Below the pieces are notes generated by a model. The model saw nothing but the letters and a program-made list of their open reading frames with translations, was not told the DNA's origin and did not search any database. This document shows, one piece after another, positions 1 through 64,000 of a stretch of 64,000 nt of DNA. Numbering within the stretch: position 1 is the stretch's first letter; each line of letters begins with the position of its first letter. The DNA is from Treponemataceae bacterium (GTDB taxonomy: Bacteria > Spirochaetota > Spirochaetia > Treponematales > Rectinemataceae), in assembly GCA_963678065.2 (NCBI GenBank), contig CAXXVZ010000003.1, positions 1,888,001-1,952,000 on the forward strand, read 5' to 3'. The translations under genes were made by a program, and so were the position numbers.

Positions 1-827
1 GCCATCTCCGTCCCCTGGATGTTGACGCAGTTGATGGAGAGATCGAATTCCTTCCCGCCGTTCGCCGCGAGAACCTTCTCCAGCATCTCGACGGGCTTCG
101 TGGCGTCGCAGACGACGATCTCGTGGGCGAGGCGCAGGTCTTCGAGGACCTTCCTCGAGCGCTCGGAGTGGATGTTGGCGACGACGCGCCCGGTCGGTCC
201 GACGCGCTTCATGGCCTCGTAGCAGCACAGGAGACCCGACTTGCCGCCGGCCCCGAGTACGAGGACCCTGTCCCCTGGCTTCACGAGCTTGGCCGCCTGG
301 GCGGGGGCGCCGGCCACGTCGAGGGCGGCGAGGGCGAGGCCTTCGTCCATGTCGGCGGGAAGCTTCGCGTAGATGCCGGATTCGAAGAGGATGGCCTTCG
401 CCTCCACCTCGACCCTGTCGATGTCGGTGTGGACCGCGAGGATTTTTTCGATCTTGAGCGGCGTGAGCGAAAGGGAGACGAGGCTCGCGATCTTGTCGCC
501 GACCGCGAGGTCGCGCTGCGCGAGGGCCGATCCGATCTTCGCGACCCTGCCGATGAGCATTCCGCCGGAGCCCGTCACGGGGTTCTGCTGCTTGCCGCGC
601 GAGGCGACGATGCCGAGGATGATCGCCTTTATCTTCTCGATATCCCCGCCCGCCTCCTCCTCGATCTGGGTGAAGCTGGCCGAATCTATGTTGAGTGCGA
701 TGACGTCGATGAGTATTTCATTGTCGTAGACGACCGACATGTCGTTGTTGATTTTCTGCGCCGTCTGCGGCATCGCCCCGACCGGTTCGATCACCCGGTG
801 CGTGCCGTACTTGTCTCCCATTGGCAT
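1..827 (-). CDS. kdd: L-erythro-3,5-diaminohexanoate dehydrogenase (lysine fermentation), 3' end outside window
   Basis: Not in the ORF track. Manual translation from ATG 827 gives MPMGDKYGTHRVIEPVGAMPQ...LNIDSASFTQI...RGKQQNPVTGSGGMLIG, characteristic of Kdd; RBS AGGGAGG upstream. Confidence 0.85.
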   Translation of the reverse strand, partial: MPMGDKYGTHRVIEPVGAMPQTAQKINNDMSVVYDNEILIDVIALNIDSASFTQIEEEAGGDIEKIKAIILGIVASRGKQQNPVTGSGGMLIGRVAKIGSALAQRDLAVGDKIASLVSLSLTPLKIEKILAVHTDIDRVEVEAKAILFESGIYAKLPADMDEGLALAALDVAGAPAQAAKLVKPGDRVLVLGAGGKSGLLCCYEAMKRVGPTGRVVANIHSERSRKVLEDLRLAHEIVVCDATKPVEMLEKVLAANGGKEFDLSINCVNIQGTEM

Positions 828-912
828 GATGCGCCTCCCTTTTTCGTTTCCGGACCTTGCGCGAAGGCCCGGCACTGTGCGCTCCCATAGTAAACTGTTT
901 TAAGACCGACGT

Positions 913-958
913 AAAGAAAAAACAAAGCTCCGTCCGCCCGGAAGCCGGACGGCGGAGC
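913..958 (-). terminator. Rho-independent terminator of the 1009-1602 gene
   Basis: On the minus strand, GC hairpin GCTCCGCCGTCCGG/CCGGGCGGACGGAGC followed by TTTGTTTTTTCTTT. Confidence 0.7.
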
Positions 959-1008
959 ATCACCGTTTCATTGCCATTGAAAGAAATTGAAAGAAAATGA
1001 ACAATCCT

Positions 1009-1602
1009 CTATCTGAACAGCATGACCTTCCCGCCCACGAAAACCTTCAGGTTCTTGAGGGGATATGCCTCGAGGTCGTATCCGGATGAGGTGCGCGGAG
1101 TCCCGACGGGCATCATGTACAGTGTCTTGACAAAGAGCCCGAGCGAGCCGAGGTTTATCCCCACTCCGCCGCCCGCCTGCCAGTAGTCGCTCGCGAGAAG
1201 GGGGTTGGACAAGTCGGGGTCGTCCTCACGGGAAGCGTAGTCCCTCGCCATCCTTCCGACACCGAGCTCGAGGAAGGGGTCGATGAAGGCGCGGTAGCCG
1301 AAGGGATGTGCCTGGGCGTAGAGGTCCACGTCGAAGTCTTTCATCCTCACGGGCATCGAACCTATCATCTCGTTATAGTAGGAAACATTCAGCGAGGCAC
1401 CCAGTGCCATGCCTCCGAATCCGAGCTCGGCGAAGGGGCCGTAGAAGATGCCCTGACCCGACTTGAAACGCTCGGTAATTTCCCCTATGGACATGCGATT
1501 GTTCGCGTAGATCGCCCCCGTCGCTCCCAGAGAGATCTGGGCGAAGGCGGCCGACGATGCCGCGAGGGCGAGAATCAGCACTGTGGCCAATTTTCTGTTC
1601 AT
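1009..1602 (-). CDS. Secreted protein, putative outer-membrane beta-barrel
   Basis: Signal peptide ending AFA-Q, alternating aromatic/Gly strands, hydrophobic C-terminal strand; RBS GGAGGAAGG. Confidence 0.55.
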   Translation of the reverse strand: MNRKLATVLILALAASSAAFAQISLGATGAIYANNRMSIGEITERFKSGQGIFYGPFAELGFGGMALGASLNVSYYNEMIGSMPVRMKDFDVDLYAQAHPFGYRAFIDPFLELGVGRMARDYASREDDPDLSNPLLASDYWQAGGGVGINLGSLGLFVKTLYMMPVGTPRTSSGYDLEAYPLKNLKVFVGGKVMLFR

Positions 1603-1852
1603 TCCTTCCTCCTGGATTGGGCAAGCCCTGCGGCCGTCCCTTCAGACTTATGATAGCACGCCGCGCGGCATCCGACAGGACAATCCGGAAAAAGCCTCTC
1701 CGTGACCCGCTTTCGGCCGAATGCCCATGGCCGGAAACGGAGTATTTCGCGTTCGACGAACGACTCGGTTTGGAAAGCTGCCCCGGGAGTGATATTATAG
1801 AAGCTGAGGCGCGGCAAAGAGTCCGCGCCGATCATTTCCCAGGAGGCTTCTC

Positions 1853-2830
1853 ATGAAGCGTGCCTTGTTTGCCCTGCTCGCACTCGCGGTTCTGGCGGCG
1901 GGAACCGTTTCCGCCCAGAGCAAGACATCACTCAACATTCAGTCGAACCAGACGGGAGCCCAGGTTTTCATCAACGACAGGCTCGTCGGCTACACCAACC
2001 CCAACTTTTCCTTCCTCGTCCAGCCAGGACGCTACGATGTGCGGGTCAGCAAGGACGGCTATCCCGACTTCAAGACCTCGGTCAGCGTCGGAAGTTCTCC
2101 CGTCACGATCATAGCGAACCTCGGTCCCGGCAATCCTCCCCCGACAACGACGACAATTCCGCTCCCCCCGCCTCCCCCGCGCTACAGTCTCACCGTAACG
2201 GCGAATGTTCCGGGAGCGCAGGTATTCATCAACGGATCCTACGCAGGAAATGCCCCATTCGGGACTTCCTTCGCTCCGGGGAGCTACTCGGTGTCCGTCC
2301 GCGCCGAAGGCTACACCGAGTTCAGGCAGAGTGTAGTCGTAAACGGTCACGTCACGGTCGCCGCCACCCTTTACCCTCTCGGATACGAAGTCTACATCGA
2401 CAGTCCCGGAATCCGCGGGGCCGATGTGTACCGCAACTCGACCTGGGTAGGCACGACTCCCTATCGGGACACCTGGGCGCCCGGCTACTACACAGTCACT
2501 GTCAAATCCCCGGGCTACAACGATTTCTACGACTCCTTCACACTCTCCGCCCCGAGACTCATCCAGGCCAATCTCCAGTCCGCGACCATTCCCTATGAAA
2601 TCCGCCTGCCCGAAGCGCTCTCCGAGCGCGAGAGCAAGGGGCCGAAGTGGAAACAGTTCAGGCTCTTCATCGACAGCGCCCAAGTCTACAGCACCTACGG
2701 CAGTCTCATTCCCGGACGCCACACCCTCACCCTCGAAATCGGCGGAATTTCTTTCGACTCGACCTTCCAGGTGCTGCAGGGCAAGCCCTGCGTCATAGAA
2801 CCCGGATTCACGGTCACCGTGACACAATAG
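1853..2830 (+). CDS. PEGA-domain secreted protein
   Basis: Signal peptide, repeated GAQVFIN..G/PG.Y.V.V.K.GY units, Pro/Thr linker. Confidence 0.85.
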   Translation: MKRALFALLALAVLAAGTVSAQSKTSLNIQSNQTGAQVFINDRLVGYTNPNFSFLVQPGRYDVRVSKDGYPDFKTSVSVGSSPVTIIANLGPGNPPPTTTTIPLPPPPPRYSLTVTANVPGAQVFINGSYAGNAPFGTSFAPGSYSVSVRAEGYTEFRQSVVVNGHVTVAATLYPLGYEVYIDSPGIRGADVYRNSTWVGTTPYRDTWAPGYYTVTVKSPGYNDFYDSFTLSAPRLIQANLQSATIPYEIRLPEALSERESKGPKWKQFRLFIDSAQVYSTYGSLIPGRHTLTLEIGGISFDSTFQVLQGKPCVIEPGFTVTVTQ

Positions 2831-2852
2831 CTTCCTGGAATAGTCAGGATTT

Positions 2853-2885
2853 GCGGCGGTCTGCCTTGCGCGGGCCGCCGTTTTC
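2853..2885 (+). terminator. Probable terminator
   Basis: GCGGCGGTCTGC/GCGGGCCGCCGT hairpin followed by a T run, just after the PEGA gene stop. Confidence 0.55.
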
Positions 2886-2949
2886 ATGTACAAAACCTTT
2901 CTGGATATATATACTACAAGGCAGCATCGCAGGAGACACGAGGTGATGA

Positions 2950-3537
2950 ATGGCTGATTCCGTCGATTTCAAGGAGTACGAAGACCTCGTCACCGGAAGC
3001 GGCGGATACCGGGACATCGAAGTCGAGATGCTGAAAGAAACCCTCTCGTCCTGGAAGAAAAACCCCGACAACCCTTACACAATCATGGAAGTCCGTGACG
3101 GCCGGCTGCTGGCGGCCATCGCAGTCGCCAGCAGGATACCCTCCCGCGAGTACACCTTCGAGATCCGTTATCTCTGTGTCGACCAGGATTACACCTCCAC
3201 GAAGGTGGGCGAGCGCATTCTCCAGATGATCGACGAGGAATTCCTCTTGCGCCATCCCCAGGCACTCATCCAGTACGAGACTTCGACGCGGAAACTGGCA
3301 TCTGTCGGAATTTCGCTTCTCGAGGCCTCGGGCTACAACCTGATCGGGCATATCCCCGATTTCTATTCCCGCGGCGACGACTTCTACATGTTCTCGAAAT
3401 TCCTCTCAAGGGTGAAAATCGAGCCGGAAAAAAAGGCCGAGACCGAAAAGGCGGCCCCCCGTGCGCCGGCGACCGTGCAGTCCGCCCCGATGGTCGAGCC
3501 GCCGGATCAGGAATGTGATCCCGCTCAGGACGTGTAA
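2950..3537 (+). CDS. GNAT-family N-acetyltransferase-like protein
   Basis: IRYLCVDQDY...VGERIL and GYNLIGHIPDFY motifs. Confidence 0.7.
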   Translation: MADSVDFKEYEDLVTGSGGYRDIEVEMLKETLSSWKKNPDNPYTIMEVRDGRLLAAIAVASRIPSREYTFEIRYLCVDQDYTSTKVGERILQMIDEEFLLRHPQALIQYETSTRKLASVGISLLEASGYNLIGHIPDFYSRGDDFYMFSKFLSRVKIEPEKKAETEKAAPRAPATVQSAPMVEPPDQECDPAQDV

Positions 3538-3578
3538 GGAAAAAACCTCGGCTGAGCCCTTGCCCAAGGAGAAGCACC

Positions 3579-4475
3579 ATGATAATCGGAGCAATCGAAG
3601 CCGGCGGCACGAAATTCGTCTGCGGCCTCTTTGAAACCTCGCGGCCGGGAGAAAAACCCATACTCCTTTTGCGGACGAGCATTCCCACCACGACGCCATC
3701 CGAGACCATCGAGGCCTCACTCGCATGGTTCGGATCGGCCGGATACAGAGCCGAGCGCCTCGGAATAGGCTCATTCGGCCCCGTCGACCTCGATCCCGCG
3801 AGCCCCCGCTGGGGATACATAACTTCGACGCCCAAACCCTTCTGGCGCGACACGCCGCTCGCCACCTTTTTCCGGGACAGGCTCGACATCCCTGTCGCCT
3901 TCGACACCGACGTGAACGCCGCCGCCCTCGGCGAGGCCACGTGGGGCTCAGGAGTGGGGCTCTCCGACCTCATCTACATCACGGTCGGCACGGGCATCGG
4001 GGGCGGCGTACTCTCGGGAGGCAGACTCGTCCACGGACGCAACCACCCCGAACTCGGCCACATCAAGACGGGTCACCTTCCCGGCGACACGTACGGCGGG
4101 CACTGCCCCTTCCACAGAGACTGTCTCGAGGGCATGGCGGCAGGACCAGCCATCGGCGAGCGCTGGGGGGCGCGGGCGGAGAATCTGCCCGCCGACCACC
4201 CGGCCTGGGAACTCGAGGCGGGCTACCTGGCCCGGGCCTTTGCGGCCTACACATTCACGCTCTCACCGCGAGCCATCATCATGGGCGGCGGTGTCGGCAT
4301 GCGGCCCGGCCTCGCGGAGCGCGTCGAGACCCTCCTCCGGTCCGAACTCGCGGGCTATGTCGGCGACCTCCTTCCTCTCAGCGGCGAGGACTACGAGGGC
4401 TATGTCAGGCGGCCCGGCCTCGGACACGAAGCCGGCCTCTTCGGCTCCGCGGCGCTCACGCTTGCCCCGGCATGA
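3579..4475 (+). CDS. ROK-family sugar kinase (fructokinase-like)
   Basis: IEAGGTKFVC, DTDVNAAALGE, YITVGTGIGGG, HPELGH, CPFHRDCLEG. Confidence 0.9.
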   Translation: MIIGAIEAGGTKFVCGLFETSRPGEKPILLLRTSIPTTTPSETIEASLAWFGSAGYRAERLGIGSFGPVDLDPASPRWGYITSTPKPFWRDTPLATFFRDRLDIPVAFDTDVNAAALGEATWGSGVGLSDLIYITVGTGIGGGVLSGGRLVHGRNHPELGHIKTGHLPGDTYGGHCPFHRDCLEGMAAGPAIGERWGARAENLPADHPAWELEAGYLARAFAAYTFTLSPRAIIMGGGVGMRPGLAERVETLLRSELAGYVGDLLPLSGEDYEGYVRRPGLGHEAGLFGSAALTLAPA

Positions 4476-4660
4476 GGAAATTGTCGATCGCGGCGCGGTA
4501 CGGCTGGCGGGAAGCGTCTCGCCGGCTCGGAAAACCTCAAGAAACGCAGGTACTTGATCGGAAGCAGGTTTCATACCCCGCAACCCGCGGCGCTCTTTAA
4601 GAAGACGCAGCGAACTAGTTGATTTTCGTCCTGTTTCGCTGGTATAGTCTCGCGGTATTC

Positions 4661-4733
4661 GCCGAGATAGCTCATTTGGCAGAGCGGCGCACTCGTAATG
4701 CGCAGGTGTCGGGTTCGATTCCCGATCTCGGCT
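4661..4733 (+). tRNA. tRNA-Thr(CGT), no encoded CCA; integration site (attL)
   Basis: Acceptor stem GCCGAGA/TCTCGGC, anticodon arm GCGCA-CT-CGT-AA-TGCGC, GTTCGA T loop. Confidence 0.95.
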
Positions 4734-4802
4734 AACGTAATCAATTACGAGATAACGAAATACGCGGCTACCTGAAATCAGGCGCACGCGTTCCATCTCA
4801 CA

Positions 4803-4828
4803 CTATGAGACACTTCTATGAGATAGAA
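4803..4828 (+). repeat. Tandem arm-type integrase-binding sites, left end
   Basis: CTATGAGACACTT CTATGAGATAGAA, 13-bp period; the same motif occurs at 14077-14102. Confidence 0.7.
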
Positions 4829-4842
4829 GTGAAAGGGACGCC

Positions 4843-6186
4843 ATGCGCACAGAAACGGCACAGTATTCCATTCATCGCAGAGGTGGTTTTTTCTACGTCC
4901 AATTCAAGAATCCAGAAACCCGCGAGTGGTCGACGCCGAAGTCTACTGGTACAAGTGACAGAAACACAGCTTTGCTTATCATCGCCGAATGGATGCGCGA
5001 TGGAGTACCTGTAGAAAAGACCGACACCCGCCGCAATCTTGCCGACATCTTCACTTCCGAATCTGCAATCGAGGCTGCACGCAAAGCACCACTGACGCCC
5101 GAGGAAGCTGCCCGGATCGTAGGCATCTTGCGGGATCGGGGGCTTGTCCAGGTTTCCGCAGTGCAAGTAGGACCAGGCTCCATCGATTTCACTTCATTCC
5201 TGGCTGATTTCTGGGATTATGATACATCTACATACGTCAAGGACCGGCTTTCACATGGTCAATCCATCGGGCGCCGCCACTGCAATGATATGGCATCCCG
5301 CGTCTCCGTTCACTGGAAACCTGTCTTTCAAGGCCGGAGCCTTGCGAGTATCACGAAAAAGGACATCCGTGATTTTTCGGTCATGATCGCCGGGAAGGGA
5401 CTTGCCACCGCAACGGTCAACAAAATCCTTATTACAGGAACATGTGCCTTGACCTGGGCGAAAGAAAACGACCTCATCCTCTCCGATCCTGGGGAAGGAC
5501 TTCGCAAGTTCTCCGGGGCAGGCAGACCCCGAGGCATCCTCGAAATGGACGAAGTTGCCGAGCTATTCAAGCGTGAATACTGGACTGACGATCGAACCTA
5601 TACCGCTAACATCGCCGCCGCGTTTACAGGAATGCGTGCAGGCGAACTTCTCGGGCTTAGAGTGCAAGACCTCAAGACTGACCGAATTGTCGTCACAAAC
5701 GCATGGGGAGGCGTGGATCATCTCAAGGATACGAAGAATCACGGCATCCGGCAGATCCCGTTGCCGCCCGCACTCCGCCGCGCACTTCTAGATCTTGCCG
5801 CGACCAATCCACATGGACCCGCGGGATACATTTTCTACGGAGCATTACCGGACAAACCAATGGACGAAAAGCCATTCCTCGATGATTTCAAGGCTGCATT
5901 CATCGCCATGCGCGTGAAGGGAAATGACGATCCGCAAGCCTGCGAGAAGGCCGAAGCCGAATTGAAAACACGAAACCTTCTCTTCCACAGCTGGCGACAC
6001 TTCTACAGCTCCCGCATGGCTGACAGCATCGACCTCAGGAAGCTATCAAATGCGACCGGACACAAAACACTGGAAACACTCGCTCAGTATGCGAGCCATG
6101 CGAAGAAGGATGACTTCGCCGAAATAGGAAAAGCTGTCGCAGCCCTCTTTGCGCCAGTCGTAGTCAGTACGCAAGCCGCAGGCTGA
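4843..6186 (+). CDS. int: Tyrosine recombinase/integrase
   Basis: GMRAGELLGL, TKN, FHSWRH, TGHK...QY catalytic set; located directly beside the tRNA. Confidence 0.95.
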   Translation: MRTETAQYSIHRRGGFFYVQFKNPETREWSTPKSTGTSDRNTALLIIAEWMRDGVPVEKTDTRRNLADIFTSESAIEAARKAPLTPEEAARIVGILRDRGLVQVSAVQVGPGSIDFTSFLADFWDYDTSTYVKDRLSHGQSIGRRHCNDMASRVSVHWKPVFQGRSLASITKKDIRDFSVMIAGKGLATATVNKILITGTCALTWAKENDLILSDPGEGLRKFSGAGRPRGILEMDEVAELFKREYWTDDRTYTANIAAAFTGMRAGELLGLRVQDLKTDRIVVTNAWGGVDHLKDTKNHGIRQIPLPPALRRALLDLAATNPHGPAGYIFYGALPDKPMDEKPFLDDFKAAFIAMRVKGNDDPQACEKAEAELKTRNLLFHSWRHFYSSRMADSIDLRKLSNATGHKTLETLAQYASHAKKDDFAEIGKAVAALFAPVVVSTQAAG

Positions 6187-6199
6187 GGCAGACACCAGG

Positions 6200-6592
6200 A
6201 TGAACACACTCGAAATCATCCACGACAGGCTCAGTGTCGCACTTGATCGAGCCCGCATGATCCGTGCCGATTCGGTGGGCGAGCGGGAAGCCACATTTTC
6301 TGACGTGCGGGCTGATGGACTCCGGGAAGCTATCGAGCTGATTGCCGATCCCCGCAATCATATGGACAGCTTTAGAACGCACAGGCTCACGATCGACTTG
6401 TTGCTGACATTCAACACCATACTTGAGGGGCTTGAAAAAATCCCTGAACTGAGACCCGAAAAGACCGCAGAAGTCCGGGAACTCATTAAAGGACTTATAG
6501 AGGGAATGGCTGAATTGGTACCACGGGGGCACATGGTGTCCTTAAAATCATACACAGGAGAGAATCGACATGACACAGAAGGCGATGGATGA
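6200..6592 (+). CDS. Hypothetical protein
   Basis: 130-aa ORF in the co-oriented gene chain after int. Confidence 0.6.
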   Translation: MNTLEIIHDRLSVALDRARMIRADSVGEREATFSDVRADGLREAIELIADPRNHMDSFRTHRLTIDLLLTFNTILEGLEKIPELRPEKTAEVRELIKGLIEGMAELVPRGHMVSLKSYTGENRHDTEGDG

Positions 6593-6869
6593 AATGGTTT
6601 ATGAACTGACTTTCCTTTCGGACACAGTGTACGGCTACGGGAGCATGATTCTTGAGGATCGCCGTGAACTTGCAGCTTTGTCTTTGCATACGGTATCGGA
6701 ACGCCTGGACGCTCTTGTTTCCATGTTGTCGAATGAGGACATTCCCCTTGAACTTCCTGCCGACCTTGGGGATGCAATCGAAAAGATGGCGAAGAGCGCA
6801 GGAAGATCGTACAAGGAGCAGATCATCATTTTGCTCACCGAATATGTCGCCGAGCGAAAGTCTGCATGA
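6570..6869 (+). CDS. Protein with C-terminal Arc/ribbon-helix-helix-like domain
   Basis: IPLELPADLGDAIEKMAKSAGRSYKEQIIILL resembles the Arc family; RBS AGGAG. Confidence 0.55.
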   Translation: MTQKAMDEMVYELTFLSDTVYGYGSMILEDRRELAALSLHTVSERLDALVSMLSNEDIPLELPADLGDAIEKMAKSAGRSYKEQIIILLTEYVAERKSA

Positions 6870-6928
6870 TCCGCCTTCCGGGCCGCAAAGTGCCCCGGAC
6901 AAGCATACAGGTGTTGAGGTAAAGCATC

Positions 6929-7453
6929 TTGAAACGACTTGACTATATTACTGATGGATGGAATATTGATATTATCATGAAGCATGAGAGTCCGAAACCA
7001 GTTGCCGCGAGAATAGTAAAGTATCTTGGAATGCCGCCGTCGAAGATTGCGAAGAAGTCCCCGTATATCCCCCTTTCCACCGAATCCATTATGAAGGCCA
7101 TGCGAACAGACGAGAATGAAGGCACCTTCGTCGATGGGATGGTGATAGATATTTTGCGAAGGGACTTGGGACCTCAGCGACGATACGACACAGATGGACC
7201 CAGGTTCGGGTATGTTCTGAAGCGGTCAGATTTTTGGACGGAAATGGACAGCCGACACCTTAAAGAAGCAGAAGTCTCCCGGCTTTTAGGAAGAAAACCG
7301 CGCTCGATACATTTATGGAATGACCGGACGAAAAAACCTAATGACTCACTTAGAATTACTGAAGAGGAATGGGGAAAGATTATGACATTCTGGACTGGAC
7401 AAACACAAAAAGTCAGAAAAGAAGAGGACCGAGAGGATAGTATACGAAATTAA
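6929..7453 (+). CDS. Hypothetical protein with possible C-terminal HTH (candidate repressor)
   Basis: MDSRHLKEAEVSRLLGRKPRSIHLW resembles an XRE-type HTH; TTG start with GAGG upstream. Confidence 0.45.
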   Translation: MKRLDYITDGWNIDIIMKHESPKPVAARIVKYLGMPPSKIAKKSPYIPLSTESIMKAMRTDENEGTFVDGMVIDILRRDLGPQRRYDTDGPRFGYVLKRSDFWTEMDSRHLKEAEVSRLLGRKPRSIHLWNDRTKKPNDSLRITEEEWGKIMTFWTGQTQKVRKEEDREDSIRN

Positions 7454-7652
7454 GCGCACTCTAGAAGGCGCTTAGGCATTTTATGCCCGCAGATGCGGGA
7501 ACGGTGACACTGGGACTATGGCAACCCGGAAGGGTTAGTGACAGACCTCCCAGAAGGACACGGATCAAACCGTCTGTGTCGGGTCGAAAGGCTCTCCGAA
7601 TGGTCCCCTCACTTGTATGAGTAGAGGGGAAAACCATTTTCGGGGGCCACAA

Positions 7653-7868
7653 ATGGCACCATTCACAATTTCTCGGCAGTTTTATTCAAAGAAAGACCTT
7701 ATCGAAATCACCGGACAATCGCTTAGCACTATCGACCGCGGACTGCGAAATGGGAAAATCCCTTTCGTGAAAATCCCTGGCGGTAAAAATGTCCTCATTC
7801 CCGCTTCATTCATCGAAGCCCTTGAGGTTCGGGCCAGAGCACTCCCGACCGAGGGGGCTGCCGTATGA
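7653..7868 (+). CDS. AlpA/HTH_17 excisionase-like DNA-binding protein
   Basis: FYSKKDLIEITGQSLSTIDRGLRNGKIPFVKI. Confidence 0.8.
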   Translation: MAPFTISRQFYSKKDLIEITGQSLSTIDRGLRNGKIPFVKIPGGKNVLIPASFIEALEVRARALPTEGAAV

Positions 7869-8050
7869 CCGCCGCAGATCGCACTATCGTGCACAGGGAA
7901 CTTGATCGCGCTTTCGACTCCGGATTGCCCTTCTATGGCGACGTTCTTTTTAAGCTCCAGATTCAAGGCGGAAAACTCCATCGGATCGAAACAACGGTTT
8001 CCCGTGCCGTTCTCGCCGAAACATTACGGATCGAAGGCGGCACTAAATGA
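7865..8050 (+). CDS. Small hypothetical protein
   Basis: ATGA-coupled to xis; 61 aa. Confidence 0.6.
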   Translation: MTAADRTIVHRELDRAFDSGLPFYGDVLFKLQIQGGKLHRIETTVSRAVLAETLRIEGGTK

Positions 8051-8283
8051 TGCCCGTCGGCAAAAAGCCCTGCCCGAGGCATACGGACAGGGCTTCATGC
8101 ATTGAATCGGAACTGGATTGCATTTCTATTTTCGACAAAATACAAGAATCTGTCAATCTCATACCCATGGCCTCTTCCAAGTTCAATGAATATGGCGACC
8201 TCTTGACAGGATGCCAGCCCCGCGGCGATGTCCGCGCCTTACATGCAGTTGACAACCGCATGACGGTGAGAGGCCACGAATGA
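8047..8283 (+). CDS. Small hypothetical protein
   Basis: Its ends overlap both neighbouring genes; weak coding evidence. Confidence 0.35.
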   Translation: MMPVGKKPCPRHTDRASCIESELDCISIFDKIQESVNLIPMASSKFNEYGDLLTGCQPRGDVRALHAVDNRMTVRGHE

Positions 8284-8588
8284 AGGCCGCACAGATTGTC
8301 CGCGCAGCTCTCGAAGCCCCGCCCGGAATGCTCCTCGCTGTTGACGCAAACGGTCCCTTCACGATCCGGGAATCGCAATTCCATAACGGGCCGGACGTTG
8401 TGGCCTATCAACAGAATGAACTTGCGGACTTGATTCGAGCTTTTTTTGGCCCTGACATATTCGAATACCCTGAAGCCGACGAAGCTCTCAAAGAATTTTT
8501 TTTATCAGATAGCTCCGCGAGGATCGCTGAACGCCGCCGGCGAGGGATTTCGTGGGACCGGGTTCCTCGAACCGGAGGCCGTTCATGA
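8280..8588 (+). CDS. Hypothetical protein
   Basis: RBS GAGAGG; ATGA-coupled to the rep gene. Confidence 0.6.
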   Translation: MKAAQIVRAALEAPPGMLLAVDANGPFTIRESQFHNGPDVVAYQQNELADLIRAFFGPDIFEYPEADEALKEFFLSDSSARIAERRRRGISWDRVPRTGGRS

Positions 8589-9511
8589 CCACAGGGCCCG
8601 TTGCCCGCATTCCCCTGTCTATCCTCGAAGACGCCAGCCTTCTCAAAGCCGAGGCATGGACTTTCATCGCACTCTACAGCTTCGCCGATGATCGTGGAGA
8701 ATGTTGGCCATCTCTAGATCGGATCGCTTCACGTGCACACCTCACTCGGCGATGTGTCGTAGATTCCCTTCGGAATCTTGAAAGCAAAAAACTCATCGAG
8801 AGGACCAGACGTTTCGAAAGGAATTCACGGGAACCAACTTCAACTCGTTACCGTGTTTTATGTAGGGAATCAGGTTCCCTAGGTAGTGAATCCAGTTCCC
8901 TACAGGTAGGGAACACCATTCCCTATGTAGGGAATGGCATGCACCTAGGTAGGGAACCAGGTTCCCCCGAACTAATCAATGAACTAAAGAAAGACACTCT
9001 GTCTTCGCCGTTGTCCTCGAAATCGAAGAAGGCAGTGAAGGAAAAGCCGGAGGCTCTATCACCTGACCAACTTGCCGCCTACCACGCTGCGGAATCCCGA
9101 TTTCAGGATACTGCAAAGACCGAGGGAGTCACGTGGAATCATCCACGACAAGGGAAAGCGCTTCGGTCCCTTGTCGAAGCCTACACAGACCGCCTTGCCT
9201 CCCTGCCGGGAATCGTTGAAACATTCCTGACACTCCGGGGCGGGAAAGAAACATTCTGGACAAAGCAGCCGCCGACCGCCTCCGCACTTCTTGCCCTTCT
9301 CGACCGAGTAGAAACCGAGGCCGCAAAGCGTCGACCACCTGCCCCGGATCGGAAACCGCTCCCAACTTGCCCAGTCTGTAGATCGACGTACCCTGTCGGA
9401 TCGCAGATCTGCCCTCGATGTGGATTCTTCCTGGATGACGCTAAAGGTCCGCGCGCTGAAACAGCCATCGCCGCTCACCGCACCCGTATCACGGAGAGGG
9501 GCACGGCATGA
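8585..9511 (+). CDS. Phage-type replication initiator (N-terminal wHTH/HTH_36, C-terminal Zn ribbon)
   Basis: LYSFADDRGECWPSLDRIASRAHLTRRCVVDSLRNLESKKLI; internal iterons; CPVC...CPRC. Confidence 0.8.
   Translation: MTTGPVARIPLSILEDASLLKAEAWTFIALYSFADDRGECWPSLDRIASRAHLTRRCVVDSLRNLESKKLIERTRRFERNSREPTSTRYRVLCRESGSLGSESSSLQVGNTIPYVGNGMHLGREPGSPELINELKKDTLSSPLSSKSKKAVKEKPEALSPDQLAAYHAAESRFQDTAKTEGVTWNHPRQGKALRSLVEAYTDRLASLPGIVETFLTLRGGKETFWTKQPPTASALLALLDRVETEAAKRRPPAPDRKPLPTCPVCRSTYPVGSQICPRCGFFLDDAKGPRAETAIAAHRTRITERGTA
8862..8966 (+). repeat. Five palindromic iterons (putative replication origin)
   Basis: Five imperfect TAGGGAA-N5-TTCCCTA copies at about 21-23 bp spacing, followed by A-rich GAACTAATCAATGAACTAAAGAAAG. 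Confidence 0.8.
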
Positions 9512-10836
9512 ACAGCCATGAAAGCGCTCTACTCGCCGCCATTCTCGATCGCCCCAGTCTCATTGACTCCCTCGAAATCACACCAGGGCTCTTCCAAGAC
9601 TCTGACGCCCGCGCCATCCTCTCCGCGGTCGAATCGTGCCGTAACAATCAGATTGCTTCGGACCTCATCGCCATAGGCGACGCTCTCGGTATTGCAGGGC
9701 GTTCCGAAGCCGTGCAGACAGCCGCAGGCCTATCAGGGACAGGAATGCCGGTCTCCGCTCCATACCATACCGAACAGCTCAGGGAAGCCGCACGGCGCCG
9801 AGGGCTCGAAGCCGTCCTACGTGACGGCATTTCTGCACTAGCCGATCTTTCTCGTCCGACACGCGAAGTCCTCGAATCCATCGAATCAGGCGCGCTTGAA
9901 GCATTTCGGCAAGCCCCTGAGACTGAGCCACGGAGAACGGCCGACCTCATTCCTGACTGGCTTCGCGCCGTAGAGGGCCGTAAGCGTGACCGTGAGGCTG
10001 GGAGGGTGGACGGAATTGGGACCGGAATCTCGGCGCTCGATGGCATTCTAGGGCCGATGCGCCCTGGATCGGTGAACATCATTGCCGGCCGACCAGGATC
10101 AGGGAAGACCGCACTTTCTCTCGGAATCGCCCTGCATGCCGCGGTTGATGAAGGGCTCCCTTCTGCCGTTTTTAGTCTTGAGATGACGAGGGCCGAACAG
10201 CTCGACCGGATCGCCGCTGCTCGGTCCCGGTTTACTCTTGGAAAAATCCGTGGCGGATACCTTCAAGACTATGACTGGACGGACCTCCTCGCTGTCGGGA
10301 ATCGTCTTGCTTCAGCACCTCTCGCCATCTTCGACGGCCCACATGGACTCGGAACGCTTCGGAGCCGGATTCGCCGCGAGACTGCACGAGGATGCAGACT
10401 GGTAATCGTGGACTATCTCGGCCTCCTTGACTTGGGTGTAGGAGGAAGAATCCCGCGGTGGGAGCGCATCGGCGAAGTATCCCGCGACCTCAAGCTTCTC
10501 GCCCTCAATCTTCGGATCGTGATCGTCCTCGCTGTCCAATTGAACCGGGAGGCCGAGGGGAAACCTCCGACCCTCGCCGACCTCCGTGACTCAGGGAGTA
10601 TCGAACAGGACGCGGACAGCGTTCTTCTCCTCCATGTGACAGGCGAAGGCGATCCGCGTCCAGTTCAAGCGAACATTGCGAAAAACAGACACGGGCCGAC
10701 CGGGAAAACCGAACTGTCATTCGATGGGCCACATGTCCGGTTCATTGACCCCGCCTCGCCGATACCAACCGACACCCTCGACCTCGAAACGCCAAACCAG
10801 CCAGGACAACACCCACATAGGGAGGCTAGACGATGA
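9508..10836 (+). CDS. DnaB-like replicative helicase
   Basis: AGRPGSGKT, FSLEM, IVDYL, QLNR, LADLRDSGSIEQDAD, KNRHGPTG. Confidence 0.95.
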   Translation: MNSHESALLAAILDRPSLIDSLEITPGLFQDSDARAILSAVESCRNNQIASDLIAIGDALGIAGRSEAVQTAAGLSGTGMPVSAPYHTEQLREAARRRGLEAVLRDGISALADLSRPTREVLESIESGALEAFRQAPETEPRRTADLIPDWLRAVEGRKRDREAGRVDGIGTGISALDGILGPMRPGSVNIIAGRPGSGKTALSLGIALHAAVDEGLPSAVFSLEMTRAEQLDRIAAARSRFTLGKIRGGYLQDYDWTDLLAVGNRLASAPLAIFDGPHGLGTLRSRIRRETARGCRLVIVDYLGLLDLGVGGRIPRWERIGEVSRDLKLLALNLRIVIVLAVQLNREAEGKPPTLADLRDSGSIEQDADSVLLLHVTGEGDPRPVQANIAKNRHGPTGKTELSFDGPHVRFIDPASPIPTDTLDLETPNQPGQHPHREARR

Positions 10837-11270
10837 ATTGCGGTACTTTTGATACATGTTCAGCCCCACTTTGCCCTCTCGATCCTACCAGCCTGGAAAA
10901 TTCGGTATGGTTTCCGGGAGAGGCGATATGCACCCGACAGGGAACAGAGTTCGCCAAAAAACAGCGGAGGCTCATGAGAAAAGGAATCAAGCACGATACA
11001 TGCTTCACTTTTACAATGATTGAGAGGCTATGGTCCATTTCAGTCGGTACGAGCGGTATCAACCCCGAGTACGAGAAAGCGGAAGTTGAACCTACATGGA
11101 TGAAGAATCATCCGCCAAAGCCCAAAGTGTCAAATGAGATTACCAAACGCCGCAGACAGACCATGGCAAACTTGCTCCTATCGAAAAAGAAGGCGGGAAT
11201 TATCGAGGCTACAGCACCTACCACCCCTTCGGACGTACTTTCTGTGCCTGGACCCGTCGGAGGAGCCTGA
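10833..11270 (+). CDS. Cys-rich hypothetical protein
   Basis: CGTFDTCSAPLCPLD...IC; ATGA-coupled to dnaB; RBS GGAGG. Confidence 0.65.
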   Translation: MNCGTFDTCSAPLCPLDPTSLENSVWFPGEAICTRQGTEFAKKQRRLMRKGIKHDTCFTFTMIERLWSISVGTSGINPEYEKAEVEPTWMKNHPPKPKVSNEITKRRRQTMANLLLSKKKAGIIEATAPTTPSDVLSVPGPVGGA

Positions 11271-11375
11271 AAGCTATATCTCATCACAAAAGGGAGAGGC
11301 TGTCTGACGACTGCCTTGTCCCTCGATTTACTGCGAAGGAACAGTCGATGCTGTTAATGGCATGAAGGAGAGACC

Positions 11376-12017
11376 ATGAACGATTTAATAGACGATAATG
11401 AGCTTTTAGCGCAGCCGCTATCTCGGTCTGAACAGCACTTCGTGGCTGAATACTGCATCAATGGGTACAACGCTACAAAGGCATATCAGTCTGCCCACCC
11501 AAAAGCTTCGCCCGAGACAGCCCGGTCGAATGGATACAGGATGCTGACAAAAGCTCACATCGTGAGAGCCATTGATGACTTTTGTATTCGGTCGGTGGAT
11601 GGCAGGCAAGCGATTCTGAAGAAAAGGATAGTCGATATTCTGGAGGTCCAGGCGTTCTACAAGATTACCGACATAATGGACATAAAGACTGGCCGGATAA
11701 AGATGACCAATGAGGAACTTGAGGCCGCAGGACTCACCGCAGTGATTGAATCGGTCAACGAGAAGAATACCAAGGATGCCAAGAGCATCGAATACCGGTT
11801 CTCCGACAGACTTGCAGCCATAGATATGCTGTGCCGAATTGTCGGTCTCTATGATACCAAACTCACAAGGGGAGGGCTGGGAGAGTCCGAGAATGTTGTC
11901 GGTGTCATTCTTGGAGTCGGAAAGATTCCAATCGAGGAATGGAACGCACGGGGGAGAGCAAAATCAGACGAACTGGCGAGTCAAGTATTGGGGAAATCCG
12001 GACTCCTCAGACCGTAA
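11376..12017 (+). CDS. terS: Terminase small subunit
   Basis: LSRSEQHFVAEYCINGYNATKAYQSA...ARSNGYRMLTKAHI and DRLAAIDMLCRIVGLY match Terminase_2-type TerS; RBS AAGGAG. Confidence 0.8.
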   Translation: MNDLIDDNELLAQPLSRSEQHFVAEYCINGYNATKAYQSAHPKASPETARSNGYRMLTKAHIVRAIDDFCIRSVDGRQAILKKRIVDILEVQAFYKITDIMDIKTGRIKMTNEELEAAGLTAVIESVNEKNTKDAKSIEYRFSDRLAAIDMLCRIVGLYDTKLTRGGLGESENVVGVILGVGKIPIEEWNARGRAKSDELASQVLGKSGLLRP

Positions 12018-12029
12018 AGAGGGACAGCC

Positions 12030-12227
12030 ATGAAAGACCACCGATCACTACAGCCGGGAGGACCAAGTCGAGCGGAAATACTGCGAATGCAGATCATCGA
12101 CGAACTTGCCAATACCCTACCGGTTGCCTTCCTGGTGATACCCGAGACCCGGCTTGACCGCCTTGAGGATAATCTTGACCGGATAATCGGTGCAGCGTTC
12201 CGCGCTAAGGGAACCGCACGCCAGTAA
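12030..12227 (+). CDS. Small hypothetical protein
   Basis: 65 aa with RBS GAGGGA, followed by a terminator. Confidence 0.5.
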   Translation: MKDHRSLQPGGPSRAEILRMQIIDELANTLPVAFLVIPETRLDRLEDNLDRIIGAAFRAKGTARQ

Positions 12228-12247
12228 TAGCTATGCATGAGAGTACA

Positions 12248-12275
12248 AGCTCCGGATCGCTTCGGGGCTTTTTAT
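12248..12275 (+). terminator. Terminator of the terS operon
   Basis: AGCTCCGGA-TCGC-TTCGGGGCT followed by TTTTATT. Confidence 0.7.
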
Positions 12276-12554
12276 TATCATTCCGGATTTCATTAATAAC
12301 AGAATGCCGTGCGTTTTTTCCGTTTCACTCGGACGTGGTTTACTACCAAGAAGGGAACCGGCGCAATTTCGTCCCTGAATAAAAGCCCTCCCAATCGACG
12401 TATAACGGAAGTAAAACACACAGATCCATATCATATCGCATGCGCTCCGAATACAGACTAAAAACGAGTGATCACACTCTGGCTGCAAGTTGAATAATGC
12501 TCTGTTTTCCGGAACTGACCTGATGTATTGTTTACTCATGTGAGGATAGACCAC

Positions 12555-13601
12555 ATGAAACGAATCATTGTAATTCTCTTTGCTTTGTTCTGCACGTTGC
12601 CTTTGGTTGCGCAAGAATGGTTCTTCGACCTGTGCAAGACAGGAAAACCAGAACAAGTTATAGCCGCACTGAAGGCTGGCGAGAAGGTTGATGCCCGAGG
12701 TGGCTACGGCTGGACTCCACTCATGTATGCTGCTGAATCCAACACACATGAGGTGGTCGCCGCGCTTCTGAAGGCCGGCGCAAAGATAGATGATCGGTCA
12801 GTGACCGGCATGACTTCACTTATGTACGCTGCTATGAGCAACAAACCCGAGGTGATCACCGTTCTTCTACGAGCCGGTGCAAATGTGGATGACAGGAGCA
12901 ACAATGGCGGGACCACCCTCATGATGGCTGCCTCATCCAACCATAACCCCGATGTGATAGCGGCACTGCTAAAGGCTGGCGCGAGAGTAGATGACCGAGA
13001 CGATGGCGGCAGAACCTCTCTCGTGAGGGCTGTTTGGATGAATACTTCCGAGATGGTTATGGCGCTGGTAAAAGCCGGTGCAAAGCTTGACAACCGAGAT
13101 GATGACGGCATGACACCACTCAGGTGGGCTTTCACCCCGAACGCGAACCCTGAGAATCTCACTGTTCTTCTGAAGGCTGGCGCGAGGGTAGATGATCGGG
13201 ACGATGATGGCATGACTCCGCTCATGTGGGCTGTTGTGATAAGCAATAAACCCGAGGTGGTCGCGGCGCTTCTGAAAGCCGGTGCGAGTGTGAAAGATCG
13301 TGATGAAAATGGCTGGACTCCACTCATGTATGCTGCTGAATACAATCATAACCCCGAAGTGATTACTGCGCTGTTGAATGCTGGGGCGAATGTGGATGAC
13401 AGAAAAGAGGATGGCGTTACCCCTCTCATGATTGCTTCCGCCAATACGAAGAACCCCGACGTCATCACGACGCTCCTGAATGCTGGGGCCAATGGGAAGG
13501 CAAAGGACAAAGGAGGCAAGACAGCCTTTGATTGGGCGAGGGGCAATGAAAAGCTCAAAGGAACCGACGCATACTGGGCGCTGAACAATTCCCGATACTG
13601 A
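12555..13601 (+). CDS. Secreted ankyrin-repeat protein (satellite cargo)
   Basis: Signal peptide MKRIIVILFALFCTLPLVA; about nine G.TPLM.A...N.PEV...LLKAGA.VDDRD repeats. Confidence 0.9.
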   Translation: MKRIIVILFALFCTLPLVAQEWFFDLCKTGKPEQVIAALKAGEKVDARGGYGWTPLMYAAESNTHEVVAALLKAGAKIDDRSVTGMTSLMYAAMSNKPEVITVLLRAGANVDDRSNNGGTTLMMAASSNHNPDVIAALLKAGARVDDRDDGGRTSLVRAVWMNTSEMVMALVKAGAKLDNRDDDGMTPLRWAFTPNANPENLTVLLKAGARVDDRDDDGMTPLMWAVVISNKPEVVAALLKAGASVKDRDENGWTPLMYAAEYNHNPEVITALLNAGANVDDRKEDGVTPLMIASANTKNPDVITTLLNAGANGKAKDKGGKTAFDWARGNEKLKGTDAYWALNNSRY

Positions 13602-14076
13602 GGCCCACGGCCTTTCTTGATAGTATCTACATATCGGCTCGCGCCTCCATTCAACGCGCTATAGGTTGCATGCTGAACGCAAGGCCGCGCGTATGAAAAA
13701 CGTCTGATTTACTGCGACGGAACTGCCACAACAATGAAAAGAATTGAGGTTCGAGTATGAAACGACAGACAGGAAGGCAATGTCCTTACATCATAAAAAA
13801 GAGTTATCCGACTCATATGTGCGGACGATGGAATGGCGCTGTCCTGACAGAATAGCCTTGTGTTTTTTCCGTTCCGCCCCGGACGTGGTTTACTACCAGG
13901 AAGGCAATCGCTGAGATTCCACCCTGTAATCTACAAGGCGGGTTTGCCCCATAGCGAAGTTATTCCGCCCCTATTTGGGCATTCTACGGGATACATGGCC
14001 GTCTTTGTCTGCCTGAATCAATCCTGAGGCGATAGCGCGAATCCATATAATACGTGGTTATACGACGCCGTTTTTA

Positions 14077-14102
14077 CTATGAGATAGAACTATGAGATAG
14101 AA
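14077..14102 (+). repeat. Tandem arm-type integrase-binding sites, right end
   Basis: Two perfect copies of CTATGAGATAGAA. Confidence 0.7.
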
Positions 14103-14216
14103 AGCAACACGATATAAACTTTCTTGACATAATACAGTATGCAATAATATTGACAGACATCGATTTAGGGTTTAGGTTAATACGTAACGACATAGTGTGA
14201 AATGTTAATTTTCAGT

Positions 14217-14258
14217 CTCGTAATGCGCAGGTGTCGGGTTCGATTCCCGATCTCGGCT
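14217..14258 (+). repeat. attR, duplicated 3' part of tRNA-Thr
   Basis: Identical to 4692-4733. Confidence 0.95.
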
Positions 14259-14422
14259 GATTGGCAGAAGAATGGAATCCCGCAGGAAACACCGATTCGC
14301 GCCGACAACTAAGCCTTGCCGGCCAGCTTCTCTTTCCTTTCAACTTTTTCCAAGAAACGGTCCAGATCGACGATAGCCCGCAGGTGATCGATGGCGTCGC
14401 GCGAGGCTTCTGTCGCCTCGGC

Positions 14423-15355
14423 TCATCCGCAGATCGTGGATCTACCTCCATCGTCCGCCCCGCGCAACAGGGAAAAAAACGGCACAGTGTACCGGCGCGT
14501 GCGAATCATGTCGAAGAAAATTTCTACCACTTCAGGATCAAACTGTCTTCCGCTGCAGCGGCTGATTTCCGCCACTATGTCCGAAGGCAGCATGGCCTTG
14601 CGGTAAGGTCGGTTGTTTATCATCGCGTCGATGCTGTCGGCGAGAGCGAGGATCCTACTCAGGAAGGGAATCTCATTTCCCCGCAGGCCGGGGGGATATC
14701 CGGCGCCATCCCAGCGCTCGTGGTGGGCTACGACGAAGTCCGCGAGCTCCGAGATGCCGCAGATTGACTGTATCAGCTTGTACCCGATCGCCGGGTGACG
14801 CCTGACCTCCTCCCACTCCTTGGGGCCGAGCGAGGTTGGCTTGAATATAATCTCATCGCTGATGCCTAGCTTCCCGACATCGTGCAGTATGCCCAGAGCG
14901 TTGAGGATCAACAGATCCCTCTGGGGCAGCCCCATCATCTTGCCCAAGTCCACACAAGCTTCGCTCACGCGGAGGGAGTGCGAGAGAATCGCGGGGAAAC
15001 GGCCCTGCAGGGCCTTGGTATAGGCGTAGACCGAATACATGTCGTCGAGAACTTCGAGCGTACACTCTTTTATGTCGAGCAGGCTCACCACCTTTGTGCA
15101 ATAACCCAGGAGGGCCACATCGCCCAAAGGCCCCGAGCCCCCAGTGTTAGTCAGGGCCTCCATGATCGCGTTCATCTTGATGATATCGACCTCGCGCTTT
15201 ATCCGAGCGGCGAGCCTATCGACGCGGGCATCGGTGCCCTGTATCGTCTTCTTGGGCTGGCAAACCACGTCCTCGCTGTTCGCTCCGCCGGGTTGCTTTG
15301 CGTCAATACACATGGCAGCTTCCTTCTCGCAATACAAAAAATGCCGTCGCATCAT
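14423..15355 (-). CDS. HD-GYP domain c-di-GMP phosphodiesterase
   Basis: HSLRV, LHDVGK, HHERWDGAGYP, ADSIDAM, RPYR. Confidence 0.9.
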   Translation of the reverse strand: MMRRHFLYCEKEAAMCIDAKQPGGANSEDVVCQPKKTIQGTDARVDRLAARIKREVDIIKMNAIMEALTNTGGSGPLGDVALLGYCTKVVSLLDIKECTLEVLDDMYSVYAYTKALQGRFPAILSHSLRVSEACVDLGKMMGLPQRDLLILNALGILHDVGKLGISDEIIFKPTSLGPKEWEEVRRHPAIGYKLIQSICGISELADFVVAHHERWDGAGYPPGLRGNEIPFLSRILALADSIDAMINNRPYRKAMLPSDIVAEISRCSGRQFDPEVVEIFFDMIRTRRYTVPFFSLLRGADDGGRSTICG

Positions 15356-15358
15356 TCC

Positions 15359-18040
15359 TCACTGGCCGGCGCATCCGCCAGCGCCGGTTTCCGACGTATC
15401 GTCGAAAGGCCTATACTCGAGGTCGGCCCCATCGACATATCCTCCATTCTGGGGAATATTGACCACTCTCGTTATGTAGGCGACCTTCTCGTCTGCGCTC
15501 TTCTTTGTGATACGGACTGTGTAAGGGCCGACCTTCAGGGCGGAGAAAACATAGTACCCATCGTAAGCCGAGCGGACCGATCCGATCACCGCGCCGGAAC
15601 TGTCAAGCAGCTCGACGCGGGCGCCCGCCAACTCACGCCTCACGCCCCCCTCCACGGCCCATATCGTGCCGGAGACCTCCCCCGTGATCCAAACGGGGAA
15701 ATCCAGCCGCGCGGCCGTGCCCGGATGGAGCACGCAGCTCAGGCCCTTGTCGGCAGGGACGAGAAGAAGATCCTCGAGCGTCGTCTCGTCGACCTCCACG
15801 TTGAGCGGCAGATTTGCGGACAAACCGCGTAAAAACGCGTTGCCCTTCGCGTCCGTCAACGACTCGGCGCCGCTATCGTTCACGATAAATCCGACGTCCT
15901 TGAGAGCATCTTCACCTTTATCCCATTTTCTGTTGTAGTTCGCGTCGAGGTAGACGCGGGCCGCGATGGAGCCTTGCCCCGCTCCGCTCCGCGAATCCAC
16001 AGCGATGGCTCCGCTCTTCGAATCGAAGGCGATACTCGTCGAAATCGATAAACTTACCGAAAACGCGTTCCGTGTCGTCCAGGTTCCCGTGAGGCCTAGG
16101 CGCAAGGGGCTCACATCCCGGTAGAGCGAGATGGACGCGGAGAGAAGATCGGAGGAAAGCGAATACGTGGCTGCTCCGGAGACTTTAACCGACAAGAATG
16201 GGCCGGCTTCCGCCGAAAAGGATAGGCTCTCGATCGCCGCTTCGGGATAGATGTCGTAGCCGCAGGAGGCTTCCAAATCCACTTCCCCAATCCGCGCGTT
16301 GGCCGTCGTCGATCCATCTGCGTAAAGTACCTGCGATGAAGGCCCATAATAATGACGGGAAAGGTTTAGTTCATTTCGGAGACGGATGGCCCTATACGAG
16401 TTATAGTTTCGCAAGGCAAAAAGATCGTATCGGCAACCTTCCCTGTACAGCGTCGATATCCAGGAGGAAGAGAGGGAAGCATAGAATTTATCCATTTTCA
16501 AACTTAATCCGTCGACGCGCAGAACGCTCCGCGTTTGGTAGGGCGGATCGCTCGATGAGGCGTTCGCCTTTTCCCATTTATCGTCGTAATAGGTACCGCG
16601 CCATGAGAGCCCAAGGCCAAGGAGTTGGGTGCGCAAGCCGAGGTCGCCGGCGAACCCTGAATGGCGCGCATCGTAGGCTGCCGATACGTCGAACTGGAGG
16701 CGGCTGAAATATCCAGCCATTCCCGCTTGGACATGGAGGTTACGACCGTCGGGAAAGACACCAGAGAGCGCCGACGACGAGAACGTGAGGTATTTCGAAA
16801 GCCCGTAGGTTGTCTGGAGGGCGAACTGTCCCCCCTCTTCCTCGGCCGTGGCTGAAGCCCGGTAGGATAAGGTACCCGGCGGCGTCATGTTCGATCCCAC
16901 GTTGTAAATATGTTCCTCGGTCTTCTTCTGACCGAGAGGGCCATGGAACTCGAGTCTGAGCAAGTTGGTCCCGAATACGAGGGGGATATCGGCGAAGGTA
17001 TAGGTACCGCTCGCGTCCGCCTTCCTAAAGTCGAGATAGGAATCGTTCCGGTAGAGCTCCACGTCCCAACCTGAGAGAAGAGGCCCCGAAAGCGTCTGGA
17101 GATCGAAGTAGGAGGGGCTCGTGAGAGCATAGTTCCCGACCGAAGCGCCATAACCCGAAGCCGAGGCGCCCAAGAGGGAGGGAAGAACTGCCGATACCTT
17201 GCCTATGGAAAACTCCGTTCCGCCCAGGGAACCGAAAAGCTTGCCGTCGGGGTCCACTCTGCGGAGCACCCCATAAAGGCTGGTGGGAACGAAGTTCGAG
17301 CCGTCCAGCTTGCCCGCGACGGAGAGTGAGCCGCTCATCCACAGGAGGTCGCCCGTCAGGAGGGCGCTGTAGGTCGGTCCACTCAGGCTGACGCCATTGC
17401 CGCTGGATGAAGAATACAGCGAAGCCCCGACCGAAAAATCGAGGTTGAAGCCATCGAGAAAGCGGTAGGGGTTCGCCGCCCGAGGAAAATATGATCGTTC
17501 CTCGACACCATAGCGCGTGGTCTTGCCGCCCCGCTGCTCGCGCTCGAGACGGAGCTGGATAGGGAGTTTCGTCCGCGGCAGGAGGACGACGGCAGCGTCG
17601 TAGCGGTCGGCCTGAATGGGGATGCCGAACCATTCGGAGAGGAGGGAAACCTCAACATAGATGTCGTCGGGGTGGGCCACGATGCGCGCCTCATCGTAGA
17701 GGCCGCGCTCACCCGCAACCCGCACGCTCCGCGAAACCATGTCGAGGGAAAATGCATGCGCTTCGTCCCAGAGGTAGCCCGAGGCTGTTCCTCGCCCGGG
17801 ATCGACGTCGAGACCACACTCGATAAGGCGGCAGACCGTCCCTAGCGGAATAAAGAGCCCCCGCTCCGTCACATAGGTTTCCAACTCTTGGGAGAGCAAC
17901 TCGCGATCGACGTTTAGGGAGCAGAGAAGGAGTTCGTCCTCGTTGGGCGCGATGAGTGTAAAACCCAGTGCTTGGGCCCCGATGCGCGGAAGAGAGCAGA
18001 GAAGAACCAATGCATAAACGGCCACACACCATCGCCTCAT
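15359..18040 (-). CDS. Fimbrial usher-like outer-membrane protein
   Basis: 893 aa with signal peptide; VELYRND...GTYTFADIPLVFGTN...GPLGQ plug-like motif; beta-rich; C-terminal Ig/carboxypeptidase-regulatory-like domains; operon context. Confidence 0.7.
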   Translation of the reverse strand: MRRWCVAVYALVLLCSLPRIGAQALGFTLIAPNEDELLLCSLNVDRELLSQELETYVTERGLFIPLGTVCRLIECGLDVDPGRGTASGYLWDEAHAFSLDMVSRSVRVAGERGLYDEARIVAHPDDIYVEVSLLSEWFGIPIQADRYDAAVVLLPRTKLPIQLRLEREQRGGKTTRYGVEERSYFPRAANPYRFLDGFNLDFSVGASLYSSSSGNGVSLSGPTYSALLTGDLLWMSGSLSVAGKLDGSNFVPTSLYGVLRRVDPDGKLFGSLGGTEFSIGKVSAVLPSLLGASASGYGASVGNYALTSPSYFDLQTLSGPLLSGWDVELYRNDSYLDFRKADASGTYTFADIPLVFGTNLLRLEFHGPLGQKKTEEHIYNVGSNMTPPGTLSYRASATAEEEGGQFALQTTYGLSKYLTFSSSALSGVFPDGRNLHVQAGMAGYFSRLQFDVSAAYDARHSGFAGDLGLRTQLLGLGLSWRGTYYDDKWEKANASSSDPPYQTRSVLRVDGLSLKMDKFYASLSSSWISTLYREGCRYDLFALRNYNSYRAIRLRNELNLSRHYYGPSSQVLYADGSTTANARIGEVDLEASCGYDIYPEAAIESLSFSAEAGPFLSVKVSGAATYSLSSDLLSASISLYRDVSPLRLGLTGTWTTRNAFSVSLSISTSIAFDSKSGAIAVDSRSGAGQGSIAARVYLDANYNRKWDKGEDALKDVGFIVNDSGAESLTDAKGNAFLRGLSANLPLNVEVDETTLEDLLLVPADKGLSCVLHPGTAARLDFPVWITGEVSGTIWAVEGGVRRELAGARVELLDSSGAVIGSVRSAYDGYYVFSALKVGPYTVRITKKSADEKVAYITRVVNIPQNGGYVDGADLEYRPFDDTSETGAGGCAGQ

Positions 18041-18925
18041 GCTTTTTCAGCCTCATACACACTGTCTTACCCGACGCCCTCACTCAGGCATTAATTACCT
18101 ACTCATTCGAAACTCAAGTATTTTATCCATCAGATAAGTTCTACACATATTCTTGTTCTTTTATGGTATGGGAATTTCCGCGCTCGCAAGGACAGGAATG
18201 ACTTTCCCCTTAGCGTTGTAGGTATCCAGATAGCGAAGCCGAAGCGTCCCCCCATGAAAAGTATCAACAAGCTCGGGGGGCAGGCTTATCGGAAAGTTTA
18301 CAATTCTACGCTTGTTGGTCGCATATACAGTGAGCCCTTTCTTTTTTTCTAAAATAATGGGAACTTGTCCTGGCTGTATGTACTCGACCACCAAGTCTCC
18401 ATACAGCGACTGATTACCAGCGCGTTCAATCACAAAACTGAGTGTTCTGTTTTCCGGATTTAATCCAGGAGCCAATGTAATACCAACTATAGAAGCGGTC
18501 ACGGCAGTGGCCCCAGACCTGATGATAACGGGGACTGCTATGCCATATATGGGGGTTAATTTGATACGTAGTCCTTCTTCATCTTTAGAAGAAGCTGCGT
18601 CGCTCGCTGTGTCCGGTATAACGCTCACGACGAGATTCGAGCGGTACTCCCCATCAAGGAGGTCCGCAGGACGCAAAAACTGAAGCCTTACAATCTGCTG
18701 CATTTTGGCCCCAAGCGCAATCCTTTTAGGAGTTACCCGGAGAAATTGATCCGCAAAACAATCATCAGGCCTCGCAGAGTCTGCTCTTACCAGTTCACCC
18801 GTCTCCGACATTCTAAAGTTTACGAAACTGACTGAATATGTTTTTTGGCTCGTGCTAGGATTTATAATGATAAGCTCGGCAATACGACTGCGTCCTTCAA
18901 TCACTAGTCTAGTAGTCTGTAACAT

Positions 18926-19585
18926 CTAAATCTTTTCATCGATAATTGGATATAGACGTCTCAGTTTCGTTCTTGCGTCATGCGTTGTGAATTGCCAATC
19001 AACGCCGCGCTGATTTTTATTCCTGCTCACATACCAGCTCGCAAGTTCAGAATTAAGATCATCGAGACAATCGATTTTCCTTTTTGCCAAACACTGCCGA
19101 CCAAGCGCAGAGAGTTCAATTTCGGCAATATTCAGCCAACTTCCGTGCTTTGGTGTGTAGTGGATTTCAAGTCGCTGGGCCAGCTCGAACGCTTTCCGTG
19201 GCGGAAATGAGTCGTATAACGATGAAACACCATGGGTATTCAAGTTATCCATTACGAGAACAATCTTTTCTGCTGTTGGATATTCAACCATGAGGAGTTG
19301 TTCGATATAGTGTGCCCAATCAATCCTGGTCCGATGTTCTCGAGCATCAGTGTAGCGCCAGCCCCTCAATGGTTCGGTAAAGAGAAAAATACTACAGGTC
19401 CCTTTACGGACATATTCGGAATCTTGTCGCTCCGGTTTTCCCTTTCTCATAGCGATATGTTGCCGTCGATCAGCCAATAGCTGGATCGGCTTCTCATCCA
19501 TGCATACCACTGGACGATTGACGTTATAAGGCCTGCTATATACTTCCAGAACATCTTCCATTGCGGCAACGAAACGACCATTGGG
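18926..19585 (-). pseudogene. IS630 transposase DDE part
   Basis: [30 protein letters not shown]. Confidence 0.9.
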
Positions 19586-19649
19586 TGGACCTACCCCAAA
19601 CCAGTGGAGCATGAGTTAAGCCTCTCCGAGAATAAGGAGAGGAGAGGGT

Positions 19650-19902
19650 ATGGAAGACAAAAGAAGGAAGTACGCGGCAGAGTTCAAGAAAGAAGCACTT
19701 GAACACTTGGAACGGTCAGGCAGGAGTGCCCGGAACGTGGCCAAAGACTTGGGAATTGATCCTGGACTATTGTGCCGGTGGCGACGGGAGAGTCAGGAAA
19801 TACACAAACAAGCATTTACCGGACAAGGGAATGCACGTGATCAGGAAATGACCAGGCTGAAAAAGGAAAATGATGAACTTCGTGAGGCGAATGCAATACT
19901 AA
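19650..19902 (+). pseudogene. IS3 OrfA (5' part)
   Basis: RRKYAAEFKKEAL HTH...ENDELREANAILK; continues as KAVAIF after 21269. Confidence 0.9.
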
Positions 19903-19909
19903 AAGATGA

Positions 19910-20145
19910 TATGTTTCCCCTGGCGGTACAACGATCGTGGTAGGCTGGGTTCGACGGAACCCGGGAGCCGGCGGCAGGCAGTACGCGCTTTGTGGGGTAT
20001 GACCCCGGCTAAAAGATTATGCCCAGGCCGGTCGTCGAAAATCAGGGTGCAGGACGATGCTGCGGCAACGCCACTGCGAATAGAAGAATGTAGTACCACG
20101 TTGTATCGCTCAAAGACTTCCGGCTCCGATCTTTTTCCCGGGAGG
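19910..20145 (+). ncRNA. Candidate IS110 bridge/seek RNA
   Basis: About 250-nt structured non-coding left end with an internal loop carrying GCTTT and CTAAAA that match the insertion target. Confidence 0.6.
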
Positions 20146-20151
20146 CTGCGC

Positions 20152-21255
20152 ATGGGGAAGGAAACAGGGCGTTTTATTGGCATCGACCTTTCGAAGAGGA
20201 CCTACGAGGCGGTTGCCATCGATGGAAAGACCGAATCAATCCAGCGGTGGAATGGCAAGCTCGATATTCGAGGCCGCCGCAGCCTTGCGGAAAGGGTTCG
20301 ACCAGGCGACACCATCGCGATGGAAGCTGGTACCTCCTCATTCCAGATAGCGAAGGAACTCATGGAGCACCCCGACATACAGGTCCTTGTCCTGAACGCG
20401 GCTGACCTGGCGGTGATCCATAAGTCGCTCAAGAAGTCGGACCGTGAGGACGCGCTCAAGCTCGCGCGACTTGTGCAAAAGTTCAATGCTGACGAATTGC
20501 CGACAGTGCCAGTGCCCTCGGATGAAGAGATGGATCGTCGGGCACTTTCGTCCCATGAAGACCGCTTTCGCAGGGATAGAACTCGCCTTATAAACCGTCT
20601 TCATGCGGTGTTTCTCCGATGTGGCATTCCTGACCATACCAAGGCCCAGCTTAAGAAGGCAGCCACGAGGGAACGGCTCATCGAAACCGAACTTGCCGGC
20701 TTCAGCAAGACGGAGGCCATTAACCTCCATCACATGATCTCGGAATATGAGCAGATCCTCGCCGGGTTGGTCGAAGAGATCGGGGCTTCGGTGATGAAGG
20801 GCGGGGAGTCTGCGCACATCCTCATGTCGCTCCCTGGCTTTGGCATCAAGACGACGATGGCCATCCTGGCATACGCGGGAGACATGCGCCGCTTTAGCGG
20901 ACCAGCCCAGTTGGTCAACTATGTTGGGTTGTCGCCACGGCTTCACGAATCGGGAGAACTTGAACGCAAGGGCTCAATCACGAAGCGAGGCAATGCGCAT
21001 CTTCGGGGCCTGCTTGTCCAGAGCGCCTGGGGACTTATTCGCAGTAAATGCTCAAACCCGCTCAAGTCCCACTATGAGGCAATGATCTCCAGAGGGAAAG
21101 CGCCTTCTATCGCGGTCGTCGCGACCGCCCGGAAGCTGCTCGAGATGGTCTATATTTTGCTCACACGAGGGGAACGCTACCGGTACACGGATGACATGAT
21201 ATTTGCTCTCAAGCTCAAGAGGTCAGGATTGGCAATTCTCGGAGCCGGAGGTTGA
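20152..21255 (+). CDS. IS110-family DEDD recombinase
   Basis: IGIDLSK, IAMEAG, KSDREDA; C-terminal SLPGFG, YVGLSPRLHESG, ITKRGNAHLR; RBS GGGAGG before ATG 20152. Confidence 0.95.
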   Translation: MGKETGRFIGIDLSKRTYEAVAIDGKTESIQRWNGKLDIRGRRSLAERVRPGDTIAMEAGTSSFQIAKELMEHPDIQVLVLNAADLAVIHKSLKKSDREDALKLARLVQKFNADELPTVPVPSDEEMDRRALSSHEDRFRRDRTRLINRLHAVFLRCGIPDHTKAQLKKAATRERLIETELAGFSKTEAINLHHMISEYEQILAGLVEEIGASVMKGGESAHILMSLPGFGIKTTMAILAYAGDMRRFSGPAQLVNYVGLSPRLHESGELERKGSITKRGNAHLRGLLVQSAWGLIRSKCSNPLKSHYEAMISRGKAPSIAVVATARKLLEMVYILLTRGERYRYTDDMIFALKLKRSGLAILGAGG

Positions 21256-21269
21256 CAGGAAACATAGAA

Positions 21270-22176
21270 AAAAAGCCGTCGCCATCTTCTCGGTACCCCG
21301 AAGGGGGAATTAGCCCGAGTCTACCAGTTCATGGTCGACCACCGGAGGCAGTGGTCGATACGGAAGATGGCGACATATCTGGAAGTCTCCGTTTCGGGGT
21401 ACTATGCGTGGAAATCGAGAAAACCAAGCCGTCACGCACTGCTGGATGCCGAATTGGTCAAGAAGATCAAAGCCATCCAGAAACAGCATCACCGGCGATA
21501 CGGGAGTCCGCGCATCCACGAAGAATTGCGCGATACAGGCTATGGAGTGTCGCGTAAACGGGTGGCCAGACTCATGCGGGAGAATGATCTGGGAAGCCTG
21601 CCGAAGAAGAAATACGTTGTCACGACAGACTCGAATCATGGAGAACCGGTAGCGGAAAACCTGCTTGACCGACAGTTTGACGTACCGCTGCCGGGTCTCG
21701 TCTGGGTTTCTGACATCACGTATTGCCCGACAACCGAGGGCTGGCTGTATCTGTGTGTCGTTATCGACCTCTGCACCCGTCACGTCGTCGGCTGGTCGAC
21801 CCGCGATGACATGACCTCCCAGATTGTGGTGGATGCTTTTGTCATGGCCGTTATCCGATATGGGTATAAGCCAGGACTTCTCTTCCACTCTGATCGGGGC
21901 GTCCAGTATTGTTCCACCGCATTGAGGTCACTACTGGCGGAGAGGAAAGGAATTGTTCAAAGCATGAGCCGAAAGGGCAATTGCTGGGATAATGCCTGTG
22001 CGGAATCCTTTTTCAAAACGTTGAAACGGGAATTAGAGACTCTGAATGGTACATATTCCAGAGAAAGGGTCCGTCATGATCTTTTCGAGTACATCGAGGT
22101 CTACTACAATCGGATCAGGCGGCATTCGCACAATGCGATGAAACCGCCGGTATCACAGGCGACGAGAGTGGCTTAA
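21270..22176 (+). pseudogene. IS3 OrfB (rve integrase), separated from OrfA
   Basis: YGSPRI, WVSDITY, HSDRGVQY, SRKGNCWDNACAESFF. Confidence 0.9.
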
Positions 22177-22206
22177 CTACCTGTCCATTCGGTCGGGGCA
22201 AGTCCA

Positions 22207-22703
22207 GTGCTGGGGAGGAATACACCAGCATTTTTTCAAGTGAGGTTTAAATTCGTTTTTTTTAGTGTCCTGTTGATCGTCATTGGAGAAATGGCATTGA
22301 TAATTCCAAGTTCAACACATTTGTCTGCCAGAAGACGGACCGTCCATCGCGTATACCCTTCGGGAGGATTGCTGCAACACAAGGCGATGATGTGCGCTTC
22401 AACGTCACCAGTGACTTTGGGCGCAATAGGCGGCGTTGTCCGTTTCTTTCTCTGAAGAAAAAAATCAAGCGATGGGCTATGCAGGAAAGCGTCCTTGATC
22501 ACTTGTATTGTTTGTCTGCTCACCTGGTACATATTCGCGATTTGCCCATCATGCAGAGGTGTCCGATTATTCGAAGTATCCAAGGCAAGAACGATCTGTG
22601 CCCGCCTGGTCAGGCGGACACTTTTGGAACCACTTGATAAATACAATAGGAATCTGTTCCGCTGTTCCGAGGATAAAACGATCTTTTTCTTGGTCTTTGC
22701 CAT
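22207..22703 (-). pseudogene. IS630 transposase HTH part with A8 -1 frameshift site
   Basis: PPEGYTRWTVRLLAD...TLKK; the -1 frame continues NEFKPHLKKCWCIPPQH. Confidence 0.85.
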
Positions 22704-22914
22704 ACCGCTACCCTCCTAATGGTACACCATTTAGAGGATAGCTCAAATATCATTTATTATAAACTATTAGATGTTACAGTGTACTAGTAGGTGCGACAGT
22801 GAGATCGGGGATACTCGAAACTTGATTTTCATTCTGTCCTTGTACGTTATTTAGTATGATAGACCCCATAAAAAAGGACAGCATCAACGCTCTCTTCCAC
22901 ATCCTCTTCTCCCC

Positions 22915-23409
22915 TCATTCATTTGACTGTATCGTTACTGAAAACGTACCAGTATATTGCCCAGCAGCTTGACCCGAATTAACATTCAAAGTAGCTCCAA
23001 CAGTAAATACACAGTGTCCATCTCCGCCGCATTGGCCAGAGTTGTTGACGCATGAAGAAGAAAAACCCGACACACTCATAGTCGCCCCGCCTGGGCCAGT
23101 CAACGTTACAACATCATCGGCAGGCAGAATAACACTGAAGGTTTGATTGCTTGTCCCTGTTGCCGTGAAAGACGCAGCGTAGCGTGCACTGCCTCCGCTC
23201 CTACTTACTGGATACAAGTTGTTAGCTGTATTTGAACCGTCCGGAGCAATGGTAAGAGAACCAGAAGTCAATTGGATCGCCATTGCCCCAAAATTTAGAC
23301 CACAGGTATTTGTCAATGATAAAGCTTCTGCAGAAAGATTCAGGACAAGGCTCGTAAGGAAAACTATGCAAACAGTAAATATTTTCATCTTCCTTTCCAT
23401 ACTTATCAT
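22915..23409 (-). CDS. DUF4402-like fimbrial subunit
   Basis: Signal peptide, LNFG, FTVGATLNVNSGQAAGQYTGTFSVTI. Confidence 0.8.
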   Translation of the reverse strand: MISMERKMKIFTVCIVFLTSLVLNLSAEALSLTNTCGLNFGAMAIQLTSGSLTIAPDGSNTANNLYPVSRSGGSARYAASFTATGTSNQTFSVILPADDVVTLTGPGGATMSVSGFSSSCVNNSGQCGGDGHCVFTVGATLNVNSGQAAGQYTGTFSVTIQSNE

Positions 23410-23480
23410 ATGACTGACAATGCGTGGTCGGAGAAAAATGAATACCTCATATCTCCCCGACCGCGCCAGAAATGATAAAA

Positions 23481-24062
23481 TCAGTACTCGGTTGTGTTTA
23501 CAATAATGGAATAGGTTCCTGTATAAGTTCCAGTATTTTGGCTTCCATTTACATGAAGTGTCGCACCAATAACGAATGACACCGTCTGGATACCAGTAGA
23601 ATCAGCAACTTGATATCCAGAACTGGAAACTGAAGTAAGAGTACCAGAATCAAGAGAAGCATATGCTAAAAACGTATCAGCATACATAGAATTAGCACCG
23701 CTCGTTACAGGTACACGATCGCTTAAATAGACAAAATATGTCTTCAAGCCAGAGTTCGCAGGAACAGTCATGGTAAATTTGCCAGACGAAAGAGCATTGG
23801 CAGTTGTTACCTTGGTGCCACTTGCAACAGCCACTCCCCCCGTAGTCGCCACACTCACATTTCCAGACACATTATATGGTGCTAGAGTAATTGTCCCAGC
23901 AGTTGCACTTGGAATAATAAGCCCAAAATTCATCTGCGTTGCTTCGGTGAGGGTTTCACTCGTAATAACGCTTGCATTAATAGTGCCATTCCCCGCAAAC
24001 ACATTCCCCGCAGTGACGAGCAGCCCAACGGCGATCAGAAAGACGACGAAAGCTTTCTTCAT
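23481..24062 (-). CDS. DUF4402-like fimbrial subunit (probable major pilin)
   Basis: Signal peptide, MNFG, FVIGATLHVNGSQNTGTYTGTYSIIV. Confidence 0.8.
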   Translation of the reverse strand: MKKAFVVFLIAVGLLVTAGNVFAGNGTINASVITSETLTEATQMNFGLIIPSATAGTITLAPYNVSGNVSVATTGGVAVASGTKVTTANALSSGKFTMTVPANSGLKTYFVYLSDRVPVTSGANSMYADTFLAYASLDSGTLTSVSSSGYQVADSTGIQTVSFVIGATLHVNGSQNTGTYTGTYSIIVNTTEY

Positions 24063-24304
24063 ACGACGCTCCCTAAACCTCAATGACTGGACCTGCACAG
24101 GCAGGTCTCGATTTGGAGAAAATCTTCTCCGGAATCGCTAGAGCTACTATTCTTTCATTTGCAGCGCGGTTCTATTATGGATTGCACTAGTGTGAGGCAA
24201 AAAAAACATGAACCCTGCGTAGTGAAAAAGTTGAGGTTCATAAGCTAAAAAGAATGGACAAGCGGCATGGAGCCCCCCACTAAGGGGAATATAAGGCGCT
24301 CGGC

Positions 24305-24955
24305 CTACAACATCTCCAGCGAACTTATCCCGTGGGCAATGGCGTACTTCGTGAGTTCGGCTATACTCTTGAGGCCGAGCTTGTCGGATATATGCTTGCG
24401 GTGAGCATCCACGGTATTGACAGTCACGCGGAGCACAGCTGCTATCTCCTTGTTGCTCTTGCCCTCGGCTAAGAGCTGGAGTACCTCCCGCTCGCGGTCA
24501 GAGAGGATATCCCTGCTCGCTGACGACAATTTGTTTAGATTATCGAGGTAATCATCCAGCAGCATTTCCTGCAAAGGCTGACTGATATAGCGGTGCCCGC
24601 GGGAGACAGAGGTTATCGCTTCCATGAGTTCGTCGAACCCAGCCCCTTTGAGCACATAGCCAGACGCTCCAGCCATGAACATGCTCTGGGCAAACTGACG
24701 GTCGGCGTACATCGAGAGGGCGAGCACCTTCACCTCCGGCGCTCCCATCCGTATCTGCCGCGTCGCCTCGATGCCGTTGAGAGAAGGCATGCCAATATCC
24801 ATGATGACGATATCGGGCCGAAGTTCGAGCGCGAGGTGGACGGCGACGACACCATCCCCTGCCTCTCCGATTATTGTGCAGCCTCGTTGACCTTCGAGAA
24901 GCTTGCAAAGGCCATCCCTCATCAACTTATGGTCATCCACGACGAGGATCCGCAT
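24305..24955 (-). CDS. NarL/LuxR-family response regulator
   Basis: ILVVDDH...MDIGMP...LSDREREVLQLLAEGKSNKEIA. Confidence 0.95.
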   Translation of the reverse strand: MRILVVDDHKLMRDGLCKLLEGQRGCTIIGEAGDGVVAVHLALELRPDIVIMDIGMPSLNGIEATRQIRMGAPEVKVLALSMYADRQFAQSMFMAGASGYVLKGAGFDELMEAITSVSRGHRYISQPLQEMLLDDYLDNLNKLSSASRDILSDREREVLQLLAEGKSNKEIAAVLRVTVNTVDAHRKHISDKLGLKSIAELTKYAIAHGISSLEML

Positions 24956-24989
24956 CAATCGTCTTCCTTTCCCCAGATCGGAAGTATAC

Positions 24990-26249
24990 TCAATTGATAG
25001 GCGCCACAAGGTCGATGCAGGTGCCATCGCCTATCCGGGAGACGATAGTCACCGATCCTCCTATGCCGCGCATGCGCTCTCTTACGCTGAAGAGCCCGAA
25101 ACCTCCCTCAGTTCCGTTGTTTTCGAGGCAGGAAACATCGAAACCGACACCATCGTCACTGAGGCGGATCGCTATCCGCTGGCCATCGCCGCGGAGGGAG
25201 AGCGTCATGCAACTCGCATTCGCGTGATGAAGGCAATTCCGCATCAACTCCTGGATGCAGCGGAAGACGAGTATCCCCCTGTCGTCGGGCAGTGGGGGAA
25301 TCTCCTCGGCGAGGAAAATGAATTCAATGTGATTCTCGCGGCAGATATTCTCCCCCTCGCAGCGGAGGGCGCTCGACAGGCCGAGCTTATAGAGCGCCGG
25401 TGGGCTCAGGTCGAAGATCATGGTGCGTATCTGGGCCATGGTCCGGTCGAGCAGTTCAGCGATTTGGCGGAATTCATCGCCGATCGCCGCGGAGGAATGC
25501 GCACGGGACGCAACATCGAGTGTCATCTTGAGCATGGCGAGATTCTGGCCTATTTCGTCGTGAAGATAGGAAGCAAAGCGTCTCCTCTCCCTCTCTTCGG
25601 TCTTCGTTATTTCCAGGGCGAGCATGCGGAGCCTATCCTCATTCCGGCTCTTCTCCCTGAGATCGTGCACGAGCAGGCAGATGAGGACCTGCGATCGGCG
25701 ATGCATCAGGCCGGAAAAAATCTCAAAGTCGAGGACCTCGCCGTCGGAGCCGTAATGTTTTAAGAAAAAGTGTTGTTGTTGGAGCGATGCGACCTTCTGT
25801 AGACCATCTCGTACTGAAGCCTCATCCAGGGGGTCAATATCGGATATCTTTCTACCCACGAGCTCACCGGAGGCCCTTCCGCAAAATTTCGCCGCCGCGC
25901 CGCTCACTCTCTCGATCTCCATCGTCTGTAAATCGACGACAAAGATCATATCTTTCGTCTCCTCCAAGATAGCGACGAAGCTTTCCTCATCGCACTGGAT
26001 GAAGGTCTGGCAGGAAGCGAGACTGCGCACGGCGTTGTTGGAGCTTTTCCCTCCTTCGCGCGAATCCGAGATAATGACATCGGGACCGATTTCATCCAGC
26101 GCGGCAGCGAACACCGACTGGGAATCAACTCGCCTACATTCGAACTCGAGGCCGGCAGCGCTCATGATCAACTTTGCTCTCTCTACCATTCCTACCATTC
26201 CTTGGTTTGCATCGACGAAAAGTACCTTGACTGTACCGAAGTAGGCCAT
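24990..26249 (-). CDS. PAS + HisKA_3 sensor histidine kinase
   Basis: EERERRRFASYLHDEIGQ, DDGVGFD, GFGLFSVRER. Confidence 0.9.
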   Translation of the reverse strand: MAYFGTVKVLFVDANQGMVGMVERAKLIMSAAGLEFECRRVDSQSVFAAALDEIGPDVIISDSREGGKSSNNAVRSLASCQTFIQCDEESFVAILEETKDMIFVVDLQTMEIERVSGAAAKFCGRASGELVGRKISDIDPLDEASVRDGLQKVASLQQQHFFLKHYGSDGEVLDFEIFSGLMHRRSQVLICLLVHDLREKSRNEDRLRMLALEITKTEERERRRFASYLHDEIGQNLAMLKMTLDVASRAHSSAAIGDEFRQIAELLDRTMAQIRTMIFDLSPPALYKLGLSSALRCEGENICRENHIEFIFLAEEIPPLPDDRGILVFRCIQELMRNCLHHANASCMTLSLRGDGQRIAIRLSDDGVGFDVSCLENNGTEGGFGLFSVRERMRGIGGSVTIVSRIGDGTCIDLVAPIN

Positions 26250-26402
26250 ACGTACATCTGTCTTTTTGTGTAAGGTTTTATGATCTAGCTACCTTTTGAT
26301 TAGTAAAAAAATCAAGTTTATCAAGTATCTATGCCAATATCAACGTAAACCTATAATTCAAGTCTATCAGCTCCTAAACATTATATTTTTAAACATTTTC
26401 AT

Positions 26403-27797
26403 GAGGCTCTTTCAAAAGTCATGAGATGAACGAATTTTAATGAAAAGCGGGGACAGAACCTGTATGATGATGTTGCAACACAAACGTCACCAGGAGGAGC
26501 CCCCGCTGATGAAAACCATACCAGAAATACTGGGCGGAGCGCAAATACTTTTGCCGATTTCCTACGATATCCAGCGATGTTTCGAAGAATATCTCACCGA
26601 CGAGCATCGCTTTTTTATCGCCCTGCTCAGAGTCATTGAAGATGCTCAGCCACGGATTACATCACCATGTGCACGGACTGGCCGTCCTCCACATCGGAAC
26701 GAACCGATCATGCGGGCGTTTTTCGCCCGAACGGTATTCCACATAGCGACAGTCACGGACCTTAGGAACAGGCTGATCAACGATCCGAATCTGCGGAGGA
26801 TATGCGGCTTCACCTCCGTTCCAAGCTCTGCGACCTTTTCGCGTCGCTACGCGGAGTTTTCAAAAAAGACTCCGCTGATTCAGACTTTGAATACCATGGT
26901 GAAGGATTGTCATGACGGCCATATCGTCGGACACATAAATCGGGATGCGACGGAGATACGAGCACGAGAAAAACCTGTACCTGCCAAACGTGAAGCTGTT
27001 TCTTCCGTGACACCGCAACGGAAACGAGGTCGTCCCCGAAAAGGAGAAGTTCGGCCTGTGAAGGAGCCGACACAGATAGAAAAGCAAGTCGGCCAAAGCG
27101 TCAGGAAATCCTTGTCAGAACTATCCAAAGACTGTGCATGGGGATGCAAGAAGAACAGCCAGGGGAATAGGGAAACATGGAAAGGATACAAGTTGCACCT
27201 TGATGTCAGCGACACAGGATTCCCTATTTCAGCAGTCGTAACCGGCGCCAATGTTCATGATTCGCAAGTAGCGATTCCTCTGGAAAAGATAACAGAGAAA
27301 AAGGTCCGACATCTGTATTCAGTCATGGACGCTGCATACGATGCGGATCCCATCGCGACCTATATCCAGGGACGTGGGCGTGTTCCGCTGATTGATCGGA
27401 ATACGCGTCGTGGGACGGAACGGGAACCATTTTCGCCGTCACAGAAGGAGCGGTACACAATCAGGACAACGGTTGAACGTGCAAACTCGCATTTGAAGGA
27501 TTGGCTCATACCGGGTCAGATATTTGTACGGGGATTTGAGAAAGTATCATTCCTGCTCATGTGCGGGGTAGTGGTTCTGGCGGCCGTCAAGGCTTTGCAG
27601 TACTTCATCCTTCCCGAACTGCAGAAATCGTAACCGGGCAATCCGGCAGAACCGGATTTTGTAGGGGTAGTCCATCTTTTGCACTGAAAAGAGAGCCCTT
27701 TTTACTGCACATGTAATTTTTACTGTGCAAAAACGAAGCTTCAGTTACAATAACTCGCTTTTTTACAAAGCGGATTACGAAGTTTTGAAAAAGCCTC
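26403..27797 (+). mobile_element. IS element (IS5/IS1182-like DDE)
   Basis: IRs GAGGCT(C/T)TTTCAAAA; 4-bp target duplication TCAT (26399-26402, 27798-27801). Confidence 0.85.
26509..27633 (+). CDS. DDE transposase (DUF772 + DDE_Tnp_1-like)
   Basis: PSSATFSR, DAT, GYKLHL, DAAYD, RTTVERANSHLK; RBS AGGAGG. Confidence 0.9.
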   Translation: MKTIPEILGGAQILLPISYDIQRCFEEYLTDEHRFFIALLRVIEDAQPRITSPCARTGRPPHRNEPIMRAFFARTVFHIATVTDLRNRLINDPNLRRICGFTSVPSSATFSRRYAEFSKKTPLIQTLNTMVKDCHDGHIVGHINRDATEIRAREKPVPAKREAVSSVTPQRKRGRPRKGEVRPVKEPTQIEKQVGQSVRKSLSELSKDCAWGCKKNSQGNRETWKGYKLHLDVSDTGFPISAVVTGANVHDSQVAIPLEKITEKKVRHLYSVMDAAYDADPIATYIQGRGRVPLIDRNTRRGTEREPFSPSQKERYTIRTTVERANSHLKDWLIPGQIFVRGFEKVSFLLMCGVVVLAAVKALQYFILPELQKS

Positions 27798-27969
27798 TCA
27801 TGATAGAAACAATTAAGGATTCTTATAAACAGGTGCGTCGAAAACATGAATGCCTGTAAAGTATGGGCTGAAGCCTTTCTTGGATCTGCTTGTCGAAATA
27901 CTCTGTCTTCGGGCTCTGGCGGTCGCGGTATTCGCGAATCGCCTCCATGTTGAAAACCAGAATTCGGAC

Positions 27970-27998
27970 TTGACAGCCACTGCAAACCGGCTTACCCT
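27970..27998 (+). promoter_or_regulatory. Sigma70-type promoter of the ATPase leader
   Basis: TTGACA-17 bp-TACCCT. Confidence 0.55.
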
Positions 27999-28008
27999 TA
28001 AAAATTAA

Positions 28009-28066
28009 GAAGACCAGGTGGCGACACCGGGCCCTTTGGTGGGCAGCTCGTGATTAGCGGGACTTC
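28009..28066 (+). promoter_or_regulatory. NiCo (czcD)-like metal riboswitch
   Basis: Four-way junction pattern CAGGT..ACCGGGC..GCAGC..GCGGGAC with P1 GAAG/CTTC; followed by a weak hairpin and T run. Confidence 0.65.
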
Positions 28067-28104
28067 CAAAAGAGCAAGACTGCTTTTTTGCCAGAGGTCC
28101 CCAC

Positions 28105-30669
28105 ATGAAAGATTACTCTTCCATGCCCTCTCTCGTCGACATTGTACAATTCCAGAATCCTACCAACAAAGGCGAGAACCCGCATGAGATCGGCCAGACC
28201 GCGCTGCGACGCGAGTCGGTGACTGGCCTCTCCGAGACCGAAGTTTTAGAGCTCAGGCGCGAGGTCGGCGAGAATGTCCTTCCGCAAGCGAAGGGCCCTT
28301 CAGGCTTATCAGTTTTCTTTTCCCAGTTCAAAAGCCCGTTGGTCTACATCATTCTGACCGCCGCCATCATCTCCTTGATAGTCGGGGAGATGGCTGATTT
28401 CGCCATCATCATGGTCGTCGTCGTTATCGACGCTGTCGTCGGATACCTGCAGGAGTATCAGGCCCAGAAGACCTACACCGCGCTTAAAAATCTTCTCAAA
28501 CCCACGACGACCGTCATCAGGGACGGAGTCCGGCAGGAAATTGAACTGCGCGGGCTGGTGCCGGGTGACGTGGTGGTGCTCAATGCCGGCAAGCGCGTGC
28601 CGGGCGACGGACAGATCATTGAGGGCGTAAAGCTCTCGGTGGACGAGGCCATCCTCACAGGAGAGAGCGAGCCCGTGCGCAAGAAAGCCGAGCAAGGCTC
28701 TGACCGCGTGTTCATGGGCACCACCGTGGTGACAGGACGCGGCCTCATGGTCGTAAGCGGCACAGGCACAAAGACCGAGTTGGGCGCCATAGCCGAAAGT
28801 CTCAAGGAAGACGCGCAGGAGGAGACGCCGCTCCAGGTGAGGCTAAAGACCTTCAGCAAAACGCTCACCCTGCTGGTCATCGGAGTCACCGCGGCTATCC
28901 TGGCCGTCGGCCTACTCTCCGGCAGACCCTTCCTGGAGATGCTCCGCGTCTCCATAGTCCTGGCTATCGCCGCGATTCCGGAAGGTCTCCTCATCGCCGT
29001 CACTGTCATCCTCGTGATAGGGATGCGGAAGATTCTCAAACGCCATGGGCTCGTGAAGAAGCTCCTGGCTGTGGAAACCCTCGGCTCGGTGACGACGATC
29101 TGCACCGACAAGACGGGAACCTTGACGGAGGGGCGGATGCGCGTCACCCGCCACGAGTTGTCGGTTTCTGACCGCGCCTTGGAGACCATGGCCCTCTGCA
29201 ATGATATGGAGGGGCCCGTCGAGGCGGCGCTGTGGGAGTTCGCGGCGACCTTGTCGGGTGGGAACCAGCAGGCGATCGTCGATCGCGGCGAGCGCATCGC
29301 GGTGGAACTCTTCTCAAGCGAGACCAAGTATATGATCACCTCGAACAATATCGATGGAAGAGAGTTCGATTACCTGAAAGGAGCGCCCGAGATTGTCATC
29401 GGGATGTGCGACATGCCGCCAGCCGAGCGGGAGCGCCTGCATTCCCTGGCCGAAAGCTGGGCCGGCGAGGGGCTGCGCCTGATAGGCCTGGCCTCGAGGC
29501 CCCGGACTGACATCGAGGAGCGCAGCGGCTATGAATGGGCCGGGCTCGTGGCCATGGAGGACCCGATCCGCGAGGGGGTCCGGGAATCCGTGGAGATCGC
29601 CCATAAAGCCGGGATCCGCGTGAAAATGATCACCGGCGACTACCGAACGACAGCGGAGCGCATCGCGCGCTCTGTGGGCATACTTGAGGAAGGCGAGGAG
29701 GTGCTCGACGGGAGCGAGTTTGCGGGGCTTGACGACGCCGCGCTCGCGGAAAGGGTCGGCCGCACCGCGGTTTTCTCGCGGATCCGCCCGCACGACAAGC
29801 TTCGCATCGTGCGTGCCCTCCAGGCCAATGGGGAGATCACGGCAATGGTCGGCGACGGCGTAAACGACGCGCCCGCCCTCAAGCGCGCGAACATCGGGGT
29901 CGTGGTTGGAAGCGCGACGGACGTGGCCAAGGAGACCGCTGATCTCGTCCTTCTCGACAACAACTTCCGCACCATCGTGGCCGCCGTGGAGGAAGGAAGG
30001 ATCATTTTCCAGAACATCCGGAAGGTGGTCGCCTACACGCTGTCCAATTCCTTCGCCGAGGTGCTCACTATCTTCGGCGCCATGCTCCTGGGCTGGCCCG
30101 CTCCTCTCGCTGTGGCGCAAATCCTCTGGATTCACCTGATCTGCGACGGCCCTTCGGACATTGTGCTCGGCTTCGAGCCCAAGGAGGACGGCATCATGGG
30201 GGAAAAGCCGATGTCCGTGAAGGAACCGATCCTCAACTCCCTTGGCCTTTCCCTCATCGCGATAATCAGCGCCGCAAGCGCCATCGTGGCCCTTCTCCTG
30301 TTCGGGCACTCCTACAATGTCCACGGCAACATTGTGGAGGGACAAAGTACCGCCTTCGCTTTGTTCGCGGTGAACTCCATGATCTACATCTTCGCGTATC
30401 GCAGCATGCGCCGTCCCCTCTTCCGGAGCGGCAAACTGACCCGGAACAAACCGCTCATATTCACGGTTCTTGGGGGCCTCGCGCTCGCCTTCTTCCCCTT
30501 CATTGTCCCCTCGATCAAAAAAACGCTCGGTATCGGGTCTTTGCAACTGGGTCAGTGGGGCGTGGTTTTCGCTGTCGCGGCCGGGCTTCTCGCAGTTGTG
30601 GAGATTGGGAAGTTCGTGAGCAACCGCATTATAAACCGGCGTCGCGCGCGGGGAAACGCTGCTCTCTGA
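28105..30669 (+). CDS. P2-type cation-transporting P-type ATPase
   Basis: TGES, PEGL, DKTGTLT, KGAPE, GDGVND. Confidence 0.95.
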   Translation: MKDYSSMPSLVDIVQFQNPTNKGENPHEIGQTALRRESVTGLSETEVLELRREVGENVLPQAKGPSGLSVFFSQFKSPLVYIILTAAIISLIVGEMADFAIIMVVVVIDAVVGYLQEYQAQKTYTALKNLLKPTTTVIRDGVRQEIELRGLVPGDVVVLNAGKRVPGDGQIIEGVKLSVDEAILTGESEPVRKKAEQGSDRVFMGTTVVTGRGLMVVSGTGTKTELGAIAESLKEDAQEETPLQVRLKTFSKTLTLLVIGVTAAILAVGLLSGRPFLEMLRVSIVLAIAAIPEGLLIAVTVILVIGMRKILKRHGLVKKLLAVETLGSVTTICTDKTGTLTEGRMRVTRHELSVSDRALETMALCNDMEGPVEAALWEFAATLSGGNQQAIVDRGERIAVELFSSETKYMITSNNIDGREFDYLKGAPEIVIGMCDMPPAERERLHSLAESWAGEGLRLIGLASRPRTDIEERSGYEWAGLVAMEDPIREGVRESVEIAHKAGIRVKMITGDYRTTAERIARSVGILEEGEEVLDGSEFAGLDDAALAERVGRTAVFSRIRPHDKLRIVRALQANGEITAMVGDGVNDAPALKRANIGVVVGSATDVAKETADLVLLDNNFRTIVAAVEEGRIIFQNIRKVVAYTLSNSFAEVLTIFGAMLLGWPAPLAVAQILWIHLICDGPSDIVLGFEPKEDGIMGEKPMSVKEPILNSLGLSLIAIISAASAIVALLLFGHSYNVHGNIVEGQSTAFALFAVNSMIYIFAYRSMRRPLFRSGKLTRNKPLIFTVLGGLALAFFPFIVPSIKKTLGIGSLQLGQWGVVFAVAAGLLAVVEIGKFVSNRIINRRRARGNAAL

Positions 30670-30709
30670 AATGCCGGAAAACAATACGATATATCCGAAG
30701 GAGGCTATT

Positions 30710-32071
30710 ATGTCGTTGAAAACCAGCGTCGCTTCTACCGTTGCGGTCAGAAAGATCGTGCGACTCAAGAAAGATCCTCAGAAAGAACTTCCCGCCCTCG
30801 TCAAATGGGCGCATCGGCTTGACCTGTCAGGCCATCACGCAAAAATGCTCGACGGCGTCGCGTCCATAGCGGGCGATGAGACAAATAACTGGAACCGGAT
30901 GATCACGTCCATCATCCGCGAAATAGACTCATCCTTCCTTGAGAAGTTCATTGTCAACTTCGCCGTAAATGCCGCATTCGTATCGATCCGGAAAAGGCAA
31001 AAAATCATGGAGCGCGAAGGCTGCAATATCCCCTGGGCTATCCTCATGGACCCAACCGCGGCCTGCAATCTGCATTGCACCGGTTGTTGGGCCGCCGAAT
31101 ATCCGAAGACCGCGAACATGGATTTCGACCTGCTCGACCGCATTATCAAAGAAGGCAAAGAGCTTGGCATCTACATGTATATCTACTCCGGCGGAGAACC
31201 CCTTGTGCGCAAAGCGGACATCATGAAGCTCGCTGAAAAGCACAACGATTGCATTTTCTTGTCTTTCACAAACGCCACCCTTGTGGACGAAGAGTTTGCG
31301 AAAGAGTCAGCTCGCTTGGGCAACATCATGCTCGCCATCAGCGTCGAGGGGTTCGAGGCGGAAACCGACATGCGACGCGGCGAGGGAACATATCAAAAAG
31401 CCGTCGAAGCAATGGATATCCTCAAAGCCAAGGGCGTGCCCTTCGGATTCTCTACCTGCTATCACAAGTACAACACCGAAGTCGTCGGCTCCGAAGCGTA
31501 CATCGACTTCATGGTGGAAAAAGGAGCGCGCTTCGGCTGGTATTTCACCTACATGCCGCTGGGCAAAGACGCAAAGACCGAACTGCTCGCGACGCCCGAC
31601 CAGAGGGAATTCATGTACCGCCGCGTCCGGGAATTCCGGAACACCAAGCCTATTTTCGTGCTCGATTTCTGGAATGACGGCGAGTATGTCAAAGGCTGCA
31701 TCGCCGGCGGCAAGGACTACCTGCACATCAACGCCGCGGGCGACGTCGAACCGTGCGCATTTATACACTATTCGAACGCGAACATCCGCGCCATGAGCCT
31801 GCTCGATACGCTCAAACAGCCGCTGTTCCGCGAATACGCCGCCGGCCAGCCTTTCAACGACAATCTCCTGCGTCCCTGTCCGCTTCTGGACAATCCCGAA
31901 AAGCTTCGCGGCATGGTCGGGCGATCGAACGCTCATTCGACGCAGTTGCTCGACGAGGAAGATGTTGGCTCCCTGACGGCAAAATGCGAAGGCGCGGCCG
32001 AAGCCTGGGCAGGCAGGGCGGAAATGCTCTGGGGCGAGGGCGCGGGGCAAAAGGAGGCGCATGAGGCATAG
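30710..32071 (+). CDS. Radical SAM/SPASM protein
   Basis: CNLHCTGC, SGGEPL, GCIAGG...GDVEPC. Confidence 0.9.
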   Translation: MSLKTSVASTVAVRKIVRLKKDPQKELPALVKWAHRLDLSGHHAKMLDGVASIAGDETNNWNRMITSIIREIDSSFLEKFIVNFAVNAAFVSIRKRQKIMEREGCNIPWAILMDPTAACNLHCTGCWAAEYPKTANMDFDLLDRIIKEGKELGIYMYIYSGGEPLVRKADIMKLAEKHNDCIFLSFTNATLVDEEFAKESARLGNIMLAISVEGFEAETDMRRGEGTYQKAVEAMDILKAKGVPFGFSTCYHKYNTEVVGSEAYIDFMVEKGARFGWYFTYMPLGKDAKTELLATPDQREFMYRRVREFRNTKPIFVLDFWNDGEYVKGCIAGGKDYLHINAAGDVEPCAFIHYSNANIRAMSLLDTLKQPLFREYAAGQPFNDNLLRPCPLLDNPEKLRGMVGRSNAHSTQLLDEEDVGSLTAKCEGAAEAWAGRAEMLWGEGAGQKEAHEA

Positions 32072-32157
32072 CGACATATTCGGAGGAATTCCGTTGTCAC
32101 ATCCGAAAAGCTGCATCGGCAAAGGGCTCGGTCATAAACCATAAGGAGGGCATAATA

Positions 32158-32352
32158 ATGAATAGCACAGTGGGTAAGTGGTTGGGCTGGATAGGAATTG
32201 TGGTTGGCGCAGTCGGTTTTTTCTGGCTACATATCTGGATGGCAATCATCGCGGTCATCGCCGGCATCGTAGGCCTGTTCTCTCCTCAAAAACTCTTGAA
32301 TGGGATCGCGGTGGCCGCTGGCGTAATAGCCTTGATAATCGGTCTCGTATAA
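32158..32352 (+). CDS. Small membrane protein
   Basis: 64 aa, almost entirely hydrophobic; strong RBS AAGGAGG. Confidence 0.75.
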   Translation: MNSTVGKWLGWIGIVVGAVGFFWLHIWMAIIAVIAGIVGLFSPQKLLNGIAVAAGVIALIIGLV

Positions 32353-32520
32353 ACGTAGTGGTGCGAATTCGCATATGAAACCGGCCGAGCCCTTTGTCGA
32401 TGCAGTTCCCCAACGGAACAATAATCCCGTTTGCCACCCTCAGTGGCTGAACGGAACGGTGATTGGTGAATGAAAGAGAAAGCATATCGCCGCTGAACAT
32501 ATTTCATTGCAAAACCAAGA

Positions 32521-32550
32521 CGGCCGTATCCGGAAAACAGGATATGGCCG
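32521..32550. terminator. Hairpin between convergent genes
   Basis: CGGCCGTATCC/GGATATGGCCG. Confidence 0.5.
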
Positions 32551-32577
32551 CCCTTGAATGCGGGAAAAACTCAGGTA

Positions 32578-32976
32578 TTACTTCGTTTCCGTCACGCTGA
32601 CGGCTTCATTGCCGGCCGATGTAGTCTTGTAGGTGACTGCGACCTTGCCGCCCTTTGCGAGCGCGGCGAATTTCACGACAGTCCCTTTTGAGTTCTTGAT
32701 CTGCGTGGTCGCGACGATCATGATCGTGTATTCCTTTTTGTCGGAGAGGACGACAATCTGTTCGGTGGTGTTTTTCGTCTTGTCGGCCTTTATGACTTTC
32801 TGGATGACACCGCTGAGCTGGAGTTCAGTCGCGGCGGGCGTCGCGGTCATGGCGGCCGGAGCCACAGTCGTGATTGTGGCGGCCTCTTTTACGGTCGTGG
32901 CCGTGCCGGCGGCAAATCCCGATGCGACGACGATCGCGAGCGCGATCAGTACTGCGATGCTCTTCTTCATGCTCAT
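32578..32976 (-). CDS. Secreted Ala/Thr/Lys-rich protein (DUF5666/OB-fold-like)
   Basis: Signal peptide; TQIK...LAKGGKVAVTY. Confidence 0.6.
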   Translation of the reverse strand: MSMKKSIAVLIALAIVVASGFAAGTATTVKEAATITTVAPAAMTATPAATELQLSGVIQKVIKADKTKNTTEQIVVLSDKKEYTIMIVATTQIKNSKGTVVKFAALAKGGKVAVTYKTTSAGNEAVSVTETK

Positions 32977-33093
32977 CTTTCTTACCCTCCTGGGTTGGTG
33001 ATCTGTGACAAACATACAGGAGGGAACATTAGGGAAGAGACAGAACAGGATTAAAAAACTCCAATGAAGGCGGGGCGTGGCTCGTGCTCGCGA

Positions 33094-34593
33094 TCAATCG
33101 ACCGCAGCACCGGAGTCGGCCGCAGGGAAGCTCAGCGTGAATATGGCGCCGCCATCGTCGGCGTTCCGGGCCGTCGCATCTCCCGAGTGGAGCCGCATGA
33201 TCGATCGCGCCATGCTGAGGCCGATGCCAAAACCCTCCCCGACGGCCGTCGTGCCCCGGTAGAATCTGTCGAATATCTTCTCGCGCTCATCTTCCGGGAT
33301 GCCGGGACCATGATCGCGGACCTGAAGCCTCGCGGCGGCACCATCCTCTCCCGCCGCGATTTCGACCGTACCATTTTCCGGAGAATGATCGATCGCATTT
33401 TCGACGAGAGCCGCGAGGACCTGCGCCACCTTGTCGCGGTCGCATACCGTCCGGACTTCCTTCCCGGCGATGATCTCGACCCGCACATTTTTCGCCAGCG
33501 CCATCGCGCGGAAATCCTCCACGGCGGACTCGACGAAAGCGGAGAGGGAGAGTTCCTCCATCTTCAATTCCACCTGTCCGGCGTCGAAGCGGGCGAGGAC
33601 AAGCATCCTGTTGACGAGACGGGCCATGCGGTCGACTTCTTCGAGGTTGCTTTCGAGTGTCTGCTCATACTCCTCGCGGGACCGGACCCGTTTGAGAGTC
33701 GTTTCGAGCTCGCCCCTGAGCACGGCAAGAGGTGTCTTGAGCTGGTGCGACACGTCGTTGAAAAACCGGGCCTGGGTTTCGAACGAGGCCTCGACCCGAT
33801 CGAGCATGGAGTTGAAGGAAAACGCCAATTCGCGCAATTCCCTGCCAGACGCCGGTATATCGAGCCTCAGGCGGAGATCGTCCTCGCGCACACGGTGAAT
33901 GGCGTCGATCATCCGCTGGATCGGCAGGAGGGTCGATCGTGTCAGGTAATACACGATGCCGCTCGCGATGATGATCACAATGGGAACAAGGGAAAACAGC
34001 AGCAGCGACAGGTTGGAAAGGGATGAGTCGATCCGCCGGAGCGACGAAACTACTTGCACGATATACACGATCGATTCGCGATACCAGACGGGCTGGGTGA
34101 GGACGCGGTAGGACGCGATTGACTCGCCTTTGCCGGGTAACTTGACGGTCTCGAAGATCTTTTCTCCCCCGACGACCCGCTCCCAGGATTCCCGGGACAG
34201 CCTGATCCTCGCGTCTATCCGGGAAGACGCGGCTATGCTGCCGCCGTCGGGTCCGAATATCTGAACCGCCACGGACAGGAAGGGAGGCGTCTCTGCCTGG
34301 TCGTCTACCCACGTGCGCGCAATCCTGGCAAAGTCGTCGGCTTCGATCCGCTTTATCTGCGCTTCGCCGCCGGCCGCGGCCGCGCCCGCGGGCGATAATC
34401 CCTCCGTCTGCCAGTAAGTCTTGATCGATTCGATAATTCCGTCAGCGCGCAAACCGAGAAAGGCGTCGAGATCGTTGTAGAGACGGCGGCCAAAATATCC
34501 GTACAGGGCAAAGGCGAATACGAGGAAAGCGATCGACACGAGTATGAGGTAGAGGAGGGACAGCTTGAAGCGGATCGTCCAGTTTTTCATCAT
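33094..34593 (-). CDS. HAMP/HisKA sensor kinase (CusS-like)
   Basis: Two TM segments, SHQLKTPL, ENAI, DHGPGI, GIGLS. Confidence 0.9.
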   Translation of the reverse strand: MMKNWTIRFKLSLLYLILVSIAFLVFAFALYGYFGRRLYNDLDAFLGLRADGIIESIKTYWQTEGLSPAGAAAAGGEAQIKRIEADDFARIARTWVDDQAETPPFLSVAVQIFGPDGGSIAASSRIDARIRLSRESWERVVGGEKIFETVKLPGKGESIASYRVLTQPVWYRESIVYIVQVVSSLRRIDSSLSNLSLLLFSLVPIVIIIASGIVYYLTRSTLLPIQRMIDAIHRVREDDLRLRLDIPASGRELRELAFSFNSMLDRVEASFETQARFFNDVSHQLKTPLAVLRGELETTLKRVRSREEYEQTLESNLEEVDRMARLVNRMLVLARFDAGQVELKMEELSLSAFVESAVEDFRAMALAKNVRVEIIAGKEVRTVCDRDKVAQVLAALVENAIDHSPENGTVEIAAGEDGAAARLQVRDHGPGIPEDEREKIFDRFYRGTTAVGEGFGIGLSMARSIMRLHSGDATARNADDGGAIFTLSFPAADSGAAVD

Positions 34594-34603
34594 GGGATTT
34601 TCA

Positions 34604-35281
34604 TCATGGGATCGACTCGGAGAGACAGTAGCCCCGGCCCCTGACCGTGTGGATCAGGCGGAGAGTGAAACCGGCATCGATCTTGTCCCGGAGATAGCTT
34701 ATGTACACGTCGATGGTGTTGGTGAACGTATCGAAATCGATGCCCCAGACATGCTCGGCGATCATGGTCCGGGTGACGATGCCGCCCTTGTTCAGCATGA
34801 GGTATTCGAGGAGGGCGTATTCCCGGTTCGACAACCTGATCTCGGTTCCGCCCCGATCCACACGCCGGCGCTTCTGGTCGAGCGACAGATCCGCGACGGT
34901 GAGGATCGGGCCATTCCCTCCATTCGCCCTTCGCAGCAAGACACGGATCCGGGCGAGCAGCTCGTCGAAGGCGAAAGGTTTGGTGAGGTAATCGTCGGCG
35001 CCCGAATCGAGACCGGCGACCTTGTCGGCGACCGTATCCCTGGCAGTCAGCATCAGCACGGGGGTCGCGATCCCGCCGGCTCGCAATTCCCGTATGACGG
35101 CAAAGCCGTCCAGCCCCGGCAGCACGAGGTCGAGTAGAATGAGATCGAAGGTTTCCGAGAGAGCGAGAGCGAGGCCGTCATCTCCGCGCCGCGAGATGAC
35201 GGTTTCATAGGACTCCTCGCGCAAGCCGCGTGCGATGAACTCGGCGATTTTCGCCTCGTCTTCCACGGTCAGAACGCGCAT
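34604..35281 (-). CDS. OmpR-family response regulator (CusR-like)
   Basis: VEDE, GADDYLTKPF, HTVRGRGY. Confidence 0.95.
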   Translation of the reverse strand: MRVLTVEDEAKIAEFIARGLREESYETVISRRGDDGLALALSETFDLILLDLVLPGLDGFAVIRELRAGGIATPVLMLTARDTVADKVAGLDSGADDYLTKPFAFDELLARIRVLLRRANGGNGPILTVADLSLDQKRRRVDRGGTEIRLSNREYALLEYLMLNKGGIVTRTMIAEHVWGIDFDTFTNTIDVYISYLRDKIDAGFTLRLIHTVRGRGYCLSESIP

Positions 35282-35348
35282 GAGATGATCGTATCGGTAC
35301 GGGTGGGCAATGACAATACGGGAGGGTCAACGCGTCGGGGCGCGGCGC

Positions 35349-35400
35349 TGATCGGGACAGAGGGCGCGACCTGTCGACAGATTTTCATTTTTTCCTATAT
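35349..35400 (+). repeat. 52-bp direct repeat, copy 1
   Basis: Identical to 43810-43861. Confidence 0.95.
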
Positions 35401-35443
35401 GATCCCTCAATTCGTTCTCCCGAAGTCAGGGGAAATAGTCAGA

Positions 35444-36919
35444 ATGTACAAAGTGATGCTGGTCGATGACGAACCATGGTCAGTCAAGGGGCTGAAAAAA
35501 ATCCTCCCCTGGCTTGAGTTGGGTTTCGAGGTGACAAGTCTCGAAACCGACTCGGTCGTCGCGTTGGAACATCTCATTGACTTCCCGCCCGACGTCGTTT
35601 TTACCGATATACGCATGCCCGAGATTTCGGGACTTGAGCTTTTGCAGCGCGCCCGGGAAAAAAATCCCGCTCTGCTCTTCGTCATAATAAGCGGGCACAA
35701 CGATTTCGAATACGCTCAGAAGGCTCTGCGCCTGGGAGCAATCGATTATGTGCTAAAACCCATCGATATCGACGAAGGGAAAAAACTGCTGGAACGGCTC
35801 CGCTCTCGTCTCGAAATGAACCGCAGGGAAGCCGACAGGGCGGTTTACGCTCTTCTTTTGGGCGAAGAACAGGAGGCAAGAACCTTCCTCGCCGAACGCG
35901 GTATCGACACTGATGCGGCTGGGTGGATGGTCATAGTCTTCGCCTCATCGAATGAAGAAATACCCGATGAGATGATCCTGCATATTTCGAAGATGCCGGA
36001 TTCGGTTGTGCTGCATCCTGAAACCGGGAAGGTCGTTTTATTGCTGCATGGCCTTATAAATGGATCGGAGATCGAAATGAACATTCGCTCTTGCGCTCTC
36101 CGGATTTCCGGCATTCATATCGGGCTGAGCAATCAGGGGCGCTCTGTCGCGGATATTCCCCATCTTCTCGTCCAGGCAGAACTGGCTTCGGGGGAATACT
36201 TTCTCGGAAGGATGGCAAGAGTTGTTCCTTTCTCGGCCGCTCCGAGTCAGGACCTCGAGAAACTCTTCATGGAAATCAGTTCAGCGCTGGTATCCTATAA
36301 TTATATCCGTGTGTCGCTCCTTATCGACCGGCTCCCGATCATCGTCCGGCGGGAGAAGCTCGGTGTCTACCATGTCGAACTTTTCTGGAATAGATTGTGC
36401 TCGCTCATGGAGGAATGGAAGATAGACACCGCCAAGGAAATCGCTTCCAGACACCTTGACGGAACGGCCATTGTCAAACGGTTCCGGGATATCGAGAATT
36501 TCTGCGCCTATATGAAGCGCCTGGTAGGCCGCGGCGTTACCGAATCACAACTACGAAATACATGCGCCGGTCGTGTCAATCCTCGATTCCTGGACCTCCT
36601 GGATTTCGTGAACGAAAACTATGCCAAGAAACTCAGCCTTGCGACGCTCGCCATGAAGTATCAGCTCAATAAAAGTTATTGCTGTGAATTGTTCAGCAAA
36701 TTTACCAACGGCACTTTCACCGATTATATTACGGAGTTGCGCATGAAGAAGGCCTGGCATCTTCTTCACTCCGGAGAATGCGACACTTCGGAGGTAGCGG
36801 AAATGGTCGGCTACGCCGATTACTTCTATTTCAGCAGAGTTTTCAAGCGCTATTTCCAGATGCCGCCGACTCATATGCGAACAAAGACGAAAAAAGCGAC
36901 CAGCGATGGGCAGGAATGA
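35444..36919 (+). CDS. YesN-like response regulator (REC + AraC)
   Basis: MYKVMLVDDE, TDIRMP, GHNDFEYAQKAL, VGYADYFYFSRVFK. Confidence 0.9.
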   Translation: MYKVMLVDDEPWSVKGLKKILPWLELGFEVTSLETDSVVALEHLIDFPPDVVFTDIRMPEISGLELLQRAREKNPALLFVIISGHNDFEYAQKALRLGAIDYVLKPIDIDEGKKLLERLRSRLEMNRREADRAVYALLLGEEQEARTFLAERGIDTDAAGWMVIVFASSNEEIPDEMILHISKMPDSVVLHPETGKVVLLLHGLINGSEIEMNIRSCALRISGIHIGLSNQGRSVADIPHLLVQAELASGEYFLGRMARVVPFSAAPSQDLEKLFMEISSALVSYNYIRVSLLIDRLPIIVRREKLGVYHVELFWNRLCSLMEEWKIDTAKEIASRHLDGTAIVKRFRDIENFCAYMKRLVGRGVTESQLRNTCAGRVNPRFLDLLDFVNENYAKKLSLATLAMKYQLNKSYCCELFSKFTNGTFTDYITELRMKKAWHLLHSGECDTSEVAEMVGYADYFYFSRVFKRYFQMPPTHMRTKTKKATSDGQE

Positions 36920-36940
36920 AATGGTGATGGCTTCCGTCCG

Positions 36941-38287
36941 TCACGATCGCGGGGCTTCGTCCTGGTTATACGAAACACGGCTTGCCGGTTTCAAACGTAT
37001 ATTCGCCTCCTCCATCCCCTGTCTCACGGCATCCAGATGTTCCATATGCGACCCATCATAATGCCCCAAGGAAAAGCCATCGACTCCTGTTTCACTCAGG
37101 ATCTTGATGCACCGTCGCAGAATCTCCGGTGTTGCGTTCGGACGTACGGCGAACGCCGCGAGAAGGTCCTTGTCAAAACCTATTCCCCTGCGAATCTTCA
37201 GGAGCGTGTTGCGCTTATATTTAAAATCGTCCTTTGCTCCGGTCTGCTCTGTGTAATCCGAATCACGAACTGAATCCACGTACGACCGTATCGCCCGATA
37301 GTCCAATCCTGCGAGCTCCGGATAGCGAATATAGTTATTGTAGCGGAATTCGACCTTTGGATTTGCTTCTTTGATGCTCTCGTAAATGGTTTTAAAAAGT
37401 TGAGTGATCGACTTCGCCCTGAACTCAAGAAACTGGAAAAGCGATGGGTTCTCAAGCAGGAGTCCGGTCTCCATCAGGTTGCTTCCCATGAGAAGGTGAT
37501 TATCCATCGCTGCGTCGATATTGAAGTGAGACGTTGCGTTGGCCTCGTACTCCAACGCTTTCAAGTCGGTGACGATCTTATCCCAATCATACCCCATCGA
37601 GAGAGCCTTTTTCCTGCAGTGTTCACAAAAACAACCGCCGCGCGTGACACCATAGAGATTCGCAAGTCTGTTTTCCGGATCATTCGTTTTCATCCAGGTA
37701 TCAAAGAACCAGGGAGCCTGAACCGGACTGCCTTCATTGAACAGCATCATACAGGTCTGTATGAAATCTATATCGTGATTCTTGACCGTGTCGTAGAAGA
37801 TGGCCCGCATATATTCGACAACCATCTCGTTGTTGCAGCAGAAAAACTTTTCGAGAATATCCCCATGAATGTTCTTCTGCAGTACTTCCGGGAATTGCCG
37901 CGCTGCGATACTCGTGTCGAAAAAGCTATGTGATATTTCCGCGCCCGTCTTCAGATTGTTTTTACGGGCATTCACGGTCAGCACATCAAGCCAATCTTTA
38001 TCCTTGAGAAATTCCCTCTCGGTGTACATTGGCTTGAGCGGAGTATTCTTGAAATTTCTCTCATCCATTTTGTAATAAATACGGCTGTTTTCAGGAATAT
38101 AGAATTTTCTCTTTTCATTGTGAGTATAGAACAGGCTCGTGAGCGGCCGCTTCTCGTGATGCATGATGCCCACAAGATAAACGCTGCTGACACCACTGCG
38201 TTGCACCAAATTTTCCGTGCATCTCTCGATGCCCTCGTCAGCGATATCCCACGGGTAGAGGCTCGCCGCGATCTCTTTGATTATCAT
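36941..38287 (-). CDS. Uncharacterised protein, possible glycoside-hydrolase-like TIM barrel
   Basis: LYPWDIADEG, CFCEHC; located at the end of a sugar ABC operon. Confidence 0.55.
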   Translation of the reverse strand: MIIKEIAASLYPWDIADEGIERCTENLVQRSGVSSVYLVGIMHHEKRPLTSLFYTHNEKRKFYIPENSRIYYKMDERNFKNTPLKPMYTEREFLKDKDWLDVLTVNARKNNLKTGAEISHSFFDTSIAARQFPEVLQKNIHGDILEKFFCCNNEMVVEYMRAIFYDTVKNHDIDFIQTCMMLFNEGSPVQAPWFFDTWMKTNDPENRLANLYGVTRGGCFCEHCRKKALSMGYDWDKIVTDLKALEYEANATSHFNIDAAMDNHLLMGSNLMETGLLLENPSLFQFLEFRAKSITQLFKTIYESIKEANPKVEFRYNNYIRYPELAGLDYRAIRSYVDSVRDSDYTEQTGAKDDFKYKRNTLLKIRRGIGFDKDLLAAFAVRPNATPEILRRCIKILSETGVDGFSLGHYDGSHMEHLDAVRQGMEEANIRLKPASRVSYNQDEAPRS

Positions 38288-38350
38288 AACGATGGACTCC
38301 GTCTGTGAAACAGGGCCGACGGAAATGATATATTCCGTCGGCCTATTCTT

Positions 38351-39841
38351 TTACTTTTTTCCGTAGATTTGCTTGTAACTCTTGGCGAATTCGCCTAAAG
38401 ATACCTTGACTTCCGGGTTGCGAAGTAACTCCTGCTGATAGGCTCTGAACTGATTCATCGTGATTTTGCCAGTCACAGCGTCGGTCTCTTTCGCGATGAA
38501 CTCGTCGCCTGTCTTGGACCAGAACGACAACCACGCATCTGATTGTAGGGCATTGAACATGTCGGCCCTACTATTCTTGTTATACAAAACCTTCATTTCT
38601 TCGCGTGTACTCATATTGTAGGATACAGACGCCAGAGGGCTATCGACCTTGGCGAACTCCTGGGTCGCGAAGATGAAAGGTGCGTTGAATGAGGAGGTTA
38701 CTTCCTGCTTGCCTTTTTCGGTAAGAGAAGGGAATCCATCCTTCATTGTCCAATGAATCCCTTCTATGCCGAAGTTAACGAAGTTGTAACTGTCGACTGA
38801 AGCCGTAGCATCGAAAAACTTCAAAATGGCCGCCATCTTTTCGTCCGAAACCTTCGAGGAAATGACCATGCCTCCGAAATATCCCAAGTCGTAATAGTGG
38901 GCGAATCCCTTGGGGCCATCCAGGTAGGGAAGCAGCACTACGCGCGCCTTCGGATCGATCTTTTTAAGCTCCTGCTCAATGCGATACTTGTGCCAGGAAT
39001 TTTTTACCAAAGTCGCGCCCTGACCGCTCAAGAAAATAACTTCCTGCTGGGAACCTTTGATGAGGGCATACTCTTTGGCGATAAGCCCCTTCGCAAAAGA
39101 ATCGCGCAGGTACTCGACATACTGTGCATAATTATCGGTCAGGTACTTATGGATGAGACCGCCATCTTTCGTGTAAACTGGATCTCTGGTACCGAAGGCC
39201 GCTGAAAAATAGCCTTCGGAGGGGCTCATGGAAGGGATCATGCCGATGGTGTCTATCTTGCCGTTGCCGTCGAGATCCCGTTCGCAAACGAGTTTGAGGT
39301 AATTCGTGTACTCTTCCATGGTAGTCGGAGTCTTGAGCCCGAGTCTGTCGAGCCAATCGCCGCGGATAAATACAGCCAAGTCGAGATTGCCGCGAGTTCT
39401 CGGAATGAGATAATTATTGCCGTCTATCATGCTGTAACGCCACGCCATGGAATTGAGCTTTCCGAGATTCGGGTATTTCGAGAAGTCGCCAAGCTCGTCC
39501 GTAAGGTCTTTGAACGCTCCGGCCTTAATCGCCTTCAGAACGCTTGGCCGGGTCATCGACTGCACCTGCATGATATCGGGAAGATCTCCGGATGCAAGAA
39601 TGATATCGATCTTTTCGTTATACATATCCGCGGGTACCCAATCGACCGAGTAATCGACATTGTACATTTTTTCCATCTGCTTCCAGAAATCGCTGTTTTT
39701 GGGCAGAGCGTATTTATACTGGTTGGCAATGCCGCGAATCTTCACGGGGCTGCTTCCCGAATTGCCGACGGCCATGACGAACGCTGGCAGAAGCAGCATA
39801 ACTACAGAAGCCCAAATCGACGATCGAACCATTCTTTTCAT
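38351..39841 (-). CDS. Carbohydrate ABC transporter substrate-binding protein (LplA-like)
   Basis: Signal peptide, ASGDLPD, IRGDWLDRLGLKTPTT, DLDGNGKIDT, FGIEGIHW. Confidence 0.9.
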   Translation of the reverse strand: MKRMVRSSIWASVVMLLLPAFVMAVGNSGSSPVKIRGIANQYKYALPKNSDFWKQMEKMYNVDYSVDWVPADMYNEKIDIILASGDLPDIMQVQSMTRPSVLKAIKAGAFKDLTDELGDFSKYPNLGKLNSMAWRYSMIDGNNYLIPRTRGNLDLAVFIRGDWLDRLGLKTPTTMEEYTNYLKLVCERDLDGNGKIDTIGMIPSMSPSEGYFSAAFGTRDPVYTKDGGLIHKYLTDNYAQYVEYLRDSFAKGLIAKEYALIKGSQQEVIFLSGQGATLVKNSWHKYRIEQELKKIDPKARVVLLPYLDGPKGFAHYYDLGYFGGMVISSKVSDEKMAAILKFFDATASVDSYNFVNFGIEGIHWTMKDGFPSLTEKGKQEVTSSFNAPFIFATQEFAKVDSPLASVSYNMSTREEMKVLYNKNSRADMFNALQSDAWLSFWSKTGDEFIAKETDAVTGKITMNQFRAYQQELLRNPEVKVSLGEFAKSYKQIYGKK

Positions 39842-39876
39842 ACCCTTTCCTCCTTGGAAAAAATCATCATTTTAAC

Positions 39877-40755
39877 TCAGCCCTTGACTGAGCCAAGCAT
39901 CACACCTTTCATGAAATATCGTTGCAGGAACGGATACACGACCATGATCGGCAGCATGGCAAGGACGACGGTGGCCATCCTGATTGTTTCGGAAGGCAGA
40001 TCATCTTCCTGCAGGCCTACAGCCAAAGCATTGCCGGATCCTCCGATCGAACCATCGACGAGAAGAGATTTGACATAAACCTGCAGAGTTCTCATCCTGC
40101 TGTCGCTGAGATACATCATGGGCTTAATGTAGACGTTCCAGTGGCCGACCGCGAAGAAAAGGGCCAAAGTCGCGATCGCGGCCGTTGAGAGCGGAATAAT
40201 GACATAGAGAAATATTTTGATATCGGAGCATCCGTCAATCCTGGCGGAATCTTCGAGCTCGGCCGGAATACTGTCGAGGAAACTCCGCGCCACGATGAGG
40301 CTCCACGAGTTTGTCGCTACGGTAAGGATGATTGCCCAATACGTGTTCATGAGCCCGAGCTGCTTCACGAGGAGATAATTCGGGATAAGTCCCGCATCGA
40401 AGAGAAGACCGAAGATCACTATTCCCATTATGATTTTTCGATGCGGCAGGGCGCGTCTCGTCAGACCGTACGCCATCGTGAATGTTACCACTATGTTTAT
40501 GATCGTTCCGACGACAGTAATGTATATCGTACTTTTAAGAGCATCGAGAAAGGACGACGACGAGAGAATGTACCGATAGACGACAAAGGATATTTTTTTC
40601 GGGATGAGGGTAAGGGAAAGAGGGATATACGCCGAAGGATCAGTGAGCGAGACGCTGATTACATACAAAAGCGGAATGATTCCAATTACGGTGGAAAGCG
40701 TCACCACCGTATACGCGACCACATCGATGGGGGAAATCTTCTTTGACACTGTCAT
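39877..40755 (-). CDS. Carbohydrate ABC permease (LplC-like)
   Basis: IPAELEDSARIDG, YPFLQRYFMKG. Confidence 0.9.
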   Translation of the reverse strand: MTVSKKISPIDVVAYTVVTLSTVIGIIPLLYVISVSLTDPSAYIPLSLTLIPKKISFVVYRYILSSSSFLDALKSTIYITVVGTIINIVVTFTMAYGLTRRALPHRKIIMGIVIFGLLFDAGLIPNYLLVKQLGLMNTYWAIILTVATNSWSLIVARSFLDSIPAELEDSARIDGCSDIKIFLYVIIPLSTAAIATLALFFAVGHWNVYIKPMMYLSDSRMRTLQVYVKSLLVDGSIGGSGNALAVGLQEDDLPSETIRMATVVLAMLPIMVVYPFLQRYFMKGVMLGSVKG

Positions 40756-40756
40756 A

Positions 40757-41692
40757 TCAATAAATCCCTTCCTGACCAAGGCTTTTTATTATTCTGTTGG
40801 ACAGAACGACCATGATGAGGCCGACAATGCTTTTACAGATTCCCACGGCGACACCGATGCTGATATTGCCTTGGACAACGCCCTGAGTGTAGGCGTATGT
40901 GTCGAATATCTCCGAAACGGATTTTACATAAGGATTGCTCATCAGCAAAATCTGTTCAAAACTGACATCCATGATGCGACCCATGCGAAGGATGAACAGC
41001 ACGACGATAGTCGGAAAAAGCGAAGGCAGGGTTATCTTGAGCATTTGCTGCAGACGGGAAGCTCCGTCCATAATCGCGGCCTCATAGAGCGTCGGGTCGA
41101 TCTGCGAGATGGCGGCCAGAAAGATGATTGTGCCCCAACCGACTTCTTTCCAGATATTCTGAAGAAGCACGATCCACCAGAACAAGTGTGGATTCGAAAG
41201 GAACGACACAGCGTTGCCACCGGCATGAGTTATGATCTTATTGATCAGACCGATGTCGATGGATAATAAGAAGAAAGTAAGTCCGGTTATGACGACCCAC
41301 GACATGAAGTGGGGCATATACAGGAGCGTTTGATGAACTCGCCGCACTTTTTCGCTTTTGATCTCATTGAGCAAAAGCGCCAGAATAATCGGCGCCGGGA
41401 AAAAGAACACGATATTCATGAGGCTGATGGCTATCGTGTTCCTCAACATCGCGAAGAAGTATTTCCCCTGGAAGAATTCCATGAAATTCTTGAACCATAC
41501 GAATTTGCTTCCAAGCATGCCCTTATATGGATTGAAGTCTTGAAAAGCCAAAACCAAACCCCAAATAGGACCTATTTTGAAAATTAGAAAATAGACAAGA
41601 CCAGGAAGAATGAGAAAATATATCTGTCTATAATAAAAATATTTTCGCCACCTTGATTTCGATCCGATTACCGGTGTCAGTTGTGTCTGCAA
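40757..41692 (-). CDS. Carbohydrate ABC permease (LplB-like)
   Basis: YMPHFMSWV, LYEAAIMDGASR; TTG start with GGGGAGG RBS. Confidence 0.9.
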   Translation of the reverse strand: MQTQLTPVIGSKSRWRKYFYYRQIYFLILPGLVYFLIFKIGPIWGLVLAFQDFNPYKGMLGSKFVWFKNFMEFFQGKYFFAMLRNTIAISLMNIVFFFPAPIILALLLNEIKSEKVRRVHQTLLYMPHFMSWVVITGLTFFLLSIDIGLINKIITHAGGNAVSFLSNPHLFWWIVLLQNIWKEVGWGTIIFLAAISQIDPTLYEAAIMDGASRLQQMLKITLPSLFPTIVVLFILRMGRIMDVSFEQILLMSNPYVKSVSEIFDTYAYTQGVVQGNISIGVAVGICKSIVGLIMVVLSNRIIKSLGQEGIY

Positions 41693-41961
41693 ACCGTATC
41701 CTCCCCTTTCCCAAGTCACGATCTCTTGTAGGACGATTAACAATAGGTCCAGGATCACGGAATCGTACATGGACTGGGTTTGGAAAAAATGTGTGGGTTT
41801 TGGAAATGACTGTAAAACTGCCCCCGCGGCAAATCGCACTATCGCGTTTGAGGTCTCCTTGCCCTGGCAATTTGCAGAAAGAACTTTACATCGCCGGGGA
41901 AAAAAGCCATACTGAACAGAATCTGGCGTAAGAATGAGTCGGACCGGGAAGAAAACCTTTC

Positions 41962-43746
41962 ATGAAAACCATCCTTTCCCACCGCCCTCATACACTCAAG
42001 GGACAAATAATCCTGCTCTGTGCCACCTTTTCCGTAGCCATCATTCTGATGCAGGCTGTTTTCGTTCTTTCATTTATCAAAACCGCGACCAAAAACTACG
42101 AAATCTTGCTCAAGAGTACGGTGGAGCAGTTGTCCGAAAACATGAACTCCCTCGCGGGAAGGCTGCAGGACGTCGGGAACCTATTGACATTCAACAATTC
42201 CACCCAGCAGATTTTTCGCCCTGAAGCCCTTAGCACCAAAATGCAGATCCTCCGCACTACGGAGATCACCATCGATACGATCAAGTCGTCAAACACGAGC
42301 ATCGACGCAATTATTCTGACGGATTTCAAACAACTCTACTTGGGCGACGCGAGCAATGACAACTTCTGGATCCTGAACCGAGTACGGGACCTGTTAGTCA
42401 ATAAAAAGCTTAATACAGCCAACCTACGCAACCTTCATTTCATTGACCCTTCCGACGGAAGTATGCGTTTTGTCTATATAATTCCTTCAAATTCCGAAAA
42501 CGGCAATCAGCTACAATTCTATACTCTGATAATACATAACCTCAACTCCTTAAGGAAAGCCGCCGAAGGACTCGGAGATGCGGCCGGTACTTATATTCTG
42601 TACTACGGCATGAGCCGGGACTCTTACCTCCTGCGTAGTTGGCCTCACGGTGAAAAGTTGGACTCTGGATTCGATCCAGAGTCATTCAAATCCGGATTTA
42701 GCAGAGTCGGCGGCAACATCATCTATACCCAACTCGTCGATATGTATGGGCTGACAATAATTGGTATGGTACCTACTTCAGAGCTGCGGCGTGCTTTAGT
42801 TTCGGTTCAGCTTCCCAATACGATCATGGTCGTATTCTTCATTATTTTCATCATCGTCGAAGGATGGGTACTTATCCATAACATCACAGCGCCTATTTCC
42901 TATATGGTCGGCTTTATCGACTCTCTTAGCGCCAGCGACGCCAACGAAAAAAGGATACAGTTCCGCCATAAAAACGAAATCGGTCTCCTCGCAAACGACA
43001 TCAATAACTTGCTGGACAAGATCAAGATAATGACGAGCAACGTCGCCAGGACGAATCAGCAACTCTATCAAGCCAAGCTTGCCAGGCAACAGGCGGAACT
43101 CGCAGCCTTCCAGAGCCAAGTCAACCCACATTTCCTGTATAACACCTTGGATTGCGTTCGCAGCATGGCCATTAGCCAAGACATCCCGGAAATTGGTATG
43201 ATCGCTGCGGCGATGGTCAAAATTTTCCGCTATAGCATCAAAGAGGGAGACATTGTACTTCTCAGCGACGAACTCGCTTGCATCGAGCAGTATCTGACCA
43301 TCATGAAGATCAGGCATCCTGATCGATTTTCTTTCTTTTTTGAAGTCGATGATGCGATCCGATCCGCCCTCGTTCCCAAGATGGTACTTCAACCCCTTGT
43401 GGAAAACGCAATGCTCCACGGTCTCGAGCAGAAACGGGGAAAGGGGGCTCTTCACATACGAGGGCGTCTGGAAAAAGATGCATCCGTAGTTCTTGAGGTC
43501 GAGGACAATGGGAAAGGTATGTCTCCCGGGAGCCTCGAGAACTTGAGAAGCACGATTGCCGCACCGTTTGAAGAGGAATGGACTGATGCTTCTCATTCGG
43601 CGACGAAAAGCATAGGACTCATCAATATCGAAAAACGGATTAGGTTGACCTACGGCGCTGGTTACGGAATTTCCGTCTTCCCTGGGATCGAAGGGGGTTT
43701 ACGCGTTTCGTTTCGGATTCCCTACCGTAAGGCTGAAAGCGGTTAA
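41962..43746 (+). CDS. YesM-like sensor histidine kinase
   Basis: QSQVNPHFLYNTL, LQPLVENA, DNGKG. Confidence 0.9.
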   Translation: MKTILSHRPHTLKGQIILLCATFSVAIILMQAVFVLSFIKTATKNYEILLKSTVEQLSENMNSLAGRLQDVGNLLTFNNSTQQIFRPEALSTKMQILRTTEITIDTIKSSNTSIDAIILTDFKQLYLGDASNDNFWILNRVRDLLVNKKLNTANLRNLHFIDPSDGSMRFVYIIPSNSENGNQLQFYTLIIHNLNSLRKAAEGLGDAAGTYILYYGMSRDSYLLRSWPHGEKLDSGFDPESFKSGFSRVGGNIIYTQLVDMYGLTIIGMVPTSELRRALVSVQLPNTIMVVFFIIFIIVEGWVLIHNITAPISYMVGFIDSLSASDANEKRIQFRHKNEIGLLANDINNLLDKIKIMTSNVARTNQQLYQAKLARQQAELAAFQSQVNPHFLYNTLDCVRSMAISQDIPEIGMIAAAMVKIFRYSIKEGDIVLLSDELACIEQYLTIMKIRHPDRFSFFFEVDDAIRSALVPKMVLQPLVENAMLHGLEQKRGKGALHIRGRLEKDASVVLEVEDNGKGMSPGSLENLRSTIAAPFEEEWTDASHSATKSIGLINIEKRIRLTYGAGYGISVFPGIEGGLRVSFRIPYRKAESG

Positions 43747-43773
43747 CACAACGCGTCGGGGTGCAGTGCGGCG

Positions 43774-43803
43774 CGGCACGGCACGGCACGGCACGGCACG
43801 GCA
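43774..43803 (+). repeat. (CGGCA)6 microsatellite
   Basis: Six perfect pentamers flanked by CGGCG. Confidence 0.9.
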
Positions 43804-43809
43804 CGGCGA

Positions 43810-43861
43810 TGATCGGGACAGAGGGCGCGACCTGTCGACAGATTTTCATTTTTTCCTATAT
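43810..43861 (+). repeat. 52-bp direct repeat, copy 2 (contains promoter-like TCGACA...TATAAT)
   Basis: Identical to 35349-35400. Confidence 0.95.
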
Positions 43862-43870
43862 AATTTTCTC

Positions 43871-44641
43871 ATGATATCCTATTCCGTCGGGGAAGCGGTC
43901 TCCGATATTCTCGCCTCGCTCACAGGCAAGGCGCTCTCCGGGGCCGGGTTCATCGTCGTCGTTTCGCCGGCGGTGAGAGTGCTGTACCGCGAGGGATGGA
44001 GAAGATTGACGGGCCTGTGCCGGGAGGCGGGAGCCCGATCGGTCATTCCGGTCGACTCGGGAATTCCGGCCTTCGCCAGCGCCTGCGCCGCATCGATCAG
44101 AGAGCGCGGCCGAGGGGTCCACATCCTTTCGGCCTGCCCTGCCGCGTCGGACTTTCTCGCCCTCGAATTTCCCGGCCTCGCTCCGTGCGTTCTCGGAGTC
44201 GCCTCGCCTATGACTATTTCCTCCCGCGCCGCGCTGTACTCGGCAGGCATTCCCGGGGGCACCGCCATCGCGATAAGCCCCTGCTCGCTCAAGAAGCGCG
44301 AAGAGGCCAGAGTCGATTTCGACATGAGGGTAGTCCAGGTTCATTCCTTCATCGAGCGGCTCGGAGCCGCCGGTCAGAGGCTCTCGGCATATCCGGAATC
44401 GGACTACGACCTGCCCTTTCCCCTCCGCAGCAGAGAGGATTGCGGTATCGCCTGCGCGGTCGCAAAGGAGCTTGCCGGGTCTGAGCGCCTGAACATCTCG
44501 ACACACAAGGCGGAGGGAGCAGCGGCCGCAAGAGCGGTGATGCAGGGCATCCTCGCACAGAGGCGGACGGGCAGGAATGATTCGACAGTCGTCGAGCTGA
44601 CCTTCTGCGAGGGCGGCTGCCTGCGCGACCCGGTATTGTAG
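43871..44641 (+). CDS. Stand-alone [FeFe]-hydrogenase large-subunit C-terminal-like domain
   Basis: Degenerate H-cluster motifs SACP, SPCSLKKRE, ELTFCEGGC. Confidence 0.65.
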   Translation: MISYSVGEAVSDILASLTGKALSGAGFIVVVSPAVRVLYREGWRRLTGLCREAGARSVIPVDSGIPAFASACAASIRERGRGVHILSACPAASDFLALEFPGLAPCVLGVASPMTISSRAALYSAGIPGGTAIAISPCSLKKREEARVDFDMRVVQVHSFIERLGAAGQRLSAYPESDYDLPFPLRSREDCGIACAVAKELAGSERLNISTHKAEGAAAARAVMQGILAQRRTGRNDSTVVELTFCEGGCLRDPVL

Positions 44642-44650
44642 AAGTGCCGG

Positions 44651-45328
44651 TCAGATCCGCAGCGCGTCGCGGAGCCACGCGACAGCCTCGTCCATCCCTT
44701 CGCCCGTCTTTGCCGACACGAAGATGACGGGCGCGTCGGGATTCAGAGCCCGGACGCCGGCGGTGAAGTAGTCCCTGTCGAACTCCATAACCCCGGCGAG
44801 GTCCATCTTGTTGACGATAACGACGCTGGCGCTCTCAAAGGCCGGGGGATACTTGTAGGGTTTGTCGCTCCCCTCCGTGGTCGAAACGAGGAGGATGCGT
44901 TTTTTCTCCCCGAGATAGAAGGACGAGGGGCAGATCAGGTTCCCGACGTTCTCCACGAAGACCAGCGTCGCGTCGCCGGGCAACCCGGGGAGGACAGCCT
45001 CGATCTGCCCTGCGTCGATGTGGCACATGCCGTGAGTGTTGATCTGCAGGGCGGGTATCCCGAGCGAGCGAAGTCTGACCGCGTCGATGTCCGACTCGAG
45101 GTCAGCCTCGATTACGGCACAGGCCAGGGACGGGACGGATCGCGCGAGCATGCGTGCGAGTCCGGCGATGAACGTGGTCTTGCCCGCGCCGGGGCTGCCG
45201 AGCAGGTTCACGAGGGCGCGGCCGCGGGCCTCGAAACGGCCATACACGCGGGCGGCGATCTCGTTGTTGTCGCGGAAAATGTCCTTTCGAACCTCGACTC
45301 GGGTCCGCGCGGGCCTGTCTCCGATCAT
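44651..45328 (-). CDS. hypB: Nickel incorporation GTPase
   Basis: GSPGAGKT, CH, ENVGNLICP, EGSDKPYKYP, NKMDL. Confidence 0.95.
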   Translation of the reverse strand: MIGDRPARTRVEVRKDIFRDNNEIAARVYGRFEARGRALVNLLGSPGAGKTTFIAGLARMLARSVPSLACAVIEADLESDIDAVRLRSLGIPALQINTHGMCHIDAGQIEAVLPGLPGDATLVFVENVGNLICPSSFYLGEKKRILLVSTTEGSDKPYKYPPAFESASVVIVNKMDLAGVMEFDRDYFTAGVRALNPDAPVIFVSAKTGEGMDEAVAWLRDALRI

Positions 45329-45687
45329 GGTTTCTCCTCCGCCCCGTATTCTATGTCCATTGTATCGATGTAGAATTCGGTCCCGATTTTCGTGGCCCGC
45401 CCTTCACCGCCGCAGGAGGGACAGGTGAAACTGAAGGGCTTCCGCACAAAAAGGGCATCGCAGACTGTGCAACGCATCTTCGGTTGCACGTAGGTGAACT
45501 CGAGTTTCGCCCCCTCGGCTATCGTGCCCAGGGCGTACCGGTCGAAATAGAACTGGATGGAATCACCGCCATACCCGCTGTGCTCTCCGACGACAAGGGC
45601 GATTCGGCATATCCGGGCCGCACCCATGGCCTTTGCCCTCTGAAGCACCTGCCCGAGCATGGCTTCGGTGACCGAGGATTCGTGCAT
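45325..45687 (-). CDS. hypA: Nickel metallochaperone
   Basis: N-terminal MHE, CTVC...CPSC. Confidence 0.95.
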   Translation of the reverse strand: MHESSVTEAMLGQVLQRAKAMGAARICRIALVVGEHSGYGGDSIQFYFDRYALGTIAEGAKLEFTYVQPKMRCTVCDALFVRKPFSFTCPSCGGEGRATKIGTEFYIDTMDIEYGAEEKP

Positions 45688-45816
45688 CGCGCTTTTGCCT
45701 CAGGCCCCTGTCCCGGCGGACAGAACCAAGGAACGATATACGGGACCCATCATGCTCGCCGGTGTACCGGATCAGGTTTCGATTGTCAACTACAGAGATC
45801 GGCGGAAACAAGCCGA

Positions 45817-46554
45817 TCACCGCACATCGCCGGCGGGGAGAGCGGACGAGGGGAAAGGCTCAAGATCCGGACGAAAGGCTTTTTTCTGAAGGTGGGCAAA
45901 GATCTCCGGATTGGGATTGGCGCTGGCTGCCAGGAACCAGACTGTCCTTCCAGTCTCGTCGCGGTCGTCGATATCCGCGCCCGAGTCGAGGAGGATGTCG
46001 AGAACAGCGGGATCGGGATTGGATTCCGCTGCGAACATGAAAGCCGTCCATCCGTAGCTTGTCTTGTCTCCGATCCGCGCACCAGCCCTGACGAGCGAAG
46101 CGATGACTGCCGGATTGGCATTGTATCGGGCCGCGAGCATGAGCGGAGTCGTGCCGTATTCGTCGCTGCGGGAGAGGTCAGCGCCCCGCTTTGCGAGAAA
46201 CTCGAGGACCGCGGGGTTCTCATTCCAGCAGGCGAGCCTCGCAGCCGTCCAGCCAGAGCCTGGGCTGTAGTCGATGCGTGCGCCAGCATCGAGGAATACT
46301 TTGGTGACGGCCGGATCGGGGTTGAACCAGGCCGCGTACATGAGCGGAGTCAGTCCGTTCGGGTCGGGGCTGTCGGGGGAGTAACCTCTGGAGAGAAGGA
46401 ACATCGCCTGTTCGGGGCTGCCTCTTCGGGCGACATCGTGTATGTCGGGCGCGGGCTGCGCGTGCGCGAAACCGCCGGAACAGAGGCAAAGGACGATGGC
46501 CGCAGCGAGTGTGCGGATCACTCTGAAGTGTTTCAGATCGAATTGTCCCTTCAT
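45817..46554 (-). CDS. Secreted ankyrin-repeat protein
   Basis: Hydrophobic leader; GLTPLMYAAWFNPDPAV-type repeats. Confidence 0.85.
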   Translation of the reverse strand: MKGQFDLKHFRVIRTLAAAIVLCLCSGGFAHAQPAPDIHDVARRGSPEQAMFLLSRGYSPDSPDPNGLTPLMYAAWFNPDPAVTKVFLDAGARIDYSPGSGWTAARLACWNENPAVLEFLAKRGADLSRSDEYGTTPLMLAARYNANPAVIASLVRAGARIGDKTSYGWTAFMFAAESNPDPAVLDILLDSGADIDDRDETGRTVWFLAASANPNPEIFAHLQKKAFRPDLEPFPSSALPAGDVR

Positions 46555-46558
46555 GACT

Positions 46559-47482
46559 TCATTCGTATTCGTCGCCGCAGACCCTGTTCCGTCCCGTCTC
46601 TTTTGCGTGGTACATGGCTGAATCAGCCCGCCCGAGTAGGGACTCGATACTATCCCCAGGGCGCCCCATGGAGACCCCGACACTCACGGTGATGGCAAAG
46701 GCGATGCCGGCATAGATCACGGGAGAATTCTCGAGGGCCGAACGGAGTCTCTCGGCTGTGGCAAAGGCGACATCTATCCCGGAATGAGGAAGGACAAGGG
46801 CAAATTCCTCGCCGCCGAGTCTTCCCCAATAGTCCATATCGCGAAGCTCGAGGGATGACAGCGCGCGGGCAACCATCCTCAGGGCCTCGTCGCCGGCCGC
46901 GTGGCTATAAGTGTCGTTCACTGCCTTGAAATGGTCCACATCGAACATGATCACCGCGACATCCTCGACATCCGCATCCCGGGAAGCCATGGTCTCCTCG
47001 AAAAGCTCGAAGAACCAGGTCCGGTTCTTCATACCGGTGAGAGAATCAGTGTGCGCCGCGAGCCAGAGGGCCTGTTCGCTGTTCTTCAGTTTGGTCACGG
47101 ACTCTTCGAGCTGCGCGACCATGGAATTGAATGAAGCGGAAAAATCCCCCATGAACTCGACCTTCTGGCTGAAATCGCCCGCGGCAATCGCCTGGGTCTG
47201 CCAGGTCAGATGCCGGAGAGAAGCCTGAAGGGCCTTGAGCGCACCGGGGAGGAAGCCTCTGAGAGCGATAGGATACGCGAGATCGCCGGAAGCGGTCGCC
47301 ATCACGGCGCCCCGGATCTCGACGATGGCTCTGCGAAGGAACAGATAGTCTTCGTTTCCCTCGAGACCCTCGGGGATCGTATCCTGCACTGTCCGGGAGG
47401 TCACAAGTTCGACGAGCGAAGCCAGCGCCGCGGTGATGCGCGCATCAACTCCTTCCCCGCCTCCAGTCTCGCTTTCGGGCAT
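46559..47482 (-). CDS. HAMP-GGDEF diguanylate cyclase
   Basis: DSLTG, DVDHFKAVNDTYSHAAGD, GRLGGEEF. Confidence 0.9.
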   Translation of the reverse strand: MPESETGGGEGVDARITAALASLVELVTSRTVQDTIPEGLEGNEDYLFLRRAIVEIRGAVMATASGDLAYPIALRGFLPGALKALQASLRHLTWQTQAIAAGDFSQKVEFMGDFSASFNSMVAQLEESVTKLKNSEQALWLAAHTDSLTGMKNRTWFFELFEETMASRDADVEDVAVIMFDVDHFKAVNDTYSHAAGDEALRMVARALSSLELRDMDYWGRLGGEEFALVLPHSGIDVAFATAERLRSALENSPVIYAGIAFAITVSVGVSMGRPGDSIESLLGRADSAMYHAKETGRNRVCGDEYE

Positions 47483-47484
47483 TG

Positions 47485-48006
47485 TCAGCAGCTCGCTTTC
47501 GCCTCAAAGCGACAGGTCCGGTCGCCCGTGCACCAGCAATCGATTTCCTTGACTTTGTACTTGGCGCCCGAGTAGCTTTCGAGCAGGGCTGCGATGAAGC
47601 CTTCGTCATAGGTGCAGATCTCGTAATCGAGTTCGGGCAGACCGGAACAGTCGAGATCTTCCGATACGGTCAACACGAACTCGCCCTTTTCGACGTCGGC
47701 TTTCTCGACCCTGAGGATGCCGATTCCAAGCTCTTTCAGGATCTGTTGGAGCTGACGGAGAAATTCGTTCAGATCCTTGGTCGGGGTGACGAGCTGTTTG
47801 TAGAACTCCGCGCCGGCGAGTTCTCCTGCTTCATAGAACACTTGGTCGGTCTTTTCGGTTCCAAAGTGCCGCTCCATGATATCCCGGAAGGCGAATTGCA
47901 TGAGGCGGTAGACTTCGAGCCGTGTCTGGTTTCCGAGATTCGGACGTCCTAGCTGAATATCCCCCAGGAGTCCCCAGAAAAATTTGTATTTCCTATTCTC
48001 TGTCAT
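47485..48006 (-). CDS. V4R (4-vinyl reductase-like) domain protein
   Basis: EDLDCSG...CTYDEG...EIDCWCTGDRTCRF; start placed at ATG 48006 because the longer ORF runs through the tRNA. Confidence 0.9.
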   Translation of the reverse strand: MTENRKYKFFWGLLGDIQLGRPNLGNQTRLEVYRLMQFAFRDIMERHFGTEKTDQVFYEAGELAGAEFYKQLVTPTKDLNEFLRQLQQILKELGIGILRVEKADVEKGEFVLTVSEDLDCSGLPELDYEICTYDEGFIAALLESYSGAKYKVKEIDCWCTGDRTCRFEAKASC

Positions 48007-48200
48007 GGCCACCCCCTGGTATCCCATATATCGGCGGATGTTCCCGGAAACCTCTGCCCAATCACGGCCTGGGATGCTTGTGCGTCCGATGGACCAGGCG
48101 AGATTATCATTGTTTCTATCACGACCCGACACAGGCAGAATACCCCTTGAAATTTTCCCCGACCATGGTGTATTTTCATCTTCGTCTTTGAGAGCACATT

Positions 48201-48273
48201 GGGGAATTAGCTCAGTTGGTAGAGCGATAGGTTCGCAATCTATAGGTCGGGGGTTCGAATCCCCCATTCTCCA
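48201..48273 (+). tRNA. tRNA-Ala(CGC)
   Basis: Acceptor stem GGGGAAT/ATTCTCC with G3:U70; anticodon loop TT-CGC-AA. Confidence 0.9.
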
Positions 48274-48350
48274 CAATGAATTACGTGATAGAGTGCCCTT
48301 GGAAAGAGTACTATGACTTGACAGTGTGACTTTCCGGGGGCGTTCCATTT

Positions 48351-48560
48351 ATCGCCACGAAACCTGAATCTACAGGCGAGTTCTTCTCCTTCACCCTCTT
48401 CAAGCGTACGGGCAAGGACGGCAAGGTCGTCATCTATGCCCGTCTCATCGAAAAGGCGACGGGCACGATCCCCGCCCAGCGGTCCACCGGCACTGACGAC
48501 GAGCGCCTGGCCGCGGCCAGGGCGGGCCGATTCCTCGTCGAGCTTCCCCTCGCCATAGCA
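48351..48560 (+). pseudogene. Integrase N-terminal remnant 1
   Basis: FSFTLFKRTGKDGKVVIYARLIEKATG...RSTGTDDERLA resembles the KSTGTSDR arm-binding region of the 4843 integrase; start codon degenerate (ATC). Confidence 0.6.
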
Positions 48561-48565
48561 TGCGC

Positions 48566-49732
48566 CTATGATCTAAAAATTTCGCTAGCGGATCCCCATG
48601 GAACGAGAACCACATCCTTCCATTTCATGCCGCGCTCGCCGGCATACACTAACATGCAATCTGTAGGTGTAGCTCCCGAGTAACGCATCCACGACTCAAG
48701 TCCAGAAACGAGCTCAGGAGCGAAGGTCTTCCCCGACTTGATCTCCACGGCTTTCGCTCTCTGCCCATCCAGGAAGACTATATCGACCTCAACGCCCGTG
48801 CTGTCTCTCCAGAAATAGATGTCCGGATCGAGGCCCTGGCTGTAGCGTGCTTTTAATAGCTCCGCCACGATGAAGGACTCGAAGATATTTCCGCGGTTGG
48901 GATGAACGAAGAGTTCCTCGGCGCTTTTTATTCCAAGGAGCCGACTAGCCAGACCGGTATCCACGAAGTAGAGCTTCGGGCTCTTCACGAGGCGCTTGCC
49001 ATAGTTCTCATGGTAGGGTCTGAGCAGATAGACGATGCCGCTCGTCTCGAGCACCGAGAGCCAGGCTCTAGCCGTGTTATGGGTCAGCCCGCAATCGAGT
49101 GCCAAAGCGCTCAGGTTGAGAAGCTGCCCGACGCGCGACGCGCACATCTTCACGAAGGTCTGGAATTGTCCTAGATCTTTGACGTTGATGATGGATCGCA
49201 CATCGCGCTCGACGTAGGAAGCGATGTAGCTCGTATACCAATCGTAGGGGCTGACCTCGCGGTCGAAGAGAGGCGGATAGAAGCCTTTCACGATCGCCAC
49301 GAAGGGATCGGTGGCTAGTTTCTTCGAAGAGCGGAGCTCTTCTGTCGAGAATGGAAGGAGCGTAAGGAAGGCAGCCCGTCCGGCGAGGGACTCGGCGACT
49401 CCCGAGAGAAGTCCGAATTGCTGGGAACCCGTCACGATGTATTTTCCGGGCTTAGGATCGACATCGACAGCGGTCTTGAGATACGTGAATATCTCGGGCA
49501 CTGTTTGAGCCTCGTCGAGGATGAGGCCATCGCGATAGCTATCCAGAAGCCCTCGCGGGTCTTCCTTAGCGAGACGAGCGATATCGGGATCCTCCAGGGA
49601 TAGGTACGGCTTATCGGGGAAAGTAGCGCGCGCTAGCGTCGTTTTCCCGGATTGCCTGGGGCCGGTGATACAAAGGACCGGGAATCCCTTCTCGAGGCGC
49701 TTTAGGGTCTTGGCAGCTTGTCGAGCTATCAT
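48566..49732 (-). CDS. AAA_14 ATPase with DUF4143 domain
   Basis: GPRQSGKT, LDEAQ, TGSQQ, ESLAGR, KSPKLYFVDTGL, EVD...EIK. Confidence 0.9.
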   Translation of the reverse strand: MIARQAAKTLKRLEKGFPVLCITGPRQSGKTTLARATFPDKPYLSLEDPDIARLAKEDPRGLLDSYRDGLILDEAQTVPEIFTYLKTAVDVDPKPGKYIVTGSQQFGLLSGVAESLAGRAAFLTLLPFSTEELRSSKKLATDPFVAIVKGFYPPLFDREVSPYDWYTSYIASYVERDVRSIINVKDLGQFQTFVKMCASRVGQLLNLSALALDCGLTHNTARAWLSVLETSGIVYLLRPYHENYGKRLVKSPKLYFVDTGLASRLLGIKSAEELFVHPNRGNIFESFIVAELLKARYSQGLDPDIYFWRDSTGVEVDIVFLDGQRAKAVEIKSGKTFAPELVSGLESWMRYSGATPTDCMLVYAGERGMKWKDVVLVPWGSASEIFRS

Positions 49733-49738
49733 CCCATC

Positions 49739-49792
49739 AGTATATCGTTGTTTTGCAAATTGTCAATTGTGCTGACAATTTGCAAAACAACG
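49739..49792 (-). promoter_or_regulatory. Promoter with perfect 20-bp inverted-repeat operator
   Basis: CGTTGTTTTGCAAATTGTCA-N7-TGACAATTTGCAAAACAACG overlapping TTGACA-16 bp-TATACT. Confidence 0.75.
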
Positions 49793-50066
49793 TACGCCCT
49801 GGGACCTCTGAACTGTAACTGAAACTGCGACTGGAAAGGTACTCCGAGTGTAACTAATAGAACCAACTCCAATCAAAAGTTGGGGCCACAAGTCCCGGCT
49901 ACACCAGCACTTCAAAACTACAATCTATTACATAATATAGACTTATACAATTTTGTAGTCCATAGGTCGGGGTTCGAATCCCCATTCTCCACAAAAACTA
50001 CGTGATAGAATGCCCTTGGAAAGGGCACTGTGACTTGACAGTGCGACTGACCGGGGCGTTCCATAT

Positions 50067-50309
50067 ATGGCCACGGAACCTAAATCCGCAGGCGAGTTCT
50101 TCTCCTTCACCCTCTTCAAGCGTCCGGGCAAGGACGGCAAGGTCATCATCTATGCCCCTCTCATCGAAAAGTCGACGGGCACGATCCTCGCCCAGCGATC
50201 CACTGGCACTGACGATGAACGCAAGGCGGCAACCAAGGCGCCACTGCATTCTTCCATCTCAGCCCTCGCGTCCTACTGCGGCGTCGGACACCGCACGGAG
50301 AGGTTCTAG
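50067..50309 (+). pseudogene. Integrase N-terminal remnant 2
   Basis: Paralogous to 48351-48560; lies directly after the second att copy. Confidence 0.6.
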
Positions 50310-50781
50310 CCATGGCCAAGCTCACTATGACCACCAAGCGCGAGAAGGCCAACGGCTTCGATTCTTCCAATCACCCGCGCGATACCAGACATTCGCGCTC
50401 CTAAGTGTCGGTTTCCCGATATATGATAACGAACTGTCTGTTGTTTATTCACGACATAATATTTACATTCCTATCTATGGAAAAACGACACGGCGCTCGA
50501 TTGAGTGGCGAGGAGGAGCTATGCCGACATCTGGGGCCATTCCCTATCGGGGCAAAGACCATGGCAGCTTCGAGGAAGAATGGGGTATCCATAAGGGTTG
50601 CTCGGAATCGTTATGTGGTCAAGCCGCTCATGGAAGGTCAGATGAATCTGGGTTATTACGAATTGTTGGCCGGTATCTGGGACGAAGCCGAAAAGCAGGT
50701 TGGGCTCTGCTTCGTCGAACTTTTACCTGGCGTCTACAACGAAAAGTTTCCGGATACGGTGTTCAAAAGGGGAGCAAAGGA

Positions 50782-51609
50782 ATGAAGGCCGTCTTTTTCA
50801 CCGGCGCGACCGGAGGCCTCGGCGAATCCTGCGTCCGGGAGCTCGCCCAACGCGGATGGACAGTGTTCGCGGCCGGAACCAACGAAGGAAAACTGAGGGA
50901 GCTTGCCGTCAATCCGAACATAATCCCTATCAGGATGGATGTTGCGGACCTCGACAGCATAAAGGCCGCGCACGAGGTGGTGCTGAGCCGCACGGACAGA
51001 CTGGACGCCCTCGTCAATTTCGCGGGACTCACCGCGTTCACTTCGATGGTCGAGGGCGAAGCGATAGCAATGACGGAACGCTTGCTCGATGTGAACGTCA
51101 TGGGACCGGTGCGCGTCAACTATGTCTTCTTCGATATGATCGAAAAAGGCCATGGCAGGATCGTCAACTGTTCGTCCTCCGCCGGCTGGATGAAGGCGCA
51201 GCCCTTCGCGGGGCCCTATGTCCTGTCCAAATGGGCGCTCGAGGGTTACAACGACAGCCTTAGGCGGGAACTGATGTACCTCGACATCCCCGTCATAAAG
51301 ATACAGCCTGGTTCCTTCAGGACGAAGATTTCAGGGGTAGTAATGGAAGGTTTCGACCGGGCGCTCGCCGGGACGAAGCGCTACCGGTACGTGCTCAACA
51401 AGATGAAGCCGCTGATGGATGCGATACTGAGACGTTCAGGCGATCCTCAAAAACTCGCGATGGTCGTCGTGAAAGCGCTGGAAGCGAAAAGACCGCGACT
51501 TCAGTATCGCAAAGCCTCGGGCCTTCTTTCCTTGCTGGAAATCTTGCCCGAAAGAGGAGTCGATGGCGTGTACAAATTGTTCGGCAAGAAGAGGCGCAAA
51601 AATGGCTGA
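50782..51609 (+). CDS. SDR-family oxidoreductase
   Basis: TGATGGLG, VNFAG, YVLSK. Confidence 0.9.
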   Translation: MKAVFFTGATGGLGESCVRELAQRGWTVFAAGTNEGKLRELAVNPNIIPIRMDVADLDSIKAAHEVVLSRTDRLDALVNFAGLTAFTSMVEGEAIAMTERLLDVNVMGPVRVNYVFFDMIEKGHGRIVNCSSSAGWMKAQPFAGPYVLSKWALEGYNDSLRRELMYLDIPVIKIQPGSFRTKISGVVMEGFDRALAGTKRYRYVLNKMKPLMDAILRRSGDPQKLAMVVVKALEAKRPRLQYRKASGLLSLLEILPERGVDGVYKLFGKKRRKNG

Positions 51610-51745
51610 GTTGTGTCTCCTGACGGGGGCGTCCGGAAACCTGGGCTCCAGCATATCCCGAAGGTTTTTCGCCGTGCCGGAGGGCTGCGCGCAAATCCAC
51701 CCGATCCGGCCTATCCAGCCGTAGGTCCGATATGGAGTGAGGAAG

Positions 51746-52621
51746 TCAGTCTTCCTCCTTTCTGTACGCTTTCCCGCCAGCCGACGGCGAACGCGTCCTT
51801 CCGACAAAGCCTGCGAGGACGATGACTGCGAGGACGTAGGGAATCATCTGGACGAACTGGGTAGGAATTGGAATGCTCGCACCGAAAAAGAACCGGATTG
51901 TGTCGGAGAAGCCGAAGAGCATCGAGGCGGCGACGGCGCCGATCGGATTCCATCTTCCGAAGACCATCGCCGCGATGGCGATGAAGCCGCGGCCGCCTGT
52001 CATGCCTGAGACCCACTGGCGAGGATACAGCACCGCGGCGGACAGACCGCACATCACACCCGAGAGAATGACGCCGGCGTATCGCATGAACACCACGTTT
52101 ATTCCCAGCGTATCCGCGGCCCCGGGGTTTTCGCCCACCGATCTCAGGCGGAGTCCGAATACCGTGCGGTACAGGATGAACCATACGAGAGCTGTGATCG
52201 GCAAGAGAAGCAGCCCGAAGGTGTTTATTCCATGCCATGTGGGAAAAGAAAATGGATTCATGGGGGACTGAGTCTCCTGCCCGAATAGGTACTGTGACAG
52301 GAACCTGGATATGCCCAGCGCGAATATGTTGATGGCGGTGCCGGAGATGATCTGGTTGACCTTGTAGGTGATAGTCACTACGCCATGTATGGCAGCGACT
52401 AGGGCGCCGAGGATGATCGCGAGGAGCAGGCCGGCTCCTATACTTCCGGAAAGCAGCGAACCCCAGACGATCCCGAAGGACGTCACGATCATGATACCCT
52501 CGAGCGCGATGTTGAAGACACCCGCTTTCTCCGTAAAAATCGCGCCCAGCGCGGCGAAGGCGATCGGCGCGGAGGTGTCCAGTCCGCGCAGAATGAATTC
52601 GAAGACCGCTGACGAATCCAT
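51746..52621 (-). CDS. Nucleoside/sugar ABC permease
   Basis: EKAGVFNIALEG, GLRLRSVGENPGAADTLG. Confidence 0.9.
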   Translation of the reverse strand: MDSSAVFEFILRGLDTSAPIAFAALGAIFTEKAGVFNIALEGIMIVTSFGIVWGSLLSGSIGAGLLLAIILGALVAAIHGVVTITYKVNQIISGTAINIFALGISRFLSQYLFGQETQSPMNPFSFPTWHGINTFGLLLLPITALVWFILYRTVFGLRLRSVGENPGAADTLGINVVFMRYAGVILSGVMCGLSAAVLYPRQWVSGMTGGRGFIAIAAMVFGRWNPIGAVAASMLFGFSDTIRFFFGASIPIPTQFVQMIPYVLAVIVLAGFVGRTRSPSAGGKAYRKEED

Positions 52622-53716
52622 CTATGCCGCCTCCCTTTTGAGCTTGTTGCGAATATATCCGCCCATGAGTTCGTTGCTGACGACGATTATTATGATCATC
52701 AGGCCGGTGACGACATCTATGACGGAATTCGGAACCAGAGTGTAGAGTTGCAAGCCATAGCCGGCTTGTTTGAGGAAGGCGAAGAGCAGCGCCGAGAAGA
52801 CTATCCCGACCGGCGAATTCCCCCCTAAGAGAGATACAGCGATTCCGTTGAGCCCCAATCCAGACGCCAGCGCGTAGGTGTACACCCCGCGGATCGCGAA
52901 TATCTCCTGAAGACCGATGAGACCCGCGAGCGCCCCCGATGCAAGAATGACGCCTATCTGGATTTTTTTGACTCTGATCCCGGTGTACATGGAGACATTG
53001 AGGCTCGTCCCGACCGCTCGAATGTCGAAACCCACGCGGAGGCGGAAAAGCAGAAACCAGACCACGATACCCGCGATCGCCGCGATTATCAGGCTGTAGT
53101 CGAGATAGACATTGTCCGGAACATTCCAGCCGATTGCGCGGAATACGGGATTGAGCTTATGGAACATCGCCGTCGATCTGATCGGTTTCGTCTGAGCCTC
53201 GAGGCTTGTCGTTCCGACTAGCCCGGAGAATGGCCCGTTCACCAGGTAGTTGACGAGGATGAGCGCAATATTGTTAAACATGATCGTAGTGATGACTTCG
53301 TGGATACCCTTCGTCGCCTTCATGATCGCCGGGACAAAGGACCACATCGCTCCGCCGAGCATCGCGCAGAGGACGACGACAGGCACATGAATCCACGCGG
53401 GGAGATTGAGGTATATTCCAGCCAGCGCGCCGGTGAAGCCGCCTATGAAATACTGTCCCTCGACGCCGATGTTGAAAACGCCGGCGCGGAACCCGAAAGC
53501 AACCGCGATGCCCGCGAGATAGAGGGGAATCGCGGTCGACAGAATGTTTGCTACGCGCGATGTCCTGGAAAAAGTCATCTTCCAGATAGCCTCGACGGCG
53601 TTGCCAGGACTCTCGCCGATGAGCACTACGATGACGAGAAGCATCGCCATCGATGCCAGGAAGCTGACAAAAGGGATCGCCAGCTTCAAAATCGAGTATT
53701 TGTTCATTCGCGGCAT
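52622..53716 (-). CDS. Nucleoside/sugar ABC permease
   Basis: FRAGVFNIGVEGQ, HEVITTIMFN. Confidence 0.9.
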   Translation of the reverse strand: MPRMNKYSILKLAIPFVSFLASMAMLLVIVVLIGESPGNAVEAIWKMTFSRTSRVANILSTAIPLYLAGIAVAFGFRAGVFNIGVEGQYFIGGFTGALAGIYLNLPAWIHVPVVVLCAMLGGAMWSFVPAIMKATKGIHEVITTIMFNNIALILVNYLVNGPFSGLVGTTSLEAQTKPIRSTAMFHKLNPVFRAIGWNVPDNVYLDYSLIIAAIAGIVVWFLLFRLRVGFDIRAVGTSLNVSMYTGIRVKKIQIGVILASGALAGLIGLQEIFAIRGVYTYALASGLGLNGIAVSLLGGNSPVGIVFSALLFAFLKQAGYGLQLYTLVPNSVIDVVTGLMIIIIVVSNELMGGYIRNKLKREAA

Positions 53717-55290
53717 TCATTGTCCCCCATCATGTAGAAGCCCACTTCTTCTTTCGTCGTGGCGGTACGGTCGAATTCTTTTACGAGACGGCCCTTGTAC
53801 ATGACGCCGATGCGATCCGAGAGGGACATGATCTCATCGAGGTCGGCCGATACGAGTAAGACTGCGGTCCCGGCGGTTTTGGCCAGGATCAATTGATTGT
53901 AGATGAATTCGGTCGCGCCGATATCGACGCCTCGCGTGGGTTGATTCGCGAGGAGGAGTCGCGGTTTAGAGTTCAGTTCGCGCGCGATGATGACCTTCTG
54001 CTGGTTTCCGCCCGAAAGGGCGTGGGCTGGCAGACTCACATCGTGCGGGCGGATGTCGAACTCGTCGATAAGCTTCTTCGCGTTGACCATTATCTGTTTG
54101 CTGTTCTGTATCCCGGCGCCGTTCACGTATGGCTTCTTGTGGTGCACGCCCAGCATGAGATTGTCCGAAAGCGGATAGGACAGGAATACTCCGTACTTGC
54201 GCCTGTCTTCCGGAATATGCGACATGCCGACGTCCCTTCGTCTGCGCACGTCGAGATCGACGATGTTTTTTCCATCCAGGAAAATGCTTCCGCTGAGCCT
54301 GTCCGCGCCGTAGGCGATGGCGTTCACGAGTTCGGATTGTCCGTTGCCTTCGACGCCGGCGATCCCGTAAATTTCTCCTTCGTGAACTTCGAGAGATATG
54401 CCGTGGAGTATTCTGTTCCTGACGCTATTGACCAGCGACAGACCTGATATCTCGAGGACAGTCTTTCCTGCGGATAGCCGCGGATTCTGTACATTCAGAA
54501 GGACTGGCCTGCCGACCATCATCTGGGCGATCATGGCTTTGGTAGCCCCGCTTCTTTGCAGAGTCTCGACGACCTTCCCCCTGCGGATGACTGTAATGCG
54601 GTCTGCGATGTCCAGCACTTCGTCGAGCTTGTGGCTTATAAAAATTATACTTTTCCCCTGACTGCACAGGAGGCGGAAGATTTTGAATAATTCCGCTGTC
54701 TCCTGTGGCGTCAGAACGGAGGTTGGCTCGTCGAATATCAGAATTTCCGCGCCCCGGTAGAGAGTTTTGAGGATTTCCACGCGCTGTTGCAGGCCCACGG
54801 GGAGCTCCTCCACAATCTGACCGGAATTCACGCACAAGTTGTTGCCGTCGATGAGTTCCTGAACGACTTCTCTGTCTTTTTTGTAATCCAGGATTCCGAA
54901 CCGCGATGTCTCCGCGCCGAGAATTATGTTCTCCAGCACGCTGAATGTCGGCACGAGCATGAAATGCTGATGCACCATCCCAATTCCATTGGCTATGGCT
55001 TCTCTGGGGCCCTTGATGTTTACGCGGTCCCCCCGGATGGATATATTCCCCCTGTCGGGAGAGTACAGTCCGTAGAGGATTTTCATGAGCGTGCTTTTTC
55101 CGGCTCCGTTTTCGCCTACCAGCGCCAGTATTTCACCCTCATATAGTTCGAGGTCGATATCGCTGTTGGCGACGACTCCGGCGAATTCTTTGGTAATGCC
55201 TTCCATTCTCAGGACTGCGGAGGTTGCCGTTGTCCGTTTCGACGCATGAACTGTCGGGGAATTCATATCTTTTGCAGAGGCCCCAGGCAT
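53704..55290 (-). CDS. Nucleoside/sugar ABC ATP-binding protein (double domain)
   Basis: GENGAGKST, DEPT, LSGGNQQK, QPTRGVD. Confidence 0.95.
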   Translation of the reverse strand: MPGASAKDMNSPTVHASKRTTATSAVLRMEGITKEFAGVVANSDIDLELYEGEILALVGENGAGKSTLMKILYGLYSPDRGNISIRGDRVNIKGPREAIANGIGMVHQHFMLVPTFSVLENIILGAETSRFGILDYKKDREVVQELIDGNNLCVNSGQIVEELPVGLQQRVEILKTLYRGAEILIFDEPTSVLTPQETAELFKIFRLLCSQGKSIIFISHKLDEVLDIADRITVIRRGKVVETLQRSGATKAMIAQMMVGRPVLLNVQNPRLSAGKTVLEISGLSLVNSVRNRILHGISLEVHEGEIYGIAGVEGNGQSELVNAIAYGADRLSGSIFLDGKNIVDLDVRRRRDVGMSHIPEDRRKYGVFLSYPLSDNLMLGVHHKKPYVNGAGIQNSKQIMVNAKKLIDEFDIRPHDVSLPAHALSGGNQQKVIIARELNSKPRLLLANQPTRGVDIGATEFIYNQLILAKTAGTAVLLVSADLDEIMSLSDRIGVMYKGRLVKEFDRTATTKEEVGFYMMGDNECRE

Positions 55291-55314
55291 CGTTCTCTCC
55301 TCATTATGAATAGA

Positions 55315-56457
55315 TCATTTCAACGCGTTTACGAATGCGGCCGTATCGGCGTCGTTGGATGGAACGACGATCTGCCCGGCGACGATCTTCGATTTGAGCG
55401 CTTCGATCTTCGCGGCGTAGGGGGAAAGCTTCGCCTGATTGAATTCGTTCACCGCAAGACCAACGCCATTGTCGGACAGACCAAATACTTTGTAGCCGCC
55501 TTTGACCCTGCCCTGTTCGATGAGATTCCTGGACAACACGAAGATGGATTGGTCCACACGCTTCAGCATCGAAGTGAGGATGTATTTCCCGACTTCCTTG
55601 GCGGTCGTATCTTTGTCGTTCGTCATATAGCTGTAGCCCTGATCGGTATCCACGCCTATGGCTTCTTTGCCGTAATACTTTGCCGCTTCGAAAAGCCCCG
55701 CCCCCGATCCGCCCGAGGCATGAAAGACTATTTCCGCGCCGGAATTGTACTGGGCGCTGGCGATCGCGGAAGCGGTCTTGGGATCGCGGAACGCTGTGGT
55801 ATCCTTCCCGACATACTGTGGAATTATCATGCCGGGTTTTCTCAGTCTGGAATTGACATATGTCGCGCCCGCGATGAATCCTGACTGGAATTTATGGACG
55901 AGGGGATTGTCCATTCCTCCCAAAAATCCCAATTTTGCGGCCGGCTTGTCGGATATCATAAGGCCGCATAACGCGCCGATGAGGAACGATCCTTCATGTT
56001 CGGCGAAGCTGATGCACGTGAGATTGGAGTCTTCGTTGAGACCCGCCACGGTACCGTCGATCAGTGCGAAATTCGTTTTCGGGAAATCCTTCGCGACCTT
56101 CTCTATGGAGCCCGTGAACGCGAAGCCGATCCCGAATACAAGGTTGTAGCCATCTTCCGCGAGCACGCGGAGAAGCTGTTCGCGGTCCTGGCCGCCTTGT
56201 TTGGGTTCGAGATACTTGAGCTCGATTTCCGTTCCGGAATTCACCTTGTCCGGATCACCCTTGATGTAGCCTTTGTAAGCCTGCGCCACAAGTTTCAGGC
56301 CGTTGTATGCGCCATCGTTGTACGACTTGTCACCTCTGCCCGCAATATCGAAGACGATGCCAATCCTGTATTTAGGCGGCTGCGCGCCTATCGCGGCGGG
56401 GATGCTCGCGAGAAAGACCAGAGAAATGGCGATCGCGATCATGACATTCTTCTTCAT
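55315..56457 (-). CDS. BMP/PnrA-family nucleoside-binding protein
   Basis: GDKSYN, FAEHEGSFL, IGVDTDQ, TSMLKRVD. Confidence 0.9.
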   Translation of the reverse strand: MKKNVMIAIAISLVFLASIPAAIGAQPPKYRIGIVFDIAGRGDKSYNDGAYNGLKLVAQAYKGYIKGDPDKVNSGTEIELKYLEPKQGGQDREQLLRVLAEDGYNLVFGIGFAFTGSIEKVAKDFPKTNFALIDGTVAGLNEDSNLTCISFAEHEGSFLIGALCGLMISDKPAAKLGFLGGMDNPLVHKFQSGFIAGATYVNSRLRKPGMIIPQYVGKDTTAFRDPKTASAIASAQYNSGAEIVFHASGGSGAGLFEAAKYYGKEAIGVDTDQGYSYMTNDKDTTAKEVGKYILTSMLKRVDQSIFVLSRNLIEQGRVKGGYKVFGLSDNGVGLAVNEFNQAKLSPYAAKIEALKSKIVAGQIVVPSNDADTAAFVNALK

Positions 56458-56594
56458 CGTAAGTCTCCTTTTTCCAGTTCTCTTTGAAAGATGGAAAACT
56501 CGGCAGAACGAAACGAGAATATGATCGAGCTATGAGGTATCCATAACTTTCCTCCTTATAGGGCCTGCAGCGATTTCGGCTGGCCAGATATATT

Positions 56595-57545
56595 TCAGAC
56601 GTTCATTCTGCCTACTCTTTGGCCGAAGAGCGTCAAGACCGAATCGCCCGAGACCTCCACGCAGACGCTTGCGACGCTGGAATCGCTCCAATAATGCTTG
56701 TCATCGCGGATAGTCATGCCCGCGGCGCTCGCCTCGGTCTGAACATGGATGGGTATTTTTTCCACCCTGAACAATCCTGGCTCGATGAGATATGCGATAA
56801 GTGTGGCGTCGTGGCAGTAGACCGAGTCGAGCATGCCGTGGTGCGAGGCGTACGCGCGTTGATAGAACGGTATGGTCTTCGCGATGAAATCCGTCGCCTT
56901 GTTCTTTTTCGAGCATAGTCGCTCCACGTAGGCGGCGGTCATTTCGATTCTGGTAGTGACATTCAACCCGACCAGCTCGACGTTCCATGACGCGCCGCAC
57001 ACGATTTTCGCGGATTCCGGGTCGTTGAAAAAATTTGCCTCGGCGATTGGCGTGGCGTTTCCGGGAATGGCGATGGCGCCGCCGAGCAAAATTATCCTCT
57101 GGGCGTATTTGGCGATGTCGGGATTGAGTCGCAGAGCGAGCGCGAGGTTCGTGACCGGTCCAAGACAGGCTACCGTGATCTCTCCAGGCTCCGCCATGAT
57201 CCGTTCGGCGATGAACTGGGCGGCTGGAATGGACGACGCGGTGGCATACGGTCTAGGCAACTGATCGGCTACGCCCCCCAATCCATCATCCCCGTGAAAC
57301 GCGCCGCTTCTTGGAGCGAGTGCGCGGGCGATCGGGCTGCCGCTTCCTTCGTAGACCTGGATGTCATGTCGGCCTGCCGCCGCGAGCACTGCCAGAATAT
57401 TCCTCGTCGAGTTTTTTACGTATGTGTTGCCGAATACGCTCGTAATCCCGAGGATGTCGAGTTCCTCCGACTCGAGGGCGAAGAAGAGAGCCATAGCATC
57501 ATCGATCCCGGCATCCGTATCGATGATCACCTTTTCTCGTTTCAT
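56595..57545 (-). CDS. Inosine-uridine preferring nucleoside hydrolase
   Basis: IIDTDAGIDD, HGDDGLG, GPVTNLA, GNATPIAEANF, HD; real start ATG 57545. Confidence 0.9.
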   Translation of the reverse strand: MKREKVIIDTDAGIDDAMALFFALESEELDILGITSVFGNTYVKNSTRNILAVLAAAGRHDIQVYEGSGSPIARALAPRSGAFHGDDGLGGVADQLPRPYATASSIPAAQFIAERIMAEPGEITVACLGPVTNLALALRLNPDIAKYAQRIILLGGAIAIPGNATPIAEANFFNDPESAKIVCGASWNVELVGLNVTTRIEMTAAYVERLCSKKNKATDFIAKTIPFYQRAYASHHGMLDSVYCHDATLIAYLIEPGLFRVEKIPIHVQTEASAAGMTIRDDKHYWSDSSVASVCVEVSGDSVLTLFGQRVGRMNV

Positions 57546-58915
57546 CTCCCTTCCTCGAGTGTGAATAGACCTGCATCGGTCAATCGCCTCTGAAGGCGCT
57601 TTACGTCGAGCCGACGCGGGGCTATTCCTTCCTGAACCGACATGGCGGCGGCGGTGCCGGCCGCCTGCCCCATCTGCATGCATATGGGAATGTTGATCCC
57701 CGGAATGCGCGCGTCTTTGGCGGTGGAAAAGCATCTTCCGGCGACGATGAGATTGTCGATGTCGAGAGGGATCAACGATCGGTACGGGATATCGAATTCT
57801 ATGGATTTGATGTGGAGTGTCCGATGATCCAGATTGGCGTGCGCCTTTACGACTACGTCCTCGAATCTCTTGCTGCCGTGGATATCCTCGGCGGAGAGCA
57901 CGTATTCTCCTATGGCCTTTCTGCTTCCCCAGATGGCGAGAGACGATCCCGAATAGACTATGTAGGCTTCTCCAAAGCCTGGAATGTACTTTCTCAGGAA
58001 ATCGAGGAGTATATTGTTCCGTCTCCTCGCTTCCCGCTCCCCCCTCGTCAGGGAAAAGACATCCGTCCCATCGCAGCTGACTGGCGCCCCATATCCGATC
58101 ATCGCGGTTCCTCTCTCGGGGAATATGCCGTCTATCCGCAGATAGCGGCGTTTCCCCTCCAGCGTACCCTCTGTCTCCAGCAAATTGTCGGGAACGCACA
58201 TCATGTCGTCTTCGAGATCGCCATTCACCATCGCCCGCTCCACGAGGTCGAAGAACCCCGCCATGCGAATCAGCGGCTTCGATAGGTCGGTCTCGCATAT
58301 CTGCGTCGGATTGGCCTTCATGTATCCTATGAGCTTTTCCATGTCGATATTCGCGACCCGCGCCCCGAGAATTCCTCCGACGGGAACGTTGATATATGGA
58401 GCCCCGGAGAGGGCGATTATGTCGGCGTCCCCCGTGGTGTCTATGACGATCCTGGCATGTACCCTGAAGATTCCCGACTTGTTGGCGATTATCAAACCGA
58501 CTATCTTCTTCGCGTCCACGATCGCGTCTATTACGTTCGTATAGAGGAGCACCTGGACTCCAGAATCGAATACTTTTTCCAAAGCGAGTTCTTTGAAGGT
58601 CTCGGGGTTGAAAGGAAAGGCTACATCGGGCTCGCCCAAGTCCGTCGCCTCGCCCAACCTCACCAAGTCATCAAGAATCTCCTTTTGGATTCCCGTCATG
58701 TATCTATAGCCCCCGCCGCCGAACTGGATGATGAGGCCCGAGGTCATCGTCCCGCCTAAACAATTGCCGCGTTCCACCAGGAGTGTCTTCATCCCGCTCC
58801 TGGCCGCCGCTATCGCCGCGACTATTCCCGCGGTGCCACCTCCCGCGACGACCACGTCGAACTCGAGGTTCTCCATTTTTGCCTCATTCATCGCAGAGCC
58901 CAGTTTAATCGTCAT
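57542..58915 (-). CDS. FAD-dependent oxidoreductase (FAD_oxidored family)
   Basis: DVVVAGGGTAG, IDTTGDAD, IPYRSLIP...NLIVAGRCFS, GQAAGTAA. Confidence 0.85.
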   Translation of the reverse strand: MTIKLGSAMNEAKMENLEFDVVVAGGGTAGIVAAIAAARSGMKTLLVERGNCLGGTMTSGLIIQFGGGGYRYMTGIQKEILDDLVRLGEATDLGEPDVAFPFNPETFKELALEKVFDSGVQVLLYTNVIDAIVDAKKIVGLIIANKSGIFRVHARIVIDTTGDADIIALSGAPYINVPVGGILGARVANIDMEKLIGYMKANPTQICETDLSKPLIRMAGFFDLVERAMVNGDLEDDMMCVPDNLLETEGTLEGKRRYLRIDGIFPERGTAMIGYGAPVSCDGTDVFSLTRGEREARRRNNILLDFLRKYIPGFGEAYIVYSGSSLAIWGSRKAIGEYVLSAEDIHGSKRFEDVVVKAHANLDHRTLHIKSIEFDIPYRSLIPLDIDNLIVAGRCFSTAKDARIPGINIPICMQMGQAAGTAAAMSVQEGIAPRRLDVKRLQRRLTDAGLFTLEEGR

Positions 58916-58964
58916 CAAATACTCCTTGCAGTTGTTGGTTTTCAGAGAATCAGCGAAAAGGAAG

Positions 58965-59927
58965 TCACCATGCATAGGCTTCGGGCGCCGGCCCCCCGGG
59001 ACCTGGCCAGATTTCATCGACGCGTTCGAGCTCGTCTTGCTCCAGATGGACACCGACTGAGTCGAGAGAGCTTCTGAAATGGGATACTTTTGACGGTCCG
59101 ATGACTATCGAGGTGACGAGGGGATTGGCGAGCAGCCACGCTTGGGCCACGGACTCTGGAGATCGGCCCTTCTCCGCGCAGAACGAGAACCACCCGTCGA
59201 GTCTGGATTGTCTGTTCCGCCATTTCTCGTTTCCGGGATCATCGTTTCTGTCGTCGCTTGTGGTTCTCTTCGCGAGCGCGCCCCCATTGAGAGGGCTCCA
59301 GCAAAGGAAGCCGATGCCGTAATCTTCGCAGGCGGGAAGCAGCTCCAGCTCGACTGTCCTTTCGCAAAGATTGTAGATGCTCTGTTCGGAGACCAATCCC
59401 AGGAAATTGCGCCTTTTGGCGTTTTCGCTAGCCTTGGCGATTTGCCAAGCGGGAAAATTGCTGCTGCCTATATATAGGACTTTTCCATCCTGAACGAGTT
59501 TTTCCATAGCCTGCCAGATTTCGTCCCACGTAGTACCGCGGTCGATATGGTGCATCTGGTAGAGATCTATCCGATCGGTTCGCAGTCTTCGCAGGCTCTC
59601 TTCGCAGGCTCGTATCACGTGGTACGCGGACAATCGGGCATCGTTGGGCCTTGGCCCGGTGACCCCATAAACCTTGGTGGCGAGGATAGCCTTTTCCCTA
59701 TTGCCGGGAGACCGGGCAAACCACCGCCCTATCACCTGCTCCGAAAGGCCTTCGCAGTTCTTTCCGCCATAGACATCTGCCGTGTCGATGAGGTTGACAC
59801 CGCTGTCTACCGCGAGATCCAGGAGCTCATGACTCCCGTTTTCATCCAGCTTTTTCCCGAAATTCATCGTTCCCAGACAGAGTCTGCTTATTTTCAAACC
59901 GGACCTGCCGAGTTTCACATATTCCAT
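58965..59927 (-). CDS. Aldo/keto reductase
   Basis: LCLGTMNFG, DTADVYG, ATK, SLRRLRTDRIDLYQMH. Confidence 0.95.
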   Translation of the reverse strand: MEYVKLGRSGLKISRLCLGTMNFGKKLDENGSHELLDLAVDSGVNLIDTADVYGGKNCEGLSEQVIGRWFARSPGNREKAILATKVYGVTGPRPNDARLSAYHVIRACEESLRRLRTDRIDLYQMHHIDRGTTWDEIWQAMEKLVQDGKVLYIGSSNFPAWQIAKASENAKRRNFLGLVSEQSIYNLCERTVELELLPACEDYGIGFLCWSPLNGGALAKRTTSDDRNDDPGNEKWRNRQSRLDGWFSFCAEKGRSPESVAQAWLLANPLVTSIVIGPSKVSHFRSSLDSVGVHLEQDELERVDEIWPGPGGPAPEAYAW

Positions 59928-60151
59928 GGCCTGCCAACCTCTATGTTCTTGGCGTCGCGCCGCATCTCTGTCGAACCGCGATCTTGACGCTATCGTAGGG
60001 CGCCTGTGTCAAAGAAGCGTCATATGAGCGTCTATTGACCGTCGAATATGCAAGAGACAGCATATTTTTGGTCGGCTCTTCCTGGGAAAAACGAATTGTT
60101 GGCGGGGAAGAAGTGGAATACACTGGGCTCCACCTGGGAGGATGCACACAA

Positions 60152-63100
60152 ATGCCTGCTATTAGTCTGCATTGGCTCGGCAGCCCGATGGTAAAGGTTG
60201 ACGGCGAAGAGACACTTCCCAAGACTCGCAAGGCCCTCGCGTTGATCATCTATTTGAGCGTCACGAGGAGAGGCCATAGCCGGGATTCCCTGTCGACGCT
60301 TCTGTGGCCGGATTTCGATCGAAGGAGGGCGCACGCCAATCTTCGACAGACCCTATTGTACGTCAACAAGATTTTCGGGAAGGAATTCTGCGAGCTACAC
60401 CGCGACGTCGTCTCGATCGGCGCGGCGCCGGGCATATGGGTCGATACCGATGAACTGATGAAGACTCTGGGCAAAGTGGAAGCCCACCGCCACGGGAAAG
60501 GCGGCATGTGCGACGACTGCATGCGGTCGATGCAGGATCTGGCCGGGATATGCCGCGGCCATTTTCTGGATGGATTTCACCTGCCGGGATGTTCCGAGTA
60601 CGACATATGGCAGGAATCGCAAGGGCAGGAGTACAGTCAAAAATTGACGAACGTGTTCGAGAGATTGGTCAATGCGTCGATCATCGCGAAGGACCGCCAG
60701 AACGCCATCTATTACGCCCGGAGGTGGCTGCTGGAAGATTCCTGCAACGAGCTGGCCCACAGGACCCTCATGCGACTGTATTTCGAGATCGGCAAGAAAT
60801 ACGCGTCGTTGCGGCAATACCAAGACTGCATCAAGTCCCTGAAAGAGGAGCTCGGAATATCGCCGGAACCCAAAACACTCGAATTGTACAGTCAAATATG
60901 CAAGGACAATCTCGACGACGAACAGGAAATAAGCCATCATCAGTCCGTCATCCAGGCCCGCGCGGACAGCCAGGCATCCGGCCGCGCGCTGCCTATCAAG
61001 AACTCCATTCCGTTCATGCCAAACGACTATGTAGAAAGATCCCGCCTCGACTCGAAACTGAACGACGGCCTGCAGATACCGGTCACGCTGGTATCCGGGC
61101 CGGCAGGGTTCGGCAAGACGACGCTGTTGGCGCAGTGGGCGCAGTGTTTGATGAAGCGGCAGAGAGTGACCGTGGCTTGGTTCTCCGTCGATGGTTCCGA
61201 CAACGACGAGGTGCGCTTCCTCAACAATCTCAGCCACTCGCTCAGCAGCGCCAGATCGATGTCCCTGGAAAAGGAATATCTCTTTCTTCAGACGGCTCCT
61301 GCTCCCATGGCAAAAGCGACCATCGATTCATTCCTGTATGCGCTTGAAGCGAAAAGCGAACCGGTGGCCATCGTTCTGGACGACTTCCACTTCATCGAAA
61401 ACAAAAAAGTCCACGCCTTGCTGATGGAGTTGATAGAGAGGATGCCCTCGAATGTGCATGTATTCATTTCGACAAGATCGGACAGTCCTGTAGGAATATC
61501 GAGATTTCGCCTGAATAAAGGCATAATCGAGATAAGGATGGATGATCTCAGGTTCACCGCTCAGGAAATGGAAGCATATCTGAACACATGCAGAAGGCTT
61601 GATCTGTCCGATAGGGAGCTGGACTTGCTGGTAATCAAAACGGAAGGATGGATAGCCGGCCTGCAGATAGCCGCGAATTCGCTGAAAGGAGACCGCGGAG
61701 ATTCCGCCGCGATCGCGAATTTTTGCGGCAGCAAGAGCCAGATCATGGATTACATGGTGGAGGAAGTGCTGCATGGCCAGGATATGGGGGTCATGGATTT
61801 CCTTCTGCGGACGGCGATACTGGACAAGATGACGGATTCGCTTTGCAGGGCGATGACGGGAATGGACAGCTGTCAAGAGATACTCGAGAGACTCGTGAGT
61901 CTGAACTTGTTCATCCAGCAGCTCGACGAAGACCGGTTGTGGTACAGGTATCACCATCTGTTCAGGGACGTGCTGGAAACAAGGCTGAGACGGTCGTTGA
62001 CGGATGAGAAAATCAGAAGCATGCACATGACCGCGGCGAGGTGGTATCTGTCACAAGGGCTCTACGACGACGCGATAACCCACAGCCTGCACGCGCGCAA
62101 TTACGGGTTCATCGCTCGCCTGATCGACGCTGCGTTCATGGAGAAGCTGTCGCAGGGCGATCACGGAGCGGTGGTCGCATGGATAGACGCGATGCCGGAC
62201 GACGTCGTCCGGAAGTACCCCAATCTGTGCGTGGCGAAATCATGGGCCTTGCTGTTTTCAGGGCTGATCGCTCAGGCGGAAGTCTACCTTAAATGCGTCC
62301 AGGACAGCGTTCGCGACGCGTCGGGGAAAGAGGAATCGCGTATCCCTTCATATATCACCGCCATCCGCGCCTACGTCGCGGAATGCAGAGGCGATGAAAA
62401 GCTGGGCATGGAACTTGCGCTGGAAGCCAACGAGCAGCTGGCTGAAGACGATTTTTTCCCGCGGGGGGTGATGTTCTTCCTCCTCGGGAGGCTGTACAGA
62501 AAAATGGGCGATCTGGATTCCGCGGAGGGGACATTCCTGAAGATCGCGGAATTGGGGATATCCCACGGCAATCAGTGGATGCAGGCGATAAGCGTGTGCG
62601 ATATAGCGACTATCAGGCAGATGCAGGGGAGATTGTCGGAAGCATCGGAGATTTGCAGGAATTTCATACTGCGGACGATGACGAACAGCGAGTCGGACCA
62701 TGGCACCGCGGCCCGCGTGCTGTTCAGGTTCTCCGATATACTCTACGAGAAGAACAAGATAAAGGAGGCCAGGAAGAATATCGCGACTGGATTCAACTCG
62801 ATGCTCGAAGGGCAGAATCCGAACGATCTCGCCTTCGGCAATATCGAACTCGCGCAAATCTATCTTGCGGCGAGGAACGAAAGAGGCGCCAGGCATACAT
62901 TGAAGACGCTCGACGAATTGAAAACGAAATTCGATCTGCACCCGCACTTGGTGAGCTGGATGGAGATCTGCAGAATCAGATTCGAGCGGGAGTCGGGGAA
63001 CTGGTATGAGGCTGCGGCTCTAGCCCGAAGACTCGTCTCCAAAAAGGTGGATGGACCGCTGGTTAAGGAATTCGAGCTGATCGAGTATTGTCGAGTCCTC

Positions 63101-63460
63101 GTCCACTGCCCGGACGGCGCGACGAACAGGCAATTCATCCGGGAAGCCATGGGAATAATGGATGATTTATCGAAAACGACAAAGCTGGAGGGGCGACTCT
63201 ATCGCCATTACCAATTGGTCATTCTCCAGGCTGTCGCCACTAGCCTGATGGGAAACTCGGAGGAAGCTTTGATCCTCATCACCCGGGCCTTGGCCGCCTT
63301 GGAATCCGAGGGCTACCTGAGAACCTTCCTGGACGAAGGCGCGCTCGTCGCGGATCTTCTGAAGATGGGCCAAGAAAGAAGAACATGGGCGTCTCTGCCA
63401 TTGCGGTATTATGTGGACAGCATTCAAAGCGCGTTTGCCCGCGAGAGTCTCACAGTATGA
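60152..63460 (+). CDS. SARP (wHTH+BTAD) fused to MalT-like ATPase/TPR regulator
   Basis: SRDSLSTLLWP, ELAHRTLMRLY, GPAGFGKTTLL, LDDFH, TEGWIAGL, WYRYHHLF. Confidence 0.85.
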   Translation: MPAISLHWLGSPMVKVDGEETLPKTRKALALIIYLSVTRRGHSRDSLSTLLWPDFDRRRAHANLRQTLLYVNKIFGKEFCELHRDVVSIGAAPGIWVDTDELMKTLGKVEAHRHGKGGMCDDCMRSMQDLAGICRGHFLDGFHLPGCSEYDIWQESQGQEYSQKLTNVFERLVNASIIAKDRQNAIYYARRWLLEDSCNELAHRTLMRLYFEIGKKYASLRQYQDCIKSLKEELGISPEPKTLELYSQICKDNLDDEQEISHHQSVIQARADSQASGRALPIKNSIPFMPNDYVERSRLDSKLNDGLQIPVTLVSGPAGFGKTTLLAQWAQCLMKRQRVTVAWFSVDGSDNDEVRFLNNLSHSLSSARSMSLEKEYLFLQTAPAPMAKATIDSFLYALEAKSEPVAIVLDDFHFIENKKVHALLMELIERMPSNVHVFISTRSDSPVGISRFRLNKGIIEIRMDDLRFTAQEMEAYLNTCRRLDLSDRELDLLVIKTEGWIAGLQIAANSLKGDRGDSAAIANFCGSKSQIMDYMVEEVLHGQDMGVMDFLLRTAILDKMTDSLCRAMTGMDSCQEILERLVSLNLFIQQLDEDRLWYRYHHLFRDVLETRLRRSLTDEKIRSMHMTAARWYLSQGLYDDAITHSLHARNYGFIARLIDAAFMEKLSQGDHGAVVAWIDAMPDDVVRKYPNLCVAKSWALLFSGLIAQAEVYLKCVQDSVRDASGKEESRIPSYITAIRAYVAECRGDEKLGMELALEANEQLAEDDFFPRGVMFFLLGRLYRKMGDLDSAEGTFLKIAELGISHGNQWMQAISVCDIATIRQMQGRLSEASEICRNFILRTMTNSESDHGTAARVLFRFSDILYEKNKIKEARKNIATGFNSMLEGQNPNDLAFGNIELAQIYLAARNERGARHTLKTLDELKTKFDLHPHLVSWMEICRIRFERESGNWYEAAALARRLVSKKVDGPLVKEFELIEYCRVLVHCPDGATNRQFIREAMGIMDDLSKTTKLEGRLYRHYQLVILQAVATSLMGNSEEALILITRALAALESEGYLRTFLDEGALVADLLKMGQERRTWASLPLRYYVDSIQSAFARESLTV

Positions 63461-63560
63461 CTCTCCCACCAGCGAACGCTCAGGGTGCCACTGCACCCCA
63501 ATCAGGGGAAGTTCCTCGTGGTCAAAGGCCTCCGCGCGGACTTTCGCAGCTATCGTGACA
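63457..63560 (-). pseudogene. Fragment of a class I glutamine amidotransferase (peptidase C26-like)
   Basis: EAF...IGVQWHPE motif only. Confidence 0.45.
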
Positions 63561-63769
63561 CGATTCTCCCGAGGCGGCAGTGTGGAATAATCCAAGAAAG
63601 GTGGACAATCTTAAAAACTGCGGCTTCCCCCCACGTGTTCCGGAATCGACCGAATCGTTGAGCCGCACCTCGCGCGAGAGCCGCTAAGCGCGCCTCCGGG
63701 GCTATCGGAACGATCGTTCGCCTCGGGCATAGTCTCGCAATGCGGCACGATGCATGTTATAGTCGTGTC

Positions 63770-64000
63770 GTGAGACCTAACCCCTCGGCCGCGCGCTGCA
63801 GGCTCGCGACGTGGCTCCTGCTCCCGGCCCTGGCCTGCGCGGGCATGGCGTCATGCGGCGCCTGGAAGGGGGCCGAAACAGCCTCTCGTCCGTCCCGCAA
63901 GATCCAAGTCATGGCTTCTGACGGCTGGATATACGATGTACTCGGCGAGAACGCCAAGCTCTTCGAGAAGGAGACAGGCATCAAGGTCTCGTTCTCGATA
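63770..64000 (+). CDS. Sugar ABC substrate-binding lipoprotein (5' part)
   Basis: Manual translation: leader with MASC lipobox, then AKLFEKETGIKVSF. Confidence 0.7.
   Translation, partial: MRPNPSAARCRLATWLLLPALACAGMASCGAWKGAETASRPSRKIQVMASDGWIYDVLGENAKLFEKETGIKVSFSI

Follow-up and report, generated by a model that had tools for sequence, protein, structure and literature searches.

An island of ~9.5 kb lies within the 64,000-nucleotide stretch of DNA analyzed here (the window), bounded by perfect 42-bp direct repeats (4692–4733 and 14217–14258) identical to the 3′ 42 nt of a tRNA-Thr(CGT) gene (4661–4733), with no further full copy beyond this attL/attR pair in the window or the genome. The predicted excised circle is 9,525 bp. 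The recognized genes all lie on the forward strand with 4-bp overlaps, ORF calls and profile searches recognized no gene on the reverse strand of the element, and the core holds no pseudogenes. A preliminary description of the locus had reported the att repeats in tRNA-Thr, an integrase, an iteron-bearing initiator, DnaB, a lone terminase small subunit (TerS), cargo, and intact core genes, all of which are borne out by profile matches, repeats, and integrase and DnaB motifs; its inventory missed about eight further small ORFs, including an Arc/ribbon-helix-helix (RHH)-like gene. The element is an intact, site-specifically integrated island with the following features:

4661–4733, +: tRNA-Thr(CGT), integration target, which stays intact (ARAGORN)
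4692–4733, +: attL core, 42 bp, tRNA 3′ end (100% direct repeat)
4804–4823, +: left TATGAGA motif pair, putative integrase arm-binding sites
4843–6186, +: tyrosine integrase, 447 aa, R..K..HxxR..H..Y motifs (PF00589, E 2.9e-14; phrog_1, E 3.5e-36)
6200–6592, +: orf2, directly following int in related islands (phmmer matches in L190, L184, L183, and L107; also scored in L112 and L114)
6570–6869, +: Arc/RHH-like small regulator, candidate repressor (phrog_582, E 0.002; RHH_5, E 0.03; weak)
6929–7453, +: orf4, 174 aa, possible C-terminal HTH regulator (Atlas HTH leads <0.9 only)
7653–7868, +: excisionase-like HTH, xis/activator (HTH_17, E 0.001; TIGR01764, E 5e-4; phrog_66; all weak and under curated cut-offs)
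7865–8050, +: orf6, 61 aa, helix plus β-hairpin (DUF2292/YezD-like), family marker (alignment, HMM, model)
8047–8588, +: two small coupled ORFs, 78 and 102 aa (the second with a weak match to the tRNA-Lys element)
8585–9511, +: lambda-O-like replication initiator, 308 aa (HTH_36, E 4e-8; phrog_270 "replication initiation protein", E 6e-15; phrog_391)
8859–8966, unstranded: iteron array within the initiator gene, likely origin (putative; repeat families D5, D7, I1, I3)
9508–10836, +: full-length DnaB helicase, 442 aa (DnaB_C, E 9e-59; N-domain weak; Walker and DnaB motifs present)
10833–11270, +: orf11, Cys-rich family protein, predicted as likely metal-binding (alignments)
11325–11342, +: 18-bp motif, second copy at 13706–13723, candidate pac or cassette site (repeat search)
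11376–12017, +: TerS (Terminase_2), 213 aa, without TerL (PF03592, 55.4 bits vs. 26.1 cut-off; phrog_51, E 6.5e-17)
12030–12227, +: orf13, 65 aa, family gene (counterpart in att-bounded island L114 at 49%, E 5e-9)
12247–12270, +: intrinsic terminator-like hairpin, end of core operon (10-pair stem plus T tract; consensus match)
12299–12360, +: 64-bp imperfect repeat (84%) bordering the cargo, paired with 13847–13910 (repeat search)
12555–13601, +: ankyrin-repeat cargo, hydrophobic N-terminus, by eye a possible signal peptide (Ank_2, E 6e-77)
14078–14097, +: right TATGAGA motif pair, putative integrase arm-binding sites (motif match)
14217–14258, +: attR core, 42 bp (100% direct repeat)

Pfam/PHROG-type profile searches of all 14 element ORFs matched no TerL, portal, capsid, tail, or lysis family, as the preliminary description had claimed; seven of the ORFs match no family, so an unrecognized tail, holin, portal, or head-tail gene may lie among them. 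The host GroEL is 84% identical to that of a genome titled Treponema sp. and 63% to that of a Gallionella, by which sequence comparison the host is a Treponema-related spirochaete, as had been thought probable. GroEL was used for this placement because the spirochaete marker FlaA, present in the same-order genomes G111 and G125, was not found in G000.

Regulatory, accessory, and cargo genes

In the same genome, the tRNA-Lys and tRNA-Met elements have the TATGAGA pair at each end as well. One public run shows a 34-bp deletion within int. The Arc/RHH-like gene has no homologue among the fetched loci, and orf4 matched no family in profile searches. The xis gene had been called AlpA-like; its excisionase-like character stands through the weak HTH_17, TIGR01764, and phrog_66 matches, but no AlpA model matched, nor did profile searches of the element ORFs match MerR or Stl-type regulators. 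Its homologues, at 40%, lie in the tRNA-Lys element and L127. From xis through terS to orf13, the genes form a compact coupled run ended by the terminator-like hairpin, in a scan whose total terminator count was not above shuffles; the promoter scan was at chance level.

Among the small ORFs, the orf6 HMM matches 13 of 14 tabulated elements (see below), and the gene is also in some prophages, with one family member matching DUF2292 (E 0.04). The predicted orf6 and orf11 folds (pLDDT 83 and 73) gave no clear PDB match (best Z 4.1 and 3.2) and none in viral models; ESM Atlas returned nothing for orf11. The latter occurs in 9 of 301 order genomes, mostly within att-bounded islands, yet orf11 and the YezD-like gene are found in phages too (L068, L138, L160), orf11 lying beside TerL in L188, whereas orf2 and orf13 occur in islands only, among fetched loci.

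The ankyrin cargo is also carried by islands L115 and L124. Its PADLOC PDC-M72A/Ankyrin matches are explained by the ankyrin repeats, and its matches to Legionella effector models are repeat-driven and far under cut-off. We also rejected the flanking 64-bp repeats as integron attC sites, as just two copies exist genome-wide; the 18-bp motif likewise has no third copy genome-wide. None of 146 host CRISPR spacers matched the element beyond 15-nt chance matches.

In a groundwater strain, 14 of 17 listed coding differences in the element are synonymous (vs. ~0.30 expected; P 1e-5), including three of four in terS alone (P 0.07). Purifying selection occurs in domesticated prophages too. The ankyrin cargo had no coverage in the groundwater run, whose depth is too low for this to be informative. 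Four public runs were available, all as assembled contigs, which break at the att repeat and list neither an attP nor an attB joint; contig depth, which is not copy number, showed no sign of amplification (element vs. flanks, 29.7 vs. 29.3 and 34.6; 32.7 vs. 25.5 and 41.2).

Replication module and terminase small subunit

The Terminase_2, HTH_36, and DnaB_C models proposed as a check in the preliminary description all matched in the expected ORFs. The initiator is 55% identical to that of the tRNA-Lys element and was found in none of 68 other family-level genomes. The iteron array within its gene comprises ~5 part-palindromic repeats of 19–21 bp in one cluster, and the tRNA-Lys element copy is ~66 bp longer. 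The DnaB is 46.5% identical to the DnaB of phage L044 vs. 35.7% to the host DnaB, and no primase family was matched among the 14 element ORFs. The initiator, DnaB, and TerS order is also present in L044, a 47-kb phage. The window integrase and initiator had no relatives in IMG/VR scans; the DnaB scan returned generic phage DnaBs (28–40%). Phage P22 gp18/gp12 offers a parallel for an initiator at iterons recruiting its own DnaB. The pairing of initiator and DnaB, previously highlighted as unusual, loses that status since DnaB-type helicases are already among the tycheposon module profiles (10.1101/2020.12.28.424599).

The satellite interpretation had been staked on 11376–12017 encoding a TerS, which the PF03592 match over cut-off and phrog_51 confirm. 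The protein is full length and keeps the N-terminal DNA-binding region, and a full-length TerS at 71% identity occurs elsewhere (P0002). Its homologues stand directly before TerL in phages; across the clade, flanks were informative at 33 loci; TerL adjoins in 29 of these and a further locus carries portal and capsid genes, so by sequence the clade is mainly phage TerS. Lone copies are polyphyletic (tree test, one-clade p-AU 1.5e-8), which fits repeated capture but also repeated deletion.

Deletion on that pattern would make the island the remains of a lambdoid-type spirochaete phage that lost terL to attR and kept its early genes and terS. The phage-type O-like initiator and DnaB, the latter nearest a phage copy, are consistent with this origin, as are the TerL linkage of TerS homologues and the polyphyly of the lone ones. 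Moreover, in the tree, the resident tRNA-Gly prophage has an integrase that groups with one from a small island, implying that phages and islands share parts. However, the island integrase belongs with tRNA-island integrases in a clade of 25 rows, and none of the regions fetched for that clade has TerL or portal. Here, terS lies between orf11 and orf13, followed by the terminator-like hairpin, with no TerL stub, and the closest located homologues of orf11 (L115, L183, L184) and orf13 (L114) are in other small islands. A single gene separates DnaB from terS, vs. a long run of small genes in phages L043 and L044. Since the core is free of pseudogenes and 14 further islands combine the backbone with different modules, we regard a deleted prophage as unlikely. 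The preliminary description would have accepted it had homologous gene blocks in relatives always continued into TerL, portal, or capsid genes; this fails for the gene block because the backbone recurs in att-bounded islands lacking TerL and portal.

A family of att-bounded islands

Across this and related genomes, we identified 15 att-bounded elements including the window element (14 tabulated, plus G111 with a 46-bp repeat and 13.5 kb), of which 14 span 6.9–13.5 kb and one is an IS-swollen 26 kb; the genus-level search covered this genome alone. All 15 have a related integrase, the YezD-like gene is in 13 of the 14 tabulated, and against the reference set none matched TerL or portal. The same held for 35 regions fetched around 37 family-level integrase matches (19 reaching at least 10 kb), including the 14 located at tRNA-Thr. 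Around the common integrase and small backbone genes, the elements exchange replication and packaging modules. AAA_25-type helicases (7 of 14 tabulated elements) are commoner than initiator plus DnaB, and a Terminase_2 TerS is in 3 of 15. The proposal of a new satellite family therefore holds as regards recurring small att-bounded islands, but not with initiator, DnaB, and TerS as its signature. Packaging and head genes in the family include Terminase_2 TerS, Nu1-type TerS, P22-like capsid, HK97 protease plus capsid, TerS plus TerL, and tape-measure-like genes. A lone TerS recurs in the complete islands L161 (12.1 kb, tRNA-Met) and G111 and on the termite-gut contig L061, while L116 has a lambda-Nu1-type TerS (phrog_57) in the TerS place. 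Two of the 15 have their own capsid gene; a capsid gene is present in the relatives VAL and L110.

L124, L183, and L184 bear cargo without a recognizable packaging gene, as would be expected of a phage-independent integrative element (cargo-tycheposon-like or ICE-mobilized) that picked up phage genes, travels by vesicles or conjugation, and holds terS incidentally; tycheposons, too, mix cargo and PICI-like types on one backbone (10.1101/2020.12.28.424599). Against this, the repeated independent capture of packaging and head genes points to selection for virion entry, and profile searches of the 14 element ORFs matched no relaxase or conjugation family, leading us to give this explanation little credence. 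That 12 of the 15 members have no recognizable Terminase_2 TerS implies that TerS is dispensable for spread, and the tRNA-Lys element carries defence-like cargo. Both would suit a mobile anti-phage island that excises and replicates but moves only passively, its TerS mainly a decoy jamming the terminase of incoming phages. Nevertheless, the TerS retains its full length and DNA-binding region, satellites redirecting packaging by their own TerS are an established case (PMC6092414), and interference and redirection are compatible with each other; we find a mainly defensive role improbable.

Relationship to known satellites and proposed life cycle

Phage satellites have been mapped mostly in Proteobacteria and Firmicutes. 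The island equals the median PICI size of 9.5 kb (PMC10085698). The SatelliteFinder PICI core comprises an integrase, an alpA/merR/stl-type regulator, a primase-replicase, capsid morphogenesis, and TerS, and excludes tail, holin, portal, and head-tail genes (PMC10085698). The island has the integrase and TerS and none of the excluded genes recognizably, lacks the primase-replicase and capsid morphogenesis gene, and offers as candidate regulators a gene matching HTH_17 of the excisionase type (E 0.001) and one matching Arc/RHH (E 0.002), both below cut-offs. PICI variants without primase-replicase exist (Type B#var03; PMC10085698).

Gram-negative PICIs, as described in PMC6092414, show unidirectional rightward transcription with no divergent repressor pair, an origin 3′ of the initiator gene with two iteron sets about an AT-rich stretch, att sites never used by prophages, and family-exclusive genes. 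The island shares the rightward transcription; its one-strand genes and missing divergent stl/str pair, both previously noted as unusual, are thus normal by that account. Its origin layout differs, with one iteron cluster inside the initiator gene. Compared with the EcCICFT073 type (PMC10085698, PMC6092414), the island is alike in its tRNA-type att, integrase, putative small HTH activator/excisionase, iteron-bearing replication module, TerS, cargo after terS, single direction, lack of structural and lysis genes, and ~9.5-kb size. It differs in having no AlpA match, no primase-replicase, an O-like initiator with internal origin plus DnaB, no capsid-morphogenesis gene, a pac-type Terminase_2 TerS, and a spirochaete host. 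With SaPIs and Gram-positive PICIs it shares a lone TerS of the Terminase_2 family that would be expected to redirect the TerL of a pac-type helper, a similar size range, and an accessory gene at the 3′ end, but not the stl/str pair, pri-rep, or recognized cpmAB-like genes, and its int runs in the same direction as xis. It also lacks the self-encoded capsid, portal, TerL, and head-tail genes of cf-PICIs.

The gene make-up of PICI-like tycheposons (10.1101/2020.12.28.424599) resembles that of the island family in its tRNA-targeted tyrosine integrase backbone, interchangeable replication modules, either terS or a capsid gene, and cargo-only relatives on one backbone; the family differs in its unrelated host phylum, O-like initiator with iterons, and YezD-like and orf11 markers. 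Temperate spirochaete phages (L044, L068, and prophages of G087 and G125; PMC11144348) share the O-like initiator plus DnaB, TerS clade, and xis plus YezD-like pair, but are 30–75 kb, have TerL, portal, capsid, and tail, and carry integrases outside the island's clade.

Judged on sequence, the island is likely a PICI-like phage satellite of Treponema-related spirochaetes with terS-based helper packaging. Spirochaetes would then be a new host lineage of PICI-like satellites, and the island a variant of these. A helper phage would turn on the xis-led operon, perhaps repressed by the RHH or orf4 protein, and Int and Xis would release the 9,525-bp circle. The O-like initiator would bind the internal iterons and recruit the island's own DnaB, after which the island TerS would bind an island site and recruit the helper TerL, which would fill helper capsids with island DNA by the headful mechanism. 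As no gene for capsid size was recognized, full-size heads would probably be filled with concatemers; in the next host, Int would insert the DNA at tRNA-Thr. The sole TerL of the assembly is in a prophage whose stretch from head to Dit genes has no recognized tail tube or tape measure gene, so this assembly offers no evidently competent helper.

Spirochaete phages are the likely source of the replication and packaging modules, which family members can interchange. Tentatively, and with considerable doubt, the islands may form one large spirochaete satellite family whose integrase-xis-YezD backbone repeatedly captured local-phage replication and packaging parts, along a continuum from two lone TerS types through own capsid to TerS plus tape-measure-like (G111) and TerS plus TerL plus tape-measure-like (L159). 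The window element would be the phage O/DnaB-origin version, and tape-measure carriers would reshape helper tails rather than heads.

A literature search of titles and abstract openings found no paper on a spirochaete phage satellite, 'spirochaet' is absent from the main text of the SatelliteFinder paper (PMC10085698), and 'satellite' and 'PICI' are absent from a 2024 survey of 38 Treponema prophages. A whole-word literature search found no paper that combines PICI, satellite, replication initiator, helicase, and DnaB. By the gene content of the window element, satellites are predicted to be able to replicate with an initiator and DnaB of phage type, in which case primase-based detectors may miss them. 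If the islands ride in phage particles, they would move defence and other cargo between Treponema-related bacteria and provide small candidate vectors for a hard-to-manipulate group. With one backbone fitted with various packaging modules in different members, the family lends itself to studying how phage parts give rise to satellites.

Anatomy, variation and host

The tRNA-Thr element proposed in the preliminary description is intact and real, with its bounds confirmed: its 42-bp direct repeat is perfect, duplicating the 3' end of tRNA-Thr(CGT), and the 14 ORFs between the repeats all lie on the + strand. These encode, in order, an integrase, orf2, an Arc/RHH-like protein, orf4, an excisionase-like HTH protein (xis), orf6 (YezD-like), two small ORFs, an HTH_36 initiator, DnaB, orf11 (Cys-rich), the terminase small subunit (TerS), orf13 and an ankyrin protein, with 4-bp gene overlaps throughout the stretch from xis to orf11. 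Profile searches of the 14 ORFs gave no match to TerL, portal, capsid, tail or lysis families, and seven of the ORFs matched no family. Approximately five part-palindromic repeats (19–21 bp) lie within the initiator gene, and just inside each att end is a pair of TATGAGA motifs, putative integrase arm sites that recur at two further islands in the same genome. The G+C content is 0.48–0.60 in the element and 0.59 in the contig.

Features of the element and its right flank (window positions)
4692-4733: left att core
11325-11342 and 13706-13723: element-specific repeat pair bracketing the terS-ankyrin region
11376-12017, + strand: terS
12299-12360 and 13847-13910: second such repeat pair
14217-14258: right att core
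14423-26249: region right of attR with an HD-domain gene, an 893-aa usher-like gene, a chaperone-like gene (both named by eye) and several IS

The two bracketing repeat pairs may be pac sites or remnants of past cargo exchange. In three public runs, contig depth in the right flank exceeds that left of the tRNA.

Fragments of the element occur at 97–99% identity in a groundwater run. Among the coding differences listed, which come from single low-depth contigs whose errors would not favour third positions, 14 of 17 are synonymous against an expected fraction of ~0.30 (P 1e-5), although terS taken alone is not significant (P 0.07). A contig from another public run carries a 34-bp deletion in int (5720-5753) at a 4-bp microhomology. 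Assembled contigs from four public runs, which break at the att repeat, gave no sign of excision or packaging.

Synonymous differences out of those listed, groundwater run
int: 6/6
initiator: 2/2
DnaB: 3/3
terS: 3/4
orf2 and orf11: 0/2

The host, previously taken for a probable spirochaete, is placed by GroEL among the spirochaetes in a Treponema-related order, with identities of 84% (a genome titled Treponema sp.), 77% (the same-order genome G125) and 63% (a Gallionella). FlaA was found in G125 and in a second same-order genome, G111, and in none of 14 controls; these relatives have three copies, a search with PF04620 across the whole source genome gave no match, and the host is possibly a non-flagellated spirochaete. 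We also noted a CRISPR array (C3:1140502-1152900, ~146 spacers) in the source genome, two spacers of which match its own chromosome, at C5:1110620-1110653 (34/34, in an ABC transporter gene) and C3:1814424-1814456 (32/33).

A family of tRNA islands with exchanged modules

The integrase has matches in 24 of the 69 family genomes (E<=1e-30), and the 35 regions fetched, 19 of which reach at least 10 kb, cover all 37 non-self matches. Most begin at a tRNA (tRNA-Thr in 14), and one contains a capsid gene. Were the element a deleted prophage, which we consider unlikely, related gene blocks might be expected to run on into TerL or portal genes, as the preliminary description had anticipated; none of the 35 regions matched either, the reference being a limited set of spirochaete-phage proteins that an unrecognised TerL type could escape. 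In the integrase tree, the enzyme falls within a 25-row clade (SH-aLRT 99) separate from those of three prophages (L024, L026, L031), with two exceptions to this separation: the resident tRNA-Gly prophage enzyme groups with that of the tRNA-Val island, and the enzyme of island L185 clusters with one from a prophage.

Pooling the integrase regions, loci found by TerS or by orf11, and the source genome's own islands yielded 15 elements bounded by tRNA-derived repeats (14 tabulated plus one in G111; window element included), the repeats being imperfect in L107, L112 and L118. All 15 carry a related integrase and 14 measure 6.9–13.5 kb, the exception being an IS-filled tRNA-Lys element of 26 kb. 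Among the 14 tabulated, the YezD-like gene occurs in 13, orf2 in six, orf11 in four and orf13 in two. The replication module is an AAA_25 helicase in seven elements, a DUF3631 protein in one, and an O-like initiator with DnaB in two, both of the source genome, whose initiators share 55% identity and DnaBs only 30%. Packaging and capsid genes vary likewise: a Terminase_2 TerS is carried by the window element, L161 and the G111 island, a Nu1-type TerS (phrog_57) by L116, and a prohead protease with an HK97-type capsid protein, without terminase, by the 7.0-kb tRNA-Thr island L110 (G001:C64).

The source genome itself holds a candidate capsid-encoding satellite, an att-bounded 6.9-kb tRNA-Val island (C3:2340595-2347486) with int, xis, the YezD-like gene, the DUF3631 replication protein and, on the opposite strand, a P22-like major capsid gene. 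The tRNA-Lys element (C3:2357079-2383395) is a sister of the window element, with a frameshift-split integrase (60% identity), the initiator of 55% identity, an unrelated DnaB and no TerS; its bulk comes from IS, an RT resembling those of group II introns, and a defence-like gene pair encoding an AAA-ATPase and an HNH protein. That the window element is itself a defence island, its TerS acting as a decoy, seems rather improbable to us. The 13.5-kb tRNA-Gly island of G111 (L023:4310-17841; 46-bp repeat) has a split initiator, a lone TerS, a head-morphogenesis-like gene and a 762-aa tape-measure-like gene. The last of these resembles (28%) a 935-aa tape-measure-like gene of a tRNA-Ala island (L159, G642:C32) that encodes an AAA helicase, TerS and TerL, and in which portal, capsid and a right att were not seen.

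Two further observations concern the source genome. An att-bounded 42-kb tRNA-Met island (C5:1117930-1160517) has arm motifs as in the window element. Two repeat proteins of 1,850 aa each, RHS-like by eye, are encoded there alongside genes that, again by eye, resemble a type II secretion/pilin cluster. An arm-like motif pair at C4:148626, adjoining tRNA-Leu(taa), suggests a further island or scar.

Probable phage ancestry of the replication and packaging genes

The TerS call was borne out by PF03592 (55.4 bits; cut-off 26.1), of which this is the sole match in the genome. It falls in a phage clade: among 16 IMG/VR loci, TerL is the next gene in 15, and the remaining locus ends near a contig edge. 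Across 36 distinct fetched loci (HMM E<=1e-25), 29 are TerL-linked, three are too short and four have no detected TerL, one of the latter, L097, being a phage in which portal and capsid genes are present. The nearest sequences in the tree are P0002 (71% identity) and P0008, and a single clade for the lone TerS copies (window, G111, L061 and the long-branched L161) was rejected (p-AU 1.5e-8). The closest match to the DnaB (46.5%) comes from a 47-kb phage, which carries an initiator as well and has TerS-TerL farther along. Because the TerS clade is phage-type, the lone copies are polyphyletic and the nearest DnaB is a phage copy, the replication and packaging parts appear to have been derived from phages more than once.

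The element is distinguished from a truncated phage by the surroundings of terS, which sits between orf11 and orf13, the nearest located homologues of both being in other small islands, and is followed after orf13 by a terminator-like hairpin and then the cargo gene. The backbone markers are not strictly island-specific, as the YezD-like gene also occurs in phages L068, L138 and L160, and orf11 precedes TerL and portal in L188.

Proposed cycle, known satellites and the helper

We regard a PICI-like phage satellite as the probable identity of the element. A helper would trigger expression of the xis operon, upon which the element would excise; the O-like initiator and the island's own DnaB, a pair we liken to P22 gp18/gp12, would replicate it from the iterons, its TerS would direct headful packaging by the helper TerL, and the island would reinsert at tRNA-Thr.

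According to the accessible portion of PMC10085698, the PICI core comprises an integrase, regulator, primase-replicase, capsid morphogenesis genes and TerS (median 9.5 kb); the element has two of these clearly and one weakly and lacks two, and we therefore leave it outside the PICI class, though it probably works in a PICI-like way. The one-strand layout, earlier considered unusual, is to be expected, as Gram-negative PICIs are transcribed unidirectionally in the accessible part of PMC6092414, which also places their origin 3' of the initiator gene, in contrast to the repeats inside the initiator gene here. The special trait of the element among PICI-like satellites is its phage-type origin. 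The closest design parallel to the family, judged from the accessible part of a preprint (10.1101/2020.12.28.424599), is the tycheposons, in which terS-or-capsid variants and DnaB-type helicases share a common backbone. Satellites go unmentioned in the accessible text of a Treponema prophage survey (38 regions, 12.4-75.1 kb; PMC11144348), and titles and abstract openings, with subscription journals largely missing, yielded no paper on spirochaete satellites. What stands of the "new satellite family" first proposed is a variant of PICI-like satellites that is new, as is its host lineage, with the satellite lifestyle likely rather than proven.

The sole TerL of the assembly belongs to a 73-kb, IS-laden tRNA-Gly prophage (C3:806147-879164) with TerS-like, TerL, portal, scaffold, capsid, adaptor and Dit genes and large cargo; in the stretch from its head genes to Dit, neither a tail tube nor a tape measure gene could be recognised. 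As this prophage is probably defective, a helper would need an outside source. A phage-independent island is a quite unlikely alternative to the satellite reading. The TerS clade is paired in phages L056 and L029 with TerLs 61% and 45% identical to the resident one. Other members of the clade go with different kinds of TerL, and the pairing therefore points to no particular partner for the window TerS. A YezD-like ORF lies near the right end of the prophage (878064-878267, minus strand).

Follow-up and report, generated by a model that had tools for sequence, protein, structure and literature searches.

Results

Nested insertion elements and an intact recombinase

The window, by which we mean the whole 64,000-nucleotide stretch of DNA that was analysed, contains a triple nesting in which an IS110-family element lies within a plus-strand IS3 element, and the IS3 in turn within a minus-strand IS630. 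The IS630 (18926..22703) is split by the IS3 into orfs at 22236-22703 and 18926-19585, and the triplets that flank the IS3 are GGG and GTG. The IS630 is itself flanked (15359-18925 and 22915-24098) by minus-strand usher-like and chaperone-like ORFs and by plus-strand small pilin-like (spore-coat U type) ORFs, which, to judge by their sequence features, look like a cluster of the chaperone-usher type that the nested elements have interrupted. A transposase-like ORF of 397 aa is found nearby, at 26440-27633.

The host IS3 (19586..22206, plus strand) displays the characteristic features of its family, namely TG...CA ends, an orfA with a helix-turn-helix followed by a DDE orfB in the -1 frame, a slippery A-run and a 3-bp duplication. 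The duplication is GGG/GGG at an identical 2,621-bp copy elsewhere in the source genome (G000:C3:1149837-1152457) and GGG/GTG in the window, which suggests a change after insertion. Its orfA (19650..19903) is cut at ILK, reads into the IS110 element and stops at 19943, and the orfB frame (21268..22176; NF033516, 334 bits against a cut-off of 160) is separated from it; from what IS3 biology implies, the OrfAB fusion transposase would thus not be made. The slippery site itself is divided into a left half, CTAAA (19899..19903), recognized from the sequence and from empty-site relatives, and a right half of six A followed by GC (21269..21276), which holds two A more than the native A7 prediction.

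Between orfA and orfB lies an intact DEDD/Ser recombinase of 367 aa (20152-21255, plus strand; GGAGG upstream at 20141-20145), just as the original prediction had claimed. Its open frame matches the Pfam domains DEDD_Tnp_IS110 and Transposase_20 as well as NCBIfam NF033542 (211.7 bits, cut-off 140), and the motifs D12/E58/D97/D100 and S267 could be located, so that both the RuvC-like DEDD domain and the Tnp domain with its catalytic serine, which define the IS110 family in the broad sense, are present. The source genome (G000) also contains six weaker IS110-like matches with 28-35% identity.

Ends, core and likely native target site

Comparison of 69 metagenome loci, together with loci from family and phylum searches, revealed that the ends of the element are kept in relatives, reading AG-ATGA-TATG on the left and CATAG(A/G) on the right, in each case with subterminal repeats. 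In the window, the left subterminal inverted repeat TATGTTTCC (19910..19918) and the right one GGAAACATA (21258..21266) form a perfect 9-bp pair. The AG at 19904..19905 represents the core dinucleotide, the reverse complement of the CT core of IS621, and wherever both ends are available (42 of 42 loci) the donor guide spells the same core as the left end.

The exact bounds were deduced from a sister clade, the host IS3 of which occurs empty in genome G050 (GGCT-A9-GTAC; its OrfA is 100% identical to that of locus L016). The filled A9 copies L016, L018 and L072 carry 3+6 A, matching the empty A9 without duplication, and the element would accordingly span from AG to CATAGA with no duplicated target; in L017, L019, L022 and L030 the count is lower by one or two (8 or 7 A). 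The same bounds applied to the window give an element of 1,365 bp (19904..21268, plus strand) and an implied A9GC site, as 3+6 = 9 target A flank it, an excess of two over A7. Uninterrupted relatives of the window's host (L100, L101) read CT-A7-GC, and the OrfA of P0122, which is 91% identical, ends in LKKAVAIFSVPRRGN, the tail of the window's right flank; A7 is thus likely the native site of this host. A native A9GC host was rejected, because the relatives read LKKA. Hence the A7 slippery site at the orfA/orfB junction of an IS3 element, as originally proposed, remains the likely target, whereas the ends assigned originally (19903-21269) each move inwards by one nucleotide. The two extra A could reflect a register slip at insertion, a prior expansion or later slippage.

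Donor and target cores differ in 13 of the 42 loci, and there the left junction always carries the donor core and the right junction the other one (five further loci, the left end of which is missed by the end pattern, are truncated or have variant spacing). By its sequence signature this one-sided asymmetry would suit one-strand transfer, as proposed for CazIS110-1 in the accessible part of that report (bioRxiv 10.1101/2025.10.25.684509), or else selection for guide-matching junctions. In one subgroup (L029, L040, L050, L054, L076, L093), AT has replaced AG as the core, jointly in the left end and in the two guides.

A promoter predicted at the circle junction

When the two ends are joined with a single core, all 44 of 44 reconstructed junctions have TTGAC(A/G/T) or TTGAAA followed, after a spacer of 17 nt, by a TATG(A/T/C)T-type box, predicting a sigma-70 promoter at the circle junction. 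In the window, the predicted -35 box TTGACA lies at 21252..21257 (plus strand), and the first six bases of the left subterminal repeat provide the predicted -10 box; a promoter scan of the linear left end gave no hit. The donor junction with four A that had been proposed earlier gives way to CATAGA-AG-ATGAT, with two A, in the family data; the four-A version was rejected because it would make the spacer 19 nt. Whether excision restores the host is disputed: according to the accessible parts of the respective reports, post-excision sites were assayed for IS621 (PMC13626964), and neither for ISEc11 (PMC11187229) nor for CazIS110-1 (bioRxiv 10.1101/2025.10.25.684509) could a rejoined target be detected.

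A predicted bridge RNA in the upstream non-coding end

The element has 248 nt of non-coding sequence upstream of the gene and 13 nt downstream of it. In an alignment of 38 non-redundant relatives (<90% identity), three elements of a predicted bridge RNA could be discerned, all on the plus strand. First, a 5' stem-loop (19945..19964) folds alone, and each of its eight pairs is preserved in 37-38 of 38 relatives, with 9-20 compensatory changes for most of them. Second, a predicted target-binding loop (19967..20032) is composed of an outer stem, a 12x12 internal loop and a capping hairpin (19993-20007); the pairs of this hairpin (19994-19997/20003-20006) form in 37-38 of 38 relatives, and each shows 8-16 double changes. 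Third, a hairpin that would cap the predicted donor-binding loop (20048..20078) likewise shows compensatory changes. The stem and hairpin described in the original prediction therefore hold up in so far as they fold as described when taken alone and are backed by compensatory changes; their energy, on the other hand, is no better than that of shuffled sequences (19967-20032, z -0.34), and the whole 256-nt 5' end folds differently (z 0.71). An Rfam search returned 0 matches. By computation, then, covariation of the stems and four guides point to a long structured non-coding end whose guides match both target and donor.

Guides covary with the flanking DNA

The four guides lie on the plus strand of this predicted RNA. 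The right-target guide (19982..19991), with GCTTT at 19987-19991, pairs with the top strand; the left-target guide CTAAA is followed by the core AG and by a predicted handshake AT, identical to the first two donor bases (20009..20017). A right-donor guide AATCAG (20040..20045), absent from the original prediction, precedes the left-donor guide ATAGA with its core AG (20080..20086).

At this single locus the evidence is weak, given that both short target matches co-occur in 35 of 3000 shuffles, and over six positions the window's guide fits A7 (4), A8 (5) and A9 (4) about equally. Across relatives of 34-70% identity, however, the predicted target guides vary in step with the flanking DNA. The left-target guide (20009-20013), compared with the five bases left of the core for 28 distinct guides from 52 loci, matched on average 4.71 of 5 positions against 1.71 when permuted (maximum 2.64 in 20,000 permutations), and at least four of the five positions match in 51 of the 52 loci. 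It is followed by the core in 28 of 28 guides, and the two handshake bases equal the first donor bases in 26 of 28 and 25 of 28. The right-target guide, taken as the segment up to 19991, complements the right flank at 4.72 of 6 positions against 2.67 permuted (32 guides from 45 loci, taking the best of three registers in data and permutations alike); its register moves by 1-3 nt across the family. The right-donor guide scored 3.78 of 6 against 2.73 in 27 guide/end pairs, in a register chosen from four offsets and then confirmed by an unbiased scan. None of 20,000 permutations reached the observed value for any of these three guides; the permutations ignore kinship, though guides differ widely between subgroups. 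Excluded beforehand were L001-L007 (distant), L008 (a duplicate of the window copy), L085 (broken end), L032 (N in the flank), eight loci without anchors and loci lacking the end concerned.

The unbiased scan over 454-474 placements put its top peaks at 20009 (left target, z 14.2) and 19986/19987 (right target, z 6.2/5.8), that is, exactly at the GCTTT (19987) and CTAAAA (20009) originally singled out as target guides, and its right-donor peak at 20041 (z 8.2). The ATAGAA at 20080 proposed as a donor guide is also borne out, in that ATAGA is identical to the final five bases of the element's right end in all 42 of 42 loci. In contrast, the other suggested donor guide, ATCTTTT at 20129, reached a z of no more than 2.3 (12 placements, 20127-20132) and has to be dropped in favour of 20041.

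These data bear directly on the explanation that the matches between the non-coding end and the flanks arise by chance in A/T-rich sequence. The shuffles of the window locus and the folding z-scores near zero are what such an explanation would anticipate; nevertheless, the same positions match unrelated and often GC-rich flanks in 28-32 guides, and the near-complete left matches recur in all loci but one. We consider chance hardly credible, and the guide–flank covariation effectively refutes it. One large subgroup (L037, L039, L046, L052, L053, L056, L059, L063-L066, L068, L069, L086, L087, L094) has guides that match its own targets, intergenic repeats of the type CACAG-AG-(G/A)CAC(A/G)GAG, possibly REP-like repeats.

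IS3 frameshift sites as probable targets of the clade

Among 19 loci at 59-70% identity to the window element, 16 have a visible junction, and 11 of these sit in the A9 (LKKKY) frameshift site of a second IS3 group; three lie in non-IS3 A-rich DNA and two are mixed, the latter probably being assembly chimeras (metagenome contigs of multi-copy elements, such as L022 and L032, can be chimeric). The right guide of the sister clade consists of TAC or TAT plus 5-7 T, matching an A-run followed by GTA, whereas that of the window consists of GC plus 3 T, matching an A-run followed by GC. The two host IS3 groups are distant (28% identity in OrfA, about 30% in OrfB), which implies at least two independent entries. 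As read from these sequences, IS3 frameshift sites are over-represented among the insertions of the clade, and the T-run of its right guide apparently follows the host A-run (3 T for A7GC, 5-7 T for A9GT). The central proposal of the original prediction, namely that the guide RNA is directed at the frameshift site of IS3, thus gains support from the covariation and from a sister clade with a retuned guide in a second IS3 group; tabulating the flanks of homologues favoured it through covariation and the 11 of 16 loci, and the three in non-IS3 DNA count against it.

The latter observation raises the possibility that the clade is a generalist for A-runs, with a real guide that is short and tolerant of wobble, for which IS3 sites are merely the commonest perfect match in GC-rich genomes, there being no selection for IS3. 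Insertions L015, L021 and L023 in non-IS3 A-rich DNA speak in its favour, as do the guide core, which is AG where IS3 sites offer AA (L015 and L021 use AG sites), and the window-type (A7) pattern, only 3 of the 14 matches of which in five related genomes are IS3 sites, the other 11 not being IS3. Moreover, the near-identical elements L015, L023 and L071 (96-97%) occupy both IS3 and non-IS3 sites. What such a generalist does not readily explain is that the guide goes from GT to GC, and its T-run shortens, when the host group changes, nor that 11 of 16 loci fall in IS3. Furthermore, in five genomes chosen for carrying such IS3, the A9-type pattern has 16 exact matches, of which 15 are frameshift sites of IS3 elements, among them those of a third IS3 group (two sites in genome G026 were assigned by sharing the site sequence with a tested one). 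On balance we regard the generalist reading as possible and rather unlikely. On the tree, the label IS3_A9 needs 2 changes, and 59 of 500 shuffles were as low. The third IS3 group (L157-L159, in G026) has a long OrfA (162-aa frame) and the same LKKKY A9 site in three uninvaded copies. Genome G040 (L109, L131) has many IS3 copies with variable A-run lengths, several with fused 394-aa frames, which may stem from variation of the homopolymer or from mistakes in assembly.

For the guide of the window element, a single type of site is on record, in two identical copies. The source genome has exactly two copies of this IS110 element, both in identical 2,621-bp IS3::IS110 composites that share the two extra A. 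The second composite interrupts a CRISPR repeat (of the GTTTCAATCCAC... type) with a GGG duplication; the array there contains one spacer repeated four to five times consecutively. No intact copy of the window's IS3 was found in the G000 assembly, which likewise has no empty exact A7-type site left, and its three A9GT IS3 copies are uninvaded; together these observations lend mild support to IS3 as the target. The non-coding end occurs only in G000 among 401 genomes of the order, with no close copy in the 400 others, the left-junction pattern gave five one-mismatch matches outside G000 in 401 genomes of the phylum, and no relatives were found in the viral contigs searched. Scanning genome contigs with the single protein yielded just seven distant loci, which were set aside. 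The two composites may have arisen through insertion of the IS110 into two IS3 copies already in place, through gene conversion, or because the composite itself moved.

It is conceivable, then, that real insertions were few and that IS110 entered IS3 once per lineage, thereafter spreading by gene conversion or as an IS3 passenger (with transposase acting in trans or following excision), in which case the enrichment would be overstated. This would account for two copies that show no difference over 2,621 bp, share even the extra A and both lie between IS3-type triplets in an assembly with no intact copy of this IS3, and for the sometimes similar identities of IS110 and host (89 versus 86% for L016/L020). 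It is at odds with L016 and L017, which lie at different loci and the IS110 elements of which differ at 3 of 1371 positions while their host flanks differ at 14 of 630 (p 2e-5), so that the hosts are ten times more diverged than the elements (the L022/L024 and L025 pairs were left out of these counts because of indels or contig ends). It also fails to predict that the element of L071 is 96% like elements outside IS3, or that two distant host groups were hit. The A9 site is, in addition, occupied by at least five IS110 variants, 76-89% alike over their first 560 nt, which together with L016/L017 favours repeated insertion. As a general account we consider passenger spread distinctly improbable; it may apply to the two window-type copies specifically.

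Relation to known IS110 and IS1111 systems

The best named match of the recombinase is ISLin1 (Leptospira, as annotated in plasmid records; 35%, E 2e-64). ISLin1 has the same RNA scaffold, ends and AG core, yet differs in its guides and its non-IS3 flanks and falls outside the 100/100-supported clade of the window element, in a protein tree that was built without IS1111 or IS621 references (named elements are 23-35% identical). In the available portions of the supplements of the 2024 IS110 papers, ISLin1 appears only as a listed transposase.

The element shares with the IS1111 group (ISEc11, IS4321/IS5075, ISKpn4) its guide order, the top-strand complement preceding the bottom-strand match, and an apparent lack of a duplication, and several IS1111 members target other mobile elements. 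Its 9-bp subterminal inverted repeats fall within the 7-17 bp of that group. The right subterminal repeat of IS1111 elements is offset by 3 bp. The left one lies 7 bp inside, in likeness to the repeats described here (accessible text of PMC11187229). In contrast to that group, the long non-coding region of the window element is upstream of the gene, a rare exception among IS1111 elements of which ISMtsp17 is an example (same source, same part), and its protein has 367 aa where IS1111 proteins have 330-350 (identity to IS5075, IS5708 and ISShdy1 is 23-27%). Conversely, the upstream region agrees with the IS110 group of IS621/ISEc21 type, whereas the absent or very short subterminal repeats and the left-guide-first order of that group do not. 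Owing to this combination of IS1111 guide order and subterminal repeats with an upstream RNA, we file the element as IS110 family in the broad sense, ISLin1-like, in neither subgroup.

Two members of the IS110 group provide close parallels. ISEc21, as portrayed in the accessible part of Siddiquee et al. 2024 (PMC11187229), targets a conserved IS3-family motif, the DDE codons, and resembles our element in being RNA-guided from an upstream non-coding region, in its IS3 target, in a circle promoter and in the apparent absence of target duplication; it differs in that our element has the top-strand complement first and 9-bp subterminal repeats. IS621 likewise has a 5' stem-loop, a target loop and a donor loop in its left end (PMC11208160, PMC11208158 and PMC13626964, as far as their available text extends), a 2-nt core of which one base is strict and the other loose, an AU handshake after the second target guide that matches the donor, and a -35 box in the right end with the -10 box in the left. 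The strand is cut after its CT core, the second base of which is strict, and the AU handshake pairs with the donor after exchange (PMC11208158, available text). Unlike IS621, the window element has DNA sites that run the other way round with respect to its RNA and gene, and long subterminal repeats; protein similarity to IS621 extends over the Tnp domain only (E 1e-14). The IS621 geometry nevertheless fits if the DNA is turned round: CT then becomes AG, the more constant base of this core stands first, and the handshake comes after the second guide.

Discussion

Taken together, the sequence comparisons place an IS110-family element in the slippery A-run between orfA and orfB of an IS3 element, and we think it highly probable that its 5' end encodes a bridge RNA, the target loop of which reads this site and the donor loop of which reads the element's own joined ends. 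By analogy with IS621, ISEc11 and ISEc21, an excised circle would join TTGACA to TATGTT at 17 nt and could thereby transcribe both the RNA and the recombinase. The guide CTAAA-AG would then pair with the bottom strand to the left of the site, and GCTTT with the top strand to its right; if the IS621 geometry holds with the DNA turned round, the first cut would fall in the bottom strand, to the left of the core, and the AT following the core would serve as handshake. The insertion has parted orfA from orfB, such that no OrfAB transposase could be produced.

We tentatively extend this proposal to a bridge-recombinase lineage that might have specialised on programmed-frameshift signals, retuning its guide to the run of each IS3 group, shutting off OrfAB, riding the disabled IS3 and at times slipping register, thereby editing the length of the A-run; the mismatched cores, one-sided in 13 of 13 cases, would then be a record of single-strand transfer in an IS1111-oriented system. 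This extension is speculative and may well be wrong. It is plausible that the element may act as a hyperparasite of a motif that IS3 cannot easily mutate, albeit one not exclusive to IS3, as illustrated by the three of 16 close loci outside IS3 and the 3 of 14 pattern matches within it.

A literature search that covered few subscription journals and had ISfinder outside its range found no report of IS110 elements targeting frameshift sites. What is described here is thus a known mechanism directed at a new target; the mechanism itself is not new. The frameshift signal would be, after the DDE codons aimed at by ISEc21, the second conserved IS3 motif at which RNA-guided IS110 elements are directed. 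One clade invading two IS3 groups, with guides that differ as the A-runs do, would constitute a natural reprogramming pair, with which both the register of a bridge RNA in a homopolymer and the curbing of IS3 spread become testable. More broadly, about 30 natural guide/target pairs are available from the ISLin1-like family, in an unusual layout that combines an upstream RNA and IS1111 orientation with a clear donor loop and handshake, and these may prove useful for the classification of IS110 and IS1111 elements as well as for the mining of recombinases.
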